Source: a virus (taxonomy: Duplodnaviria; Caudoviricetes). Taken from it: a DNA stretch of 54,496 nucleotides. Shown here piece after piece: positions 1-54,496 of this stretch (position 1 is the first letter of the stretch; every line of letters begins with the position of its first letter). The stretch spans positions 1-54,496 of IMG/VR virus record IMGVR_UViG_3300020201_000027. One strand, given 5' to 3'. Made by a program: the position numbers and the translations under genes. The notes below the pieces were generated by a model. It was not told the DNA's origin, did not search any database, and worked only from the letters and a program-made list of their open reading frames with translations.

Positions 1-127
1 TGGAGCGGCCGCAACTTCCGCTGCTTCGGCCGCTGCCGGCGGCAACCCTGCAGAGGGCACTTCTGCGGTGGTTTCCAAGGGCAAGAGCAAGGGCAAGGCC
101 AAGCCGCCCGCTGGCTCACCAGAAGCC
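1..127. repeat. Terminal overlap with 54370-54496 (circular assembly overlap)
   Basis: 127 nt identical to the last 127 nt except position 3 (G vs C); falls inside a coding frame that continues across the join. Confidence 0.95.
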
Positions 128-163
128 ACAGGCGTCCCAGCGGAGGAAGACACCGCCTTCTGA
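2..163 (+). CDS. C-terminal part of the Ala/Lys-rich protein starting at 53885 (wraps around the join)
   Basis: Frame continues ...GSPEA-TGVPAEEDTAF then TGA at 161-163, followed by a terminator. Confidence 0.8.
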   Translation, partial: GAAATSAASAAAGGNPAEGTSAVVSKGKSKGKAKPPAGSPEATGVPAEEDTAF

Positions 164-178
164 TCACGACAAGTTCAG

Positions 179-212
179 CCGCCGCGCTCCGTTGGGGCGC
201 GGCGGTTTTTTT
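179..212 (+). terminator. Rho-independent terminator
   Basis: CCGCCGCGCTCC-GTT-GGGGCGCGGCGG stem-loop followed by T7, 15 nt after the stop codon. Confidence 0.85.
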
Positions 213-309
213 GCGCCTATTAGGCACGCTCTAGGAGCTTGGATACCAGCCTCCTCCGCCCGGCTAACCCAGGGATAGCCGGGGACTTTCAGCCTTGGCT
301 ACCAAGCTC

Positions 310-660
310 CTAGAGCCTTCTTTTTGGAGAAACCCGGAAAGCTGACCGGCGGGTGATTGTCATGTGGTGTGGGTTGACGCAGTTTTGTATGCCGCAATTC
401 ATCTGAACTTGAATGCCTTCAGGAATTATCCAGAACAGCGCAGCAATGTGCCGACGCATTGAGAAGCCGCGCTGCTTTGATTTGTCGCGGTATTGTGGAC
501 GCCCCATTCCATCACAAGGCCCAATCCAGACCCAGCACGGTAGATATGGCCCTCGAATGATGTGAGGCTCAACATGTCTCAGCCATCCTTCTGGAATTTC
601 TTTTAGCATGCTTTCCAACGTCAGAAGCGGCATCAGCAGGGTAAATTCGTCATTTGCCAT
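310..660 (-). CDS. HNH-family (zinc-binding loop) endonuclease-like protein, possibly degenerate
   Basis: CWVWIG and CGIQNCVNPHHM motifs typical of phage HNH_3-type proteins. Confidence 0.65.
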   Translation of the reverse strand: MANDEFTLLMPLLTLESMLKEIPEGWLRHVEPHIIRGPYLPCWVWIGPCDGMGRPQYRDKSKQRGFSMRRHIAALFWIIPEGIQVQMNCGIQNCVNPHHMTITRRSAFRVSPKRRL

Positions 661-770
661 CCAGTGATTATACTGAATATATTATGAGATTCAAAGAAAG
701 GACTTTCTGATTAATATGGGTAGGTCTATTCTATTTTAGTAAGAACTCCGCACCTGAACGGAAACATCTG

Positions 771-1436
771 ATGAATGTTTTTTATCTGGACCTAAATCCG
801 ACTGTTTCTGCAAGTTGGTTGGTAGACAAGCACGTCCTCAAGATGGTCCTGGAATACACCCAGCTTCTAGCCAATGCATTCCACATGCCAGGGGCACCAG
901 CGCCACCAAAAACTAGGGCTGGCACCACATATGCAAAGTCGCACTGGGATCATCCTTGTGCTGTGTGGGTGCGTCAGGATTTCAAGCACTGGCACTGGGT
1001 AAAGATGGGGGCATTTGAGTTGTGCCGTCAGTATCAGACGCGCTTTCCAGGAGCCCTTATCAAGCAGCATGCCTGCTATGACGCTCTCGCATACATGGAT
1101 GGGATCAACAAGCTCACCTGGATGCCGCGTAAAAATTGGGTCGATCCTCCGCAGTGCATGCCTGTGGAATTTCAAATTCGCAACGATACAGTTGGTGCTT
1201 ACCGGGCATACTACAAGACCGGCAAAAAGCATCTTCATCAATGGACAGGCGTCAACCCACCGGAGTGGATCGTGCCAAGAAAAAAGACAATTCGTGAACT
1301 CGCAGCTGACCTGATCGACCAGGCAGAGTTGATCATCCCGCACCCGGACAGGTTCCGGCCGGCGGACTTGACCAATGAGGAATGGGGCGAAGTCACACGC
1401 GTCGCACTTGACGTGATCAACGGAAGGATGGAATAA
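771..1436 (+). CDS. Pyrimidine-dimer DNA glycosylase / endonuclease V-like protein
   Basis: MNVFYLD..P, DKHVLKMVLEYTQLL, HPCAVW, PPQCMP and AYRAYY motifs of the phage DenV-like family. Confidence 0.75.
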   Translation: MNVFYLDLNPTVSASWLVDKHVLKMVLEYTQLLANAFHMPGAPAPPKTRAGTTYAKSHWDHPCAVWVRQDFKHWHWVKMGAFELCRQYQTRFPGALIKQHACYDALAYMDGINKLTWMPRKNWVDPPQCMPVEFQIRNDTVGAYRAYYKTGKKHLHQWTGVNPPEWIVPRKKTIRELAADLIDQAELIIPHPDRFRPADLTNEEWGEVTRVALDVINGRME

Positions 1437-1948
1437 TGCCAAAAAACATTCGGTTTCTGCCAATGGTGAGCGATCTGGCCAGCCTGATGACTGCGACCAG
1501 GAAGGTTAAGCTTGATGAAGATGATGTGCTTCACATTGATCGCGAGCTTTGGTTGATCCTGCTCAGCGAGATGGATGATATCCTTAATGTGATAAGACAC
1601 AACAAAGGCCCTGCTGGGATGTGGGTGTCAACCATGATGAACGTGGTTCCTTTCTGCATGAAAGAAAAAATTCCACCGGCAGAGGCTCAGGAATTGGTGC
1701 AATGCCATTGGGCAGATGGCAAGCGCATCTATCCAACATTTCCTGGCTTTGTTGAGCGATGGGACATGCGCTACAATAACTTGGCCTGGCGCTGCCTATG
1801 CAATGAGGACGGCCTGATGCTGCAAAGTCCCAAAAATCCTCTGGTCAGCCACATGCGCAGCTTAATGGCGACTGAGGATGTGCACAGATTTGGTTACGGC
1901 CCCATATTTGGGGACGCTCTCATCCTCAACAAAAATTGCGGCTGGTAG
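1436..1948 (+). CDS. Hypothetical protein
   Basis: 170-aa ORF coupled to the upstream stop (TAATG); C-terminal CNEDG...N...PIFGDALIL resembles DUF3846-like proteins. Confidence 0.65.
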   Translation: MPKNIRFLPMVSDLASLMTATRKVKLDEDDVLHIDRELWLILLSEMDDILNVIRHNKGPAGMWVSTMMNVVPFCMKEKIPPAEAQELVQCHWADGKRIYPTFPGFVERWDMRYNNLAWRCLCNEDGLMLQSPKNPLVSHMRSLMATEDVHRFGYGPIFGDALILNKNCGW

Positions 1949-1952
1949 AGTC

Positions 1953-2093
1953 ATGCAATACGGAAATGGGCCTTTCGATCCTGATGAGCTTCCTCCTGCT
2001 GGCTATCGGTGGATTTGGACCTCGTGGGACGGAAAAATATGGCGCATGAAAGAGGAAATTCCTGTTATGCCAATCAAGGAGACTGAAACATGA
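1953..2093 (+). CDS. Small hypothetical protein
   Basis: Fills the gap between neighbours; stop overlaps the next ATG (ATGA). Confidence 0.5.
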   Translation: MQYGNGPFDPDELPPAGYRWIWTSWDGKIWRMKEEIPVMPIKETET

Positions 2094-2575
2094 AGCTCGC
2101 CGAAAATACCATTCGCCGCATATATCTCGCAAGCAGCTGGCGCAACACGGAGCAACCAGATATGGTGTTGACGCTTCGCAAATGGGGGCATGAGGTATAT
2201 GACTTTCGCAACCCGGCACCGGATGACCAGGGGTTCAGCTGGGCGCAAATTGACGCTCATTGGATGGCCTGGACGCCGGAGTGTTACACCAAGCTTGTCC
2301 GCACCCATCCGATGGCGCGCGCCGGTTTCAGGATGGACCATCAGGCGCTGGACTGGTGCGACACGTGCGTGCTGCTGTTGCCCTCTGGCCGCTCGGCCCA
2401 CCTGGAAGCTGGCTACGCTGCTGGACAGGGCAAGCGCGTGATCGTCTATCTCCAGCCTGAAAAATTCGAGCCAGAACTAATGTATCTGCTGTGTGCCGCG
2501 ATAGTCACCACCAAAGCGCAGCTTAAGCACGCTCTCTTTGCTGGTGACCAGGATTTGTCCGGTGGCTGCGCTTGA
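2090..2575 (+). CDS. Nucleoside 2-deoxyribosyltransferase-like protein
   Basis: IYLASSWRN, D..ALDWCD.CVLLLPSGRSAHLEAGYAAGQGK motifs; AAGGAG RBS. Confidence 0.75.
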   Translation: MKLAENTIRRIYLASSWRNTEQPDMVLTLRKWGHEVYDFRNPAPDDQGFSWAQIDAHWMAWTPECYTKLVRTHPMARAGFRMDHQALDWCDTCVLLLPSGRSAHLEAGYAAGQGKRVIVYLQPEKFEPELMYLLCAAIVTTKAQLKHALFAGDQDLSGGCA

Positions 2576-2612
2576 ATTGAGGCGGCGCAGCACCAAGCAA
2601 GGAGACTGAAAC

Positions 2613-3050
2613 GTGACAATCCTCCGTCTCTGTAACAGTTGTGGCGGCGAAGGCTGGTATAGACCATTAGACCCAGCAGGCAATGCGCCTTCTGAGCGAT
2701 GCCCTCACTGCAACACGGCAGCAGTTGCTGAACAGACGCCAGCTGCTGAACTGATAGCTTCAGACAACAGCATCGAAGAATGGTCGTGGACGTGGGTTAG
2801 ATACAAAGATGGCCCAGTGTTCCCGATGCGCGGCAACAACCCAAATGTGAAAGGCGGCTACTCAATTCACTCACCAGTCATGCATCCAGATGAGGTGCTT
2901 GCCTTAAAGGCAAAGATTTTTAAGCTGTGGACTGCTCTGGATGATTTGATTGGTGATGAATACCGCGGATTTGCAGATGGCTCGCACAATGACAAAAGCA
3001 TCAGGGCGCGAGCATGCGTAGTAAGAGATGAAACGTGCAACAAGGACTAA
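2613..3050 (+). CDS. Hypothetical protein with N-terminal Cys pairs
   Basis: CNSCGGEG...CPHC; the AAGGAGACTGAAAC RBS is shared with the gene at 2090. Confidence 0.65.
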   Translation: MTILRLCNSCGGEGWYRPLDPAGNAPSERCPHCNTAAVAEQTPAAELIASDNSIEEWSWTWVRYKDGPVFPMRGNNPNVKGGYSIHSPVMHPDEVLALKAKIFKLWTALDDLIGDEYRGFADGSHNDKSIRARACVVRDETCNKD

Positions 3051-3054
3051 ATGC

Positions 3055-3297
3055 ATGAGCGAAGATATCATCGTCAAAGTTCAACTGCCTTTGGCCCCAT
3101 TCCTACCATCAAATAGGTGGTTGGCGATGATTTACGATCAACAGCGAAGTCTTATGGAGCAGCGCATGCTGACCCACCAAGAGAAGCTGATGATCAAGTT
3201 CAAGGGAGTCAAGATTTACTGTAATGCCACAAAGAACAAGGCAGGAAATAGCTGGGTGTTGACATCAATTTCTCGCAACCAGCTAAGAAAATGGTAG
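3055..3297 (+). CDS. Hypothetical protein
   Basis: ORF in the early operon; AAGGA upstream of ATG 3055. Confidence 0.6.
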   Translation: MSEDIIVKVQLPLAPFLPSNRWLAMIYDQQRSLMEQRMLTHQEKLMIKFKGVKIYCNATKNKAGNSWVLTSISRNQLRKW

Positions 3298-3321
3298 AGG
3301 CACCAACCATCAAATAAACCT

Positions 3322-3351
3322 CTTCTGGAGCTACTGATTCCTCTCTATTAT
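3322..3351 (+). promoter_or_regulatory. Putative early promoter (CTTCTG-N18-TATTAT)
   Basis: Variant of the repeated element at 4798 and 5866 (CTTCTGGAGCnnCTGATTCCnnTCTAT). Confidence 0.55.
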
Positions 3352-3388
3352 ATATAGGCGGAACTACCGCAAACAAACGGAGAGATCA

Positions 3389-3607
3389 ATGTCTGAAAAC
3401 ATTCGCATGAGCTACTATGCTGCCGGGTCAGGGGACTTGATCGTGGAATGCGGCTTCCAGGACGTTGCTACGGCCAAGATAGAGGGGGCACGCCGTGTGA
3501 AGCTCGGCGTGGTTGATATGTCAGGCTTCGGCATCCTGATTGACGAGGATGATGCCCATTCCATATACTCGTGGAGGCCATACACGGGCGGGTGGATGGA
3601 TCGATGA
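3389..3607 (+). CDS. Hypothetical protein
   Basis: GGAG RBS; downstream of a putative promoter. Confidence 0.6.
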   Translation: MSENIRMSYYAAGSGDLIVECGFQDVATAKIEGARRVKLGVVDMSGFGILIDEDDAHSIYSWRPYTGGWMDR

Positions 3608-3879
3608 GCGCATACGTGTTGGGAAGTCGCGCATTGGCTGGTCGCTACAAACTTGACGTCATTAGTCACAACAAGCGCATTGCTGTTACTATTGGCGTCG
3701 TCGGCAGTTTTTGGTATGCCCGCATCGAGAATGCATCAACCCCGTTCAATGTAGTCATGTCAGCTCTGACAGCGGTCCACGTGTGGATGACTGAGAACAA
3801 GTTCAACCCCGGCAACCACAACGCTCACCCTCCCTGCGTCATCAGCAGCGCCATTATCAAGAACTGGGAAATGGGGTGA
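3604..3879 (+). CDS. Hypothetical protein
   Basis: ATGA overlap with the previous gene and GTGA overlap with the next. Confidence 0.6.
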   Translation: MSAYVLGSRALAGRYKLDVISHNKRIAVTIGVVGSFWYARIENASTPFNVVMSALTAVHVWMTENKFNPGNHNAHPPCVISSAIIKNWEMG

Positions 3880-4127
3880 ATGACAGGGAGCGCGCAATTT
3901 TGCTGTATGTCGCGAGGTTCGGTGCTAGCCGGGTCTCTGACATCTGTCTGCCTGGCAACGGCAATCCGCCAAGCAAATCTGAAATTGATGCCCTTGTCAG
4001 ATCAGGATGGCTGTATCAGGCAAGTCAGACGCCCATAAGTCGGCGCTCAAGCCTGAGAGATGTTGATCAAATCTACTGGGGGCTCACAGAATATGGTGTG
4101 ATGCAGGCAAAGAAGCTGATGAGATAG
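3876..4127 (+). CDS. Hypothetical protein, possible winged-helix
   Basis: Coupled ORF; ...IDALVRSGWL...WGLTEYG pattern. Confidence 0.55.
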   Translation: MNDRERAILLYVARFGASRVSDICLPGNGNPPSKSEIDALVRSGWLYQASQTPISRRSSLRDVDQIYWGLTEYGVMQAKKLMR

Positions 4128-4531
4128 TGATAGCAACGATCGTGAAGATCAAATCGGACAAGGAAGCTAAAGTGAAAGATACAATCACTCCGAAGAATAT
4201 CGCCAAGGCAGAACTCAGCAAAATGCTTGACGACATCTGGATAAAATACAGGAAGGAGTGGGTTGCCAATGGCGCTCGTGGTGCCATGGAGTCAATCTAT
4301 CAGAAAATTGCGGCAGATGTTGCTGATGGCAAGACCAATGAGGAATTGCGCGATCACATCAGGGAGACTGTAAAGGAGATAGGGACTGTGAATTGGTGCC
4401 GCGATAACGGAATCACAGTGAACTACCTCTATCAAGTCTTGTCAGGGCGCAAGCCAATAACAGATCGCATCAGCAGGCTGGCGCGATACAAGCGAACCAT
4501 AACCTTTGTTAGGATGGATGACGATGAGTGA
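4127..4531 (+). CDS. Putative DNA-binding protein with C-terminal Cro-like HTH
   Basis: WCRDNGITVNYLYQVLSGRKPIT resembles a Cro/XRE helix-turn-helix. Confidence 0.6.
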   Translation: MIATIVKIKSDKEAKVKDTITPKNIAKAELSKMLDDIWIKYRKEWVANGARGAMESIYQKIAADVADGKTNEELRDHIRETVKEIGTVNWCRDNGITVNYLYQVLSGRKPITDRISRLARYKRTITFVRMDDDE

Positions 4532-4787
4532 CGCCCCAATTGCCAGAGTTCGGAACCTGGCTGTTATGTCATATGCTTCCGGTTTCACCCAGTGGCACTA
4601 CAAGTTGCCGAATGATCACGCCCCTGAAAACGTCCAAAATGCGCTCTACTGGGATGTCGTCCGAGATATGATCAACGCCGGGGACAGCATCTGCGTGTCG
4701 AACGATGTCTATTCCGCGATGGTTGCGGTCATGGCACATGGGGCGGACTTCCATTATCGCATTTTGATGGAGGCAAAATTCATCTGA
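4524..4787 (+). CDS. Conserved hypothetical protein (alphaproteobacterial-type)
   Basis: NLAVMSYASGFTQWHY...DMINAGDSI resembles a small family I recall from Rhodospirillales/Acetobacteraceae; not verified by search. Confidence 0.6.
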   Translation: MSDAPIARVRNLAVMSYASGFTQWHYKLPNDHAPENVQNALYWDVVRDMINAGDSICVSNDVYSAMVAVMAHGADFHYRILMEAKFI

Positions 4788-4797
4788 TGATCGTGGT

Positions 4798-4849
4798 AGG
4801 CGCTCCAATATAGTCGCTTCTGGAGCGCCTGATTCCGGTCTATACTAGG
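4798..4849 (+). promoter_or_regulatory. 52-nt repeated promoter cassette, copy 1
   Basis: Identical to 5866-5917; 10-bp inverted repeat AGGCGCTCCA/TGGAGCGCCT and TATACT -10 box. Confidence 0.75.
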
Positions 4850-4891
4850 TTTCGGTCGGAAAGGCCGATCAGACCAACAGGAGAAGACATA

Positions 4892-5122
4892 ATGGCCAGG
4901 ATCGACAGAGTCAACCCCATGGACGTTCGCATCAAGAACAAGATCAAGGAGCGTTTGGAGAGGTGTATCCATCTCAGGGAGATAGGAGCGCCAGAATTCA
5001 TCCTCAAGAACGAGCAGGCGATGCTCTTCGTTCACCGGCTGGGACATCTGTTCGCGCCAGACATTCGGCGCAGAGTATTTGCTGCGTGGTTCGACCGTCA
5101 GCCGCCTATCACCAGCGAATAA
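4892..5122 (+). CDS. Hypothetical protein
   Basis: AGGAG RBS downstream of the promoter cassette. Confidence 0.65.
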   Translation: MARIDRVNPMDVRIKNKIKERLERCIHLREIGAPEFILKNEQAMLFVHRLGHLFAPDIRRRVFAAWFDRQPPITSE

Positions 5123-5161
5123 TGAGAGTCAGCCTACCCATCAGACCAACAGGAGAGTGCC

Positions 5162-5419
5162 GTGGTTCTCAATCTTATTCCCACCCCAATCGACAAAATC
5201 ATCAAGGACCGAACTGACCGTCATATTGTCGTTGCCAGGTTTGCGCCTCTCGTGGATGCGATGCGCGGCATCGTCAACGAGATCATCACAGATATGTCTG
5301 ATCTCAAGGTTGGCCCTGAGGTTCTGGCTCCCTGGCAGGACGCGATCAGAGAACTCATCGTCCATCGGCTCACCCAGTCAACCTCCCGGTTCATCCGCAT
5401 TGTTGATTTGGAGGACTAG
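5162..5419 (+). CDS. Hypothetical protein
   Basis: ACCAACAGGAGA RBS shared with the genes at 4892 and 5959. Confidence 0.65.
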   Translation: MVLNLIPTPIDKIIKDRTDRHIVVARFAPLVDAMRGIVNEIITDMSDLKVGPEVLAPWQDAIRELIVHRLTQSTSRFIRIVDLED

Positions 5420-5423
5420 CCTT

Positions 5424-5588
5424 GTGGTCGCTCTGGACATCTGCGTCTATGCTATTCTGGCATATGGCGTATATTCATATGCAAAGTCCCAGGCACCGAT
5501 AGCCGGGGTTGACCATCTCGGGCTTGACCCGGCTATCAAGATCACCATCAACTCCAGCGATGAATGCGGCAACAAGACTGAGTGGTAA
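5424..5588 (+). CDS. Small putative membrane protein
   Basis: GGAGG upstream; hydrophobic ICVYAILAYGVYSY segment. Confidence 0.45.
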   Translation: MVALDICVYAILAYGVYSYAKSQAPIAGVDHLGLDPAIKITINSSDECGNKTEW

Positions 5589-5851
5589 CTCTCCCCAAAT
5601 CAAAGGATGCTAACATGCCCTACATCTGGATCCCGCGCCTCGTAACATATTATGACCAGGTCAACCGGGTCTTGGTGTTTGAGACCATTGATTCATTCAT
5701 CAAGTCTGTCGATACGGCCTATGATAAGTCACCTGTCAAACCAGTCATCTACAGGACAAAAACAGTAGTGATGGTGGAGCACGAGAGCAATTTGGTGGGT
5801 CACCTGGTCTATCGCCCGATCATCCCAAGTGATGCCATCGCCTATCTCTGA
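5582..5851 (+). CDS. Hypothetical protein
   Basis: ORF in the early operon. Confidence 0.5.
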   Translation: MVTLPKSKDANMPYIWIPRLVTYYDQVNRVLVFETIDSFIKSVDTAYDKSPVKPVIYRTKTVVMVEHESNLVGHLVYRPIIPSDAIAYL

Positions 5852-5865
5852 ATGTCTGGAGGAGC

Positions 5866-5917
5866 AGGCGCTCCAATATAGTCGCTTCTGGAGCGCCTGA
5901 TTCCGGTCTATACTAGG
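5866..5917 (+). promoter_or_regulatory. 52-nt repeated promoter cassette, copy 2
   Basis: Identical to 4798-4849. Confidence 0.75.
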
Positions 5918-5958
5918 ATTAGGTCGTAAAGGCCGATCAAACCAACAGGAGACGACAG

Positions 5959-6375
5959 ATGACCCATACAGAAGATGCCCAAAAAATGTTTGATATCTCC
6001 ACCGTCCATATGATCCGCCAGGGTGAGCGAGCAGTCGATGAATCTGGCGCCTGCAAATACCGGACTGCCAACGGCCTGAAGTGTGCGGTGGGAGTCCTGA
6101 TCCCGGATGCTGAATACTCGAAATGGATGGACAGGGCCGGCAGTCTCCACGAGGTTATTCGGACGGCGCATCGCAACAATCTTATGACTCCGACCATTCA
6201 GCTGATGCACGAGCACCGTCTTTTGTTGACCAGTCTGCAGGAGGCGCACGACTATGCCGCTCTGTGGGAAGATGGTATGGTGGCGTTGGTGCATAACCTC
6301 CGCGACACTGCCGCATCATTCAATCTGAATTGTGATGCGTTGGATGCTGCGGTGGCGGCCAGGTCGATCTCCTAA
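5959..6375 (+). CDS. Conserved phage hypothetical protein
   Basis: CKYR....LKCAVGVLIPD...LQEAHD pattern; AGGAG RBS. Confidence 0.7.
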   Translation: MTHTEDAQKMFDISTVHMIRQGERAVDESGACKYRTANGLKCAVGVLIPDAEYSKWMDRAGSLHEVIRTAHRNNLMTPTIQLMHEHRLLLTSLQEAHDYAALWEDGMVALVHNLRDTAASFNLNCDALDAAVAARSIS

Positions 6376-6452
6376 GCATTCTCACCGGTGGTGCATATGC
6401 TAGCGCATAGGCACCACCATCCTGCATCCTCACACTCTGGAACCCACCCCCC

Positions 6453-6860
6453 ATGGCCAAAAATAACTATCAAGAAACTGCTAGGCAGTATCAGATGGAT
6501 GGCAATGTTGCCGTGCGCATATCTACTGGCGAGAGATTGAGCGTTGACGAGAGCCGGGGCATCCGACGCATGGCTGATTGGAGGTCTCGCGCCTCGGATG
6601 GCCTTCCTCACGAATATAGTGATACGGATTGCGTGATCCTCAAAAAGCCATACAAGTTGAAATGCACCTCTGGATGTCAGGAGGCGATCCAGCCCGATAC
6701 TGAGCACGTCCAGTCATTCGAGTATAATAAAAGCGACGATGTTTTGGTAGGTCAGGGAAGGATCACTAGGCATGAGATCGTCTGTGAGGCCTGCTGGAAT
6801 ATAGTTACAGGCAAGCGTATTTCGCAGCAGAGGTTTAGGGAGGAAGGTCCGGGCTGGTAG
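6453..6860 (+). CDS. Hypothetical protein (Cys pairs)
   Basis: 135-aa ORF with CTSGC and CEAC; no clear RBS. Confidence 0.5.
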   Translation: MAKNNYQETARQYQMDGNVAVRISTGERLSVDESRGIRRMADWRSRASDGLPHEYSDTDCVILKKPYKLKCTSGCQEAIQPDTEHVQSFEYNKSDDVLVGQGRITRHEIVCEACWNIVTGKRISQQRFREEGPGW

Positions 6861-6984
6861 GTCGAATGGTAGGGCGCCTAGGAGCGTGGTAGGGCTTGAT
6901 CAGGGGAGGGGGGAGCTAGGGCTACCGCGGAAAGTGGTAAAGGCTGGTTAGCAAGGCGTAGGGGGGTGTAGCGGGCTTTGAAAG

Positions 6985-7372
6985 TGACTACGCGCGCGCG
7001 CTGGCGCTCCCCCGCGCGTAAGATGACCCTACGCCGGAATTTTTAGCATGAAACATTTTTTGTTCGATGCTATTCGTTTTAACTGGCGTAGACGTAGACT
7101 GAAAAAAGAGACTAGGATTAATGTTTTATTATCAGGTAGTTATATACTGTTATGAGCAGTATTGAGGTCTACTCCATATAATGGATGGCGTAGACCTTTG
7201 CTGAGTATATTATTTAGACTGGGGGTAGTTTGCGGCTATATGTAGGTATTAGTGAAATATGTTGCGGGAAATTCGATGATGGTGCCACCGTGTTCTATGC
7301 TACAGATATTTCGAGCCGTAGGGTCATCTTAGGCGCGCGATATGCGCGAGCGCGCCTACGCGCGCGTAGTCA
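6985..7372. repeat. Inverted-repeat-bounded element, copy 1 (origin candidate)
   Basis: Outer IR TGACTACGCGCGCG (6985/7372), inner IR TAAGATGACCCTACG (7019-7033/7317-7331), AT-rich core; homologous to 36815-37058. Confidence 0.75.
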
Positions 7373-7686
7373 AGTGATGAAGCTTGTATTCATGGCGTTT
7401 GTTAGTGTATGCTGTTGGTGGTGCGTTGAATGTTGTGTGGCGTGTTGCCCGGCTATTAGTGTCATTGGGTGTTTTTTGTGGTAATTGGCTGGTTGGTGTG
7501 TGGTTGTTCACAACAACTTGACGCTGAAAAACACACACATGAAACTCGTATGCACACATACAAAAATAAGCAATAATATCAGGCACTTATCACAAATAAA
7601 GCTCCGGCAAATTAACACAGCGTTCAGAGTTTCAGTTGCCCCGCAATCTATTCTGGCGACCTCTGGCTGAGTTTCAACAGCCAATC

Positions 7687-7932
7687 ATGTGAAACTCAAA
7701 CTCAACTAGCTGCATGACGACCTAGAAAAGAGTCATGTGAAGCTCAAACTCAATCCCACTCAACACCTAGACCAAACCGACCCTGTGCATGACGACCCTG
7801 TGCATGACGACCCTGAGTTTGAGTTTCACACATGTTTCACCCAGACCAGACCAGACCAGACCAGACCAGACCAATGCATGACGACCCTGAGTTTGGAACT
7901 CACATTCACAACCTGAGTTTGAGTTTCACACA
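7687..7932. repeat. Mixed repeat array
   Basis: TGCATGACGACC x4, TGAGTTTGAGTTTCACA-like motif in both orientations, (CCAGA)6 at 7841-7870. Confidence 0.85.
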
Positions 7933-7942
7933 CGCCCCCCAC

Positions 7943-7974
7943 AAAAAATAGCCGAGGCTCATTGCCCCGGCTAT
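7943..7974 (-). terminator. Rho-independent terminator of the leftward operon
   Basis: Minus strand ATAGCCGGGGC-AATGA-GCCTCGGCTAT followed by a T run, just after the stop at 7980. Confidence 0.8.
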
Positions 7975-7979
7975 CCCCT

Positions 7980-8174
7980 TCACTTCCCCAAATTGGTCAC
8001 CGCCTCATTGAGGAATGATCCGCAGCCGACAAATTCCCCAGGCGGGTCTTTCATAGCCACCTTCACCTTCACAGCAGCATCAGACATCACATTGTTTATT
8101 TCAATCTCTACGCTACCGCCTCCATTGTTTTGGACCCACCATACCAGCTCACGCACGCTACGGAAAGACCGCAT
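7980..8174 (-). CDS. Hypothetical protein
   Basis: 64 aa; TGATG coupling to the upstream peptide; terminator follows. Confidence 0.65.
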   Translation of the reverse strand: MRSFRSVRELVWWVQNNGGGSVEIEINNVMSDAAVKVKVAMKDPPGEFVGCGSFLNEAVTNLGK

Positions 8175-8275
8175 CAGAAGTTTCGCTCAATGAAGCGATA
8201 CAGCGGGCCAACCACCATCAGCCTCAGGCCAATCCCAAGGCCCAGGATCCAGAACAAGATCACGCTCTCAACCAT
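8174..8275 (-). CDS. 33-aa single-pass membrane peptide (not in ORF track)
   Basis: AGGAG RBS; MVESVILFWILGLGIGLRLMVVGPLYRFIERNF. Confidence 0.6.
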   Translation of the reverse strand: MVESVILFWILGLGIGLRLMVVGPLYRFIERNF

Positions 8276-8343
8276 CTCTTTTCGCTCCTATATAGAAGAA
8301 AGGGTAGCGGGGAGGGGGGTATCACCCCCCCCTCACCCTTAGC

Positions 8344-8847
8344 CTAGACGCGCGCCACCAGCTTACCTTTCCGGGGAGCGGCCACCAGCTTCCGCCCGAT
8401 GATGGCGATGGCGGTGGACTCCGCCTTGGCCTCGGCGGGGATGACAACGTCTCCCGCCTTGAGACCCTTGGGGAACCCGATCGCATTGGGAACCTCATTA
8501 GCCGAGACGAAAGCCCCATCCGCCCGGCGTTTGAGCTCGAAGTAAACGGCCGGCTTCGAGTTGCGGTGGAGGTAGAGCCCGGCCCGGACAGAAGCCGGAT
8601 CGTATCCGATACCCAACTCGGCATCGACCACCTTCGCCGCGAGGTCGATCCAGTCCGAGAGCGGGACCGGCGCCTTGGAGACCGCGAGAGCCTTGAGGGA
8701 GTTGGAGCGGAGGCTTTCCTTCCTCGCGTTATAGAACTCCCCAGTCCAGTAGATATAACGCCCGCTTTCCTCATAGCGCGCCTTAGCCGCTTTAAGGGCG
8801 TCAGGAGACACCGTTTCCGGGCGGCGGAAACCTTTAAATCCACGCAT
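8344..8847 (-). CDS. Hypothetical basic protein, fourth gene of the leftward operon
   Basis: 167 aa, GGAG RBS and ATG start; no Gln, Cys or internal Met. Confidence 0.8.
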   Translation of the reverse strand: MRGFKGFRRPETVSPDALKAAKARYEESGRYIYWTGEFYNARKESLRSNSLKALAVSKAPVPLSDWIDLAAKVVDAELGIGYDPASVRAGLYLHRNSKPAVYFELKRRADGAFVSANEVPNAIGFPKGLKAGDVVIPAEAKAESTAIAIIGRKLVAAPRKGKLVARV

Positions 8848-8884
8848 CGTTACTCTCCATTGTTTGGCCTTTCCGAAAGGAAAC

Positions 8885-8922
8885 CTTTCGGATAGTCGAG
8901 CCGAAACTCGACTATCCGAAAG
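8885..8922 (-). other. Perfect 16-bp hairpin
   Basis: CTTTCGGATAGTCGAG / CTCGACTATCCGAAAG with a TTTCGG loop on the minus strand. Confidence 0.8.
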
Positions 8923-8925
8923 AGG

Positions 8926-9231
8926 CTAGGAAAGGGGCGGAGGTAGCCTCCCCGTAGAGATATAGACGGGGAGAAGTATAGATAGGCTCCTAGGGTAGGT
9001 ATTAGAAGCCGCTTCTAGGACGTTACGGCCGTATCCGTAGAGGGTAGGAGTAACGAAGGTCGTATATCCGGTCGCTACTCCGCTCTTACCCTTATCTATT
9101 ACGAAATAACTACCCTTCTCTAACCCGCGCCCGAATACCCGGACTAGGATCGTTCCGATAGTAACTCTTTCGCCTTCGCGGAGGGGTAGACCCTCCGCTA
9201 CTAGCGCGCGCTCTATTAGGGACTTAGGAAT
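8926..9231 (-). CDS. 101-aa hypothetical protein, ATT start (not in ORF track)
   Basis: AGATAGGAGGCTACT-ATT; (M)PKSLIERALVAEGLPLREGERVTIGTILVRVFGRG...STGRLPPPLS*. Confidence 0.8.
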   Translation of the reverse strand: MPKSLIERALVAEGLPLREGERVTIGTILVRVFGRGLEKGSYFVIDKGKSGVATGYTTFVTPTLYGYGRNVLEAASNTYPRSLSILLPVYISTGRLPPPLS

Positions 9232-9256
9232 AGTAGCCTCCTATCTTTAGGAAGTA

Positions 9257-9637
9257 TTAAAGGCCGAACCGTTCCGAAAAGGCTCTATCCGCGGCGCGAG
9301 TTTCCGCCGCCGCGTAGACCTCGTAAGTAACTCCGGCTTCTTTCGCGCGGGCTTTATCTTCCGCGAGAATAAAATCGGCGACCGCTACTTCCGCTTCCGT
9401 ATAGGCGAGTAGGGCGATACTAGCCTCGCGGTATCTTTTCGCGTATTCTTTAGCCGCTTCCGTAACGCGACGAGTAGCCTTTTCCTCGATAAGGATAGCC
9501 TTACTATAGGCTTCCCTAGCTAGGGTATAGGCGAAACTCTTTACTTCCCCTATCGCCCTTTCCGTAGCGTCTCGCGCGAGAATATACTTAGCGCGCGCCT
9601 CTATTTCGTTAAGCCGTAGACGATTTAGCGTTTCGAT
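9257..9637 (-). CDS. 126-aa helical hypothetical protein, ATC start (not in ORF track)
   Basis: AGATAGGAGGCTACT-ATC; (M)ETLNRLRLNEIEARAKYILARDATERAIGEVK...RAADRAFSERFGL*. Confidence 0.82.
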   Translation of the reverse strand: METLNRLRLNEIEARAKYILARDATERAIGEVKSFAYTLAREAYSKAILIEEKATRRVTEAAKEYAKRYREASIALLAYTEAEVAVADFILAEDKARAKEAGVTYEVYAAAETRAADRAFSERFGL

Positions 9638-9652
9638 AGTAGCCTCCTATCT

Positions 9653-9862
9653 CTAAAGAGCGCGAAGGGCGGATCGGGCGGAAATTCGCGCGCGCCGGGC
9701 GGAGTAGGTAGCCTTATCCGCGCGCTCTATAGCGTCCCTCTCCCCGTTAAGAGAGGCTAAGGCGTTAAGGCGCCCCGCCTCGTAAGAGAGGGTAGTAAGA
9801 GCGTCTATAGCGTAGAGAGCTCGCTTCTTAAGCGAGGAAGGGGAAGCGGGAGATTTAGGAAT
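9653..9862 (-). CDS. 69-aa hypothetical protein, ATT start (not in ORF track)
   Basis: AGATAGGAGGCTACT-ATT; (M)PKSPASPSSLKKRALYAIDALTTLSYEAGRLNAL...ARSALRAL*; its stop abuts the next RBS cassette. Confidence 0.78.
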   Translation of the reverse strand: MPKSPASPSSLKKRALYAIDALTTLSYEAGRLNALASLNGERDAIERADKATYSARRARISARSALRAL

Positions 9863-9923
9863 AGTAGCCTCCTATCTTTAAGGTTAGAGAGGCTAAGGGC
9901 CCTTCCCTCTCTCTCTATTTAGG

Positions 9924-9952
9924 AGTCTATACCCTACCCCCCCCTAGGTCTA
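9924..9952 (-). promoter_or_regulatory. Putative sigma70-like promoter TAGACC-N17-TAGACT
   Basis: Exact 17-nt spacer, about 60 nt upstream of the first ATT start. Confidence 0.55.
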
Positions 9953-10087
9953 GTTACGACTTGTTAATATAGGGCTTGTGTTTTTCGGCTCGCTTCCGGG
10001 CTCGCGTAGAGGTAGTTGTAGCCTCCCACAAGTTGCATCGCGCACCAACATCGCGCACGCCGACAATCTCACACCAACACCCGCACA

Positions 10088-10107
10088 AAAAATTTTGCAA
10101 AATTTTT
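10088..10107. repeat. 20-bp perfect palindrome upstream of terminase genes
   Basis: AAAAATTTTGCAAAATTTTT within a CA-rich non-coding tract. Confidence 0.7.
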
Positions 10108-10189
10108 CACCAACAGCAAACACAAACACCATTTCACACAATGTCACAAAAATATAACTAGCCCCGGCAATCTCCATCATATAGGATAA

Positions 10190-10840
10190 ATGCCGTTAAC
10201 CCCAATCAACCCAAGCCAACAGAATATCATGTCTCGCAAGAAAGTGCCAAGTCCAAAAGAGCCCACCAGACAGGATGAGTATCTGGTCAAGCGTTCAATA
10301 ACGCAAGCAATGAAACATGACATGGCAGGCGGCGTGCTGCCACTAGTCGTTGATTCAAAGCAGCGTGCCATGGCGATTGCGAGAGCCCGGCCAGCACCGA
10401 CCATCAATTTGAAAGAGAACCTGCTTAGGATAGTTGAGGAAGCAGACCCTCTTGGGTTCCTGATAAGCGTTCAGCGAGGAGACCTTCAGCCAGTCAGCCA
10501 CGTGAACGGAATTGGGGAAATTGAGGTGCGGTATGTGCAACCTGACCTGGGCATACGGGTTGGAGTGGCTGAGTTCCTGGTCCATAAGATATTGCCAACG
10601 ATCAGCTTGAAGATGCAGAACCCATTTCAGGATGGAGCAGAATCAGAAAAGGAAGCGCCTGTCCGCCCCGGCCAACCCGGTGCTCCAACTTTCAGCGAAA
10701 TGGTTAGCCGGGCGGCGGTGATGGCGCGTGCACAAGCAGCTGGACATGACAAGTTGCCTGGGGCCAGATTTGAACCGGTGAAAGATGAAGGACAAACATA
10801 TGGGGGACAAATCATTGAACCGAACGATGATGACGAATGA
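10190..10840 (+). CDS. Putative terminase small subunit
   Basis: First gene of the packaging operon; size and DPLGFL...R..VAEFLVHKILP pattern; called mainly by position. Confidence 0.55.
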   Translation: MPLTPINPSQQNIMSRKKVPSPKEPTRQDEYLVKRSITQAMKHDMAGGVLPLVVDSKQRAMAIARARPAPTINLKENLLRIVEEADPLGFLISVQRGDLQPVSHVNGIGEIEVRYVQPDLGIRVGVAEFLVHKILPTISLKMQNPFQDGAESEKEAPVRPGQPGAPTFSEMVSRAAVMARAQAAGHDKLPGARFEPVKDEGQTYGGQIIEPNDDDE

Positions 10841-10953
10841 GTTGAAGCAGGAGGCGTATGCTGAGAAGCGTCGTCTACAGACTACTCACAATCTGGACAG
10901 GCATTTCCTCATTTACTTTGTGGAGCCTCCGCCAAAAGGGGAAAGGGCAGTCC

Positions 10954-11175
10954 GTGAATGAGTCTGGGGATCGAAGGTTCTGGGCAGCGGTCTTTGTCAC
11001 AGTTGTGATCCTGGGGCTGTATGCCATGGTGATCGCTGGGGTGGCTCCGGTGCCGGTGGATGACCTGAAGGAGACGTTGAAGATGAGCGTGGTTGCTGTC
11101 ATCAGCTATTGGATTGGTTCCAGCAGCGGCAGCGCGGCCAAAGATGCACCCCGAGCCCCGGTCATCAAAGAATGA
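10954..11175 (+). CDS. Putative holin (two TM helices)
   Basis: FWAAVFVTVVILGLYAMVIAGV and VVAVISYWIGSSSGSAAKD; probable GTG start (longer ATG start at 10858 possible). Confidence 0.6.
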   Translation: MNESGDRRFWAAVFVTVVILGLYAMVIAGVAPVPVDDLKETLKMSVVAVISYWIGSSSGSAAKDAPRAPVIKE

Positions 11176-12686
11176 GCCTGATTGATGCCATGGCATATTG
11201 GCGCAACAACCCAGTCGAGGCCGTCAAGGACTGGTTTGGGGTGACGCCTGAAGACTATCAAGGTGATGTTATCAATTCCTTGATGGGGCCAACAGGCATG
11301 GACCGCGTTACGGTGAAGAGCGCGCATGGCGTCGGCAAGACCAGCGTGGAGGCCTGGACTGGTTGGATTTATCTCATGACCCGTCCAGTTAGCCGCGTTG
11401 TGGCAACTGCACCAACTCAGAGCCAGCTAAAGGACATCCTGTGGTCTGAGTATGCTAAGTGGCACCAGAAGATGCCAGAAGAATTTCAGGGAATGTGGGA
11501 CATAAGTGAGACGCACATTCGCCACAAAGAGCTGCCCAAGACCTGGTTTGCTGTGGCGCGCACAAGCAATAAGCAGGAGAACCTGCAGGGGTTCCACGGC
11601 GACAATATCTTCGTCCAAATTGACGAGGCATCTGGCGTCCCAAACAACGTGTTTGAGGTGATCGAGGGCATTCTCACCTCTGCTGACGAGCATGGATTGG
11701 AGGCAAAGTTGCTCATGGCCGGGAACCCAACGCAGCTTGGCGGCGAGTTCTACAATAGCTTCAACCGCAACAAGCTCTTGTATTCCCGGTTCACTGTCTC
11801 GGGAGACAGAACCCTCCCAACTGACAAAAACGGCGGCAAAATATACCTATCCAGGCGCGTGACTGAGAAATATCGCAGCACGATGGGCGCCAAGTATGGC
11901 TACCAATCAGCAGTATATGACGTGCGTGTTCGCGGCCTGTTCCCCACTGTTGGCGATGGCGTTGTGGTTCCATTCGATTGGGCAGAGAGGGCGCAGTATA
12001 TTGAGCTGCCAAGGTTCGACTATGTGGCTGATGGCATCACCCTGGTCATGGACGTTGCGCGGTCTGGCGGCAATGAGACGGTCCTGGGCGCATTCCGGCG
12101 CGGGCACTGTCTCTGGCTCCAGGCCAGGCCGCAGACCATGACCAATGAGTGCGTGAACATGATCATTGAGGCCAAGACCAGCCTGGAGGCCAATCAGCTT
12201 CGAGTCATACGCATAATTGTGGATGAGCCAGGAGTTGGCGGCGGAGTCATTGATGTGGGACGCAATGCCGGCCTGGCCATAACTGCCTACAATGGCGGCT
12301 CTGGCCTTTCTGCTGAGAACGGCGATAACCCTGATGAAATTCGGATGTTTGCGACACGTCGCTCGCGGGATTGGTGGGTGGTTCGCAGGATGATGGAAAG
12401 CGGAGCTATGAAGATACCTGAGGACGAGGAGTTGGTCAATCAACTTGCCTCTCTCAAGTATGAATACAGCGACCGTGACAAAATAATGGTCGAAACCAAG
12501 AGAAAGCTGCGCGAGCGTCTTGGTGGTGATGCCACAATTGACCGGGCTGACGTCATTGTTATGGGCTGCGCTCCGTGGAAGAGCCTTATCAATGCAACCC
12601 CGGTTCTCACGCCTGAGCAGCTGGCTGACTTGGATTATGCTGCATTGCGCCCCACCTCTGAGCACAACTTGAGCGAGTTCTCCTGA
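11172..12686 (+). CDS. terL: Terminase large subunit
   Basis: Walker A-like SAHGVGKT, Walker B VQIDEA, coupling motif GNP, nuclease MDVARSG...D and DRADV. Confidence 0.92.
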   Translation: MSLIDAMAYWRNNPVEAVKDWFGVTPEDYQGDVINSLMGPTGMDRVTVKSAHGVGKTSVEAWTGWIYLMTRPVSRVVATAPTQSQLKDILWSEYAKWHQKMPEEFQGMWDISETHIRHKELPKTWFAVARTSNKQENLQGFHGDNIFVQIDEASGVPNNVFEVIEGILTSADEHGLEAKLLMAGNPTQLGGEFYNSFNRNKLLYSRFTVSGDRTLPTDKNGGKIYLSRRVTEKYRSTMGAKYGYQSAVYDVRVRGLFPTVGDGVVVPFDWAERAQYIELPRFDYVADGITLVMDVARSGGNETVLGAFRRGHCLWLQARPQTMTNECVNMIIEAKTSLEANQLRVIRIIVDEPGVGGGVIDVGRNAGLAITAYNGGSGLSAENGDNPDEIRMFATRRSRDWWVVRRMMESGAMKIPEDEELVNQLASLKYEYSDRDKIMVETKRKLRERLGGDATIDRADVIVMGCAPWKSLINATPVLTPEQLADLDYAALRPTSEHNLSEFS

Positions 12687-13114
12687 TGCAAATGAGAATG
12701 GTTCGCACTGGCTTCTACAGGAATGAGACTGTTGGCGACCTATATATTGATGGGCACCATTTCTGCTATACCCTGGAGGATACTGTCCGTGCGCCAGGAA
12801 TCAAGGTAGCGGGCAAAACTGCCATTCCTTATGGGAAATATACTGTCAGGGTGACTTGGTCACCTCGCTTCAGGATCAATATGCCGTTGCTGATTGGCGA
12901 CGATACATTCAACAAAGATTGGTCAGGGGTGCGCATCCACGCTGGCAACTCCCACACAGACACAGAAGGCTGCATTCTGGTCGGCAGGACTCTGATTCAG
13001 TGTGGGCTCGGATATGAGTTGCGCGCCAGCCGACTTGTTTATCTGGACCTGCTTGAGAGACTGGTCTACCACAGAAAAGATGTCTATTTGGAGATTTGCA
13101 ATGGCGTGGTATGA
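12686..13114 (+). CDS. DUF5675-like protein (putative endolysin)
   Basis: YTLED...KTAIPYGKY...GVRIHAGNSHTDTEGCILVG. Confidence 0.75.
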   Translation: MQMRMVRTGFYRNETVGDLYIDGHHFCYTLEDTVRAPGIKVAGKTAIPYGKYTVRVTWSPRFRINMPLLIGDDTFNKDWSGVRIHAGNSHTDTEGCILVGRTLIQCGLGYELRASRLVYLDLLERLVYHRKDVYLEICNGVV

Positions 13115-14522
13115 TGGTCTGACTACAGCCTTCCGTTCTGCCGTTGGTCGCCCTCGCAATATTGAGAGTGAGGTTACTGTCCATGAGGGCGCATCACTAT
13201 CTATGTGGCCAAAATTGGAGAGCAATCGCAAAGATGCGCTCTACACTCTCACCAATACTGATGAATTGCTTCGGCGCCAAGGATTCAAGGTATATCGAGA
13301 CATGCTGGCAGATGACACCGTCAAGGCATGCCTTTCATTCAAGAAGATTTTGGTCCACGGCCGCAAATGGACTGTATCTCCAGCTGGCGGCAATAATTCC
13401 AGCGAGCAGCAGCAAAAGCACGCTGACTTTGTTCTGGACGCAATGCAGGGCATTGCAATGAACCGGATCATCCGCGAGATGTTGACGGCATTCAATTTCG
13501 GCTTCAGCATGGGAGAGATCATCTGGGAGGTCAAGCCGCTCGGGGATGATTCTGAGCTCAAGGTTTTGCTCAAGGATATCAAATTCCGTGCTCCTGATTA
13601 CATCTGGATTGACATGGATATGCACGGCAATATCGTTCGCTTCCGTCAGGAACCTGGAGTGGCGCCTGGCGTTGTCCTCTTGAATCCGAACAAGGTGATC
13701 CATTACGCCTATGGCGGCGAACATGGCAATCACTATGGGGTGAGCGATCTGCGCGCTTGCTATGCTGCGTGGTGGTCCAAAAAGTTCATCACCCAGTTCT
13801 GGAATGTGTTCCTAGAACGGTTCGGACAGCCTCTGATGATGATGAAATATCCGCAGGGCGCTGACCAAAACCTCAAAGACTCACTCAAGTCTATTCTCAC
13901 CAGCCTGTCCAGTCGGTCAGACATTCTTGTGCCAGAAGGCGTTGAGATCAACTTGATTGAGGCCACGCGCGCTGGCAGCGCAGGATACTCAGAGGCTTTG
14001 AATTATTGCGATGTCCGCATCTCTCGGGGCATCCTAGTCCCGGCTCTCCTTGGGATGGGCACAGATGTGAAGCGAGGCGCAGACAGCCAGAGCAGACTTC
14101 ATCTCCGCATTCTCATGAAACTTGCCAATGATTCCTGCGAGGACATCTCTGCAGAAATGAAGAAAAAGATCATTGAGCCTCTCATCATGATGAATTTCTC
14201 GGACTACAAGCCTGGCATGGAGCTTCCTGACTTCGTATTCCTGGATTATGGGGAGTATGAGGGCATTGAGATCGTGGACAGCGCCATCAACATGTTCAAC
14301 TCTGGCATGCTGGATGTAGACCAAAAAGACATCAACTTCCTGCGGTCAGCAGTAGGTCTGCCGCTTCGTGAGGAAGGAGATGAGGACGAGGTTATGAGGG
14401 CTCCGCCACCGCCGACAGGAACCAGCCCAAATGACCCGAATGCAACAGGAGCAGGAGGGTCCAAGAACAACAACCGAGCAACCAAAGGACCAGCAGACAA
14501 GGTAGCGTCTGGCGGCGCCTGA
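13101..14522 (+). CDS. Portal protein (Mu gp29/DUF935-like)
   Basis: FGFSMGEIIW, YGVSDLRACY..W..K, WNVFLERFGQP...KYP motifs; position after terL. Confidence 0.88.
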   Translation: MAWYDGLTTAFRSAVGRPRNIESEVTVHEGASLSMWPKLESNRKDALYTLTNTDELLRRQGFKVYRDMLADDTVKACLSFKKILVHGRKWTVSPAGGNNSSEQQQKHADFVLDAMQGIAMNRIIREMLTAFNFGFSMGEIIWEVKPLGDDSELKVLLKDIKFRAPDYIWIDMDMHGNIVRFRQEPGVAPGVVLLNPNKVIHYAYGGEHGNHYGVSDLRACYAAWWSKKFITQFWNVFLERFGQPLMMMKYPQGADQNLKDSLKSILTSLSSRSDILVPEGVEINLIEATRAGSAGYSEALNYCDVRISRGILVPALLGMGTDVKRGADSQSRLHLRILMKLANDSCEDISAEMKKKIIEPLIMMNFSDYKPGMELPDFVFLDYGEYEGIEIVDSAINMFNSGMLDVDQKDINFLRSAVGLPLREEGDEDEVMRAPPPPTGTSPNDPNATGAGGSKNNNRATKGPADKVASGGA

Positions 14523-14543
14523 GCACAAAATTGGATAGGGCAC

Positions 14544-15458
14544 ATGAACATTGCATTCACTACCTGGGTGACGCCTGGGACGCTTCGCTGGCACACTCGT
14601 TTCTTTGTGCCAAGCTTTATTCGTTGCCTATCCAGCACGCCGGTGATTCCTGGCGCAAAGATCAGTGTGCATATCGCGTTATATGACTTGCCAGATCACA
14701 TCTGCGACTATATTGCAGATGCCTGGAAAAATTGCCCTATTCCTGTGTCTTTTCGCAGAGAGAGCCACCCTGGTATGCGCCGGCACCATCTGATGTTCCG
14801 CGCGTTCAATCGGATTGCCGGGCTTGAGCCTGACAGCGCTCACATTTACGACTATATTATCTCTCTGATGCCGACCACCATCTTTGAGAAAGATGCCGTC
14901 CGAGACTATTTGGACAGTGCTGTGCGTATGGAGATGATGCCAGAAGCAGGAGCGGTGGTCCACATTCGCGGCACCGCAAAAATAATGACGCACGACAGGA
15001 ACGCCATCACCCCAAAGAACTCCTGGTGGCTTCGGTGCCATGAGGGCATAACATTCAGAAATATTGGCAAGAACAGCGCAATATATGATTTCTTCATTCA
15101 TCGCAGTATCAACGTCAAGAGCAAGATGTATCTTGAAGACACTGCAATCCTCTATGGCTTGATGATGGAAGGTCACGGTCTATATGTACGACATTACCAT
15201 CAGGCAACCACATTCGATCCTATGTATGCTCGGTCAGCCCACAGGCACATGCTGAACCCATATGGGCGTGTTCGCGGAGACAACTGGGACTGTAATTTGA
15301 ACAATGGATGGACTGGCGCACATGACAAGACGTTCTTTGATCAGTTTCTAGAAGTTGGCTCTTGGATGAAGAAATATGACTTCATCAAAGGATTGAGCTA
15401 CAAAATAGGGTTCCTGGGACAATTTTATTCAAAAAACGAAACATTAAAAAAACAGTAG
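14544..15458 (+). CDS. Hypothetical protein inserted in the head module
   Basis: 304-aa ORF, aromatic/His-rich, no recognised motif. Confidence 0.7.
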   Translation: MNIAFTTWVTPGTLRWHTRFFVPSFIRCLSSTPVIPGAKISVHIALYDLPDHICDYIADAWKNCPIPVSFRRESHPGMRRHHLMFRAFNRIAGLEPDSAHIYDYIISLMPTTIFEKDAVRDYLDSAVRMEMMPEAGAVVHIRGTAKIMTHDRNAITPKNSWWLRCHEGITFRNIGKNSAIYDFFIHRSINVKSKMYLEDTAILYGLMMEGHGLYVRHYHQATTFDPMYARSAHRHMLNPYGRVRGDNWDCNLNNGWTGAHDKTFFDQFLEVGSWMKKYDFIKGLSYKIGFLGQFYSKNETLKKQ

Positions 15459-15491
15459 CGCATCCAGAAAACTGACGATATAGTCCTGCTT

Positions 15492-16559
15492 ATGGCTGGA
15501 ACGATCAACCGTTTGGAGATTTTTGCCGCAGGAACGTGGTCTCCCGCCAATGGCGGAAAGATCACAGTGGCAGAAAGTGATCTTGATGAGATGGTTGCTC
15601 ACTTCTCTGAGCTGAGCGGATCAAACATTGTTAAGCCTCACCTGAAGCTCGGACACGGTGATGCTCAGCGTTGGTTCGGCCAAAAGACTGGCATCCCAAC
15701 TCTGGGATGGGTTGACAATGTTTGGCGCGAAGGGCAGAAGCTGTTCGCGAATATTGTGGATGTGCCTGAGGCGCTTCTGGATATGATTCGCCAACGTCGA
15801 TACCACAATGTCTCGGTCGAAGTTTTCAGGCCAGGTGAAGTTGAGTTCAATGGCAGGAAGCTCGGGCATGTGCTCTCTGCCATTGCTATCTTGGGCACTG
15901 AAATGCCAGCGGTCACAGACCTGGCAGGATTGGCCAGCGCCCTGTTTGCGTCGCAATTCTCATCTGGCCTAGCCCAAAAGCCTACTGAGTTCACCGCTGA
16001 GAAGGATCGCCCAGCAATGTTCACCCAGCCACAGGTTGATGCCCTCATTGACGCTGCGGTCCACGCAGCCGCTGGTGTCGCATCTGCCAAATTCGCCTCA
16101 GCCGTTGATGCCCATCGGGTTGAGCTCCAGGTGATGACGGCTCGCGCCGACACGGCTGAGCGCGCGCTGGCTGTCAATGCAGCGGAGTTCGCCCAGCGCG
16201 AGGCTGCCACCATTGTCGATCAAGCCATCAAGGATGGCAAGCTCATGCCCGCGCAGAAGGACATGGCCCTGGCCTTCATGGGCAGCATCTCCGGCAAGAT
16301 CAGCTTTGGCGGAACCGAGAAGCCGGCCAAGGTTCTGTTCAGCGAGTTCATCGCCAGCTTTGGCAAGCAGGTGTCGCTCGGGGAATTTGGCTCAGGTAAG
16401 AGCAATACTGAATTCGCCAATGCTGCGGCAGAGGTGGATTATCTCGTGAAGCAGCGCATGTCCGATGACAAGTCCGGCAAGACGGACTATTCAATGGCGT
16501 TTGCTGCGGTCCGCTATGAAAATCCAACCCTCATGTCCCGCTACGCTGCGGGGGAGTAA
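15492..16559 (+). CDS. Mu-like prohead protease/scaffold
   Basis: EIFAAGTW, LKLGH, GWV, YHNVSVE, PAV..L; helical C-terminal scaffold with GKLMPAQK. Confidence 0.85.
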   Translation: MAGTINRLEIFAAGTWSPANGGKITVAESDLDEMVAHFSELSGSNIVKPHLKLGHGDAQRWFGQKTGIPTLGWVDNVWREGQKLFANIVDVPEALLDMIRQRRYHNVSVEVFRPGEVEFNGRKLGHVLSAIAILGTEMPAVTDLAGLASALFASQFSSGLAQKPTEFTAEKDRPAMFTQPQVDALIDAAVHAAAGVASAKFASAVDAHRVELQVMTARADTAERALAVNAAEFAQREAATIVDQAIKDGKLMPAQKDMALAFMGSISGKISFGGTEKPAKVLFSEFIASFGKQVSLGEFGSGKSNTEFANAAAEVDYLVKQRMSDDKSGKTDYSMAFAAVRYENPTLMSRYAAGE

Positions 16560-16565
16560 ACACCA

Positions 16566-16991
16566 ATGTCATGGAATGAGGACTATCACGCACGTCCGAT
16601 GAAGGCGCTATACAGCTTTGACGGCCTTCAGGGCCGCGCTGCTGATTTCGCCACTTCAGAGGACAATGCCATCACGGCAGCCGCTGGCGGCACGGGATAT
16701 GGCATCGTGATGAATGATCCGCGCACTGGCGAGCACGCCACTGTCGCCGTTCGTGGCGTGGTCCGTGCTCGGGCTGCTGCCTCCATCACTCGTGGCGCAT
16801 TCATCACCGTGGCAGTGTCCGCTACCGGCGGCCCAGGATGGCTTCGCTCTGTGGTGTCAGGAGACACTGCGCCGATGACCATAATGGGCCGCGCAATGAG
16901 CTCAGTCGCCAGCGGATCGCTCTTTGCCCTGGAACTGAATGTGCAACGCGCGTTTGTTGCCGGCTCGGGCAACACCCTGCTGGCTGTGTAA
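16566..16991 (+). CDS. Capsid cement/decoration protein (DUF2190-like)
   Basis: Gly/Ala-rich; GIVMNDP..GE.ATV...G pattern; sits between protease and capsid. Confidence 0.7.
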   Translation: MSWNEDYHARPMKALYSFDGLQGRAADFATSEDNAITAAAGGTGYGIVMNDPRTGEHATVAVRGVVRARAAASITRGAFITVAVSATGGPGWLRSVVSGDTAPMTIMGRAMSSVASGSLFALELNVQRAFVAGSGNTLLAV

Positions 16992-17004
16992 AGGAGAATT
17001 TCGT

Positions 17005-17961
17005 ATGCCCACCGGCGGTCGCGGCCTTCACGTTGATGTGCCTCTTTCAAACATCCTGATCAATCGTCGGGTGTCGGGGTTCATCGCTGACCAATTCATC
17101 CCTGTGACGCCGGTCAGCAAGCAGTCTGATCTGTATTACAAATTCTACCACGGTGAGTGGGCCCGCGTTCAGCCGGGTCTGACCCTTCGTGCGCCTCGCA
17201 CCATCCCCAAGAAGGTGCACTTCAGCGTGTCGTCTGACAACTATTATGCCCCAAACTATGCGCTGGGGACAGACTGGTCGGCAGAGGACTCAGTGAATGC
17301 TGACAGCATTCTGAACTGGGCAAATGCCCACAGCGGCCTTCTGATGGATCGCCTGATGCTGGACTATGAGTGGCGCATCGCCAATCTCGCCATCAACAGC
17401 AGCAACGTGAATACCGTCACTCAGGTGGGCTGCGCCTGGACGCTGGGCAATGCGCCCATTGTGACCCAGATGCTGAGCTATGTGGAGGACTTCCGGCGAT
17501 TGACCGGCATGCTCCCGAATACGCTTGTCATCCCTCAGGCAATCCGTCGCCACCTCATCACCAACTCCCAGATTTGCGGGATGCTGTTTGGTGACCGCGG
17601 CGGCATCGCCAGCGAGCAACAGTTGGCTGCCCTTCTCAACATTGAGAAGGTGCTGATGCCAACAATCCAGGTCAACACCTTTGGCGAGCAAGAGACGCTG
17701 AACGGAAGTTGGTCCTATACCGATGTCTGGGGCGGCGACAGCATCTGGATGTCCCACACCAAGACCCTTGCTGGCATGGAAACCGATACCTGGATCAATG
17801 CCTTCCGCTGGACCGATCCTGAGCTGGGCGTGCCGATGGCGGTGGAGCGTCTGCCATATGATCCGCGCCGCAAGTCCTATGACATGCAGGTGGGATACTA
17901 CCAGGGCGAGAAGGTCGTGTCGAAAGACTTGGCCATGCGGATCATCGTCACCAGCGCATAA
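17005..17961 (+). CDS. Major capsid protein
   Basis: AAGGAG RBS; VDVPLSNI...FIADQFIPVTPVSKQS...PNTLVI; position. Confidence 0.85.
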   Translation: MPTGGRGLHVDVPLSNILINRRVSGFIADQFIPVTPVSKQSDLYYKFYHGEWARVQPGLTLRAPRTIPKKVHFSVSSDNYYAPNYALGTDWSAEDSVNADSILNWANAHSGLLMDRLMLDYEWRIANLAINSSNVNTVTQVGCAWTLGNAPIVTQMLSYVEDFRRLTGMLPNTLVIPQAIRRHLITNSQICGMLFGDRGGIASEQQLAALLNIEKVLMPTIQVNTFGEQETLNGSWSYTDVWGGDSIWMSHTKTLAGMETDTWINAFRWTDPELGVPMAVERLPYDPRRKSYDMQVGYYQGEKVVSKDLAMRIIVTSA

Positions 17962-18092
17962 CAAACTCACATCCAGAGGGGGCACACTCTGGATGTGATC
18001 TACTTCTCAGCTGCAAAGTTGAGAACCTTGACGGCGTTTGACGCCTAGTGCCCTGGGCGTTAAGCGCCGTCATTGCACAAGGGCACAATACA

Positions 18093-20984
18093 ATGGAAAT
18101 CATCATTGCTTCTCCTGGGATGAAATTCGGTCCAGCAACGCTGGATCACAAATCTCTTGGCGGAAGCGAAACAGCAGCACTATCTCTCGCCAAGGCCCTC
18201 AAGACCAGGGGTCACATGGTGACGATGTTCTGTGACCTTCCTGCCCCTGGCCAACCAGATTATATTCAATCTGGCGCCATTGGCGATGATGGCGTCAGAT
18301 ATCTGAGCTTGGATGGGTATCAGCCATTCATTACGACGACTGAAGTGGATTTGCTGATCGCGTCACGGTCTGCGGAGCTTCTCCACCTCAATCACCAGGC
18401 CCGGTATGCTGTCTTGTGGACGCATGATCTGGCAACGATCAAAGGCACCATGCCGACCCTCCAGGGCTCTGGCTGGAACTTCAATGAAATCTGGTGCGTA
18501 TCTGATTGGCATCGTCGGCAGTATGCCGAGGTCACGGGATATCCCATTGACTTCATCAAGGTGCTGCAGAATGGCGTCAACGAATATTCTACGTGCACCA
18601 CCAGGCGCGATCCAAATACTCTGCTGTATGCTGCGCGCCCAGAGCGCGGCCTGGAGGCTCTGGTCCGTCCTGGCGGCATCATGGACTATCTCGGCGGAGA
18701 CTGGAAGCTGGAAGTCTGCATGTATGACAACCATCCTCCCCATATGAAGAGCTACTACAGTTGGCTGTTCTCCATGTGCGATCATAACCCGCGCGTCAAA
18801 TTCATTGGGTCGCTTCGTCAGGACCAACTTCGTGATCGGATGAATTCTGTCGGCGCATATGTCTATCCAACCGCCTTTGAAGAGACCAGCTGCATCATGG
18901 CCCAGGAGGCCATGTCCGTTGGAACGCCATTCATCACCACCCGCGAAGGCGCTCTGCCTGAGACGTTGGGAGGCTATGGCAATTTCTATGATGGGACAGC
19001 TTGTTGGAATTCTGATGAGTTCTGCAAAGAGTTTGCATCGCTGATCTCTGAAAGCATTTTTGGTGATAGCACCGCCGCGCAACAGCCTCAGCATCACCTG
19101 TGGGAAGAGATAGCCGGGCGGGTGGAGACGCTGTTTAACAATCTCTCTAGCGCCCCGCAATCGCTGTTCTCGCGCCTCTGGGGGCTGGTTGAGACCAGTG
19201 ATGTCATCCCTGCTATCTCTCTGTGGCAGCACACAAAAGACAAAGAACAGCACCCTTGGGCATCCCGCCTCATGGCGCGCGTGGAGGTGCTGTATCCCTA
19301 TCTCTTTGGTCGTGAGACATTTGCGGAATACTATGAACGCTATTTCGTGAATGAAGATTTCAAGGGCGCTCGCGTGCGCCGATCCCAAATTGGCAGCCAG
19401 CGGTTTGAACAGATCGCTGATGAGATCGCCAAACTGCCTGCCGGGTCTAGCGTCATGGACTATGGTTGCGCTGAGGGCGTGATCATTCTTGATCTTGCGG
19501 CCCGGTTCCCTGACAAGTCGTTCATGGGCGTGGACTTTGCACAGAGCAACGTTGAGCTCTGTCGTAAATATGCCATTGATCTGGGTCTAACCAATGCACT
19601 ATTCTGCGTCGGCAATACAGAGAGCTTCCTGCCCAAGCCGCAGAAAATATATGATGCGGTGATCTGCACCGAAGTGCTTGAGCACGTCCTCAAGCCGTGG
19701 ACAGTCGTCTCCATACTTGAGGACAATGTGCGTATCGGCGGCAGAGTGATCATCACTGTGCCGATGGGCAACTGGGAGGCGATTGGGCTATACAACAAGA
19801 CTCAATATTGGTGGCGAGCCCATATCTGGAGCATTGACAAGTGGATGCTCCGTGAAATGTTTGCTGACAAGGAAGGCGCTCGAATGCTGGCTATGCCGCA
19901 TGGCGCAACGCATGAAGGTCGCTCTCTTGGCCATCTTTTGTTCTGCTATGATGCAGACCGCAATCCGGCCCATCCCATCAAGGCAATGGATAAAGCAAAC
20001 CGTCTGCGATCTGTCCAGACTGCCACGGCGTGCATCATCACCAACCAATATGAGAGCTTGGCCAAGACGCTGAACAGTCTGAGCCGCAATGTCCAATGCG
20101 TCAATGTCTGCATCCAACCCTCTGAATGCTACTCAATCATCTGCACAATCCTGGAAGACTACAAGATTGCCAATCCATGGATTGATTTGGAATATTCCCT
20201 GGCCCCACACATTCGCGTCGGTCACTATGGGTTCGATGATGCCAGGAATGACAGCACCAAGGATGTGGAGACGGATTGGGTGCTGTGGATCGACAGCGAT
20301 GAATATCTCTCTGGTGATCTTCCGCGATATCTCAGGCCGAATGCATTTGATGCATACTCCATCCATCAGCACCATTTCACGGTTGATCCCCGTGGAGCGC
20401 CAGCGATGCTTGATAAGCCTGCGCGTCTATTCCGCACCGACCGCGGATTCAAATTCTATGGCAAGGTCCACGAGCACGCTGAAAAGGGCATAAATGGCGG
20501 GCCAGGGTTCTGCATGATCCTGGCAGATGTGGATATTGGCCACACTGGCTATGTGAATGAGTCTGTGCGTCGCGCTCGATTTGACCGCAACTTCCCGCTC
20601 CTGGAATGGGATCACCGTGTCAACCCTGAGCGTCGCCTGGGCAAGTTTCTTTGGCTACGGGACATTCTGCACCGTATGCGGTATTCCATTGACAAGCGTT
20701 CTCCAGTCGATGCCAAGCTTCTTGCTGAAGAGGCAGTGGCATACTACAAGGAGCACTGGCAGGGCGACATGATTCCTGGTATGGGAGGCGAGAACGCATA
20801 CCATTATTACAGCGAGGCAATCCAACATCTCGGGCGCGGACAGAGCGTCACGCTTTCATTCAAGATTGATGATGATGTGATTGATGTGAGCGGCGCATTT
20901 GAGAGTGCTGATGACTTGGCTGATGCCGTCCGATCTGCCGCCAAAGGACGCTTTGTGAAACTGGCCAGCAAATATCTCAGGTGA
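18093..20984 (+). CDS. Glycosyltransferase (GT-B) / SAM methyltransferase / glycosyltransferase (GT-A) fusion
   Basis: LGGSET and YPTAFEETSCIMAQEA (GT4-like); DYGCAEG and YDAVICTEVLEHV (class I MTase); FDDARN, WVLWIDSDE, RLFR...GKVHE, HTGY (GT2-like). Confidence 0.88.
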   Translation: MEIIIASPGMKFGPATLDHKSLGGSETAALSLAKALKTRGHMVTMFCDLPAPGQPDYIQSGAIGDDGVRYLSLDGYQPFITTTEVDLLIASRSAELLHLNHQARYAVLWTHDLATIKGTMPTLQGSGWNFNEIWCVSDWHRRQYAEVTGYPIDFIKVLQNGVNEYSTCTTRRDPNTLLYAARPERGLEALVRPGGIMDYLGGDWKLEVCMYDNHPPHMKSYYSWLFSMCDHNPRVKFIGSLRQDQLRDRMNSVGAYVYPTAFEETSCIMAQEAMSVGTPFITTREGALPETLGGYGNFYDGTACWNSDEFCKEFASLISESIFGDSTAAQQPQHHLWEEIAGRVETLFNNLSSAPQSLFSRLWGLVETSDVIPAISLWQHTKDKEQHPWASRLMARVEVLYPYLFGRETFAEYYERYFVNEDFKGARVRRSQIGSQRFEQIADEIAKLPAGSSVMDYGCAEGVIILDLAARFPDKSFMGVDFAQSNVELCRKYAIDLGLTNALFCVGNTESFLPKPQKIYDAVICTEVLEHVLKPWTVVSILEDNVRIGGRVIITVPMGNWEAIGLYNKTQYWWRAHIWSIDKWMLREMFADKEGARMLAMPHGATHEGRSLGHLLFCYDADRNPAHPIKAMDKANRLRSVQTATACIITNQYESLAKTLNSLSRNVQCVNVCIQPSECYSIICTILEDYKIANPWIDLEYSLAPHIRVGHYGFDDARNDSTKDVETDWVLWIDSDEYLSGDLPRYLRPNAFDAYSIHQHHFTVDPRGAPAMLDKPARLFRTDRGFKFYGKVHEHAEKGINGGPGFCMILADVDIGHTGYVNESVRRARFDRNFPLLEWDHRVNPERRLGKFLWLRDILHRMRYSIDKRSPVDAKLLAEEAVAYYKEHWQGDMIPGMGGENAYHYYSEAIQHLGRGQSVTLSFKIDDDVIDVSGAFESADDLADAVRSAAKGRFVKLASKYLR

Positions 20985-20987
20985 TCC

Positions 20988-21479
20988 ATGCCATACGCTG
21001 ACATCTCTGACATTTTGGCGCGCTATCGTCCGCTGACCACAATGGTCGGATCAGGTCAATATGATGTGTCGTCAGTTGAGGTCAGCTCAATCTTCCTCAG
21101 AGATGCTGAGTCATATATTGATGCGAGACTGGCGGTGCGATACATTGTGCCGTTGACCTCAGCCAACCCACTTATCACTCGGATTGCCTGCGATCTTGCC
21201 ACGCACGAAATGTTGGCAGAGAAGATGCCAAGCGTCCCAGAATTTATGGAGATAAGATTCAGGCGAGCCAATGACATGCTTGACCAACTCATCAAGGGTG
21301 ATCTGCGCCTAAGTTCTGAATCTCTGGTTGGCAGTTCCGGCAACAGCTTTGCTTGGTCGTCCACCATGGGCCACCACCCGATCTTTGCCCCGGTTATCAA
21401 TGAATTGGATCAAGCTCCTGCCTCTACAAGAGTTCAAGAAGAGTTGCTGGCTCGCCGTAACGAAGACAATTTTCCATGA
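20988..21479 (+). CDS. Head-tail adaptor (Mu gp36/DUF1320-like)
   Basis: MPYA...A.SYIDARLAVRY.VPL...IACDLA pattern. Confidence 0.8.
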   Translation: MPYADISDILARYRPLTTMVGSGQYDVSSVEVSSIFLRDAESYIDARLAVRYIVPLTSANPLITRIACDLATHEMLAEKMPSVPEFMEIRFRRANDMLDQLIKGDLRLSSESLVGSSGNSFAWSSTMGHHPIFAPVINELDQAPASTRVQEELLARRNEDNFP

Positions 21480-22051
21480 TCACAATCAAATTTGGTGACC
21501 GGGGGATTGCTGCGGCTCTGAAAGAAATTCAGGAGCAAGTCACCGACCGCATGGAGCTGATGGACAAAGCCGGTCGCACAATTCGAGACTACGCGCGCGA
21601 GACCGTCATAATGCAAGGTCGCCGCAAGCCGTATCCTCCTATGACGCGGAGCAGCAAGCAGACTTCCGGCAGAAACAAGCTGTTCTCTGGTGTGCCGAGA
21701 GACATCATCCACGTCGCTCACAATGATCGCTTTATTGTTTATTTCAATAGAGTGACTGTTGGCTGGAGCCTTGAGATGCACACCAAGGGCATCAACATTC
21801 CTTCTTCTCGCGGCATCACAATGATGATACCAAATGGCCTAGGCAAAGCGAGAAGCTCACAAGGTCAATTCCTTGGCGGAAGCTTGGGCCCAAAATTCTT
21901 TCGTTTCCGACGTGCATACAAAATTCCTGCCCGAGAGATTTGGCCAAGCCGTCCTGAGGTCATTCACCAAATCAATGAAGTTTTACGCCAATGGCTTGCG
22001 GACCTCAAGCGCGCAGTCCATACAAAGTATAAGCAGAATGGAGGAACGTGA
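21476..22051 (+). CDS. Virion morphogenesis / neck protein (Mu gpG-like)
   Basis: Basic protein with KIPAREI motif; position. Confidence 0.6.
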   Translation: MITIKFGDRGIAAALKEIQEQVTDRMELMDKAGRTIRDYARETVIMQGRRKPYPPMTRSSKQTSGRNKLFSGVPRDIIHVAHNDRFIVYFNRVTVGWSLEMHTKGINIPSSRGITMMIPNGLGKARSSQGQFLGGSLGPKFFRFRRAYKIPAREIWPSRPEVIHQINEVLRQWLADLKRAVHTKYKQNGGT

Positions 22052-22509
22052 TGTCGCGCATCAGCATTGATCTGGTTCACCAGGCCATGGTTGATTTGAT
22101 CGCTGGCAGCGCTGCTATTATTGCTCTGGGATTTAAGGCCAACCACATCTTTTATGAGGGCGATGAGCTAGAAGTGGGGAACATTGCTCATATGCCGCTC
22201 ATCAATGTTCGACTCATTATGTCAGAAGAAGATGTTACCAGCATACCGAACGGGACGTATGAGAAAATAACATTTTCTGTCGACGTGTTCGTATTCGACT
22301 TTACTTCTTTTCGATCAGCCGCTAAACTACGTGCTGCTGCTCTGAGCGCTCTGAAAATTCTCTTGAGCGAAAATCGCCAATTCCAAGCATCGCTACAAAC
22401 ATCAAGCGTAGCACTGCAAACAGGATTTGGCCAAGGGACTGTTGACGGGCAAAGAGGCCACATAGCCGTCGCAACTGTGCAGATCGTCTGCGAAGCCTAC
22501 AACGATTGA
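22048..22509 (+). CDS. Putative tail terminator
   Basis: Size and position before the tail tube gene. Confidence 0.55.
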   Translation: MMSRISIDLVHQAMVDLIAGSAAIIALGFKANHIFYEGDELEVGNIAHMPLINVRLIMSEEDVTSIPNGTYEKITFSVDVFVFDFTSFRSAAKLRAAALSALKILLSENRQFQASLQTSSVALQTGFGQGTVDGQRGHIAVATVQIVCEAYND

Positions 22510-22521
22510 TGGAGTTGTAAA

Positions 22522-23607
22522 ATGGCAAATGGCACCGGCGGACAAATGGCGGTGATGGCAGTAACCAGCCTCAATCACTCGGTCACTTCCAGTGAGCTGT
22601 CAGTGAATGCTCGCTGGACCAATTTCGTGTCAGAAGATATCTCGCACTCCATCGAGCCTTTGATGGAAAGTGCCATCACTGGCAACCGCCATCGTCCACC
22701 AACGCACGAGGGTCTGTCCACAGCAGGAGGCAATATCCAGTTTGAGCCCAATCCAAATGCAATCGGCATGTTTATGCGATCTGCATTCGGCCAGTCCAGC
22801 GGAACGGTTCTGACGCAGGCTGGCAGCTGGGGAATTGGGTCTGCTTCTGCTCAATGGAGCGCCACCCGCGGAGTGGTCCGTCACACATTTCTGCCCAACC
22901 AGACTGAGTTCAGCACAGTCAGCTTTCTTCCGCCGATTGCGTTGATGGTCTACAAGGATGTGGGATCAGCCTTCTTGTTTGAAGGAACGGTTGTCCCTTC
23001 CATTGAGTTTCAAGTTGATGCAAAAATGCTGGTCAAATCCACAGTCAATGTTATGGTCCGCAACCCTACGCGCATCAGCCGCAGCACCTCCGTGGCCGCA
23101 CTTCGCAGCCCAGGTGGCGCGCCATGGGTGTGGGATATGGCCTCGATCCAGACTGGCCCTGGTCTCTCAAGTCTCTCAGCCAATGTGAATTTCGAGAGCC
23201 TGAGCATCAAATATAGCACCCCCATAGAGGGCGTTGTTCTGCTGGACGGGACCAAAAGAACCTCTGAATTCCTGGCCAATGGATATCAGAATGCAGAGTT
23301 TTCCGGCACCCTCAGTTTCCGGGATCACAACGATTATGATGCATTCGTTGCCTGGCAAGCCTTTGCGCTGCGAGTGACAATGTCCAACCGACGCGCGGAC
23401 ATGATCCTCGGCAATCCTGCCTCTGCCTTCTACTACACCATGGATATAATCTGTCCTTCTCTGAAGGTTCTCACCTGGACAGCCCCAGTTCGCGGACCCA
23501 ACCGACTCACCAACCAATTCACTGGTGTGGCCGAATTGGACGCTACCAGCAACTATGTCATTCAAATTGATTTGACAAATATCACTTCCAACTATCTGGG
23601 AGTGTGA
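22522..23607 (+). CDS. Major tail tube protein
   Basis: 361 aa, beta-rich, precedes chaperones and tape measure; no sheath gene seen. Confidence 0.75.
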   Translation: MANGTGGQMAVMAVTSLNHSVTSSELSVNARWTNFVSEDISHSIEPLMESAITGNRHRPPTHEGLSTAGGNIQFEPNPNAIGMFMRSAFGQSSGTVLTQAGSWGIGSASAQWSATRGVVRHTFLPNQTEFSTVSFLPPIALMVYKDVGSAFLFEGTVVPSIEFQVDAKMLVKSTVNVMVRNPTRISRSTSVAALRSPGGAPWVWDMASIQTGPGLSSLSANVNFESLSIKYSTPIEGVVLLDGTKRTSEFLANGYQNAEFSGTLSFRDHNDYDAFVAWQAFALRVTMSNRRADMILGNPASAFYYTMDIICPSLKVLTWTAPVRGPNRLTNQFTGVAELDATSNYVIQIDLTNITSNYLGV

Positions 23608-23670
23608 TATCAGGAGGATATCCTGAACAGGGCACAACGTCGCTTCACCAAATCTTCAAGGGCACAAAAA

Positions 23671-24051
23671 ATGAAAGTCAAGTTTTCTCGTTCAGTGGAA
23701 TACATCCCGGATTGGAATGGCAACAAGAGCCTTCCAGCAGAGGATCAAATCAGGTGCATCATCAAGCCAATGGTCCTGGGCGATCTTGTCATCTTGCTTG
23801 ATGTTCTTGGAGGCTCCAAAAGCGATGATGGCACAAACGTGGAGATGACTGCTGCGTCTGCCTCCAAAATGATCGAGGCAACGAAGGACATCCTTCCCAA
23901 GTATGTGACGGTGTCCGGGCTTGAGGATGATGACGGTCCCGTCAACACTCAGCAACTGACGATGTATGCCCAATACATGCCGCTGGCCTCTGAAATCATC
24001 ATGGCCTGCGCCAATATATCGTCTCCGTCAGAAACCACGGAGGGAAACTAG
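23671..24051 (+). CDS. Tail assembly chaperone (G-like)
   Basis: Ends in the slippery heptamer G GGA AAC just before TAG. Confidence 0.75.
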   Translation: MKVKFSRSVEYIPDWNGNKSLPAEDQIRCIIKPMVLGDLVILLDVLGGSKSDDGTNVEMTAASASKMIEATKDILPKYVTVSGLEDDDGPVNTQQLTMYAQYMPLASEIIMACANISSPSETTEGN

Positions 24052-24308
24052 AACGCGCTGCCAGAGTAGGGGGGGCAGGTCCATCTTTTGAATGGACCTA
24101 TCAAGTCCTTACTGAACAGCGCAAAACTGGATTTTACTTGGCTTGGTTTTTCCGTCTGTATCAGATTTCAGAGCACGGGTGGAAGCAAGTCCACACTGCA
24201 GATGGAAAGTCTATAAGCCAGCAAGATGCATACTTCTGGAGATGCCTAGAGATAGTCTGTAGGGTTCAGAACCAGATGTTCAGCGAAGAGCAAGCAAGGA
24301 ACCGCTGA
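24042..24308 (+). CDS. -1 frameshift extension of tail chaperone (GT-like)
   Basis: -1 frame open from GGGAAAC to TGA 24306-24308 (KLERAARVGG...EEQARNR*), overlapping the tape measure ATG. Confidence 0.75.
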   Translation, partial: GKLERAARVGGAGPSFEWTYQVLTEQRKTGFYLAWFFRLYQISEHGWKQVHTADGKSISQQDAYFWRCLEIVCRVQNQMFSEEQARNR

Positions 24309-27300
24309 TGTCCGGCGCAATGAATGCTCCTATCAACATCAATATCCAGGCTAACAACCTGGCTATTCTTGGTGCAATTCGAGCTTCAGTTGATTCCCTG
24401 CGGACTGCACTGAACAATCTGGAACGGACAGCCGCTGGGGCTGGCCGTGCAATGACGGGCTTTGAGAACAGCATCCGCGGTCTAGACCGCACTATGAAGT
24501 ATATCCTGGCCGGATCAGTCGTTGGTCTGTCAGGCGGCTTCATAAAGATGGCTTCTGATCTTGAGCGATTGCAAATCACTCTCGCCACAATTGAAAATTC
24601 ATTTGAGAAGGCAGATGTTGCGCTAGACCGAATGCTGGTCTTGACGCAGAAGGCACCATTTTCTCTAACAGCAATTCACGAAGCCTTTGTCAAGCTGCGG
24701 TCATCAGGCATCGAGCCAATCATTGATGATGCCGGAAATGGCCCTCTCAAGAACCTGCTTGATGCTGTAGCTGCCTTTGGCGGCACAGATGAACAAGTCA
24801 AGCGCGTGTCTCTGGCCATCGAGCAGATGGCCGGCAAGGGCGTCATATCGATGGAAGAACTCCGTCGTCAAATGGGCCAGCAAATTCCCACTGCCATTAG
24901 ATTGATGGCTGAAGGAATGGGCATATCTGTTGCCAAACTTATATCAGACATCAGCCGAGGCACCGTTGCCTTCAACGATGCTGTTCCGCCCATGCTGGAT
25001 AAATTCAAAGAGAAATATGGCGGCGCTGGAGATTTGCTTGCCAATACATTCAGCGGCTCACTTCGTCTTGCCACTGCAGAGGTCAACAAATTTGCTGTTA
25101 CACTAAACAAGTCTGGCGCTCTTGATGTTTTGACTTCTGCAGTCCTAGCAGCCGTCAAAGCCATGCGCTATCTGAATTCTGCTGCAACTGTGACTGCTGT
25201 CCAGGAATGGATGGCCAGCCTTTTGAGATTTGCTGACCGTAATGCTGATGCATTTGTGCGAGCAGTCGCCACCATCCAAGACTTTGGAACAGCATTTGTA
25301 ACAATAGTCAGCGCGATCTTTGGAGCAGTATCCCAGCTTCCTGCAGAGGCAGTTGCTGGCGGCGTCATTGGTTGGCTGATCTTTGGTCGCGCTGGACTTG
25401 TTGTAGGAGCCATACTAGGCCCATCCACTGAAGTGGTCATGGGAGTTACCTCTGCAATTTCATCTTTGTTCGGCGCGGTGGTTTCAATCATAGGAGCCTC
25501 AGGAATTGAAACCACCTCTATTGCCACCTATGGCGTAATTGGTTGGCTCCTGTTCGGTCGGACAGGTCTGCTGGCCGGGGTTCTGCTGAGTCTTGTGGAC
25601 CGCTTCTTTGGTGCCATCCGCACCAACCTGGCCACCATGTTTGCTGACCTTGCAGGAATTGCCGCTGGAGTGGCAGACCCGCTCAACTTTGGTAAAGCAT
25701 TCACAGGAGCCAAGGAAGAATTTCGCAAGAACAACACAAGCACCCCGGCCAACCCAGATGGCGGCAAAGGGTTCTTTGGGTTTGGAGACATAACCAAAAA
25801 TCCGTTCGAGGAACTGTTCAGCAAAAATGCCAAAGCAGATGCTGCTGATGCAGCTCAAGGCATATCCCGCATCTCTGAGGTCATGCAAGAACTGCGCGCT
25901 AACATCGCAAAGACGCGCGAAGAATTTGACGGCAAATTTGGCCAACCCAACGACATCCCTGGACTGTCCACCAATGCAACGCGCGGCATTGAGAAGTTTG
26001 GACAGGCTTTTGGGCAGGTCGAGGATCGTCTAAAGGCAGCAAAAGGCAGCCCGCTTGACTCTTGGGTAAGTCGTCAAAAAAGAGCGGCCGATAGATTTGA
26101 GACTGATGTCATCAAGCCAATGGAGGACTCATGGCGCAAATTTAACGAACAGGGCAAGACCAGAGACGCTGACTTGGTAATGAAGAGCCTAACTGATGCC
26201 CGGGAACAACTCGACACATTTCGCAAAAATGTTGAAAGCGTTGAGGCTCTTGAAAGACGTAAGACGAATTTGCCTCGCACCAGAGGTTTTCGTTCAGGGG
26301 CATCGTCTGGTGACTCCCTGGAAAATCTCACCTCATTCGGTGGAGACCCTGATGGTGATACATCTGCTTGGAGGAGAGGGGCTTCAGGCCGTCTGGGCCG
26401 CCCAGGAAGCGTGCGTTCAACTGGGGCACTTGGTCGATATGAAACTGCGCTTGAGACCCTCAATACACAGCTGACTGCATTTGAAGAACGGTTTACTCAC
26501 GGCAGCGTTTCAGCTGAGTCTGAGGCAGCAAAAATTGAATCTCAATTTGCCCCGATGGTTCGGCAGATTGGTAACATGCGCGATGCACTTGTCACTCTCA
26601 AAGGCTCTGAATCTGACCGAGCAATAGTGCTTGAAGAGTTGTCTTTTGTTGAAGAGCGTTTGAACCATATACGAGCCCAGGGCATTGCTATTGCTGAGCG
26701 TAAGTCAGCGAGAGAGAAATCAGATGCAATTCAAGATGCCGCCAGAAGCGTTCGCACGCTTGGATCACAGGCAAGCGTGGCTGAACTTGGCCAGTCAATG
26801 TTCGGTGCGGACCAGGCTGATATTATCAGCAGAAAAGAGGCAGCGCAGGCTCAGGTTGATGGGATCACCGACAAAGTCACAGAGTTGCGGCGTCGATTGG
26901 AAGACACCCCAGGAGACACCTGGCTGCCTCAATTCATCGACAAGCTTGAGCAAATTCGCGGACGCTTCATCGCGCTGCGCGACAATGTTGGAACGACCCA
27001 GGAAGCTCTGAACAAGATTTCTCGTGATCTTGGAGACAACGTTGGCAAAGCTCTGGAGGATGGCCTGGGCTCTAGCATTGAGGCCATGATTACCCGCACA
27101 AAGTCGCTGGGCGACGTGGTCAAATCGATGTATGCAGAAATCACTCGTGCTGCAATCCAATACTTGATGAAGCAGGCCCTAATAGCGGCAGGATCATCTG
27201 ACGGAACAGTTGGCTCACTACTCAAATCATTGATTGGGGTAGGCGCTGGCGCTGGCGCTGCTGCTGGCGCTGCTGCCTCTTCTGTGCCAGTATTCACTGA

Positions 27301-27622
27301 TGCAAACATACCATCAGCCAGAGGAAATGTGTTCTCCAAATTTGCTGGCGGTGGCACGTTCACCAACTCTATTGTTCGCGGACCCACTCAATTTCCAATT
27401 GGACTTATGGGGGAAGCCGGGCCTGAGGCAGTTATGCCGCTTACCAATGTAAATGGAAAACTCGGCGTTGCTGCCAGCAGAGGCGGTGGAGATAATTACA
27501 GCATCAACATCACCGCAGTAGACGCGGCAAGCGTAGCAAGGCTATTCTCGGATCATGGTGGCGCGCTAGTTGAAACCATGAGGCAGCGAGACCGTTTGAA
27601 CCGCGGATACGGGAAAAGATAG
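24308..27622 (+). CDS. Tape measure protein
   Basis: 1104 aa; QMAGKGVISMEELRRQMG tape-measure domain; C-terminal MGEAGPEAVMPL. Confidence 0.92.
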   Translation: MSGAMNAPININIQANNLAILGAIRASVDSLRTALNNLERTAAGAGRAMTGFENSIRGLDRTMKYILAGSVVGLSGGFIKMASDLERLQITLATIENSFEKADVALDRMLVLTQKAPFSLTAIHEAFVKLRSSGIEPIIDDAGNGPLKNLLDAVAAFGGTDEQVKRVSLAIEQMAGKGVISMEELRRQMGQQIPTAIRLMAEGMGISVAKLISDISRGTVAFNDAVPPMLDKFKEKYGGAGDLLANTFSGSLRLATAEVNKFAVTLNKSGALDVLTSAVLAAVKAMRYLNSAATVTAVQEWMASLLRFADRNADAFVRAVATIQDFGTAFVTIVSAIFGAVSQLPAEAVAGGVIGWLIFGRAGLVVGAILGPSTEVVMGVTSAISSLFGAVVSIIGASGIETTSIATYGVIGWLLFGRTGLLAGVLLSLVDRFFGAIRTNLATMFADLAGIAAGVADPLNFGKAFTGAKEEFRKNNTSTPANPDGGKGFFGFGDITKNPFEELFSKNAKADAADAAQGISRISEVMQELRANIAKTREEFDGKFGQPNDIPGLSTNATRGIEKFGQAFGQVEDRLKAAKGSPLDSWVSRQKRAADRFETDVIKPMEDSWRKFNEQGKTRDADLVMKSLTDAREQLDTFRKNVESVEALERRKTNLPRTRGFRSGASSGDSLENLTSFGGDPDGDTSAWRRGASGRLGRPGSVRSTGALGRYETALETLNTQLTAFEERFTHGSVSAESEAAKIESQFAPMVRQIGNMRDALVTLKGSESDRAIVLEELSFVEERLNHIRAQGIAIAERKSAREKSDAIQDAARSVRTLGSQASVAELGQSMFGADQADIISRKEAAQAQVDGITDKVTELRRRLEDTPGDTWLPQFIDKLEQIRGRFIALRDNVGTTQEALNKISRDLGDNVGKALEDGLGSSIEAMITRTKSLGDVVKSMYAEITRAAIQYLMKQALIAAGSSDGTVGSLLKSLIGVGAGAGAAAGAAASSVPVFTDANIPSARGNVFSKFAGGGTFTNSIVRGPTQFPIGLMGEAGPEAVMPLTNVNGKLGVAASRGGGDNYSINITAVDAASVARLFSDHGGALVETMRQRDRLNRGYGKR

Positions 27623-28200
27623 TGTCTTTTTCAATTCTTGTCATGAGCCCGCTGCCGGCAGACCTGACTCGTGACCCGCAATGGGGCGAGTCAGCAATCC
27701 GATATGACACGGGCGCAAGGCAGGCATCCTCCCCGTATGTGAAACCTCTCTACCGATACACAGTAAACTTTTCCAACATTCCTCGTTCCAAGCAATCCTC
27801 GCTTGAGGCATTTTACAATGCTCGGCGCGGCAAAGTTGAGCCTTTCCTGATGCAAGACCCTTACGACTTCTCAGGTCAAGGCGCTATAATTGTGCGGACC
27901 GGAACAAACCCAAGCTCTTTTTGGGCTGTGACTGCACAGGGATACCCGGTCATCGCAAGATCGGGATTTTTGCGGATCGTCAGCGCGCTGTCCGGGACTT
28001 TGACACAAGGCAGCCACTATATTCTGGACCAAAGCACGGGAATAATCGTTGCTTCGATGCGGCCCACAAGTGCAGATTACTGGACTACTGCATCTCTGGA
28101 GTTCTACAAAAAAGTGGCATTCTCATCCTATACTGAGCAAAGCCGCTCGTGGAATGTTTTCGGAGGCAACTTTGTCATCGAAGAAATTGCACTGTCATGA
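27622..28200 (+). CDS. Distal tail protein (DUF2460-like)
   Basis: LEAFYNARRGK..PFL..DPYD motif. Confidence 0.75.
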   Translation: MSFSILVMSPLPADLTRDPQWGESAIRYDTGARQASSPYVKPLYRYTVNFSNIPRSKQSSLEAFYNARRGKVEPFLMQDPYDFSGQGAIIVRTGTNPSSFWAVTAQGYPVIARSGFLRIVSALSGTLTQGSHYILDQSTGIIVASMRPTSADYWTTASLEFYKKVAFSSYTEQSRSWNVFGGNFVIEEIALS

Positions 28201-29033
28201 GGTCTGTAAGCTCCGCATTCTGGCTGGCTCTCCAGCAGGACGCAATTCAAATTGCGGAACTAATCGAATTGAATGTGCCTTCTGGCACGTTACGATGGAC
28301 AACTGCAAATCACGAGATTGTGTCTTCAGGGAGCAATTTCAAACCGTTGCCAGGATCAACAGGGCGCGGCGCGGAGGAAAGCACAGACCTAAGCGTGGGC
28401 ACAATTGAATTCAGCGTTGTAAACTCTGGCGATTTTCGCACTTTGGTGTTTGGTGACTCTCTGCTGAATGCAGCTTTGTCTGTATCTCGCGTAATAATCA
28501 ACTCTCCTGATATTGGTCGTATTTGGATGTTCCGCGGCAAACTAGGGGATATCACCTACAACCGCGATGAGATATCCGGGCAAGCTCGGAATAGGTTCAA
28601 TGGCATAGCAGAGTCATTTCCTAACCAGACCTACCAAGACCATTGCGTTTGGCGGTTTGGGTCAGTGGGGTGCGGATTTGATACTGCCAACATTACCGTC
28701 TCAGCTGCCTTTAATGCAGGCGCTAGCACGCCTCTAGTCGTTGTAGCATCCGCTGGAACGATCTCTGGCTCCTACTCCCCCAGCTACCTAGAGAGGGGTC
28801 GCCTTACTGTGCTAACTGGCGCGAACAGCGGACAGGTGCGGACGATCAGAACGCAGACCGGCGATATGATGGGGCTATCACACTCTCTACCAAATGCCGT
28901 CGCATCCGGGGACACCTTCCGTGTATTTCCAGGCTGCCGCAAAAGATGGATCGAGGACTGCGCAAGCAAATATAACAACACTGCCAATTTCCTAGGGTTT
29001 CCTTGGATACCGAAGCGCGAGCAGGCATACTGA
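28197..29033 (+). CDS. Baseplate hub protein (DUF2163/BR0599-like)
   Basis: C.W.FG...CG and PGCRK....C..KYNN..NFLGFPWIP. Confidence 0.85.
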   Translation: MRSVSSAFWLALQQDAIQIAELIELNVPSGTLRWTTANHEIVSSGSNFKPLPGSTGRGAEESTDLSVGTIEFSVVNSGDFRTLVFGDSLLNAALSVSRVIINSPDIGRIWMFRGKLGDITYNRDEISGQARNRFNGIAESFPNQTYQDHCVWRFGSVGCGFDTANITVSAAFNAGASTPLVVVASAGTISGSYSPSYLERGRLTVLTGANSGQVRTIRTQTGDMMGLSHSLPNAVASGDTFRVFPGCRKRWIEDCASKYNNTANFLGFPWIPKREQAY

Positions 29034-29034
29034 G

Positions 29035-29466
29035 ATGGACCAGGCACTAAGTCTAGCAATTATAGAAGAAGCACGATCCTGGGTTGGCACTCCCTATCAT
29101 CACAAAGGGAGGGTCAAAAGAGTTGGCGTGGATTGTGGCGGTCTCATCTATGAATTGTTCTCTCCGCACCGGGCTCTGCGTCCATTTCCCAGTGACTATC
29201 CGCAAGATTGGGCGCTTCACAATTCAGATGAACTGTATCTTTCGTTCATTTCAGAATATGTAAAAGAAGTTGACTCACCATCCATTGGAGGGCTTGTGGT
29301 GTTCCAATTTGGAAGATGTTTCTCGCACGGAGGTCTGGTGACCGAGCGGAACACTGTGATCCATTCATGGGGAAGAACCGCTAATGGATCAGTCATGGAA
29401 AGCAACTGGAACTTCTTCTTGCGCGGACAGCCTGGTCGTCCATGCAAGCTCTATGAGGTAACGTAA
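29035..29466 (+). CDS. NlpC/P60 tail-associated peptidase
   Basis: ARSWVGTPYHH...GVDCGGL...HGG...IHS. Confidence 0.9.
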   Translation: MDQALSLAIIEEARSWVGTPYHHKGRVKRVGVDCGGLIYELFSPHRALRPFPSDYPQDWALHNSDELYLSFISEYVKEVDSPSIGGLVVFQFGRCFSHGGLVTERNTVIHSWGRTANGSVMESNWNFFLRGQPGRPCKLYEVT

Positions 29467-32400
29467 TGTCTCGCCTAGCAGGGCCCATTGGAGCATTAGT
29501 TGGCGGAGGCATTGGCTTCGCAGTCGGCGGCGGCTGGGCCGGGGCTCGCCTTGGTGCATCAGTTGGCTGGATTGTTGGATCGTGGGTCGGATCAGCCCTG
29601 ACTGATGAGAAGAAGGATAATTTCAAGCCTGAGAATATGCCTAAATTCAACACTGCTATCCGTGGTGCAACCATACCAATTCTGTTCGGGACGAACAGAG
29701 TAGCAGCGCAGATTGCATGGCAAGGCAATTTTCAGGCAACAAGAAACGCTGATGCTGGCGGCAAGGCCGGAGGATCAGGCGGGCCAGGCGGAGGCGGCAA
29801 GGGCGGAGCATCAGGCGGGCCATCATACAGCTACAAGATCAGCCTGGTTTATCATCTTGGTCAGGTGCCATCTCCTGTCTCTTTGATTAGAGTTTGGAAT
29901 AACGGCCATGCGATAAGCGCAGCGTCGTTGCGGGAAATCAGCACTAGTCATGCAGCGACATTTCTTGGCCCTCAGCCAGCCACAGAAGAGCAAGCAAGCA
30001 ATCTGGAGTCTGATGGGTCCATATTCTTCGACGGATCAGCCCCGGCTATCAGCAATTGGTCTGTGATTCAAGCAGCAGCTGGCCGAGCAGTTACCTGGCC
30101 CGGCACCGTCTGGCTTGGGTTTGATTCCCTTGTTCTTGGTGGCTCTCCAAGCATTCCTCAACTGTCTTTTGAAATTGGAACGTCAAACTTTCGCTGGGAT
30201 TATTCTTCAACGCCTTTGGGCAAATCAGTAGACCTGGGAACTGGCTCCCACTTTGTCAGTCGCAAGCCTGATGTCTTCAACAATGTTTGGACAATGGAAT
30301 CATCTGACCCTGGTGTTGGCGGGTTGATGAAATGCTACTCTGCGGCTACCGGGGCGCTTCTGAGCACCTATTACATGGAGACTGTTGCTCGCGAAAGCTG
30401 GATAACCGGAAATGCTAATGGTTTTAGTTATGTGTTTCAAGACTCACATCGAGCCGTTATTACGAATGATGGCACAACAATTGCATATTTGACTACCTTC
30501 CTAATCAATGATTCTGGTGCGGGGGATGTCAACGGAAAGAAGATTGCCTATATTATGATTGGCAAGCCTAACAATGTAGGCACAATAAGCTGGATTGGCT
30601 CCTGCTATACTGAGGTTCCGCTCCTATATAGCGGCAATAACATATTTGCCATCACGGGCTCTGGAGGGGAACGCGACAACTTCCTGTTTGACAACAACTC
30701 TAGCACAAACACTGACACGACCTTCCACTATGCCCCTTCAATTTCTGTGATTGGGGGCCAAAACAACCTTATGTTTGCCACCAATGCCTATAGGTTCACC
30801 ACCGCTTCATATCGCAAAAACTGGCTGAGCACATTCACCACATCTCAGCAGGGCCCAGGAACTCTTGCTGCTGCCCTTCCGGTCTATAATGTTGGAGGAA
30901 CTTTAACAGCCAATCGAATTGTATATTATTTTGGAAAGGGATATGCGGCAGGTAACGGGAAGAATGGACAAGCATCATTTGACAATCTATGGGTTGATGC
31001 TTGGCGCCCAAGCCATACCAACGGAGGCATGGTATATCTTCTAATAACTGCAGCGCCCGCATTTAACTATTCATCAATTGAATTTTCATATGTCAACATG
31101 GCTGACCCTGTCGCAGATGACAGTAATTTCTTTGATGAATCACATGTTGCATTCAGTTCCTTTTCTGATGATTGGCTTGATATAACTAATGCCTCTGCTA
31201 ACTCAAATCATTACTATCAATCCGATCCATTTGTCTATGCAATGGATACTGGGACATTCCTTGTAATCTGGCCAAGCATCAGCTCAACAGATTCAAGCTA
31301 TGGATCGGACTATCGCCCAAAGTCAAACGTCAGGCTATTTATTTATGATGGCAAAACAAACAAATTTTATGCCATCAAAAACCTTCAAACGGTCAGCTTT
31401 GGGCGAATGATCACAGAATATGGAGGAACAGATTCAGGCGTAGTTGCAGCAGGGCATCTTGCCCTCAAGATTGTGAACAATCGCCTATATATTTATCTTC
31501 GCATCAACAACTCCAATGACAGCCCCAAAAATGTCTATATTTGGATTGATGCAGGTGCATTCAATCCATCAGACGCCGATGTGTATCCCCCATACATCAT
31601 TCGTGAGATATTGACCAACACAAGGTGGGGTCTATATCCTGACGGCGGCATCATAGATGAAACCAGCTATGATAAGGCAATCAAATATTGCACTGACAAT
31701 GATATCAAAATATCTACCGTAATAAACCAGCAAGAGAGCGCCACCCAAATATTCTCCATGCTTCTGGCGGTCTATGACGGATGGCTGAGCATTGATGCTG
31801 CCTCCAACCGGATCAAATTTGGAGTCATGGACCTATCGCCGTCCCCGGTTCGCACCATTGACAACAAAAGGTTGGTTAGGCAATCATCCTCTCCGCCTGT
31901 GACTAGCACCAAGGGAGCCAGGCAGGATACGTATAATTTGATCAAAGTCAATTACTTTGATCGTAATTTGAACTATGAACAGAATCAAATTCAGGAAGGC
32001 GATGAGGTAGACCAAGACCTTAATGGAATTCGAGTCAGAGAATTTCCGCTCAGATTTGTGATGCAGGAACTAACTGCTCGGCGCCTGGCAGTCCGCACCC
32101 TATGGTCAAATCTATACGGCAAAGATACGCACTCATTTCAGCTGGGCTGGAGAGACGCTGACTTGGAGCCTGGCGATCTCATAACGCTTGTGGATAGCTT
32201 CTCTGGCTTGAATCAAGTTGTCCAAATTACTCGGATGGCAGAAAAGGAGCGCGGCATATTTGATGTGAGCGCCCAGCAGCAACTTCAATATGTTCCTGGT
32301 CTCGCACCATCCCAGGTATCCAGCGCGCAATGGGACTACATAAACACAGGGGGCATTTCCTCATATACTTCTGCAGCAAGTCCATATGAGTTCAATGTAA

Positions 32401-33428
32401 TTCAAGGCGTATATGGTCCGCGCGAGTCAACTGCGTTCGAGCTTCCCAAGGAATTTGAAATTTCAGGGACTTCGCACGTTTTTGTTTCTTGGGCGGCGCT
32501 GGGCAGGCCTGCCGGGGCAACCCTATATGTAAGCGCAGATGGTTTGACGTATGGCCCTGTAAAATCAATCACCCCATATCAAGTTGCTGGCACGCTTCTC
32601 ACCAACCTTCCTAATAATTCCAATTTTTCAGAAGGCATGGAACTGTTTCTTGCGCCTTCAAGCAACTATACTACCAGCTCAAATTATTGGGATTACATGG
32701 ACTACCTGACTGATGTGTCTCAGGAAGCCATGCATGCCGGGGCAGGCCTGATATGGGTTGGCTCTGAGATGATCTCGTTTGCGTCTCTTACCCTTGTTGC
32801 CCAGAACAAATATCGCGCAGCACGCGCATATCGAGGATGGGGCGGCACACCAGTTGGCGCTCACGGCAGCGGAGACACGTTCTATCGTCAAGGCGCTGGC
32901 ATGTTTGTGCTCCCTTACATCGCTAACCAAATTGGGAATACGCTATACTACAAGGTTGCTCCATTCGGGTTCAATGGGGTCGAATATCCAGTATCTTCAA
33001 TCGCAGCGAAGCAGTATAGTATTCAGGGCTTGTTCTATCGCCCCAGATTACCTGCACAAATCCAATATGAGGGGCGCCGTGGTGAGACCAGGTTCAATGT
33101 TGGCGCTGCCGTAGAAGCGACAATTATCTGGGAAGAATGCGCACAACAATCAGGATTTGGAGCCGGCGGTAATGGAAAGAATGGCGGCGGATATGGCGCT
33201 TTTGCTGGTGATGTCGCTAGTCTTGGCTATCATGTTTCAGTTGTGGGTAGCGGGTCTATTGTTGTGCGGTCCAGCTACGTCAGCACTGGTTATTTTTCGT
33301 ATACATCAGCACAAAATGCGGCAGACAACGGAGCATGGCGCGGAAACATCGCCATAAAAGTGACTCCGGCCAACCCCTATGGCTTAGCCAATGGGTTCTC
33401 AGTCCTTAGCCTGGAGTTGTTCGTGTAA
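29466..33428 (+). CDS. Tail tip / central fibre protein (GTA megatron-like, phage-tail_3 domain)
   Basis: GATIPILFGT.R, LEPGDLITL, E.ISF....L......RAYRGWGGT...AH..G motifs. Confidence 0.85.
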   Translation: MSRLAGPIGALVGGGIGFAVGGGWAGARLGASVGWIVGSWVGSALTDEKKDNFKPENMPKFNTAIRGATIPILFGTNRVAAQIAWQGNFQATRNADAGGKAGGSGGPGGGGKGGASGGPSYSYKISLVYHLGQVPSPVSLIRVWNNGHAISAASLREISTSHAATFLGPQPATEEQASNLESDGSIFFDGSAPAISNWSVIQAAAGRAVTWPGTVWLGFDSLVLGGSPSIPQLSFEIGTSNFRWDYSSTPLGKSVDLGTGSHFVSRKPDVFNNVWTMESSDPGVGGLMKCYSAATGALLSTYYMETVARESWITGNANGFSYVFQDSHRAVITNDGTTIAYLTTFLINDSGAGDVNGKKIAYIMIGKPNNVGTISWIGSCYTEVPLLYSGNNIFAITGSGGERDNFLFDNNSSTNTDTTFHYAPSISVIGGQNNLMFATNAYRFTTASYRKNWLSTFTTSQQGPGTLAAALPVYNVGGTLTANRIVYYFGKGYAAGNGKNGQASFDNLWVDAWRPSHTNGGMVYLLITAAPAFNYSSIEFSYVNMADPVADDSNFFDESHVAFSSFSDDWLDITNASANSNHYYQSDPFVYAMDTGTFLVIWPSISSTDSSYGSDYRPKSNVRLFIYDGKTNKFYAIKNLQTVSFGRMITEYGGTDSGVVAAGHLALKIVNNRLYIYLRINNSNDSPKNVYIWIDAGAFNPSDADVYPPYIIREILTNTRWGLYPDGGIIDETSYDKAIKYCTDNDIKISTVINQQESATQIFSMLLAVYDGWLSIDAASNRIKFGVMDLSPSPVRTIDNKRLVRQSSSPPVTSTKGARQDTYNLIKVNYFDRNLNYEQNQIQEGDEVDQDLNGIRVREFPLRFVMQELTARRLAVRTLWSNLYGKDTHSFQLGWRDADLEPGDLITLVDSFSGLNQVVQITRMAEKERGIFDVSAQQQLQYVPGLAPSQVSSAQWDYINTGGISSYTSAASPYEFNVIQGVYGPRESTAFELPKEFEISGTSHVFVSWAALGRPAGATLYVSADGLTYGPVKSITPYQVAGTLLTNLPNNSNFSEGMELFLAPSSNYTTSSNYWDYMDYLTDVSQEAMHAGAGLIWVGSEMISFASLTLVAQNKYRAARAYRGWGGTPVGAHGSGDTFYRQGAGMFVLPYIANQIGNTLYYKVAPFGFNGVEYPVSSIAAKQYSIQGLFYRPRLPAQIQYEGRRGETRFNVGAAVEATIIWEECAQQSGFGAGGNGKNGGGYGAFAGDVASLGYHVSVVGSGSIVVRSSYVSTGYFSYTSAQNAADNGAWRGNIAIKVTPANPYGLANGFSVLSLELFV

Positions 33429-34249
33429 TGCCATTTACCTCAGACCAACAGCTTGAGACGCAGGCTGCAGGCCAGGCAGATTGGGACACTGCTCTAAATT
33501 CCAATTTCTCCATATTGGAAAGAGGTCGCCATCTTATGGCGGTTGCCGGGGCAGCCATCGGATCAGGCCAGGTCTGTGTTGTTTCCAGCGGCGGATTTGT
33601 CATGCCAATGAACGCTGCGTCAACTTTCCTGACCCCTAATCTTATTTCCTACAAGTCAGTTAGCAGCGGAGACCAAACGCAGTTCTTACTACATGGCGCC
33701 ATCCGCTCCATGACAGTTTGGAGCGGTCACATCACATCTGGAAGACCAGTCCACGTATCTGCTAGGTCTATTGGCTTTCCAGTCAACAGCTTCGCAGGAT
33801 GCGGAGAGTCAGCTGGTCTGGCAATTGGCAATGATGCCATCCTATTCATGCCCGGCCATCACCGGACTTTGCCCTGCATCGACACAAACGTCAATACCGT
33901 CGGGCCTGTTCTCGTAAACACATTCGCTGACTTTGCGGTTCCTGTGGGTCGATTTGCTACCATACGCGATCTCACCTATGTTGGCAGCCACAACCGCCTA
34001 AAAATACAGTTTTGGAGCGGGTCATCTCGCGTCAGCAGCGAGCTGATCTATGAGACGCTGACTTCATCTGCTTCTCCTGGCTCTGCGGACATCACCTCAA
34101 CATTCTTCAAAGATCGCGCTCTGTTCCCTCACGAGAACACAGATGCCAATTCTGGCTGGTATATGTATGGTCGCATCACTGCTCAAAGCGGCAGCGGAGT
34201 GGGCAGCGCATATGCCAACTTCACGATTGTTTCTGAGAGGGTGCGGTAA
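33428..34249 (+). CDS. Putative minor tail/virion protein
   Basis: GQADWDTALNSNFSILE N-terminus; position. Confidence 0.55.
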   Translation: MPFTSDQQLETQAAGQADWDTALNSNFSILERGRHLMAVAGAAIGSGQVCVVSSGGFVMPMNAASTFLTPNLISYKSVSSGDQTQFLLHGAIRSMTVWSGHITSGRPVHVSARSIGFPVNSFAGCGESAGLAIGNDAILFMPGHHRTLPCIDTNVNTVGPVLVNTFADFAVPVGRFATIRDLTYVGSHNRLKIQFWSGSSRVSSELIYETLTSSASPGSADITSTFFKDRALFPHENTDANSGWYMYGRITAQSGSGVGSAYANFTIVSERVR

Positions 34250-35601
34250 TGGCTGATTGGTTTTTTGATCCTGGGGCTGTTGGGACTGCCAGCGGCTCCA
34301 GCGCAGCCAATGCCTTTTTGAACTGCAACTCATGGTTTGCTCTTCAAAACTCAGCCACAGGTCTACTCACAACTGACCGGGTGTGGTTTCGTCGCACATC
34401 ACAGGCCAGCATGGTCCCATCAAGCGCGCAATGGGGGCGCCAGGGATGGGACCTGAACCAAAACATTGGTTGGTTGATTGGTTGGCCCAAGAGCGGAGAG
34501 CCATTCTATGAGGCAAGGCCGGGCGATGCGCGCAGCGCAGGATGGGATGCTGACGTCAACACGTATGTGAACACTGACATCAACATGGCAGTGTGGGCGC
34601 ACAGCGGCGATCCACATCCATCAGCGCCATTGATGGGCGTTGGCATGTCAAATTTCTGCATCAATCAATTGGGCGGGGTGAGTCGTCTCAGGGCAAATTC
34701 CTCTCAATATATTCCAAAGAGGAACATCCACTATCTGAACACCGGCCAGACTGGCATGCATAACTTTGATGACATATCCATAACCACCAGCATCCACATT
34801 GTGCTGCAAACTCCAGTCCAGGGAGGCCGCATTACCCTTACCGCATCAACTGTTGTGAACACTTCTCTGTTCAATGAAGGTGTGGTGTATGCAATCAATG
34901 AACTTGTGACAACGACAAATTCATATCGGGCGCTGCACGCCCAAAACATCAACGGCACTGATGAGGCCAAGAGGTCAGAGATCAATGTTTGGCGCGGAAA
35001 TCCTCCAAATACTGGCCTGATAAATACTGCGCAGGCAAGATGGAATTCCGTTCCTGTGATTGTGTATGATTGCTTCAGCAATGGGCCTGCTCTGCTGCAG
35101 GGCGCCGGCTGGTCAATCAATGTGAACCTTGCAACATCTGCTGAAGCAAGGGTGAATTCTGCCCCTATGCTTTCCACCCTTGATATCACCTCGCAGGCAG
35201 GCACCGGCTGGCGGTCTCATGCGGCTCGTTTCTATGGGGCTCAGGCCCAACTCAATGCTGATGCTCGTGCATTCATATCTGTGACCAGTGGCATTCCTGT
35301 TCACGTTCGTTGGCCTTTCATGACCACAAACAGCATCGTGGCGAACCCGGCTACCACTGGTGTGCCAATTGAAATGATTGTTCAAGGCCCTGGAGGTCGC
35401 ACAGTCTATGCCAACAGTTTGAAAGCCGGGGCAGTTAGCAGCTGGTCTGGAAACTCTGTGTCAGCAGGATCGGCGTGGTTGGCAGAGTTCAATTGGACGC
35501 CTCCTGACACCAGGACGCATTTCATTAATCTGTTGGTTGGTCTGGTGCCAGGATCAGTTGGCAAGGTATATATTGGAAACCCGCTGGTGAGTTCGTCATG
35601 A
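34249..35601 (+). CDS. Putative tail fibre / receptor-binding protein
   Basis: 450 aa, Ser/Asn/Thr/Gly-rich, G...GSS.ANA N-terminus. Confidence 0.5.
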   Translation: MADWFFDPGAVGTASGSSAANAFLNCNSWFALQNSATGLLTTDRVWFRRTSQASMVPSSAQWGRQGWDLNQNIGWLIGWPKSGEPFYEARPGDARSAGWDADVNTYVNTDINMAVWAHSGDPHPSAPLMGVGMSNFCINQLGGVSRLRANSSQYIPKRNIHYLNTGQTGMHNFDDISITTSIHIVLQTPVQGGRITLTASTVVNTSLFNEGVVYAINELVTTTNSYRALHAQNINGTDEAKRSEINVWRGNPPNTGLINTAQARWNSVPVIVYDCFSNGPALLQGAGWSINVNLATSAEARVNSAPMLSTLDITSQAGTGWRSHAARFYGAQAQLNADARAFISVTSGIPVHVRWPFMTTNSIVANPATTGVPIEMIVQGPGGRTVYANSLKAGAVSSWSGNSVSAGSAWLAEFNWTPPDTRTHFINLLVGLVPGSVGKVYIGNPLVSSS

Positions 35602-36047
35602 GCAACAAGGGCAAAGCATTTGCTGTTGCTTTCTTGGAGACGATCTTTCGCAACCGCGCGGATACTGCGGGGTATGAGCTCATTCCGCCGAGCCCCGCAA
35701 TAAACACGCGCTATTTTGCGCTTCACACTGGAGCGCCAGACACTGCCATCAGCAATAGTCAAGTTCGACTTGAATGCGCATATACGGGATATACCAGAAT
35801 TGCTCTGGACGTATCAGCAGGCAACACAGATACCCAGGACAACGGGACAAATGTTGTCACCCTTAATGTGGACAAATTGTTTCCGCGATCAACAGGCGTG
35901 CCACAAGTTGCTACGCACTGGAGTCTTGGCACCGCGAGCAGCGGAGTGAGCAGGATCATGTATCAAGGGGCTCTGCCAGCTCCCATGAACATTGATCCTG
36001 GCGTTCAGCCAACAATCAAGGCCGGATCAACGTTGACGGAAACCTGA
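35598..36047 (+). CDS. Tail fibre-associated protein
   Basis: YFALHTGAP...E..YTGY.R...FP.......ATH..LG pattern. Confidence 0.6.
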   Translation: MSNKGKAFAVAFLETIFRNRADTAGYELIPPSPAINTRYFALHTGAPDTAISNSQVRLECAYTGYTRIALDVSAGNTDTQDNGTNVVTLNVDKLFPRSTGVPQVATHWSLGTASSGVSRIMYQGALPAPMNIDPGVQPTIKAGSTLTET

Positions 36048-36048
36048 C

Positions 36049-36306
36049 ATGCCAACTGTAATTCAGGGTCTGACAGTAGAGATTTACTATCCAAAATCTA
36101 TTGTCCAACAGGGCCTTATCGTCAGAGATTTGCTGCCAGTCTTCACAAGCGACAATGCGACGCTTTCTGCAACTGGTATCACAACAGCAGAATTCACCTT
36201 TGTGGCTGATGCTCTTGCTTCTGGTGAGATTTTTCGGCGCGATAAGCCAACCCAGGCCAAAAGATTGCTTCCTGTGCAGAGCAGGAGAAATTTTCCGCGA
36301 AGCTGA
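36049..36306 (+). CDS. Hypothetical protein
   Basis: ORF directly after 36047. Confidence 0.5.
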   Translation: MPTVIQGLTVEIYYPKSIVQQGLIVRDLLPVFTSDNATLSATGITTAEFTFVADALASGEIFRRDKPTQAKRLLPVQSRRNFPRS

Positions 36307-36385
36307 AGTTTGATAGTCATAACGAGGCAATAGACTGCCGCAGTATTTTCATATAGACTATTTTTGCTTTTCGCAGAGGGTTATC

Positions 36386-36670
36386 ATGTCCAGTTCTCAA
36401 GGTGGCGGCGCCCCTGGGTGGTCAATCAACAAAGCCATTCCAGTGGCATACATAGGTGCCATTTTCTTTCAAACCGTAGTGTTCCTGATAGTTGGAACTG
36501 CTTGGGTGACCCAAACCAATTTAAGGCTGGGCCGATTGGAGGAATTCATGGTGTCATCTGTGGCAATCCATGCACGTCTGGCAGTCATTGATAGTCGGCT
36601 GGCCACGCTTGATCGAATTGATAATGACCTGAGACAACTTATACTACGCAACCAAATTCCTCGCCAATAA
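36386..36670 (+). CDS. Membrane protein with coiled coil (possible lysis accessory)
   Basis: One TM helix followed by a heptad-like segment; last late gene. Confidence 0.6.
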   Translation: MSSSQGGGAPGWSINKAIPVAYIGAIFFQTVVFLIVGTAWVTQTNLRLGRLEEFMVSSVAIHARLAVIDSRLATLDRIDNDLRQLILRNQIPRQ

Positions 36671-36814
36671 CCCAGGCAGCAACCATCTTTTCGACGGTCT
36701 CAGACCTACCCTAGCTTAGACCCTCCCCTATCGACGTGCGCATCTTGCTAGGTCGTGGCGCAGGGGTGATTAGAAACGCTGCGATAGCCGGGCTGGCCCT
36801 AGTTCCTTTCACTG

Positions 36815-37058
36815 CTTGGCTACGCGGGCGCGCGCTCCCGCGCGCTAAGATGAGTCTACGGCTCGAAATAAATCGTTGGAACATTTTTTGTTCTTCGAAA
36901 ATAATTTTAAGGCGTAGACGTAGAATTCTGATCTGGAGCTCCTCTGTTAGTGAGAATTAGTGAAATATGTTGCGGGAAATTTGTGATTGGAAGTCCGGTG
37001 TTCTACAACAGGCGTTTTCGAGCCGTAGGGTCATCTTACGCGCGCGCGTATAGCCAAG
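36815..37058. repeat. Inverted-repeat-bounded element, copy 2
   Basis: IR TAAGATGAGTCTACGGCTCGAAA / TTTCGAGCCGTAGGGTCATCTTA; shares internal blocks with 6985-7372. Confidence 0.75.
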
Positions 37059-37136
37059 TTCAGCGAATAGGTGAAGGGGCTATATCTCCTCAGGTCCGCC
37101 CCGGCTATAATCGTCTTATCATAGAAAGGGCAAAAA

Positions 37137-38915
37137 ATGAAAGTGACTACATGGGGAAGTGACATGGCAATACAGGGGTTGCCGGAAAACCACTTTTACC
37201 ACGAAATAATCCGTAAGCTCGGCAAGCGTCGTTGGTTTCCATCCCAAAAGGTATGGGTTATGCCTGCTTGGCTATCCATAATGGAGGATGTGAAACGCTG
37301 GCTTCCTTCCTTGGTGTGGGACGACGACATCAACCAAATATACTACAAGGCAGCATCAGAAGAGCAACGCCGCCAAGAAATGGCAGTCGGCAACCATTCT
37401 GTTCCTGATGATGCCTTTGACGGAGTAAATTTCAAGACAGTCCCATACCAACATCAAAAGGTGGCTCTATATCTCGCGCGCGATCTACCTGAATTTGCAT
37501 ATCTCATGGATCAGGGGACTGGCAAGACCAAGACGATCATCGACGATGTTGCCCACAATTACCGGAATGGGCGCATCAATGCATTTCTGATCATCTCGCC
37601 AAATTCAGTTAAGACCAACTGGGTGGATTGTGATGAGAGCGAGAAGAACCCAGATCAAATCACAGTCCATATGCCAGATGATGTTCCGCTCATCAAGGCT
37701 TCATTTTTCTCAAATCCAAGCCAATCACAGCAAAAAGCCATTGACAGGTTGCTCAAGGCAATCAACCTTGAAAGCAAGACGCTGTTGATCCTCTCCATCA
37801 ATGTTGAGAGTTTATATTTGGAGCGTATGCAGAAGATGCTTCAAAATTTCTGTAATCGACGTGACGTTTTTTGTGCAATTGATGAGAGCACGCGCATCGG
37901 CAGACATTCTGCCAAGCGCAGCAAGGTCGCTCACAACCTGCGCAAAGTAACCAAAATCAGGCGCATTGCATCGGGAACCCCGGTTATCAAGTCCCCACTC
38001 AAGGCATACAGCCAGTTCTATTTCCTCAATCCAGACATTATGGGCAAGGCCACCTTCACAGAATTCCAGGCGAGATATGCCATTGTCAGAGGGCTATACA
38101 ACACGCCTGTGAGCTTTACAAATCTGGATGAGCTGAAGCAGAAGATAGCCGGGTGTAGCTACAGAGTGACCAAAGATCAATGTCTTGATCTACCGCCAAA
38201 AGTATATCAGAAGCGGCTCATACCGTTGACTCCTGAGCAGAACCGCCTATATCAGCAAATGCGCAAAGATGCAATTGTTGCAATTCAAAAGACAGAGCGC
38301 GTCGTTGATGGCCACGTCTTTATTGAGGCAACAAATGTCATGGTCCAGATGCTTAGGCTACAGCAAATTGTTGCTGGTTATCTTCCACAGATTGATGAAT
38401 TGACCGGAAAGCAATCCGGCGTAATCAAAATTGGGAACTCCACACCTCCAAAAATTGAGGAAACCATAAATTTGATGGAGACGTGCGAGGATGAAAAAGT
38501 CATCATCTGGTGCAAATTCAAATTTGAAGTCCGTGAGATGTGCCAGGCTCTGAAAGATGCTGGCATTACATACGTCAAGTTTGATGGGGATACCACAGAA
38601 CAGGAGCGAATACACGCCCGGCAATCCTTCCAATCTGATCCTGAGCTTAGATGCTTTGTTGGTCAAATTCAAACTGGTGGGATCGGTCTCAATCTGTATG
38701 CAGCCAGCCAAGTTGTATATCTGTCCAACCCATTCTCAACAGAGGATAGGGTCCAATCAGAGGACAGGGCCCATCGCATTGGGCAAACTCGGTCTGTGAC
38801 ATACACAGACTTGATATCGCCAAAAACTATTGATGAGCGCGTTCTGGATGTGCTTCGAGCAAACAAGCGCGTATCTGAAATGGTGCTCGGTGATACATAC
38901 CAGGAATGGATTTGA
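37137..38915 (+). CDS. SNF2-family (SF2) helicase
   Basis: MDQGTGKT, IDES, SGTP, GGIGLNL, QSEDRAHRIGQ. Confidence 0.92.
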   Translation: MKVTTWGSDMAIQGLPENHFYHEIIRKLGKRRWFPSQKVWVMPAWLSIMEDVKRWLPSLVWDDDINQIYYKAASEEQRRQEMAVGNHSVPDDAFDGVNFKTVPYQHQKVALYLARDLPEFAYLMDQGTGKTKTIIDDVAHNYRNGRINAFLIISPNSVKTNWVDCDESEKNPDQITVHMPDDVPLIKASFFSNPSQSQQKAIDRLLKAINLESKTLLILSINVESLYLERMQKMLQNFCNRRDVFCAIDESTRIGRHSAKRSKVAHNLRKVTKIRRIASGTPVIKSPLKAYSQFYFLNPDIMGKATFTEFQARYAIVRGLYNTPVSFTNLDELKQKIAGCSYRVTKDQCLDLPPKVYQKRLIPLTPEQNRLYQQMRKDAIVAIQKTERVVDGHVFIEATNVMVQMLRLQQIVAGYLPQIDELTGKQSGVIKIGNSTPPKIEETINLMETCEDEKVIIWCKFKFEVREMCQALKDAGITYVKFDGDTTEQERIHARQSFQSDPELRCFVGQIQTGGIGLNLYAASQVVYLSNPFSTEDRVQSEDRAHRIGQTRSVTYTDLISPKTIDERVLDVLRANKRVSEMVLGDTYQEWI

Positions 38916-38985
38916 AACTTCATCTTTTCTCAATAGCGTCCCAATTATAGTCGGGCTAGTCTACTTGAGAGGAAAAGGGCACCCA

Positions 38986-39411
38986 ATGAGTGAAACTGCT
39001 AAAGATACCGTTGTCGGCAAAGCGAAAAGAATGCGCTGGCTGATGGATGAAAAGGACCGCCTGGAGGCAAGTCTGAAGACGGTAAATGGAGAATTAGAAC
39101 CTCTCCGCAAGTTTGAGCTCCCCAAGTTAATGAGTGACGCCGAGATCGAGAAGATCACGGTGGCCGGGGCTGGGACGCTCTACACCAAGCCTGATGTCTT
39201 TGCGTCGATGATCAAAGATGAAAGTGACCCTTCGGCAGAGGCACCATTCTATGATTGGGCCAGGAATAATGCCCCTGATCTCATCACACCATACATCCAC
39301 CCAGCAAGGCTCAAGTCTTGGGCCAAGGAGAAACTTGAAAGCGGCAATCCCTTGCCAAATTCACTCCATGCGACCATCGTGATCAATGCAACACTTCTGA
39401 GGAAAGGTTAA
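38986..39411 (+). CDS. Conserved phage replication-module protein
   Basis: Coiled-coil N-terminus, LPKLM...IHPARLKSWAKE pattern. Confidence 0.65.
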   Translation: MSETAKDTVVGKAKRMRWLMDEKDRLEASLKTVNGELEPLRKFELPKLMSDAEIEKITVAGAGTLYTKPDVFASMIKDESDPSAEAPFYDWARNNAPDLITPYIHPARLKSWAKEKLESGNPLPNSLHATIVINATLLRKG

Positions 39412-39418
39412 CGCTACC

Positions 39419-40303
39419 ATGGCCAAAAACGCACAAGTTGCCGCTGCTGATACTGGGACGGCTGTTGCTGTCCAGATTGGCGGGGGCGCAGTGGCTCTGC
39501 CTGATTATCTCTCTGGATATTCTGGCCCAACCGGCACAGAAAACATCGACAGCGGTGACGTCAATATCCCTCGACTCAAGCTTGCCCAGGGGTTGACGCC
39601 TGAGGTCAAGGACGGCCTGGTGAAAGACGGAGACATGTTCCACTCCATCACCAAGCAGGTTCTGATTGAGAAGGGGAAGGCTGGCATCGTCATCCCAATT
39701 GCCTACGTGAAGGAATACATCCTGTGGCGTGACATGGCAGACGGCGGCGGCATCTTTGCTCGTGCCCGTCGTGTCATGGAGAAAGGCGAGGTCCGATATA
39801 AATGGGACCACCCAAATGAGACCTTCGAGCACAAGGTGAAGGGCGTCGTCAAGGTCAAATGGAGCACCAAAGGCTACATTGACGAAGATGGCCTGGACAA
39901 GTTCGGATCATCTGTTGCTTCAGAGCCAGACAGCGTGCCTGCTGCCAATGAGCATCTCAATTACATCTTCCTGATGCCCGATGCTGACGAGCAACTGGTG
40001 GCAGTGTCATTTTCTCGCACTGCAGCCTCCAAGGCCAAGGACTTGAACGCAATGCTCAAGATGGGTGTTGCGCCAATGTTCGCGCGCCAGTTCACCCTGG
40101 CAGCAATGCCACAGACCAATGACGCTGGTCAGGAGTTCTACAACTACATCATCCGTCCTGCTGGATTTGTCCCTGGTGCGGGCATGTTCAAGCGGGCACA
40201 GGCCCTCCATCTGGAGATGCGCGATAAAGTCCAGGTGGACTTCTCGGATGAGACCAAGGCCAGCTCTGGCGATGGCAACAAAGAAGAAAAAGGACAATGG
40301 TAA
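39419..40303 (+). CDS. Putative single-stranded DNA-binding protein
   Basis: G.EN....D..IPRLKLAQ..TPE, EYILW.D...GGG, charged flexible tail; position. Confidence 0.6.
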   Translation: MAKNAQVAAADTGTAVAVQIGGGAVALPDYLSGYSGPTGTENIDSGDVNIPRLKLAQGLTPEVKDGLVKDGDMFHSITKQVLIEKGKAGIVIPIAYVKEYILWRDMADGGGIFARARRVMEKGEVRYKWDHPNETFEHKVKGVVKVKWSTKGYIDEDGLDKFGSSVASEPDSVPAANEHLNYIFLMPDADEQLVAVSFSRTAASKAKDLNAMLKMGVAPMFARQFTLAAMPQTNDAGQEFYNYIIRPAGFVPGAGMFKRAQALHLEMRDKVQVDFSDETKASSGDGNKEEKGQW

Positions 40304-40306
40304 GAA

Positions 40307-41785
40307 ATGTGGTTCCAGCAACTCTTTGCTGGTAACCCAAATGCATACGGCCTCTACTCCTCCACTGCAATTCGTGAGAAAGACGGAAAGCACAAGGGAG
40401 TAGGCAGGACAGTAATTGCTCCGCTCCACGACAATTTGTGGGCGGAGCACTTGTCTGGAGTCACACGACTTGGGATAATACCCATTCGTCTTGACGGGAC
40501 GGTGCGATGGTTCGCTGGCGACGTTGACGATTACAGCATCGACCTTGCCAAACTAGAGCAAAAAGTTCAGAAAGAGGAACTGCCTCTAGTCGTCATCAGA
40601 TCAAAGTCGGGCGGCGCACATCTGTTTTGCTTTCTGACGGAGGATATTGCTGCGTCTGAGGCCATTGCTCTGATGAGGGCCTGGGTGGCAAAGCTGGGTC
40701 TTGCAAAAGTTGAAATCTTCCCAAAGCAAAACTCGCTTGAGTCAGATGGCATCGGGAATTGGATCCACATACCATACTTCAACGTAAGCAGTCCAGATTC
40801 ATGGGCCGTTGGATTGAGCGGCGAGGCTCTAGACCTTGATCAATTCAGGCAGATGACTCAAGCCCGGTCAGCGAGCCGGGCCGACCTCAAGATAAAGTCC
40901 AAGCCAAAAGGCAAATTCGATGGGCCTCCATGCATCGAGAAAATGTTTGCTGATGGCATAAGCATAGGAGGCCGCAACAACTCTCTGACGCACATCAGCG
41001 TAATGCTTAGAATGAGCAACCCTGATGATGGGTGGGAGAGAATTCAAGAGATCAACGAAAATCACGTTGATCCGCCGGTTCCTGAGGAAGACCTCAGAGT
41101 TGTGTTCCTAAATGGCCAAAAGACCAACTATCAATATATGTGCACCACAGAGCCTATGTGCTCTCTGTGCGATAAGGATTTATGCACAACCAGAAAATGG
41201 GGAGTTGGGCCGCAGCGAGGCATAGAATATGGGGATGCTGCAATAGACCGGATCATAAAAATCAAGACTGATCCTCCCATATACTATGTCACATTCAAGG
41301 GACAGGTCGTCAAAATGGCATCAATGGAGCTTCTGAGCCCGGCAAAATTCCGAACCAGGGTGTATGAAATCACTGGAGAGCTAATTGCTGTCCAAAAGCC
41401 TAGAGCCCACGAAGCAATGATCTTGGCATCCAAGACTGATGAGGAGGAAGCCCCAGAGGAGGTAAGTGAAGATGGGCAGATTTTTGACCTATTCAAAGAG
41501 TGGTGTGAGATCAATGTTCCGCATGCCACATCAAAAGCGCACATCCTCCGTAGTTCTCCATTTTATGATCAAAACTACCAATCAGTTTCGTTCAAGGGTG
41601 AAGCCTTCATATCATTCATATCCAGGAAAAGGCGCCAGGGCTTTCCAGACAACACAGTATGGGCAGCGCTCAGGAAAGCAGGGTGCGAAAACCACAATAT
41701 TCTGATCGATGGAAAGCAAATAAGGGTTTGGGTTTTCAAAGTTGAAGAGCCCTGGTTCAATTTGCCATCTCAGGAGCAATTCTAG
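40307..41785 (+). CDS. Primase (AEP-like with PriCT-type domain)
   Basis: HLSG...LGIIP, GDVDDY, RSKSGGAHLF, GNWIHIPY, PPCI...GGRNN, Cys cluster. Confidence 0.82.
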   Translation: MWFQQLFAGNPNAYGLYSSTAIREKDGKHKGVGRTVIAPLHDNLWAEHLSGVTRLGIIPIRLDGTVRWFAGDVDDYSIDLAKLEQKVQKEELPLVVIRSKSGGAHLFCFLTEDIAASEAIALMRAWVAKLGLAKVEIFPKQNSLESDGIGNWIHIPYFNVSSPDSWAVGLSGEALDLDQFRQMTQARSASRADLKIKSKPKGKFDGPPCIEKMFADGISIGGRNNSLTHISVMLRMSNPDDGWERIQEINENHVDPPVPEEDLRVVFLNGQKTNYQYMCTTEPMCSLCDKDLCTTRKWGVGPQRGIEYGDAAIDRIIKIKTDPPIYYVTFKGQVVKMASMELLSPAKFRTRVYEITGELIAVQKPRAHEAMILASKTDEEEAPEEVSEDGQIFDLFKEWCEINVPHATSKAHILRSSPFYDQNYQSVSFKGEAFISFISRKRRQGFPDNTVWAALRKAGCENHNILIDGKQIRVWVFKVEEPWFNLPSQEQF

Positions 41786-43347
41786 TGGCTGCACACATTA
41801 CCAAGATATTTGGGCCTCCTGGGACGGGAAAAACCACCTGGCTGCTAAACAAACTTGAGGAAGTTATCAATTCAGGAGTGGATGTGGCCCGGATTGCATA
41901 TTTGACTTTCTCAGTTTCTGCTCGCGAGGAAGCCACGAACCGCGCCGTATCACGGCTACAGCACATCAATCCTGAAAAATTCAAATACTTCAAGACCATC
42001 CACGGCATCTGCTTCAGCGAGTTGGAACTTGGCCGCGGACATGTCATGCAAACTGATGACTATTTGGAATTTGCGAAGTTTTGCGGCATCCAATTTTCTA
42101 GTGACTATGCTGATGACTTGGATGCCAGCGGCTCCCCAAGGGGGTGGTCATCGTCTCTGGGGAGCCAATATCTGAATGTTCGCCAGCTTGCGGCAGCAAC
42201 AATGCTTGATGCAAACAGCAACAAATTTTTTGAAGAATATTGGCCAGCAGACCTGTCAGTTGAAATATACCAATATGTGATGGCCAAGTATAGAGAATTC
42301 AAAATGGAGAAGATCAAGTTTGATTTCGTGGATATGCTTGAAATGTATCTGCGAACTGGCGAACCTCTGCCTGTCTCTCATATTTTCGTGGACGAGGCCC
42401 AGGACTTGTCAGAGATTCAATGGCAATTGATCAAATTATTATCAGCCAAATCGAAATATCTCTATCTTGCTGGTGATGATGACCAGGCAATATATTCTTT
42501 CATCGGAGCTTCGCAGTATGGTTTTCTTGATCACCGAGCGGATGAAACCGTCATCCTAAGTCGATCCTATCGGCTGCCATCAGTTATTTGGAAATTTGCC
42601 AACGGGATCATTCAGCAGGTCGGCAGACGACAGAATAAGGAGATTGACACAAGAGGCGATGGCGGCACTATCAACTGGTGGGGAATGGGAGCATCAGAGC
42701 TTATTGACCGCATCACCCTTGAGGATGTTCTCATCATCTGCCCGACCAACCTGCAACTATCTGGCATACAGGCCAGGCTACATGATCGCGGCATAAGCCA
42801 CACATACAAGGGATTGTCGGTATCAGAATATGCCATAACGGAGTCATTCTATTGGTATCACAAGGCCAGGAAAGACGTTAGCATTCCAATTAACGCAGCA
42901 GCCAAAATCCTGCGCATTCTCAAGTTGGAGGGCTCCAAGGCAATGGCAGATCAGGCCCGGCTAACCCCTGATGATACAATTGGCAAGCCAGAGCTAACTA
43001 ATCTGGGCGTGTTGTGGATGGCCGGGCGGGAAAGCTGCGATTATGTGTCAAATAGAAAAAAGCACAGTCGCATAAACCATCAATCCTTCGACATTGCGCT
43101 CAAGTCTCAGAACATTGAAAATATGATCCAAAAACCGAGGGTGAGATTGACTACCTACCACGGAAGCAAGGGTCTTGAGGCAAAACGGGTTGTCCTCGTA
43201 ACAGATTGTTCAAAGCCAGCTGTAGACTACGCAGACCGAAACCCCGATTATGAGCGTAGGCTCGCATACGTTGGGGTGACTAGAGCTAAAGAAGAAGTGC
43301 ACATAAGCCGACCACAAACCAACGATTACATGAAGGCATACAGATGA
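41785..43347 (+). CDS. UvrD/Rep-like SF1 helicase
   Basis: GPPGTGKTT, VDEAQD, GDDDQAIY, SYR, TYHGSKGLE, YVGVTRAK. Confidence 0.93.
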   Translation: MAAHITKIFGPPGTGKTTWLLNKLEEVINSGVDVARIAYLTFSVSAREEATNRAVSRLQHINPEKFKYFKTIHGICFSELELGRGHVMQTDDYLEFAKFCGIQFSSDYADDLDASGSPRGWSSSLGSQYLNVRQLAAATMLDANSNKFFEEYWPADLSVEIYQYVMAKYREFKMEKIKFDFVDMLEMYLRTGEPLPVSHIFVDEAQDLSEIQWQLIKLLSAKSKYLYLAGDDDQAIYSFIGASQYGFLDHRADETVILSRSYRLPSVIWKFANGIIQQVGRRQNKEIDTRGDGGTINWWGMGASELIDRITLEDVLIICPTNLQLSGIQARLHDRGISHTYKGLSVSEYAITESFYWYHKARKDVSIPINAAAKILRILKLEGSKAMADQARLTPDDTIGKPELTNLGVLWMAGRESCDYVSNRKKHSRINHQSFDIALKSQNIENMIQKPRVRLTTYHGSKGLEAKRVVLVTDCSKPAVDYADRNPDYERRLAYVGVTRAKEEVHISRPQTNDYMKAYR

Positions 43348-44291
43348 TCATAATTGGCGCCGGAATGTCAGGTCTCATTGCAGGGCACTACTTCCGTGCT
43401 CGCCGTCCAATGATTGTTGAGCAGCAGGGTGAGCTGCCTAATAATCATGAGGCTCTGCTGCGGTTTCGATCAACGGAGGTCTCCAAAACAACCGGAATCA
43501 ACTTCCGTAAGATGCGCGTTCGCAAGAGCATCATGTTCAAGGGAGCCTATGCTGACAAGGCCAATCCGTTCCTGGCCAATATGTATTCATTCAAGGTGAC
43601 CGGGCAGGTAGTTGGTCGATCCATCTGGGACATGGAGGATGCAGACCGTTATATTGCGCCTCCTGATTTCATTTCGCAGGCAGCCGCAGGTCTTTCCATC
43701 CTATATGGGAAAAATTTCGATTATCGAGAGATTGCATCACGGACTGAAATCCCCTTGATCTCGACAATTCCAATGCCAGCGATGATGCGTCTTGTGGGAT
43801 GGCCGAATGTGCCCAAATTCAACTATCAGAGCATTTGGTCGGCTCAGCTTGAGTTCCAAAGTCCTGGCGTTGATGTGGCCCAGACCATTTACTACCCTGA
43901 TCTTGAGGCGGAATACTATCGCGCCTCTATCAGCGGCAAAAAGATGATCATCGAGTTCATGACTGAGCCGACTGGAGAAGATGGTCTGGCCAAGATCATC
44001 GAAAGCATTTGCATGGACTTTGGAATTCCTGATCCACAATTTGTTGGGCGTCCCACCTTCAAAAGTCATCGCTACGGCAAAATCATCGGCATTGACGAGG
44101 ATCACCGTAAGGATTTCATGTATCATCTGACCAGGGACCACAACATTTATTCCCTGGGAAGGTTTGCAACGTGGCGGCAAATTCTTTTGGATGATGTCGT
44201 CAATGACTGCTCGGTCATCGGGAAGATGATTAGCGCAGAAGACAGTCGCAGTCTATACAATCAACGACTACACCAGGCGAGGGCAAGCTAA
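43344..44291 (+). CDS. FAD/NAD-dependent oxidoreductase
   Basis: IIIGAGMSGL Rossmann motif, ISTIPMP, C-terminal IYSLGRFATW. Confidence 0.8.
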   Translation: MIIIGAGMSGLIAGHYFRARRPMIVEQQGELPNNHEALLRFRSTEVSKTTGINFRKMRVRKSIMFKGAYADKANPFLANMYSFKVTGQVVGRSIWDMEDADRYIAPPDFISQAAAGLSILYGKNFDYREIASRTEIPLISTIPMPAMMRLVGWPNVPKFNYQSIWSAQLEFQSPGVDVAQTIYYPDLEAEYYRASISGKKMIIEFMTEPTGEDGLAKIIESICMDFGIPDPQFVGRPTFKSHRYGKIIGIDEDHRKDFMYHLTRDHNIYSLGRFATWRQILLDDVVNDCSVIGKMISAEDSRSLYNQRLHQARAS

Positions 44292-44710
44292 TGTCGCTTA
44301 TGACAATCGGCGGATACACCAAGAAAGAGATAACCGGGGCGGTCGAGATACTGAGGGACCAGGCAAAGCTGAGTCGCCATCAAGAGGCTGTGGCGAGGCG
44401 CAAATGTGCTGTGGCAGACAGTAAGCAGCGCCAGCAGAAGAGGAGGTCTGCCTCTCCCATCCAGGCCATCGCTGTTGATTTCTGGCGCCAATATGGTCTA
44501 GCCAAGCAGGCCATTATCATTTCGTGCGGGCCAAATTGGCATCTGCATAAGAATGAATATCGCTGGGCAACTGTCCCCAAGAAATACACCTTCATCAAGG
44601 GCAAATCGGTGGCAAGGCACAGCATGCCTTCTGACATCAAGGTGCCGCACGCCAAATACTGGTCAGAGGAGCGCATCCCCCCGGTCGGACTGATATTTGC
44701 GATAAGATAA
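44291..44710 (+). CDS. Hypothetical basic protein
   Basis: TAATG coupling to the oxidoreductase gene. Confidence 0.55.
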   Translation: MSLMTIGGYTKKEITGAVEILRDQAKLSRHQEAVARRKCAVADSKQRQQKRRSASPIQAIAVDFWRQYGLAKQAIIISCGPNWHLHKNEYRWATVPKKYTFIKGKSVARHSMPSDIKVPHAKYWSEERIPPVGLIFAIR

Positions 44711-44873
44711 TATCCAATCAGCGCCGTATCACGAACCTAGCCGTAGATAGGGACAGCGACCGATCTCTAACTGCGTGCTAGGGGGCTTGCTGCAGCCCCT
44801 ATTTCGTTGAAATGGGGGTTTGTGAAGGTAATCTTCTCGTCTATACTCGTTATCCTTACCATGGAGGAATAAA

Positions 44874-45653
44874 GTGCAGGTTTCGCTCGTCTCTTACACC
44901 CAAAATGCCGTGGAGTTGCTCATCTTCACCAAGGCTACTCGTCTCAAGATGAGCCCTGCCTTGCTGACGGAAATCACCGCGATGACTCCTGAGCAGAAGC
45001 AGGCTGAGCTGGACTATATGCGCGGAACGATCCAGTCCAGCTGGGAGTTCGTGGACTTTGTGTTTTTGCTCGAAGGCGTTAGCCGGGCCTTCACGCACCA
45101 ACTGGTTCGCCACCGCCACAACTCCTATGCCCAGCAGGCCCAACGCGCAGTGGACATGACTGGCTTCGATTATGTGACCGGGCCGAGCATTGAACGCGAC
45201 GAAAGCAACAAGATCGTCTATGATGATGCAATGGCAGATATCAGCGAAATATATCAAACCCTTATTGCTATGGGGGCAAACAAGCAAGATGCCCGCGGCG
45301 TGCTTCCCACCAACATCTCGACCAACATCATTGTCAAAGCCAATCTGCGCTCGCTGCATGACATGGCGCTCAAGCGTCTGTGCGTGAAGGCTCAGGGCGA
45401 GGCACAAGATGTGTTCCGTGCCATGGTGGCTGAGGTGCTGAAGGTATATCCGCAGTTCAAGGACTGGCTCAAGGTTTGGTGCGCCACCTATGGCACCTGC
45501 TGCTTCCCCACCTTCCCTGTGGCTGACTGCCCGGTCAAGACAGTTGTGTATGACCCGGTGACCCAGCAAGCATATGGCGGTGGCAAACCCGGCCCACTAT
45601 CAATGATCGAATTTATCCACGGCCAAAGGCGTGCAGAGGCGCAGCCTGGGTGA
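44874..45653 (+). CDS. thyX: Flavin-dependent thymidylate synthase-like protein (atypical motif)
   Basis: GVSRAFTHQLVRHR...QDARGVLP...ANLRSL...R.C..AQ.E; GGAGG RBS. Confidence 0.85.
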   Translation: MQVSLVSYTQNAVELLIFTKATRLKMSPALLTEITAMTPEQKQAELDYMRGTIQSSWEFVDFVFLLEGVSRAFTHQLVRHRHNSYAQQAQRAVDMTGFDYVTGPSIERDESNKIVYDDAMADISEIYQTLIAMGANKQDARGVLPTNISTNIIVKANLRSLHDMALKRLCVKAQGEAQDVFRAMVAEVLKVYPQFKDWLKVWCATYGTCCFPTFPVADCPVKTVVYDPVTQQAYGGGKPGPLSMIEFIHGQRRAEAQPG

Positions 45654-45874
45654 AGGCTGGCCCTTTCATCGATACACAGCGCGTGCTGCGGAAGGTGCTT
45701 ATTGAAGGGCATCCAACGCGGCGCGCAGAGGTGTGGGAAGATTGGGTTGAATTCTGGCCTATAAGCGCCAAAGAGCTAGGCCAACACACCTGGGCGTCCA
45801 GGCTTCTTGGATGGGAGACGAAAGATGGCAAGGAAAGAGCTCATGGAACAACTTTTGTTTCTAGCGGGAGTTGA
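45650..45874 (+). CDS. Hypothetical protein
   Basis: GTGA overlap with the thyX stop. Confidence 0.4.
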   Translation: MKAGPFIDTQRVLRKVLIEGHPTRRAEVWEDWVEFWPISAKELGQHTWASRLLGWETKDGKERAHGTTFVSSGS

Positions 45875-46319
45875 TCTGGATCGAGCAAAAGATGACCTGC
45901 TCAATATTTTGAGCGTTAAAGGGCAGGCTGAAGTGTTCAAGCAGATGCAGCAGGTGCTGCTTGCTGCAGAATACACCTTTGCCTCCAAGACGCAGCAATA
46001 TGGGCTGTTCACCGACAATCGCGATGATGAACCAGCCATGGGTTTCTTTGAGCAATTCACAGACCTCAACCGGAAATATACTAGACTGCGGCATTTCGCT
46101 CGCGCTAAAATCGGAGGCGCCCTAAAAAACGGCAAGCCCGTTCCGTTCAAAGACGTTCTGGATACCTGCTTTGATTTGACTATCTATGCCATGATGATGA
46201 CCGTCCTGGCACACCGCTACACGGAGAAGTTTGATGAGCCTACAGGAAGCAGCCCTAGCACTGGAGATGGAGATTGGTCACGGAGAGTTGACCAGTCTAA
46301 TCCTGATTGCAGAGGGTGA
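45825..46319 (+). CDS. DUF1599-like (nucleotide modification-associated, all-helical) protein
   Basis: K...YG...G......L..K..RL...DT..DL..YAMM pattern. Confidence 0.65.
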   Translation: MARKELMEQLLFLAGVDLDRAKDDLLNILSVKGQAEVFKQMQQVLLAAEYTFASKTQQYGLFTDNRDDEPAMGFFEQFTDLNRKYTRLRHFARAKIGGALKNGKPVPFKDVLDTCFDLTIYAMMMTVLAHRYTEKFDEPTGSSPSTGDGDWSRRVDQSNPDCRG

Positions 46320-46500
46320 TGATCTGCACGTCTATACCAGCGGAGGCCCAGCCAATCTCGTTGGCACTGTATCAGCAATGCTTGATCACTCTCCAGTGAT
46401 AATTGACCTGTTCGTGGATGCGTTGCTGATCTTGAAGCGGGCTGGGCGCGATTACCCTGAGTTGAATCGTATTACCATAGCAGGGGAACGCGACCATTGA
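46234..46500 (+). CDS. Hypothetical protein
   Basis: GGAG RBS; TGATG coupling to the next gene. Confidence 0.55.
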   Translation: MSLQEAALALEMEIGHGELTSLILIAEGDDLHVYTSGGPANLVGTVSAMLDHSPVIIDLFVDALLILKRAGRDYPELNRITIAGERDH

Positions 46501-47051
46501 TGCTCTTGGCAGATTTTGAGACGACAGGGCTACTCAGGTCTACTCTTGACCCAAAAGAGCAACCTGGCATAATCCAAATTGCTGCTCTGCAGCTGGATGA
46601 GTCGTGGGAGGTTGTCTCAGAATATGAGACCATTGTTGACCCTGAGACGTTCATGGAGGAAGAAGCATTCAAAGCCCACGGCATCAGCCTGGAGAAAGCC
46701 CGGCCATTCGGACCTCTCCCTGCGCACTTTTATGACTTTGCCAACTTCGCTCTCGACAGCACCCACTGGGTTGGATTCAACATTGGGTTTGATAAGCGCA
46801 TTCTCTGGTGGCAGCTTCTGCGCTACAATCTTGAGATGAAATTCCCCTGGCCGCCATATGAGACGGATATTATGATTGTGGGCCGCGACGTGGCAAATAT
46901 TCAAGGCAAGTCTGACGTCAAATTCCCCAAATTGATCGAACTTCACAAATTCCTGTTTGGAGAAGGCTTCTCAGGGGCACATGATGCTCTTGAGGATTGC
47001 CGGGCTACTGCGCGATGCGGCAAGGAACTTTGGAAAAAAGGGCTGTTGTGA
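46500..47051 (+). CDS. DEDDh 3'-5' exonuclease (DnaQ-like)
   Basis: DFETTG, GFNIGFD, AHDALEDC. Confidence 0.9.
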   Translation: MLLADFETTGLLRSTLDPKEQPGIIQIAALQLDESWEVVSEYETIVDPETFMEEEAFKAHGISLEKARPFGPLPAHFYDFANFALDSTHWVGFNIGFDKRILWWQLLRYNLEMKFPWPPYETDIMIVGRDVANIQGKSDVKFPKLIELHKFLFGEGFSGAHDALEDCRATARCGKELWKKGLL

Positions 47052-47269
47052 TGGCTAAGCAAAAGATCAATTGGCAGACAATCGACAGCGCCCCTTTCAA
47101 TCGAGAATGTCTGGTCAAAGGACCAAGCGGATACAGGCAGCACCCAATTTTTGTCATGCTGGCACACCGCGACTATGAAAGGGGCGAAGATTGGCTCGAT
47201 CCAGAAGGAGAAAGCCTTTCTGACGGTGGCTTGTATCCAACCCATTGGGCGGATTTTGACCCTGAATGA
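47051..47269 (+). CDS. DUF551-like small protein
   Basis: WQTIDSAP...PTHW. Confidence 0.65.
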   Translation: MAKQKINWQTIDSAPFNRECLVKGPSGYRQHPIFVMLAHRDYERGEDWLDPEGESLSDGGLYPTHWADFDPE

Positions 47270-50157
47270 TCCCATACCTTGACATCCGCACGGGCTACAG
47301 CTTCCTCAAGGCATACGGCAGCCCAGACCAGATTATCAATCGCGCAAAGCTGATTGGTTCAGACACAATTGGCATCGCTGATGTGTCTGGGACCTGGGGC
47401 CACATCCCGTTCTACAAGGCTGCCAAGAAGGCTGGCCTGCACATGACCTTTGGTGTGCAACTGCCGGTCGTCACAAGTCTTGAGGGCAAGGACCCAAGAC
47501 ACGATCTTGTGACCCTCATTGCTCGCGACAGGGATGGGCTGAGGGCCCAATATGAGGCTGTAACCCTGGCCACCCAACAATTCTATTACAGACCCCGGCT
47601 AACCTGGGATCAGGTCTCAGACATCTGCCATTCCAATGTTGTTATCGCCAACAGAATTTCGCCAGATACCTTCCAGAATTTCCAGGCCCTAGGCACGGGA
47701 TATATCGGCGCGGCGCCTATCCCTGGGCTCCTATTGGCTAAGGCGCGGGCAGGCTTCCCTCGCGTGGCTATAGCCTGCTCCCCGCTCTATCCTAGCGCGC
47801 CCGATCTTGAGGCGTATCGCCTAGCAGTCTCCATTGGGTCGGCGCGGAAAACCAGTGAAGTGGATGCAGTCAATCAATATATGTTCCATGATTCTGAATT
47901 GAAGGCATTGTTTGCTCCTCATAGCGTGGATCGGAACATCATCACCAAATGGGTAGCAGAGACGCAAAAAATAGCTTGGTCGTGCAATGCAAGCATACCA
48001 CAGGCTAAAAATGTTCGTCCGCAAATCAATCTGACAATTGAGCAGTGGTCTGATATCGGCGCCAAAGAGCGCGGCATTGATTTGTCCGCAGAGCCATGGA
48101 AGTCGAGATATGAATATGAGATCAGACTCATTTATGAAAAAGGCTTCCAGGATTATTTTCTACTCATTGCAGACCTTGTTCAGTGGGCAAAAGAAAGGAT
48201 GTTTGTTGGTCCTGCGCGCGGCAGTTCTGCTGGCTCTCTGGTTTGCTATCTCATGGGTATTGTGGAAGTTGATCCTATCCGCCACAAACTTATGTTTGAG
48301 CGTTTCATCGACATTACCAGAACAGATTTGCCTGACGTTGATATTGATTTCCCTGATGATGATCGTGATTTGGTTTATGGCTATCTTGCTGGCAAGTATG
48401 GCCCTGAAAGAGTTGCTCGCCTGGGGACGGTATCTCTGTTCAAAGCAAAATCATCCATAGGAGATGTTGCTAAGTCATACAATGTCCCGAAATGGGAGGT
48501 TGAGGAATTGTCCTCGCTTTTGATTGAGCGAAGCGGCGGCGATGCCCGAGCCAATATGACTGTTCTGGATACAATTCAGCAATTCCCAAAAGCCCAAGAA
48601 TTGATAGCCAAATATCCTAAATTGCTTATGGCAGGACAACTGGAGGGCCACCCAAGGCACACAGGTAAGCACGCTGCTGGTGTCTGCATATCAGATGATG
48701 CCATCTCCAATTACTGCTCTGTGGATCATTTCAAGGGCGGCATTGGGATGCTAACCAAGTATGATGCTGAGGCAGTTGGTTTGATGAAGATTGACGCTCT
48801 TGGCCTAAAGACTTTGAGCGTCATTGAAGATTGCTGCCGGATGGCCGGGGCTGATCCGCGTGATCTGTATACTGTTGATCTTGATTACCGTCCGGCATTC
48901 AAGTTCTTCAACGAAGACAAGGTAGCAGGCATATTCCAATTTGAGGGCTATGCTGTTCGATCGTTGATGCGTCAAATGGGAGTGGAGCACTTTGATGATA
49001 TTGTGGCTCTTACTAGCCTGGCTCGTCCTGGACCTCTGCATAGTGGGTCTGCTAATGAATTCATCGAACGACGAACAGGACAGAAGGATTGGGCATACGC
49101 TCACCCAAGTATGCATGCTCATACTGGTCACACTTTTGGCACAATTGTTTATCAGGAGCAGGTAATGTCCATTACCCGCGATCTTGGGGACATGGACTGG
49201 CAGGATGTCAACTCTTTGCGCAGGGCAATGAGCAAGTCGCTCGGTGAGGAGTTTTTTAACAAATACAAAGAAAAGTTTCTTGTTGGAACGCGCAAAAAGG
49301 AAATACCAGATGCCATTGCCATCCGAATATGGGACGACATGTGCACCTTCGGCTCATGGGCCTTCAACCTCAGCCATGCTGTCTCGTATGCTATGGTTAG
49401 CTATTGGTGCGCATACATCAAGGCACGTTATCCCTTGGAGTTTGCAGTCGCCCATCTGCGACGTGCGGCATCCGACGACCATGTGCTGCGGCTACTCCGT
49501 GAGCTTGAGAAGGAAGGTCTCACGGTCATTCCGTTTGATCTGCACAAGTCCGAAGTCAATTGGTCGTCTCAGGATGGTGCAGTTGTTGGAGGGTTCAATT
49601 CAGTCAAAGGAGTGGGTGATAAGACAGCAGAGGGGTTCATTTCCAAGCGCAATGCTGACCCTGAGAACTGGATCGCCCGGCTCACCCTCTCGCAGCGATC
49701 CAGGCTGCTTGCTCCAAATAATACTCCATGGCATAACCTTAAACGACTACAGAAAGCCTATGGTGCATTCTATGAGACTCCAGAAAGCATCAAGTCTGAG
49801 GCGTTTCCAGCGGGAATTAGAGGCCCAATCATAAAGATCGAGGACATACCTGAGAAGAAAGGCGAGTATCTATTCATTGCCACTCTCAAGAACAGAAACT
49901 TGCGCGATCTGAATGAGACGCAGAGCCTAGCCAAGAGGGGGGGCAAGGTGATGCACCACAATAACCTGTTTTTGAACCTACAGGTGGAAGATGATACTGG
50001 TTCTATCCTCGCAACAGTCAATCGGTTTCGCTTCATCAAACTGGGCAAGGCTCTGATGGAAGAAGATAGTGATGGTCATGACTTCCTCATCAGGGGCGAG
50101 ATCAGAGAAGATGGGCGACGCAAGATCGACATACACAAGATGGTGAAACTGTCATGA
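47266..50157 (+). CDS. dnaE: DNA polymerase III alpha subunit (family C)
   Basis: PHP N-terminus, GPARGSSAGSLV, FERF....R.DLPDVDIDF, HAAGV, KIDALGL, GIFQFE, YQEQVM, FNLSHA. Confidence 0.95.
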   Translation: MIPYLDIRTGYSFLKAYGSPDQIINRAKLIGSDTIGIADVSGTWGHIPFYKAAKKAGLHMTFGVQLPVVTSLEGKDPRHDLVTLIARDRDGLRAQYEAVTLATQQFYYRPRLTWDQVSDICHSNVVIANRISPDTFQNFQALGTGYIGAAPIPGLLLAKARAGFPRVAIACSPLYPSAPDLEAYRLAVSIGSARKTSEVDAVNQYMFHDSELKALFAPHSVDRNIITKWVAETQKIAWSCNASIPQAKNVRPQINLTIEQWSDIGAKERGIDLSAEPWKSRYEYEIRLIYEKGFQDYFLLIADLVQWAKERMFVGPARGSSAGSLVCYLMGIVEVDPIRHKLMFERFIDITRTDLPDVDIDFPDDDRDLVYGYLAGKYGPERVARLGTVSLFKAKSSIGDVAKSYNVPKWEVEELSSLLIERSGGDARANMTVLDTIQQFPKAQELIAKYPKLLMAGQLEGHPRHTGKHAAGVCISDDAISNYCSVDHFKGGIGMLTKYDAEAVGLMKIDALGLKTLSVIEDCCRMAGADPRDLYTVDLDYRPAFKFFNEDKVAGIFQFEGYAVRSLMRQMGVEHFDDIVALTSLARPGPLHSGSANEFIERRTGQKDWAYAHPSMHAHTGHTFGTIVYQEQVMSITRDLGDMDWQDVNSLRRAMSKSLGEEFFNKYKEKFLVGTRKKEIPDAIAIRIWDDMCTFGSWAFNLSHAVSYAMVSYWCAYIKARYPLEFAVAHLRRAASDDHVLRLLRELEKEGLTVIPFDLHKSEVNWSSQDGAVVGGFNSVKGVGDKTAEGFISKRNADPENWIARLTLSQRSRLLAPNNTPWHNLKRLQKAYGAFYETPESIKSEAFPAGIRGPIIKIEDIPEKKGEYLFIATLKNRNLRDLNETQSLAKRGGKVMHHNNLFLNLQVEDDTGSILATVNRFRFIKLGKALMEEDSDGHDFLIRGEIREDGRRKIDIHKMVKLS

Positions 50158-50429
50158 GCGATTTACCACAAATTTTCTACATTGATCCTGACGACTGGAA
50201 GGCTCTCATCAAGGCAGGGGAGGAAATGAAGGCTACCCAGCAAGTGATTGATTCGTTTGTGGAACGAGCCAGCACAAGGATTGAAGGTTCCAATCGAATG
50301 GCTCGCGCTATCTGGAGACGCATCAAGGAGACGAACCCGAACATTGACTTGGACAACATCAACTATATGCCGCACGAACATGATGCTGGGGTTCTGGTTC
50401 CAGTCAGCATGAAGCTCCCAATCAAATAA
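50154..50429 (+). CDS. Hypothetical protein
   Basis: ATGA overlap with dnaE. Confidence 0.65.
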   Translation: MSDLPQIFYIDPDDWKALIKAGEEMKATQQVIDSFVERASTRIEGSNRMARAIWRRIKETNPNIDLDNINYMPHEHDAGVLVPVSMKLPIK

Positions 50430-50433
50430 AGAG

Positions 50434-50462
50434 CTTCTGTAATATCCCGGCCGCGCTATAAT
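50434..50462 (+). promoter_or_regulatory. Putative promoter CTTCTG-N17-TATAAT
   Basis: Same upstream hexamer as the early cassettes; consensus -10. Confidence 0.55.
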
Positions 50463-50637
50463 AAGGACGCGGCCGGAAGGAGCAAAGTTGTGACGGCACT
50501 GCTCCAATAGGGAAGAAGATGATGAAGGCAATTGTTGACTTAGCTTTTGCGGGATGTATTTTTTTGGCGACCCTGTTGGTAATTATGTTCAGTCTTTTGG
50601 CATGCATGTAGACTCAAACCAGGCAGGGAAGAAAGCG

Positions 50638-50865
50638 ATGAGATTGTTTGACTGGGCGTTGATTATTTTTGTGGTGATTCTCACCGTTGCCATGATGACC
50701 TATGGGGCGCACAGCAAGGAGCGCCAAAATCCCCCGCAGCGAGCTCAATTGTATGACAGCAAGGGGAACTATAAGGGGTATGTGAAAGAATCACCATATT
50801 CTGGGCGTTGCTGCAACATCTATGACAGCCAAGGGAGGCTGACCGGTGCTGTTCGCCAGAGATAA
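50638..50865 (+). CDS. Small exported or membrane-anchored protein
   Basis: Hydrophobic N-terminus, two YDS.G repeats. Confidence 0.55.
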   Translation: MRLFDWALIIFVVILTVAMMTYGAHSKERQNPPQRAQLYDSKGNYKGYVKESPYSGRCCNIYDSQGRLTGAVRQR

Positions 50866-51036
50866 TGGAGAATTGGAATTCAACCACGAAGGGCGCCAAT
50901 GGGCTGTAGTCTTTGCGGGAGGTTTTCTGGATGTCTTTCGCATAGGCGCCCAGCCTCTGTGCGATGATGGCTGGGCAGCTGCCAGAAAATGGTTCATCGA
51001 TCACCAACTTGAGTTCAACCTGGAAGGATACAGCTG

Positions 51037-51549
51037 ATGCCCAAATTCGGCCAAATTATTTCAATGTGCGCTCTCCCTGCTAAAGTGGGACACGTTGCCC
51101 TCCTGGTATATCAAATTGTCAGCGATGGCCCTATTAGCCGGGATGAAATGTTGAGCCTTATCAAAGAGGAAAGCAGCGTAGAGGTAACGCGCGAAATTGT
51201 CATACCAATGGGCAGTCTATTTGAGGATGTTTATGGATTTACCGCACTGAAGATTTTCTGCTCTGATCCACATCCATGGCCTGATCGTGTTGATGTGCTC
51301 AGCATCATCTATGCCAGAAAGCTCTACACCCAAGGGTTGCTCTGGGTGTGCCTCGCAGATGATAGCGGAAACCTATTCAGTTTTCAAAGCAAAGAGGCAA
51401 TAGATGCGGTGAGCCGATGGCTCATCCAAAGTCAGATAATTTGGAGGGACAGATATCACTCGCACACCAATCCAGAAGAGGACCAAATTCGCGTGATATC
51501 TGGAGAGAGCCTGGGTGAATTGATTGGGCGTATCAAAAATGCCACGTGA
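51037..51549 (+). CDS. Hypothetical protein
   Basis: 170-aa ORF in the operon. Confidence 0.6.
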   Translation: MPKFGQIISMCALPAKVGHVALLVYQIVSDGPISRDEMLSLIKEESSVEVTREIVIPMGSLFEDVYGFTALKIFCSDPHPWPDRVDVLSIIYARKLYTQGLLWVCLADDSGNLFSFQSKEAIDAVSRWLIQSQIIWRDRYHSHTNPEEDQIRVISGESLGELIGRIKNAT

Positions 51550-52150
51550 AATGGCTATGCTGAGCATACTGAAGCAGCGCATCACTTATACTGAGTCTGA
51601 TTTGAGCACTCACATTCGCAAGGCAATTGAAAGAGCTGACCTCAAGACCTACAAGATCAAGACTGATGCGGTGCTTGGCATGCCAGACATCTATACAACT
51701 GGCGGGAATTGGCTGGAAAGCAAGATTGAGCGTCGCATCCCAAGCCCAAGATTCAGCCCATTGAAATTGTTTACTGGCTCCCAAAGACGCGAGCTTGACC
51801 AACTCACGAACGCTGGAGATGGGACGTGGGCTTGTGTGGCCTGGGCATATGATGCACTGGATCAGAGAATTGGCATCATGCCGTGGTTTTATTTTCGGCG
51901 CATTCGTTTATGGCCCTTAAAAACAGTCCACCATTTCACAGAGCCATACCATGACAGAAAAAGCATTAATGGATATGTTCGGAACCATCTCATAGTCAAT
52001 CGAAAGCTCTCAATGAAGCCATTTATGGAAAAATTTGACATCTGGCCTGATCGCGAGGACAAGTCATACTTCAAACAAGAAATAAGCCCGATCTACGGCG
52101 ATGAAGATTTCAATGACTACCTGACGATGCACAAGAGGAACCAGATATGA
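51539..52150 (+). CDS. PD-(D/E)xK nuclease (VRR-NUC / resolvase-like)
   Basis: E......GMPDI......WLESK......Q. Confidence 0.65.
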   Translation: MPREMAMLSILKQRITYTESDLSTHIRKAIERADLKTYKIKTDAVLGMPDIYTTGGNWLESKIERRIPSPRFSPLKLFTGSQRRELDQLTNAGDGTWACVAWAYDALDQRIGIMPWFYFRRIRLWPLKTVHHFTEPYHDRKSINGYVRNHLIVNRKLSMKPFMEKFDIWPDREDKSYFKQEISPIYGDEDFNDYLTMHKRNQI

Positions 52151-52677
52151 ATGACCGAGAAATTCTAGACATCCTTAGGTCGGTCTGCGAAGACACGGCA
52201 CCAAGAGGCAACCTAGCCCCGGCTATCCATGAGCTGGAGGACAGACTTGCTGCCATGCAGACTATGCCAGATCGCAAAATGGTTTTGGTTGATTTTGACG
52301 GGGTGCTGCACAGCTACAAGTCGGGGTGGGCCGGGGCGAACATCATACTTGATGGCCCTTTGCCTGGGGCAATTGCCTGGCTTGAGAGCCTGCTGGAGAA
52401 CCCTGATCTGGATGTGCGCATCTTCTCAGCGCGCTGCAACGACCCAAATGCTATCAGGGCAATGATAGCGTGGTTCTGTGAGCACAGGATCAACCAAAAT
52501 CTTCTTGACAGGCTCCGCTTCCAGCCGGGCAAGCCAAAGGCCCATCTGATCATCGATGACCGGGCAGTGCAATTCCGCTATGTGTCTCCAAACGTCACCT
52601 ATGCAACGCTCAACACAAACTGGGTGGCATATTTTGAGCCGTGGTATTACCAGCAAAACGAGTGGAAACGCAAATAA
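52147..52677 (+). CDS. HAD-superfamily phosphatase
   Basis: VDFDGVLHSY, IFSAR, KPKAHLIIDDRA. Confidence 0.85.
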   Translation: MNDREILDILRSVCEDTAPRGNLAPAIHELEDRLAAMQTMPDRKMVLVDFDGVLHSYKSGWAGANIILDGPLPGAIAWLESLLENPDLDVRIFSARCNDPNAIRAMIAWFCEHRINQNLLDRLRFQPGKPKAHLIIDDRAVQFRYVSPNVTYATLNTNWVAYFEPWYYQQNEWKRK

Positions 52678-52679
52678 CA

Positions 52680-52937
52680 ATGAGCCATTCACAGAAGCTG
52701 AATGAACTGATCGCATTCGTCAAATCAAAGTTTGGCGACAACGTTGATGATTTTGAGATGCATTGTGCAATCTACTGGTATGCCTCAGAATTTCACTCCG
52801 GCCAAAACTCAGAATTGTATGAGGTGTTGAGTTGCACATCATACCGGCCTGGTGCCTATGAATGCGGGCCAGAAGAGGACATTGCTTCAAGCATATATGA
52901 TGCCTTGGTCGAAGAATATGAAGATGTGAGTTGTTAG
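52680..52937 (+). CDS. Hypothetical protein
   Basis: AIYWYASEFHSGQ.S.LY..L....YRPG pattern. Confidence 0.6.
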   Translation: MSHSQKLNELIAFVKSKFGDNVDDFEMHCAIYWYASEFHSGQNSELYEVLSCTSYRPGAYECGPEEDIASSIYDALVEEYEDVSC

Positions 52938-52952
52938 CGGTCAAATAATTCG

Positions 52953-52982
52953 CTTCTGACCTGGGTGCCTCTCGCGTAAGAT
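52953..52982 (+). promoter_or_regulatory. Putative promoter CTTCTG-N18-TAAGAT
   Basis: Same geometry as the 3322, 4817 and 5885 elements. Confidence 0.5.
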
Positions 52983-52996
52983 AAGATCGTAAACCG

Positions 52997-53761
52997 ATGG
53001 AGAATGTGGTGGACGATACAAAAGAAAATGCCAACGTGAGACGCCAATCGGTAATTCGGCGGGTCATTGGCTTGATGGCCAAGACTACTCAGGCAGGATG
53101 CACTGAAGAGGAAGCCATGGCTGCTGCCAATCTTGCAAGCAAATTGATGGCAGAATATGAACTTGGATTGTCCGACATTCAGCTCAAAGAGCAGGCAAAT
53201 TGCCAAGAGGGCTCCGTCAATACCGGGTTCAAGTCGGATGGACAGAACTCTCTTTTGACCGTCAAAGCAATCGGATATTTGACTGATACCAAAGTCTGGT
53301 CGGCTTTGCGCGGAAATCATCTGCACGTGGTGTTCTTTGGCTTTGAGACTGATGTCATCATCGCCAAGTATATCTTTGCCATCATTGATCGGGCAATGAA
53401 TTATGCAACTGTGCGACATGCGCACTTCTATGAGGGGTTCAACTCCCTGCCTCGGGCTCGTCAGCATCAGCTGAATGACTCCTTCCAGGCTGGGATGGTA
53501 TCGCGGATTTGTGATCGGCTGCTCCAAATGAAGCATGATCGCAATAAGGAGGCTTCTGACAGTGGCCGCAGTCTTGTCGTGGTCAAGGCTTCCATGGTTG
53601 AGGAGGAATTTCGCAAGACCAGCATTTGCCTGATTAACAAGAAGGCGCCAAGATCGAAGAACATGGATGGTGAGGCATTTGCTTCTGGCTTGATTGCAGG
53701 AGACAAGGTTGAATTCAACTCTGGCATTGCCGCACCAAAGGCACCAGAAAAAATCAACTGA
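52997..53761 (+). CDS. DUF2786-domain protein
   Basis: GCTEEEAMAAANLASKLMAEY.L, FFG.E.D, SFQAGMV..I..RL. Confidence 0.75.
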   Translation: MENVVDDTKENANVRRQSVIRRVIGLMAKTTQAGCTEEEAMAAANLASKLMAEYELGLSDIQLKEQANCQEGSVNTGFKSDGQNSLLTVKAIGYLTDTKVWSALRGNHLHVVFFGFETDVIIAKYIFAIIDRAMNYATVRHAHFYEGFNSLPRARQHQLNDSFQAGMVSRICDRLLQMKHDRNKEASDSGRSLVVVKASMVEEEFRKTSICLINKKAPRSKNMDGEAFASGLIAGDKVEFNSGIAAPKAPEKIN

Positions 53762-53884
53762 ACCGACAAGTTTCCTGTTTACTGACGGAATATAATGGGA
53801 TAGACTTCCTTTGTTACCGCAGTAATCAGGTAGGGGCAAGATGGCAGCCCTTTGATGTCATCAAGAATGTAAGGGCACTTTGAT

Positions 53885-54496
53885 ATGCGATATCGTATGG
53901 CGAATGATGAGTCGATCGAGGCAAAGCCGACAAAGTTCGATGACTGCACCCTGGCTGCCACGGGCAAGCCCTACAAGTTCCAGAAAGGCAGCGGCCGCAG
54001 CATGGTTATTGCGCTGGCGGTGGATGGCATGCCCCTGGGCACCCTGGCCGCCATGGCTGGCAAGCTCGGCTTCACCTCCGATTTTGCAGTGGACTGCGCC
54101 TGGAAGCAGCACACCACCGCCGACGGCGCCTGGAAGGTGGAGCCCCCCAGTGGGATGACCATGGCCGAGGTGAAGGCGCGCAAGAACGTCTACATCCTGA
54201 CGCCGGAGCAGGAGCAGGCTGCAAAGGATCGTGAGGATGACAAGGCCAAGGCCAAGTCAGCTCGTGAGCTGGCAAAGACGCAGAAGGCCGAGGCTGCCGC
54301 TGCCAGTCGGGCAGCCAAGGCCGACGCAGCCATTGCTACCCGGCTGAAAGCACGGCAAGACGCAGCGGATGCAGCGGCCGCAACTTCCGCTGCTTCGGCC
54401 GCTGCCGGCGGCAACCCTGCAGAGGGCACTTCTGCGGTGGTTTCCAAGGGCAAGAGCAAGGGCAAGGCCAAGCCGCCCGCTGGCTCACCAGAAGCC
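53885..54496 (+). CDS. Ala/Lys-rich protein (215 aa when joined to 128-163)
   Basis: Open frame from ATG 53885 to the window end, continuing to TGA 161-163; AAGGGCA upstream. Confidence 0.8.
   Translation, partial: MRYRMANDESIEAKPTKFDDCTLAATGKPYKFQKGSGRSMVIALAVDGMPLGTLAAMAGKLGFTSDFAVDCAWKQHTTADGAWKVEPPSGMTMAEVKARKNVYILTPEQEQAAKDREDDKAKAKSARELAKTQKAEAAAASRAAKADAAIATRLKARQDAADAAAATSAASAAAGGNPAEGTSAVVSKGKSKGKAKPPAGSPEA
54370..54496. repeat. Terminal overlap with 1-127
   Basis: Matches the first 127 nt with one mismatch. Confidence 0.95.

Follow-up and report, generated by a model that had tools for sequence, protein, structure and literature searches.

What kind of pressure can strip two dinucleotides from a whole stretch of phage DNA, and on which molecule does it act? 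The window, by which we mean the whole 54,496-bp stretch analysed here, raises this question with a block of 1,095 bp (8867-9961) that lies between a TG at 8865-8866 and a TG at 9962-9963 and contains neither CA nor TG (a gap of 1,097). A first-pass annotation had reported this absence, with about 137 occurrences expected under uniform composition, and had described the block as an operon that diverges from the neighbouring putative terS and in which the ban overrides coding needs: no ATG, GTG or TTG, no TGA, and no codon for Met, Trp, Cys, His or Gln. Our counts and ORF analysis bore out the absence and the override, and the block does open an operon that runs away from the terminase genes.

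CA and TG are absent from a 1,095-bp block

CA/TG is the most frequent duplex step outside the block (8,684 occurrences). Its frequency there, 0.163, leads one to expect about 178 occurrences inside (log10 P(0) of about -84). The second-longest CA/TG-free gap across the window measures 50 bp, and in 100 first-order Markov simulations of the window the longest gap averaged 43.8, with a maximum of 61. For any other duplex step the longest gap in the window was 414 bp (TA), and no other dinucleotide was missing from a run of such length over the window and 25 further loci, so the exclusion of CA/TG is precise. The missing trinucleotides are exactly the 16 that contain CA or TG, and each of the remaining 48 occurs at least 8 times; neither ACA nor UGN is found. 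CA and UG are equally excluded within the block, an equality that also fits a target at the level of the duplex.

Among the observed-to-expected ratios that the first-pass annotation had proposed to compute, TA reaches 1.95 inside the block (0.55 elsewhere) and CG 1.40 (0.79 elsewhere). GA is found 79 times against 76 expected. Several broad explanations could be set aside at this level. General restriction-site avoidance does not apply, as the block is enriched in CTAG, CGCG, GCGC, TTAA and TATA, short palindromes thus being over-represented and not avoided. A constraint at the codon or tRNA level was rejected, given that codon junctions and non-coding parts follow the ban too, and avoidance of promoters or upstream starts would be too weak a force for an absolute ban.

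The block is supported by reads, as the annotation had asked to see: Logan contigs from all four runs examined cover it, and a single X2 contig spans 8000-10600. The phage carriers listed comprise 7 runs in 7 studies, with no RNA run among the 7. All nine polymorphisms listed in the block keep CA/TG absent, although a CA or TG would arise from 1,093 of the 3,285 substitutions that are possible there (P = 0.026).

Three open reading frames start with ATT or ATC

The block is organised as follows.

8867..9961, no strand: CA/TG-free block, 1,095 bp
9863..9961, minus strand: non-coding 5' leader within the block
9860..9877, minus strand: ORF1 initiation cassette GATAGGAGGCTACTATT (AGGAGG, 5-nt spacer, ATT)
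9653..9862, minus strand: ORF1, 69 aa, ATT start, TAG stop; homologue in the block of the related locus L008
9635-9652, minus strand: the same cassette for ORF2, ending in ATC
9257..9637, minus strand: ORF2, 126 aa, ATC start, TAA stop; predicted to form one long and one short helix
9229-9246, minus strand: the same cassette for ORF3
8926..9231, minus strand: ORF3, 101 aa, ATT start, TAG stop
8884..8923, minus strand: closing hairpin of 18 pairs from a terminator-like scan; the block ends 18 nt beyond it

Each of the three minus-strand ORFs lies behind the same strong Shine-Dalgarno (SD) cassette and starts with ATT or ATC, since AUG, GUG and UUG all contain UG. Their proteins use 15 amino acids only, because CAN, UGN, NCA and NUG codons, and codon junctions of that kind, are barred. 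The cassette core AGGAGGCTACTATT is also found upstream of the block ORFs in L008 (twice) and in L009 (once). A search with the 17-nt SD cassette returned four stretches, all attributable to chance, whose longest CA/TG-free run was 41 bp.

ORF1 and its L008 homologue share 71% identity (tblastn); 30 of their codons are identical, 16 differ synonymously and 17 non-synonymously, and a stretch of 21 residues is conserved. For ORFx there are 8 synonymous and 7 non-synonymous differences. The identical SD cassettes and this substitution pattern, with its conserved core, indicate that the block ORFs are really coding.

Neither a family nor a fold that would point to counter-defence was recognised in the block proteins. 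No Pfam, PHROG or PADLOC family was found for ORF1-3 or for the 167-aa protein encoded next to them, and the same collections gave no match of ORF1-3 to an anti-restriction protein of a known kind, such as Ocr or ArdA, searches that small novel proteins could escape. The AF2 model of ORF2 (pLDDT 93.9) has helices at residues 2-100 and 105-124, a fold that is uninformative. HMMER against 1.84 billion representatives linked ORF2 only to two giant repeat proteins (20 and 7 matched stretches), a likeness taken as low-complexity. ORF3 gave neither a family nor a homologue nor an Atlas match.

The block has the limits of a putative transcript

Around the block we distinguish the following elements.

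9962..10030, minus strand: promoter-proximal stretch with a conserved -10-like box CTATATTA at 9972-9965 and a putative transcription start site
10031..10189, no strand: intergenic region, very TG-rich on the sense (minus) strand, with an 18-bp palindrome
10190..12686, plus strand: start of the divergent late operon, with a 216-aa ORF (only its position marks it as terS), a 105-aa ORF and terL
8344..8847, minus strand: 167-aa gene, the operon's first with an ATG start and the family's conserved marker; partly CA/TG-depleted
7980..8275, minus strand: two small genes (33 aa, hydrophobic, and 64 aa), CA-poor and TG-rich on the sense strand

The -10-like box stands 3 nt upstream of the block start and is conserved in the window, L008 and L009. 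At the other end, the block closes 18 nt past a conserved hairpin in the window, 14 nt past a strong terminator in L025, and at or 2 nt before the ATG of the next gene in L013 and L009. The block thus starts by a -10-like box and ends at a hairpin, a terminator or the next ATG, and therefore appears to track a transcript; judged by these features, the motif-free stretch fits one, with a putative start site and a putative terminator. The hairpin is conserved in L008 and L009, and 4 of the 26 predicted consensus-fold pairs (hairpin plus flanking stem) are kept through two-sided changes. The true 5' end is uncertain because the sense strand loses TG as early as 10026, about 65 nt before the CA-free run begins. 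CA and TG are dense up to the block start, both in the intergenic repeats and over the 70 promoter-proximal bp; in L008 the intergenic region contains expanded tandem repeats.

Other candidate signals did not hold. The leader shows no fold beyond that expected from its composition (z = -0.56), and leaders were not more structured than shuffles; a SAM riboswitch hit (RF00162) at 9867-9927, with 21.9 bits against a gathering threshold of 44.4 (E = 0.14), was treated as chance. Upstream of the -10-like box, a 10-mer also present in L007, L017 and L018 was put down to chance, since its L007 copy belongs to a terminator hairpin, and a 12-mer was no more frequent in the window than in shuffles.

The 216-aa ORF matched no family, and terL homology and synteny are shared with L008 and L009. 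The 167-aa protein has 44 homologues. Its AF2 model (pLDDT 81) found no match at E <= 0.001 with Foldseek against PDB and BFVD, and VIA-align gave Z <= 4.3 only, with many winged-helix domains, a weak lead; its Atlas features score 0.82 to DUF6433 clusters, below a meaningful level. It matched nothing in cultured phages, and no prophage copy or relative of it was found in 185,579 species genomes.

Related loci keep the exclusion and change the cargo

In 7 of 11 sequences (the window, L008, L009, L011, L012, L013 and L025; L011 and L012 are the same sequence in their overlap), a CA/TG-free run of 190 bp or more either sits immediately upstream of the 167-aa homologue or takes it in. Even relatives with as little as 32% protein identity have CA/TG-free blocks of their own, 190 to more than 1,180 bp long, in the corresponding place of the operon, and among close relatives the cargo of the block differs and the exclusion stays. 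In L011/L012 the CA/UG-free stretch of 300 nt is a non-coding leader, and protection of the message would be incomplete because the first gene behind it keeps 9 CA and 29 TG. Among terL relatives a block was present in 1 of 14 loci, of which only 10 hold at least 1.6 kb upstream of terL.

Searches for closer or cultured relatives gave little. As DNA, the block and the structural region had no match in the phage collection; ORF2, ORF3 and terL as single queries found nothing in viral contigs, and the L025 protein found only itself. Cultured relatives are distant, with terL below 60% identity in all 258 records and at most 34% among the matches listed, and Pol III alpha reaching 37% at most against cultured phages.

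Selection has removed CA and TG

The orthologues of the 167-aa gene reveal how the dinucleotides were lost. The L009 orthologue retains 90% amino-acid identity, yet it has 5 CA/TG against 35 in the window and 38 in L008. Their loss came about through every kind of synonymous change, including transversions, and through the replacement W66F; those that are left belong to the ATG and, neighbouring codons included, to the codons that specify an invariant Trp and His. The L025 homologue has gone further: it is fully CA/TG-free, starts with ATT and has no M, W, C, H or Q, the family-invariant Trp and His being replaced. Removal by synonymous changes of every type, together with the replacement of these residues in L025, indicates selection rather than mutation bias.

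Dinucleotides are known to be depleted by mutation in RIP in fungi and in CpG loss after methylation. RIP causes CA/TG loss with TA gain, and the block resembles its outcome in this; the enrichment of TA and CG is also what deamination-type changes of CA/TG would yield. The resemblance ends there, as the block keeps its coding, shows substitutions of all types, and has an absolute and sharply bounded exclusion. The proteins are intact under purifying selection with no coding decay, and ATT or ATC starts behind identical SD cassettes need selection. CGA codons, one transition away from a stop, are in use, which speaks against mutation and likewise rules out a 'stop-proof against deamination' design. 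Recovery of the block from all four runs examined and in diverged relatives disagrees with an assembly or synthetic artefact. We therefore find it scarcely credible that the block is an artefact or arose by mutation, whether RIP-like or through a deaminase turning CA into TA.

Outside the block the avoidance is strand-specific

Avoidance is symmetric inside the block and strongly asymmetric outside it in the same operon. In region 800-1600 of L011 the sense strand has 3 CA and 72 TG (p = 4e-18); L011/L012 contain a 684-nt sense-strand run that is CA-free with TG abundant, and three of their genes have 2 CA against 60 TG and encode proteins that lack His and Gln and contain Trp, Cys and Met. 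In the window, the sense strand from 8343 to 7951 has 8 CA and 45 TG (p = 2e-7). Sense-strand CA avoidance extends beyond TG avoidance in the window, L008 and L011/L012. In the 167-aa homologues the balance depends on the lineage, with CA/TG counts of 28/9 in L010, 11/2 in L013 and 9/29 in L011; those of L010, L013, L008 and L014 are poorer in sense-strand TG than in CA.

A duplex step cannot yield such CA-versus-TG asymmetry. This contradicts the first-pass annotation, which had judged that the constraint is probably on double-stranded DNA and not on mRNA, and a duplex-level constraint is also at odds with the dense CA/TG right up to the block start.

The same findings bear on one of the two models of that annotation, in which the block enters the cell first, is free of a very short duplex motif cut by a host nuclease of the restriction type, and carries genes that neutralise the nuclease ahead of entry of the remaining genome, in the manner of T7 and T5. 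The block does adjoin the terminase genes, a frequent location of pac or cos sites, and depletion fades with distance, from zero in the block to 7-11 CA/TG per 200 bp in the 167-aa gene (mean 31.7, sd 6.6) and then to normal. There is a precedent in the Autographiviridae, where, in the part of the report consulted, escape is decided by the lack of a Type I motif in the early-injected region alone (PMC12455610). However, a duplex motif cannot cause strand-specific depletion in flanks and relatives; a duplex cutter would sever the promoter, CA/TG being dense immediately upstream; and short palindromes are enriched instead of avoided. Readings based on entry polarity are further weakened because the CA/TG-free unit of L025 is co-oriented with terL, with a reverse gene between, whereas that of the window is divergent from it. 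The terL gene lies at arbitrary positions in the relatives' contigs of about 54 kb, and the break points of these contigs are arbitrary. We consider this model improbable.

A target-free early message as a possible explanation

The general idea of a region kept free of a target, which the annotation had put forward, remains the best one. In the reading that we favour, and to which we give slightly less than an even chance, the block is an early mRNA freed of the targets of a candidate CA- and UG-specific agent that cleaves or modifies RNA. The block would form the promoter-proximal part of a transcription unit that an uncultured tailed phage reads early and leftward, and selection would have purged every CA and UG from its RNA. 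The host would bear one or two two-base-specific weapons that act on single strands, possibly a MazF-like endoribonuclease cutting U|G together with a CA- or ACA-directed one, or RNA-modifying toxins of the CmdT type, and a message without CA and UG would escape cutting or modification. Because the message lacks targets, its three small proteins (other small ones in relatives) could be made first, or under an active weapon. They would presumably be counter-defence or take-over factors, translated from AUU or AUC behind a perfect SD at optimal spacing, and the conserved SD-start cassette may be the junction at which CA/UG-free gene cassettes swap between phages. The putative transcript has 0 CA and 0 UG over 1,095 nt, while the late genes carry about 25 CA and about 25 UG each per 300 nt of sense strand.

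A wider version of this idea, an undescribed class of immunity in bacteria of soils and microbial mats that hits CA and UG and to which a phage lineage replies with a pool of target-free genes, of 15 amino acids and AUU/AUC starts, swapped at the SD-start junction, is somewhat less probable and should be taken as tentative. On this version the blocks would be a sequence-only marker for new counter-defence proteins and, through the hosts, for two-base-specific effectors.

The target might instead be DNA seen in a strand-aware manner: a lesion or modification at 5'-TG-3' on the template strand would block RNA polymerase, so that the first transcription unit must lack template TG (sense CA) and, near the promoter, non-template TG as well. 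The source would be a host toxin of the DarT kind acting on single-stranded DNA or, as in the other model of the first-pass annotation, modification of the phage virion DNA. The limits of the block suit a transcription unit no less than an RNA, and the further reach of sense CA avoidance in the window, L008 and L011/L012 is what template TG would predict; against this, the homologues of L010, L013, L008 and L014 are more TG- than CA-depleted, the opposite of template logic. The replication genes, also read from incoming DNA, have a normal CA/TG content. A Pfam scan of the 50 window proteins outside the block, many of them small ORFs without a family, favours the reading in one respect, the presence of ThyX. 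Of the cluster of oxidoreductase, ThyX and DUF1599 that the annotation had named, only ThyX was recovered among these 50 proteins, and ThyX aside they yielded no DNA-modification family. The other possible leads are a weak Nuc_deoxyri_tr2 match (E = 2.7e-4, below the cut-off) and a fusion of GT4 with a class I SAM-methyltransferase, which lies in the head-tail (structural) module and matches no DNA methyltransferase family. No TG-type motif for DarT is reported in the portions of the literature that our search covered. Taken together, we find a strand-aware DNA target unlikely.

The agent could also be the phage's own, a CA/UG-directed nuclease, brought in or made for host shut-off, for which only the unit expressed at shut-off time is target-free. 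This follows the same sequence logic as a target-free message, and it agrees with cargo that varies among close relatives under a constant exclusion; ORF2 has a very weak match to Mrr_cat (13.6 bits where the cut-off is 21, E = 0.073). Yet neither the block ORFs nor the 50 other proteins scanned matched a nuclease, RNase or toxin family, except for a DnaQ-like exonuclease that adjoins the polymerase, and all later phage messages are rich in CA/TG and would be struck too. Such self-immunity has, in our estimate, a small chance of being correct.

A PAM-free region against a CRISPR effector with a TG PAM was rejected: the rest of the genome would be targetable, and strand asymmetry is not expected.

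Comparison with known systems

The target-free early message has parallels among RNA-directed agents. 'ACA-less' messages are an engineered expression trick, and in the literature searched we found no natural phage example. MazF homologues with UG in all their motifs include a 'two-base cutter' of U|GN, and E. coli MazF cuts before ACA, according to the part of the source seen (PMC13107127). The likeness is that the block, with no ACA and no UGN, would give an uncut message that stays translatable as other mRNAs are cleaved. CmdTAC is an mRNA ADP-ribosyltransferase defence that, as described in the consulted part of its report, halts translation upon recognising a dinucleotide of single-stranded RNA (PMC11618068). 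CmdT targets GA, which the block does not avoid; a CmdT-type GA target was rejected on this ground, and the likeness is therefore one of mechanism and not of the same system.

If the target-free message is correct, the absolute exclusion would imply a very potent two-base-specific selective agent; we know of no CA- or UG-specific agent tied so far to phage infection. A trivial scan for strand-specific dinucleotide-free runs could then find counter-defence or take-over genes from raw sequence, including those that gene callers miss for want of an NTG start. Functional proteins could evolve and persist without Met, Trp, Cys, His and Gln. The residues replaced in L025 are invariant across the rest of the family, which is relevant to reduced-alphabet evolution and to the design of nuclease-proof messages.

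The infC gene is initiated at AUU, and the block shares this start codon; it differs in having three consecutive genes with AUU or AUC behind one identical strong SD, and its starts follow from the UG ban and not, as far as visible, from autoregulation.

Target-site avoidance is a classic phage trick. To our knowledge, a total dinucleotide ban that reshapes start codons and amino-acid usage has never been seen before, and the literature searched held no report of one. The leading regions of conjugative plasmids reportedly form comparable motif-free, early-expressed regions of small genes. In the part of the study consulted, the early-injected, promoter-proximal region of T7-like phages, made of small, highly variable genes that are expressed early, lacks a defence target that is common elsewhere in the genome (PMC12455610). 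In those cases a long duplex Type I or II motif is concerned and few sites are missing. Symmetric duplex avoidance of the T7/T5 type is not what L011 or positions 8343-7951 of the window display; here two dinucleotides are wholly excluded, in a strand-aware manner outside the core, and the exclusion forces non-NTG starts and a 15-letter protein alphabet.

Absence of CA and TG from a 1.1-kb block

From the TG at 8865-8866 to that at 9962-9963 the window contains neither CA nor TG, a gap of 1,097 bp, and the next longest such gap in the whole 54,496 bp is 50 bp, which bears out the absence claimed for 8867-9961 in the first-pass annotation. Elsewhere in the window CA/TG is the most frequent duplex step (n = 8,684); at the frequency of 0.163 that it has outside the block, some 178 would be expected inside it (log10 P about -84). 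When the window was simulated 100 times with a first-order Markov model, the longest gap had a mean of 43.8 and a maximum of 61. The trinucleotides missing from the block are exactly the 16 that contain CA or TG, and each of the remaining 48 occurs at least eight times, indicating that the ban applies to the dinucleotides as such rather than to any longer word. No dinucleotide besides CA and TG gave improbable runs in the window and 25 further loci. The observed/expected ratios of TA and CG in the block are 1.95 and 1.40, versus 0.55 and 0.79 elsewhere. Short palindromes (CTAG, CGCG, GCGC, TTAA and TATA) are over-represented, excluding a general avoidance of restriction sites.

The stretch is present in seven public runs from seven studies, every one labelled microbial mat metagenome. 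The read support that the annotation had asked for was obtained: independently assembled contigs covered the block in all four runs examined, and one contig of run X2 spans 8000-10600. None of the nine single-letter variants in the block among those listed (43 further differences lie beyond these) makes a CA or TG, as 1,093 of the 3,285 possible block substitutions would (P = 0.026 for the nine). An X2 contig variant carries 260 other letters in place of 8847-9636, which argues for a co-occurring strain with a different block cargo, as in the relative locus L008. The CA/TG-free block is natural.

Anatomy of the operon and its phage

The block belongs to an operon on the minus strand, with these features:

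9972-9965, minus: conserved -10-like box CTATATTA, 3 nt before the block
9961-9863, minus: non-coding leader before ORF1, 99 nt
9862-9653, minus: ORF1, 69 aa, ATT start
9637-9257, minus: ORF2, 126 aa, ATC start
9231-8926, minus: ORF3, 101 aa, ATT start
8923-8884, minus: hairpin after ORF3, 18 pairs, with the block end 18 nt beyond
8847-8344, minus: 167-aa ATG gene, 35 CA/TG in 504 nt
downstream of the 167-aa gene, minus: 33-aa hydrophobic ORF, then 64-aa ORF

All three block ORFs follow a common start cassette, GATAGGAGGCTACTAT(T/C), in which a perfect AGGAGG and five bases precede the start, and they stop at TAA or TAG. As the annotation had stated for codons in the block, Met, Trp, Cys, His and Gln are absent from their proteins. 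Pfam, PHROG and PADLOC families and fold and homologue searches gave no functional clue for these proteins or the 167-aa protein. The model of the latter (pLDDT 81, pTM 0.77) had no clear fold match, its best VIA-align rows (Z 3-4.3) being mostly winged-helix DNA-binding domains over residues ~30-125; the consensus across its whole family lacks Gln, Cys and internal Met. Part of the leader (9867-9927, minus) matches the SAM riboswitch model below threshold (21.9 bits versus a gathering score of 44.4; E = 0.14), probably by chance.

Upstream, a 230-bp intergenic region separates the block from the divergent 216-aa ORF and terL; on the operon sense strand it is very TG-rich, and an 18-bp A/T palindrome lies within it. 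The putative terS annotated beside the block fits the 216-aa ORF by position, but this ORF has no family match. Within the region, 9976-10189 is TG-saturated on the operon sense strand, and its L008 counterpart (430-700) has expanded into tandem repeats, one with an octamer identical to the E. coli Chi site. Candidate roles for the region are those of terminase site, operator and recombination signal.

This novel tailed phage encodes a Mu-type portal, a Pol III alpha-type polymerase, ThyX, an AEP primase, SNF2 and UvrD helicases and Pam3 gp33/gp34-like proteins; no close cultured relative was found in a phage DNA collection or in terL, 167-aa protein and Pol III alpha searches, and the window has no tRNA genes. 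The gene pair matching the Pam3 gp33-like (DUF7307) and gp34-like families (38830-40303, plus) adjoins the primase, which is TOTE-type. In the head-tail module, a 978-aa protein (18048-20984, plus) fuses a GT4/GT1 glycosyltransferase (~38-334) to a class I SAM methyltransferase (~450-605), with ~370 further residues without family. It had no match to DNA methyltransferase families, and may be a virion glycosylation enzyme. In the large non-coding region 6826-7950, a possible replication origin or end of the genome, a G-rich stretch and an AT-rich one (~7040-7300) occur together with CG palindromes and iteron-like repeats (a 15-mer in 3-4 copies, a 5-mer in ~6, an 18-mer in two). Its TG-rich, CA-poor strand switches at ~7510, at a short palindrome, from the plus strand on the left to the minus strand on the right; L011 has a comparable repeat region downstream of its early operon. 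In IMG/VR the window is a complete virus record (54,496 bp) described as linear, for which CheckV estimates 70% completeness. A plus-strand ORF open at its 3' end (53885-54496, 204 codons) is in phase with the frame-1 ORF 1-234, open at the 5' end, and terL is placed arbitrarily in the relatives' ~54-kb contigs; the record is thus probably a cut circle or permuted genome rather than a true-ended fragment, despite that estimate.

The exclusion is conserved and selected

The 167-aa protein has 44 homologues in a large protein collection (42-93% identity), some on ~54-kb contigs. An alignment built from 30 of them led to one viral and eight metagenomic loci, and one of terL to 14 more viral loci.

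CA/TG-free runs in the relative loci
L008: 598 bp, directly upstream of the 167-aa homologue
L009: 507 bp, directly upstream of the homologue
L012: 300 bp, directly upstream of the homologue
L011: 191 bp, cut short by the contig end, directly upstream of the homologue
L013: 582 bp, directly upstream of the homologue
L025: at least 1,182 bp, past the contig start, including the homologue itself

With the window, 7 of 11 sequences carry the block (L011 and L012 are identical where they overlap); none is seen in L007, L015, L010 (197 nt upstream only) and L014 (covering no upstream sequence). L025 alone among the 14 terL loci shows a run of at least 90 bp; ten of these loci include 1.6 kb or more of sequence upstream of terL, and L018 and L007 are one and the same record. 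Both L008 and L009 show synteny with the window and differ in cargo: L008 has an ORF1 homologue and an unrelated 57-aa ORF, L009 solely the latter, all behind one junction, AGGAGGCTACTATT, common with the window. In the full-length relative L007 (record G001), the 167-aa homologue (5977-6519, 4.4 kb upstream of terL on the same strand) has normal CA/TG content, with Gln and His present, suggesting that the exclusion is either lineage-specific or lost there.

The L009 orthologue of the 167-aa gene encodes a protein 90% identical to that of the window; it has 5 CA/TG, versus 35 for the window gene and 38 for that of L008. The sites were lost through every kind of synonymous change (GTG became GTT, GTA or GTC; CTG became CTC; at junctions, C gave way to G ahead of A and T to C ahead of G), with a single Trp to Phe change as well. 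What is left lies in the ATG start and in the codons of the family-invariant Trp and His and their neighbours. In the L025 homologue (169 aa, 32% identity, ATT start) these two residues are Phe and Ala, and Met, Trp, Cys, His and Gln are all absent. ORF1 differs between the window and L008 at 16 synonymous and 17 non-synonymous codons around an identical 21-residue core, and the 57-aa ORF between L008 and L009 at 8 and 7, arguing that both are real genes maintained under a nucleotide-level ban. These comparisons point to selection, not mutation; a mutational process or artefact, which we consider extremely improbable, is contradicted by substitutions of all types with proteins kept and by recovery of the block in every run examined.

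The constraint is strand-aware

Outside the block the sense strand is asymmetric. The window has 8 CA and 45 TG from 8343 to 7951 (p = 2e-7), L008 has 12 and 43, and L011 has 3 and 72 at 800-1600 (p = 4e-18), with a CA-free run of 684 nt in L011 and L012. Over their 192 codons, the three L011 genes in the CA-free stretch contain 2 CA and 60 TG, and they encode proteins without His or Gln but with Trp, Cys and Met. Which dinucleotide is more depleted in the 167-aa homologues varies by lineage (sense-strand CA/TG 28/9 in L010, 11/2 in L013, 9/29 in L011; L007, at 25/27, is not depleted). Since CA and TG on the opposite strand are one duplex step, the duplex-DNA target proposed in the annotation, which the joint absence within the block had suggested, did not hold. 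The asymmetry requires an agent that senses a single strand, seeing RNA, single-stranded DNA or the template strand in transcription, and the constraint is most aptly treated as two bans, one on CA and one on UG, that can be separated.

By its sequence features, the block would fit the limits of a transcript. In the window the CA-free run begins 3 nt past the -10-like box, in L008 at the box itself, and the sense-strand TG-free run begins further upstream (~65 and ~50 nt, respectively). The block ends beyond the hairpin in the window, 14 nt past a strong stem-plus-T8 terminator in L025, 2 nt short of the next ATG in L009 and at the next ATG itself in L013. The window, L008 and L009 all keep the hairpin, and 4 of the 26 pairs predicted in the consensus fold (hairpin plus flanking stem) remain paired through changes on both sides. 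We infer that the exclusion tracks the 5' part of the operon transcript. The DNA immediately upstream is dense in CA and TG, so an enzyme cutting duplex DNA would sever the promoter. This CA/TG-rich promoter region, the strand asymmetry and the opposite orientation in L025 make the first-entry duplex-motif model of the annotation quite improbable, although the block's position and the depletion gradient fit it and PMC12455610 offers a good precedent for an early-injected motif-free region. A DNA-level lesion or modification of the template strand at TG, by a host DarT-like toxin or as virion modification, fits the transcription-unit boundaries and partly the longer reach of sense-strand CA avoidance; it is unlikely, as it does not fit the lineages in which TG is more depleted, and the gene content (50 window proteins outside the block), ThyX excepted, does not support it.

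A possible target-free early message

The exclusion is absolute, selected, conserved and strand-aware, and follows the operon's 5' part. Tentatively, and short of thinking it probable, we interpret the block as an early message free of targets, safe from an agent that would cleave or modify RNA at CA and at UG; its small proteins may be counter-defence or take-over factors. A UG ban would account for the AUU/AUC starts and the uniform strong Shine-Dalgarno sequence, and the identical junction of the latter with the start for cassette swapping. A weak point is that the CA/UG-free stretch of L011/L012 is a non-coding leader, the next gene being only partly protected. The same logic would hold for self-immunity to a phage-borne shut-off nuclease, a doubtful alternative: none was found among the block ORFs and 50 other window proteins, a DnaQ-like exonuclease aside, and late messages are unprotected.

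Full-text literature searches returned no dinucleotide-free phage region and no natural toxin-proof phage message. Target avoidance in an early region is a known general principle; this case is new in form in being absolute, dinucleotide-level and strand-aware, and in rewriting start codons and the amino-acid alphabet. The proposed target-free message can be compared with MazF toxins. According to PMC13107127, every characterised thermostable MazF in a homologue screen has UG in its motif, one homologue is a U|GN two-base cutter, and E. coli MazF cleaves before ACA. Recognition of RNA by two bases is no longer unusual. The block message, with no CA, lies outside the E. coli motif and, with no UG, offers nothing to the U|GN cutter, and it would thereby escape both the UG-directed and the ACA-directed kinds of MazF.

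What the first reader, a model, noticed from the sequence alone, without database searches (positions are those of the whole stretch)
8926..9877. Three hidden genes starting at ATT/ATC behind an identical 17-nt initiation cassette
Seen: AGATAGGAGGCTACTAT (minus strand) occurs at 9861-9877, 9636-9652 and 9230-9246. Each has AGGAGG 5 nt before ATT, ATC or ATT, and each opens a frame (69, 126, 101 aa); the first two end at or just before the next cassette, so the genes tile the region. The proteins use only 15 amino acids after the initiator. Established: AUU initiation is rare (E. coli infC, pcnB) and is disfavoured by IF3. Inference: a strong SD compensates for starts forced by TG avoidance. 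These proteins are prime candidates for new anti-defence or host-takeover factors invisible to standard gene callers.
Basis: partly seen in the sequence, partly recalled or inferred. Interest (0 to 1): 0.9.

Follow-up and report, generated by a model that had tools for sequence, protein, structure and literature searches.

The report
Phage genes without TG or CA
Three real but uncalled phage genes lie in a 1.1-kb stretch with no TG or CA on either strand, so they start at ATT/ATC and use only 15 amino acids; related phages show the same pattern and its cause is unknown.

Summary
The 17-nt cassette occurs exactly three times, each at the head of one of the three longest open frames of the region (69, 126 and 101 aa). 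The frames are very likely real genes. Strain variants seen in other metagenome runs are synonymous in the predicted frames (6 of 7). A related phage carries a TG/CA-free gene that has ATT exactly where its normal-composition homologue has ATG.

The larger fact is the setting. Positions 8866-9962 contain no TG and no CA on either strand, while the rest of the genome has one about every six bases. Islands of this kind, with different cargo, lie upstream of the terminase gene in 3 of 15 related phage contigs. One conserved gene family at this locus is poor in Met/Cys/Trp/His/Gln across 44 homologues.

The ATT/ATC starts and the 15-letter proteins are by-products of strict TG/CA exclusion. A perfect AGGAGG at 5-nt spacing offsets the weak starts. 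What reads TG/CA is unknown. My best guess is target-site avoidance of a DNA-level factor. I found no description of such islands in print.

The parts
8866..9962 (.). Island with no TG and no CA on either strand (1097 nt). TA rho is 1.95 and CG rho 1.40, against 0.55 and 0.79 in the rest of the genome. GC is 53%.
9861..9877 (-). Initiation cassette 1: in-frame TAA-AGA-TAG, then AGGAGG, a 5-nt spacer and ATT
9653..9862 (-). ORF1, 69 aa, ATT start, TAG stop abutting cassette 2
   Evidence: one synonymous strain variant at 9770
9636..9652 (-). Initiation cassette 2 (TAG-AGA-TAG, AGGAGG, 5 nt, ATC). It is also the junction of an alternative cargo arrangement in one contig of run X2.
   Evidence: table 5
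9257..9637 (-). ORF2, 126 aa, ATC start, TAA stop. Predicted as one 99-residue helix plus a second helix (coiled-coil-like).
   Evidence: two synonymous strain variants at 9413 and 9425
9230..9246 (-). Initiation cassette 3 (TAA-AGA-TAG, AGGAGG, 5 nt, ATT)
8926..9231 (-). ORF3, 101 aa, ATT start, TAG stop
   Evidence: three synonymous variants and one F>Y variant; weak similarity of residues 21-79 to repeats in two giant proteins
8884..8923 (-). 18-bp hairpin with a T-rich tail directly after ORF3 (terminator or RNA-stabilising hairpin), still inside the island
   Evidence: (-35.3 kcal/mol, z -6.3, 0 of 200 shuffles fold as well)
8344..8847 (-). Next gene of the leftward unit (167 aa, ATG start, GGAG SD). 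It belongs to the conserved family of this locus. It is partly TG/CA-depleted (0.069 per nt against 0.159), and its remaining TG/CA lie mostly at synonymous positions.
9963..10189 (-). GT-rich tract (on the minus strand) upstream of the island. It contains the arms of inverted repeats shared with 7400-7507. The promoter has not been located.

Best explanation
ORF1-3 are real, co-oriented protein genes of a small leftward unit in an otherwise rightward phage genome. They sit in a hypervariable accessory-gene locus just upstream of the terminase genes. In this phage clade that locus is kept free, or nearly free, of the dinucleotide step TG/CA on both strands. Every NTG start codon contains TG, so a gene in a fully purged island can only start at a near-cognate codon, here AUU or AUC. 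All codons for Met, Cys, Trp, His and Gln contain TG or CA, so the proteins have 15 letters. The weak start is offset in three ways. The Shine-Dalgarno site is perfect (AGGAGG at 5-nt spacing). The initiation regions fold no more strongly than shuffled sequence. Each stop lies 15 to 25 nt before the next start, which allows translational coupling for ORF2 and ORF3. The near-identical cassette also serves as a portable junction at which cargo genes are swapped between strains. Shown: the exclusion itself, its recurrence in relatives, the coding signature, and the ATT-for-ATG equivalence in a homologous pair. Inferred: the exclusion is maintained by selection against a factor that reads TG/CA in double-stranded DNA, such as a nuclease or DNA modifier active in this phage-host conflict. 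Under that reading, these genes stay intact and expressible when other DNA is attacked. The initiator residue would be fMet.
For: (1) Exclusion. There are 0 TG/CA in 1097 nt against 0.159 per nt genome-wide. Under independence that is about 1e-82 (my arithmetic). The next longest gap in the genome is 50 nt. The same 296 residues encoded with the genome's codon usage would carry 97 TG/CA on average, and at least 70 in each of 2000 simulations; the observed number is 0. CTA, GTA and ATA are over-used.
(2) Coding. 6 of 7 listed in-ORF strain variants are third-position synonymous in the predicted frames, and the seventh is F>Y. First codon positions are G-rich, 0.32-0.47. ORF2 folds with pLDDT 93.9. 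A strong hairpin follows ORF3.
(3) ATT equals ATG. The fully TG/CA-free ORF L010:300-809 is homologous to window 8344-8847 (34% over 139 aa, E 6e-11) and to L014:8431-8868. Its ATT aligns with the ATG of L014.
(4) Recurrence. TG/CA-free runs of 150 nt or more lie upstream of TerL in L010 (at least 1183 nt, to the contig end), L092 (171, 138 and 85 nt) and L100 (275 and 243 nt). That is 3 of 15 relatives with TerL at 50% identity or more and at least 1 kb of upstream sequence, and 3 of 100 loci scanned in all. The islands share composition (TA rho 1.6-1.95, CG rho 1.4-1.6) but not sequence. In L092 and L100 the few remaining TGs include ATG starts behind repeated SD cassettes.
(5) Clade-wide trace. 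44 called homologues of the locus family have 4.4% M+C+W+H+Q (range 0.5-11%). The figure is 11.8% in 120 TerL proteins and 12.2% in 42 proteins of this genome.
(6) Ongoing constraint. 0 of 8 listed variants inside the island create TG/CA, although 33% of possible substitutions (41% of transitions) would. That gives p about 0.04 (my arithmetic).
(7) A real molecule. The stretch is held by 7 DNA runs, and one X2 contig spans 8000-10500.
(8) SD. None of 52 crudely called genes has AGGAGG upstream, while all three ORFs do.
(9) Cargo swapping. One X2 contig joins 8847 to 9636 with 260 other letters in between. The contig of a relative with 95% TerL identity ends at the island edge.
Against: There is no direct evidence of transcription or translation, and no RNA run was listed. 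None of the three ORFs has a homologue, so frame conservation rests on few variants (8 listed; the tool says 10 more were not shown). The runs share one habitat and year and may be one campaign. Frame length alone is only p 0.004-0.013. [quoted passage not shown] No enzyme that reads TG/CA was found in the 54.5-kb genome (only 29 proteins were scanned against Pfam). The rest of the phage genome is rich in TG/CA, so a nuclease model needs a reason why only this locus must be immune. The island differs by 0.55% between strains where the neighbouring gene differs by 11%. That fits recent import as well as constraint. The next genes of the same leftward unit are not TG/CA-free.
Confidence: 0.6

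Rival explanations
1. Imported DNA. The island was recently acquired by recombination from some donor element whose DNA is TG/CA-free. This phage imposes no constraint, and the island will decay, as the neighbouring gene 8344-8847 already has.
For: Between strains the island differs at 6 of 1091 positions, while gene 8344-8847 differs at 33 of 306 (records 19 and 14). The TG/CA of gene 8344-8847 sit mostly at synonymous positions (32 of 35 in codon phases 2-3 or 3-1) while its protein still has only 4 M/W/C/H/Q residues. That pattern looks like decay from a TG/CA-free ancestor. Cargo is swapped at the cassette.
Against: This only moves the question to the donor. Low M/C/W/H/Q content across 44 homologues, and islands at the same locus in relatives with 55-58% TerL identity, point to a long-lived property of the locus. 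0 of 8 variants create TG/CA. No wholly TG/CA-free contig was found, though none of my searches could have found one by composition.
Confidence: 0.15
2. RNA-level protection. The transcripts avoid UG and/or CA so as to resist an endoribonuclease (for example a MazF-type toxin cutting ACA) or another RNA-binding factor. The analogy with ACA-less mRNAs is recalled, not taken from a call.
For: The island is a transcription unit ending in a strong hairpin. The flanks show extreme strand asymmetry of TG against CA.
Against: Both dinucleotides are absent from the same strand and from non-coding parts. A single RNA-level motif would predict one of them on the sense strand only. Downstream genes of the same leftward unit are TG-rich. 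In relatives the locus has the opposite orientation, yet both dinucleotides are again absent.
Confidence: 0.12
3. Start-codon exclusion. Selection removes every NTG start codon in all six frames (TG-free on both strands is exactly NTG-free), so that only the SD-driven AUU/AUC sites initiate, perhaps under low IF3 fidelity.
For: The absence of TG is logically the same as the absence of NTG. Perfect SD sites mark the only intended starts. IF3 discriminates against non-canonical starts (abstract of PMC9723500, listed).
Against: L092 and L100 keep ATG at their gene starts while purging nearly all other TG and CA. The target is therefore the dinucleotide, not initiation. Nothing explains why the antisense strand must also lack starts. 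No phage tRNA was found.
Confidence: 0.08
4. Mutational origin. A context-specific mutator (RIP-like C>T at CpA, or a deaminase) erased TG/CA.
For: TA is strongly enriched, at rho 1.95. Tyr is frequent, at 5.7%, as H/C>Y changes would give.
Against: CG is enriched too (rho 1.40). GC (53%) is not lowered. The frames are intact although CAA, CAG and TGG would become stops. The starts are ATT/ATC, not the ATA that a G>A change would give. Purity is total, including sites where selection on the protein would resist change.
Confidence: 0.04
5. Not genes, or not natural. The cassettes are non-coding repeats in a structural DNA element near the packaging or replication region, or the stretch is an assembly or synthetic artefact.
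For: The island lies next to iteron-rich non-coding DNA and the terminase genes. There are no homologues for the three ORFs.
Against: The variants are synonymous. A TG/CA-free ORF in L010 has normal-composition homologues. The stretch occurs in 7 runs and in contigs from independent assemblies, with strain differences.
Confidence: 0.03

Closest known systems
AUU-initiated genes of E. coli (infC, pcnB), with IF3 discrimination against non-canonical starts
   Same: A near-cognate AUU/AUC start at proper distance from an SD. Expression is expected to depend on IF3 fidelity and on context (abstracts of PMC5499595 and PMC9723500). The infC and pcnB examples are recalled.
   Different: There the odd start is a regulatory device of a single gene in normal DNA. 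Here three adjacent genes have it because every NTG codon is excluded from 1.1 kb of DNA, and the SD is maximal.
Recognition-site avoidance in phage DNA, especially in DNA that acts first (phage T5 first-step-transfer region)
   Same: Local absence of a short word in a phage region carrying early or accessory genes. T5 injects 8% of its genome first, and its pre-early genes destroy host DNA. [quoted passage not shown]
   Different: Known avoidance concerns 4-8 bp sites, often palindromic, and is statistical. Here a non-palindromic dinucleotide and its complement are absent absolutely, at the cost of five amino acids and all normal start codons. Whether this region enters first is unknown.
Mobile regulatory cassettes (PeSL) that flank and shuffle small ORFs in T4-type phages (recalled, not checked in a call)
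   Same: Near-identical short regulatory sequences precede each small accessory gene in a hyperplastic locus and coincide with recombination junctions (joint at 9636).
   Different: PeSLs carry an early promoter and a stem-loop. Here the repeat is a stop-stop-SD-start module of 17-29 nt with no promoter.
Dinucleotide depletion driven by a sensor or a mutator: CpG/UpA depletion in RNA viruses of vertebrates, RIP in fungi (recalled)
   Same: A dinucleotide, not a longer site, is the unit that is removed. RIP also removes CpA/TpG and raises TpA.
   Different: Those are genome-wide or repeat-wide, incomplete and, for RIP, gene-destroying. Here the depletion is complete, local, keeps the frames open and raises CG as well as TA.
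ACA-less mRNAs that escape MazF cleavage (recalled)
   Same: Genes recoded to lack a short nuclease target while still encoding protein.
   Different: That case is a trinucleotide on the sense strand only, needs no loss of amino acids, and is mostly an engineered concept.

Membership tests
Bacterial genes with non-canonical (AUU/AUC) initiation | Near-cognate start codon 5-9 nt after a Shine-Dalgarno sequence, at the head of an open frame | tested here: met
   AGGAGG, then 5 nt, then ATT/ATC/ATT. The open frame begins 3 codons earlier, just after an in-frame TAG.
Bacterial genes with non-canonical (AUU/AUC) initiation | The frame is under purifying selection | tested here: met
   6 of 7 listed in-ORF strain variants are synonymous and 1 is F>Y. 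The sample is small, and 10 further differences were not shown by the tool.
Bacterial genes with non-canonical (AUU/AUC) initiation | Homologues place a canonical start at the same position | tested here: inconclusive
   Met for the TG/CA-free gene of L010 (ATT aligned to the ATG of L014). ORF1-3 themselves have no homologues.
Bacterial genes with non-canonical (AUU/AUC) initiation | Protein product or ribosome initiation observed | not testable with these tools
   No RNA run was listed, and no proteomic data are on hand.
Restriction-site (palindrome) avoidance | The avoided word is a 4-8 bp recognition site, usually avoided genome-wide | tested here: not met
   The avoided word is TG/CA. No further trinucleotide is absent. 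The rest of the genome has TG/CA rho of about 1.3.
RIP-like or deaminase hypermutation | One-directional C>T change: TA excess with loss of GC and many new stop codons | tested here: not met
   TA rho is 1.95, but CG rho is 1.40, GC is 53.4% and three frames are intact.
Alternative genetic code (TAG or TGA reassigned) | Genes are interrupted by the reassigned stop, and that stop is rarely used as a terminator | tested here: not met
   Long table-11 ORFs run throughout the genome. The 42 crude genes end in TGA 22, TAA 14 and TAG 6 times. Cassettes 1 and 3 carry TAA as well as TAG in frame.
   No Pfam or PHROG family was found. PADLOC and anti-CRISPR libraries were not searched. Only the context fits: small, variable, strongly expressed genes.

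The most novel reading that the evidence does not exclude
A clade of phages keeps a small, swappable gene set in DNA written without the TG/CA step. This makes it invisible to an as yet unknown enzyme that reads this dinucleotide, for example a nuclease or DNA modifier used to destroy or mark other DNA during infection. It would be self/non-self discrimination by dinucleotide exclusion. A side effect is natural, functional proteins built from 15 amino acids and translated from AUU/AUC. Gene callers miss every such gene.
Probability: 0.35. Interest if true: 0.95.

Novelty: categorically new. Interest (0 to 1): 0.88.

Why it matters
If the reading holds, four things follow.

- There is a class of phage genes that standard annotation cannot see, because they contain no ATG, GTG or TTG. 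A simple composition scan would find them.
- Nature has made folded proteins without Met, Cys, Trp, His and Gln. That bears on reduced-alphabet protein evolution and design.
- The cost paid (five amino acids, all normal start codons, about 100 codon choices per 900 nt) implies a strong agent that recognises a single dinucleotide step in this phage-host system. Finding it could reveal a new nuclease, modification or defence principle.
- The cassette is a natural, compact module for expression from AUU/AUC. It would suit study of initiation fidelity.

Tried and rejected
**DNA searches**
- Exact cassette in IMG/VR: 4 hits, all ordinary SD contexts without islands.
- blastn and megablast of the island and of 1-20000 against INPHARED phages: no match.

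**Searches with the three ORFs**
- tblastn of ORF2 against phages: none.
- Word-indexed protein search of ORF2: none.
- Exhaustive HMMER search of ORF3: 2 weak hits (E 2.7e-7 and 1.5e-5) to repeats in giant proteins, one of them inside Laminin_G_3 repeats. This covers too little of a domain to interpret.
- The search for related loci with ORF2 and ORF3 in IMG/VR: none.
- Local tblastn of all island ORFs against every fetched locus: self-hits only.
- Pfam and PHROGs: nothing for ORF1-3. The Mrr_cat hint for ORF2 (E 0.073) was rejected, because the model is one long helix.
- ESM Atlas: no usable hit for ORF3.

**The locus family (8344-8847)**
- ESM Atlas: leads of only 0.82, to DUF6433.
- Fold: AF2 pLDDT 66. 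Foldseek found no match at E 0.001 or better. VIA wide gave a best Z of 3.6. Many weak rows are winged-helix domains, which is a lead only.

**Other searches**
- TerL alone in IMG/VR: none. TerL and locus-family alignments in genome contigs: none, so there is no prophage or host clue.
- tRNA and Rfam scans: none, so no phage initiator tRNA.
- Sigma-70 promoter scan: none inside the island; the promoter was not located.
- No RNA holder was listed among the sequencing runs.

**Literature**
- 'TG-free / CA-free / TpG-free / CpA-free / phage / dinucleotide': 0 papers.
- 'TpG, CpA, depletion, bacteriophage, island, both strands': 10 of 11 matching papers listed, none relevant by title or abstract.
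- Searches gave background only. Searches failed on a term that was too short.
- Supplementary files of papers were not consulted.

- The look-up of encoding contigs is declared closed and was not called. The contigs of the closest TerL relatives (97% and 80% identity) therefore could not be read.

Full report
**Setting.** The window is a whole IMG/VR virus contig of 54,496 bp. Nearly all its genes are on the + strand. They include a large terminase at 11109-12686 (PHROG hits), structural genes, and a replication block with an SNF2 helicase, an AEP primase, a UvrD helicase, ThyX, an RNase T-like exonuclease and DnaE. The finding lies in a short leftward unit between a block of small early-type genes and the terminase genes.

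**The observation.** The 17-mer occurs exactly three times, on the minus strand at the stated places. No other matches appear even with three mismatches, and none of 100 shuffles reached three matches. In frame, each copy reads stop-AGA-TAG-GAG-GCT-ACT-AT[T/C]. AGGAGG therefore ends 5 nt before ATT/ATC, and the open frame begins right after a double in-frame stop. The three frames (69, 126 and 101 aa) are the three longest stop-free frames of the region in any of the six frames; the next longest is 53 codons. They tile the strand and use exactly 15 amino acids. Frame length alone is only modestly unusual, because TGA cannot occur here (p 0.004-0.013). Three cassette-defined positions each followed by 69 to 126 stop-free codons is about 6e-10 by my arithmetic.

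**The underlying anomaly.** Positions 8866-9962 hold no TG and no CA on either strand. The genome average is 0.159 per base and the next longest gap is 50 nt. Inside the island, TA and CG (the transition neighbours of TG/CA) are enriched: rho 1.95 and 1.40, against 0.55 and 0.79 outside. GC content is not lowered, and no further trinucleotide is missing. The exclusion covers the ORFs, the spacers, the 85 nt before cassette 1 and the strong hairpin after ORF3. Encoding the same 296 residues with the genome's own codon usage would give about 97 TG/CA, and never fewer than 70 in 2000 trials. The observed number is 0, and CTA, GTA and ATA take the place of CTG, GTG and so on. TG-free is the same as NTG-free, which explains the ATT/ATC starts. 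The loss of M, C, W, H and Q follows from the codon table.

**Are they genes?** Three lines of evidence say yes.
- *Strain variants.* Seven DNA runs from microbial-mat metagenomes hold the stretch. They may be one campaign. In the contigs of four of them, one X2 contig spans 8000-10500. The 8 listed differences inside the island include 7 within the ORFs. Six of those are third-position synonymous in the predicted frames (one in ORF1, two in ORF2, three in ORF3), and one is F>Y. The tool says 10 further differences were not shown.
- *A homologous pair in relatives.* A TerL alignment brought in related contigs. L010 (TerL 55% identical) has a TG/CA-free stretch of at least 1183 nt upstream of its terminase genes, running to the contig end. 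Its longest frame is homologous to the ordinary ATG-started gene at window 8344-8847 (E 6e-11) and to L014:8431-8868. Its ATT aligns exactly with the ATG of L014. W, C, H, Q and M of the normal copies are replaced by F, N, V, L, Y, E and S. So a TG/CA-free, ATT-started version of a bona fide protein family exists.
- *Signals of coding and expression.* First codon positions are G-rich. ORF2 is predicted with pLDDT 93.9 as a 99-residue helix plus a second helix. The initiation regions fold no better than shuffles, while the hairpin after ORF3 is very stable. AGGAGG precedes none of 52 crudely called genes of this genome, but precedes all three ORFs.

**Recurrence.**
- Of 84 loci from IMG/VR, only L010 has a TG/CA-free run of 150 nt or more. 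Runs free of other dinucleotides there reflect overall composition.
- Of 16 metagenome loci, L092 and L100 have near-islands of about 1.2 kb and 0.6 kb.
- Counting relatives with TerL at 50% identity or more and at least 1 kb of upstream sequence, that is 3 of 15.
- In L092 and L100 the few remaining TGs include ATG start codons behind their own repeated SD cassettes. The window and L010 are therefore the extreme of a graded trait in which even the start codon has been purged.
- The islands share composition but not sequence.
- The conserved family of the locus shows the trace clade-wide. Its 44 called homologues have 4.4% M+C+W+H+Q, against about 12% in controls.
- In the window's own copy, TG/CA density is 0.069, and 32 of its 35 TG/CA lie in codon phases that can be synonymous. 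This looks like a formerly pure gene regaining TG/CA.

**Cargo swapping.**
- One X2 contig joins 8847 to 9636, the edge of cassette 2, with 260 other letters in between.
- The contig of a relative with 95% TerL identity ends exactly at the island edge.
- Many family members sit on contigs of 1-2 kb.
- Between strains the island differs by 0.55%, while the neighbouring gene differs by 11%.
Together these describe a hypervariable accessory locus whose cassettes act as junctions.

**Mechanism.**
- *Translation.* The most likely route is SD-driven initiation with fMet at AUU/AUC, helped by a maximal SD, open structure and short stop-to-start distances. Such starts are weak and context-dependent in vitro (abstract of PMC5499595).
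- *The exclusion.* Its symmetry on both strands, its extension into non-coding DNA, its indifference to gene orientation (the locus is inverted in the window relative to L010, L092 and L100) and the enrichment of both TA and CG argue for selection on double-stranded DNA against the TG/CA step. They argue against an RNA motif or a one-directional mutator.
- *The agent.* I could not identify it. A nuclease or modifier to which this gene set must be immune is my leading guess. Phage T5 is a partial analogy: its first-injected DNA survives while host DNA is destroyed, and the reason is still unclear (passage of PMC10644984).
- *Still open.* Recent import from a TG/CA-free donor remains possible. 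So does selection against all start codons.

**Function.** The function of ORF1-3 is unknown, and no family or homologue was found. The anti-defence idea fits the context only.

**Novelty.** Two literature searches for TG/CA-free or depleted islands in phages found nothing relevant. I therefore rate the island, with its hidden 15-letter genes, as a new kind of feature. The AUU/AUC initiation itself is a known phenomenon.

Noticed in passing
window 6860-8000: About 1.1 kb of non-coding DNA holds several iteron families: a 15-mer in 3-4 copies, a 21-mer in 3 copies with inverted partners, and a (CCAGA)x5 run. It also has GC-rich palindromic arms at 6985-7033 and 7317-7372, and an AT-rich stretch. 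This is a candidate replication origin or packaging region next to the leftward unit.
   Followed up: partly
window 7400-7507 (+) and 10063-10128 (-): GT-rich tracts form inverted repeats (21 nt at 90%, 16 nt at 88%) that bracket the roughly 2.6-kb leftward module. In L010, L092 and L100 the locus family gene has the opposite orientation relative to TerL, so the module may invert. The flanks are the most TG-versus-CA strand-asymmetric windows of the genome.
   Followed up: partly
window 6860-7040: This segment has island-like composition (many TAGG/CTAGG, CG-rich). It is almost free of CA on the + strand but not of TG. It may be a decayed or one-strand version of the same phenomenon.
   Followed up: no
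window 8174-8275 (-): A 33-aa hydrophobic ORF with a GGAG SD lies downstream of gene 8344-8847, after a G/C-rich hairpin. It is TG-rich, so the exclusion does not cover the whole leftward unit.
   Followed up: partly
window 9950-10180 (-) and L090:3-161: A 76-aa ORF upstream of the island has a 47%-identical counterpart in the relative with 95% TerL identity (E 1e-7). It almost abuts the putative small-terminase start at 10190 on the other strand. Whether it is a real gene is unclear.
   Followed up: no
window 9050, 9117, 9141 (run X1): Logan contigs of run X1 break here with loose ends that read like sequencing-adaptor sequence, and there is a local depth spike. This looks like an assembly artefact of that run, not a feature of the phage (tables 2 and 7).
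   Followed up: no
L010:745-1122 (+); L092:1126-1284, 1904-2041, 2042-2218 (+): Further small ORFs lie inside the relatives' islands. In L092 the first two (1126-1284, 1904-2041) sit behind a repeated SD-ATG cassette and the third behind its own SD-ATG; beyond the ATG the first two have no TG/CA, while the third has four more TGs. None is similar to ORF1-3.
   Followed up: partly
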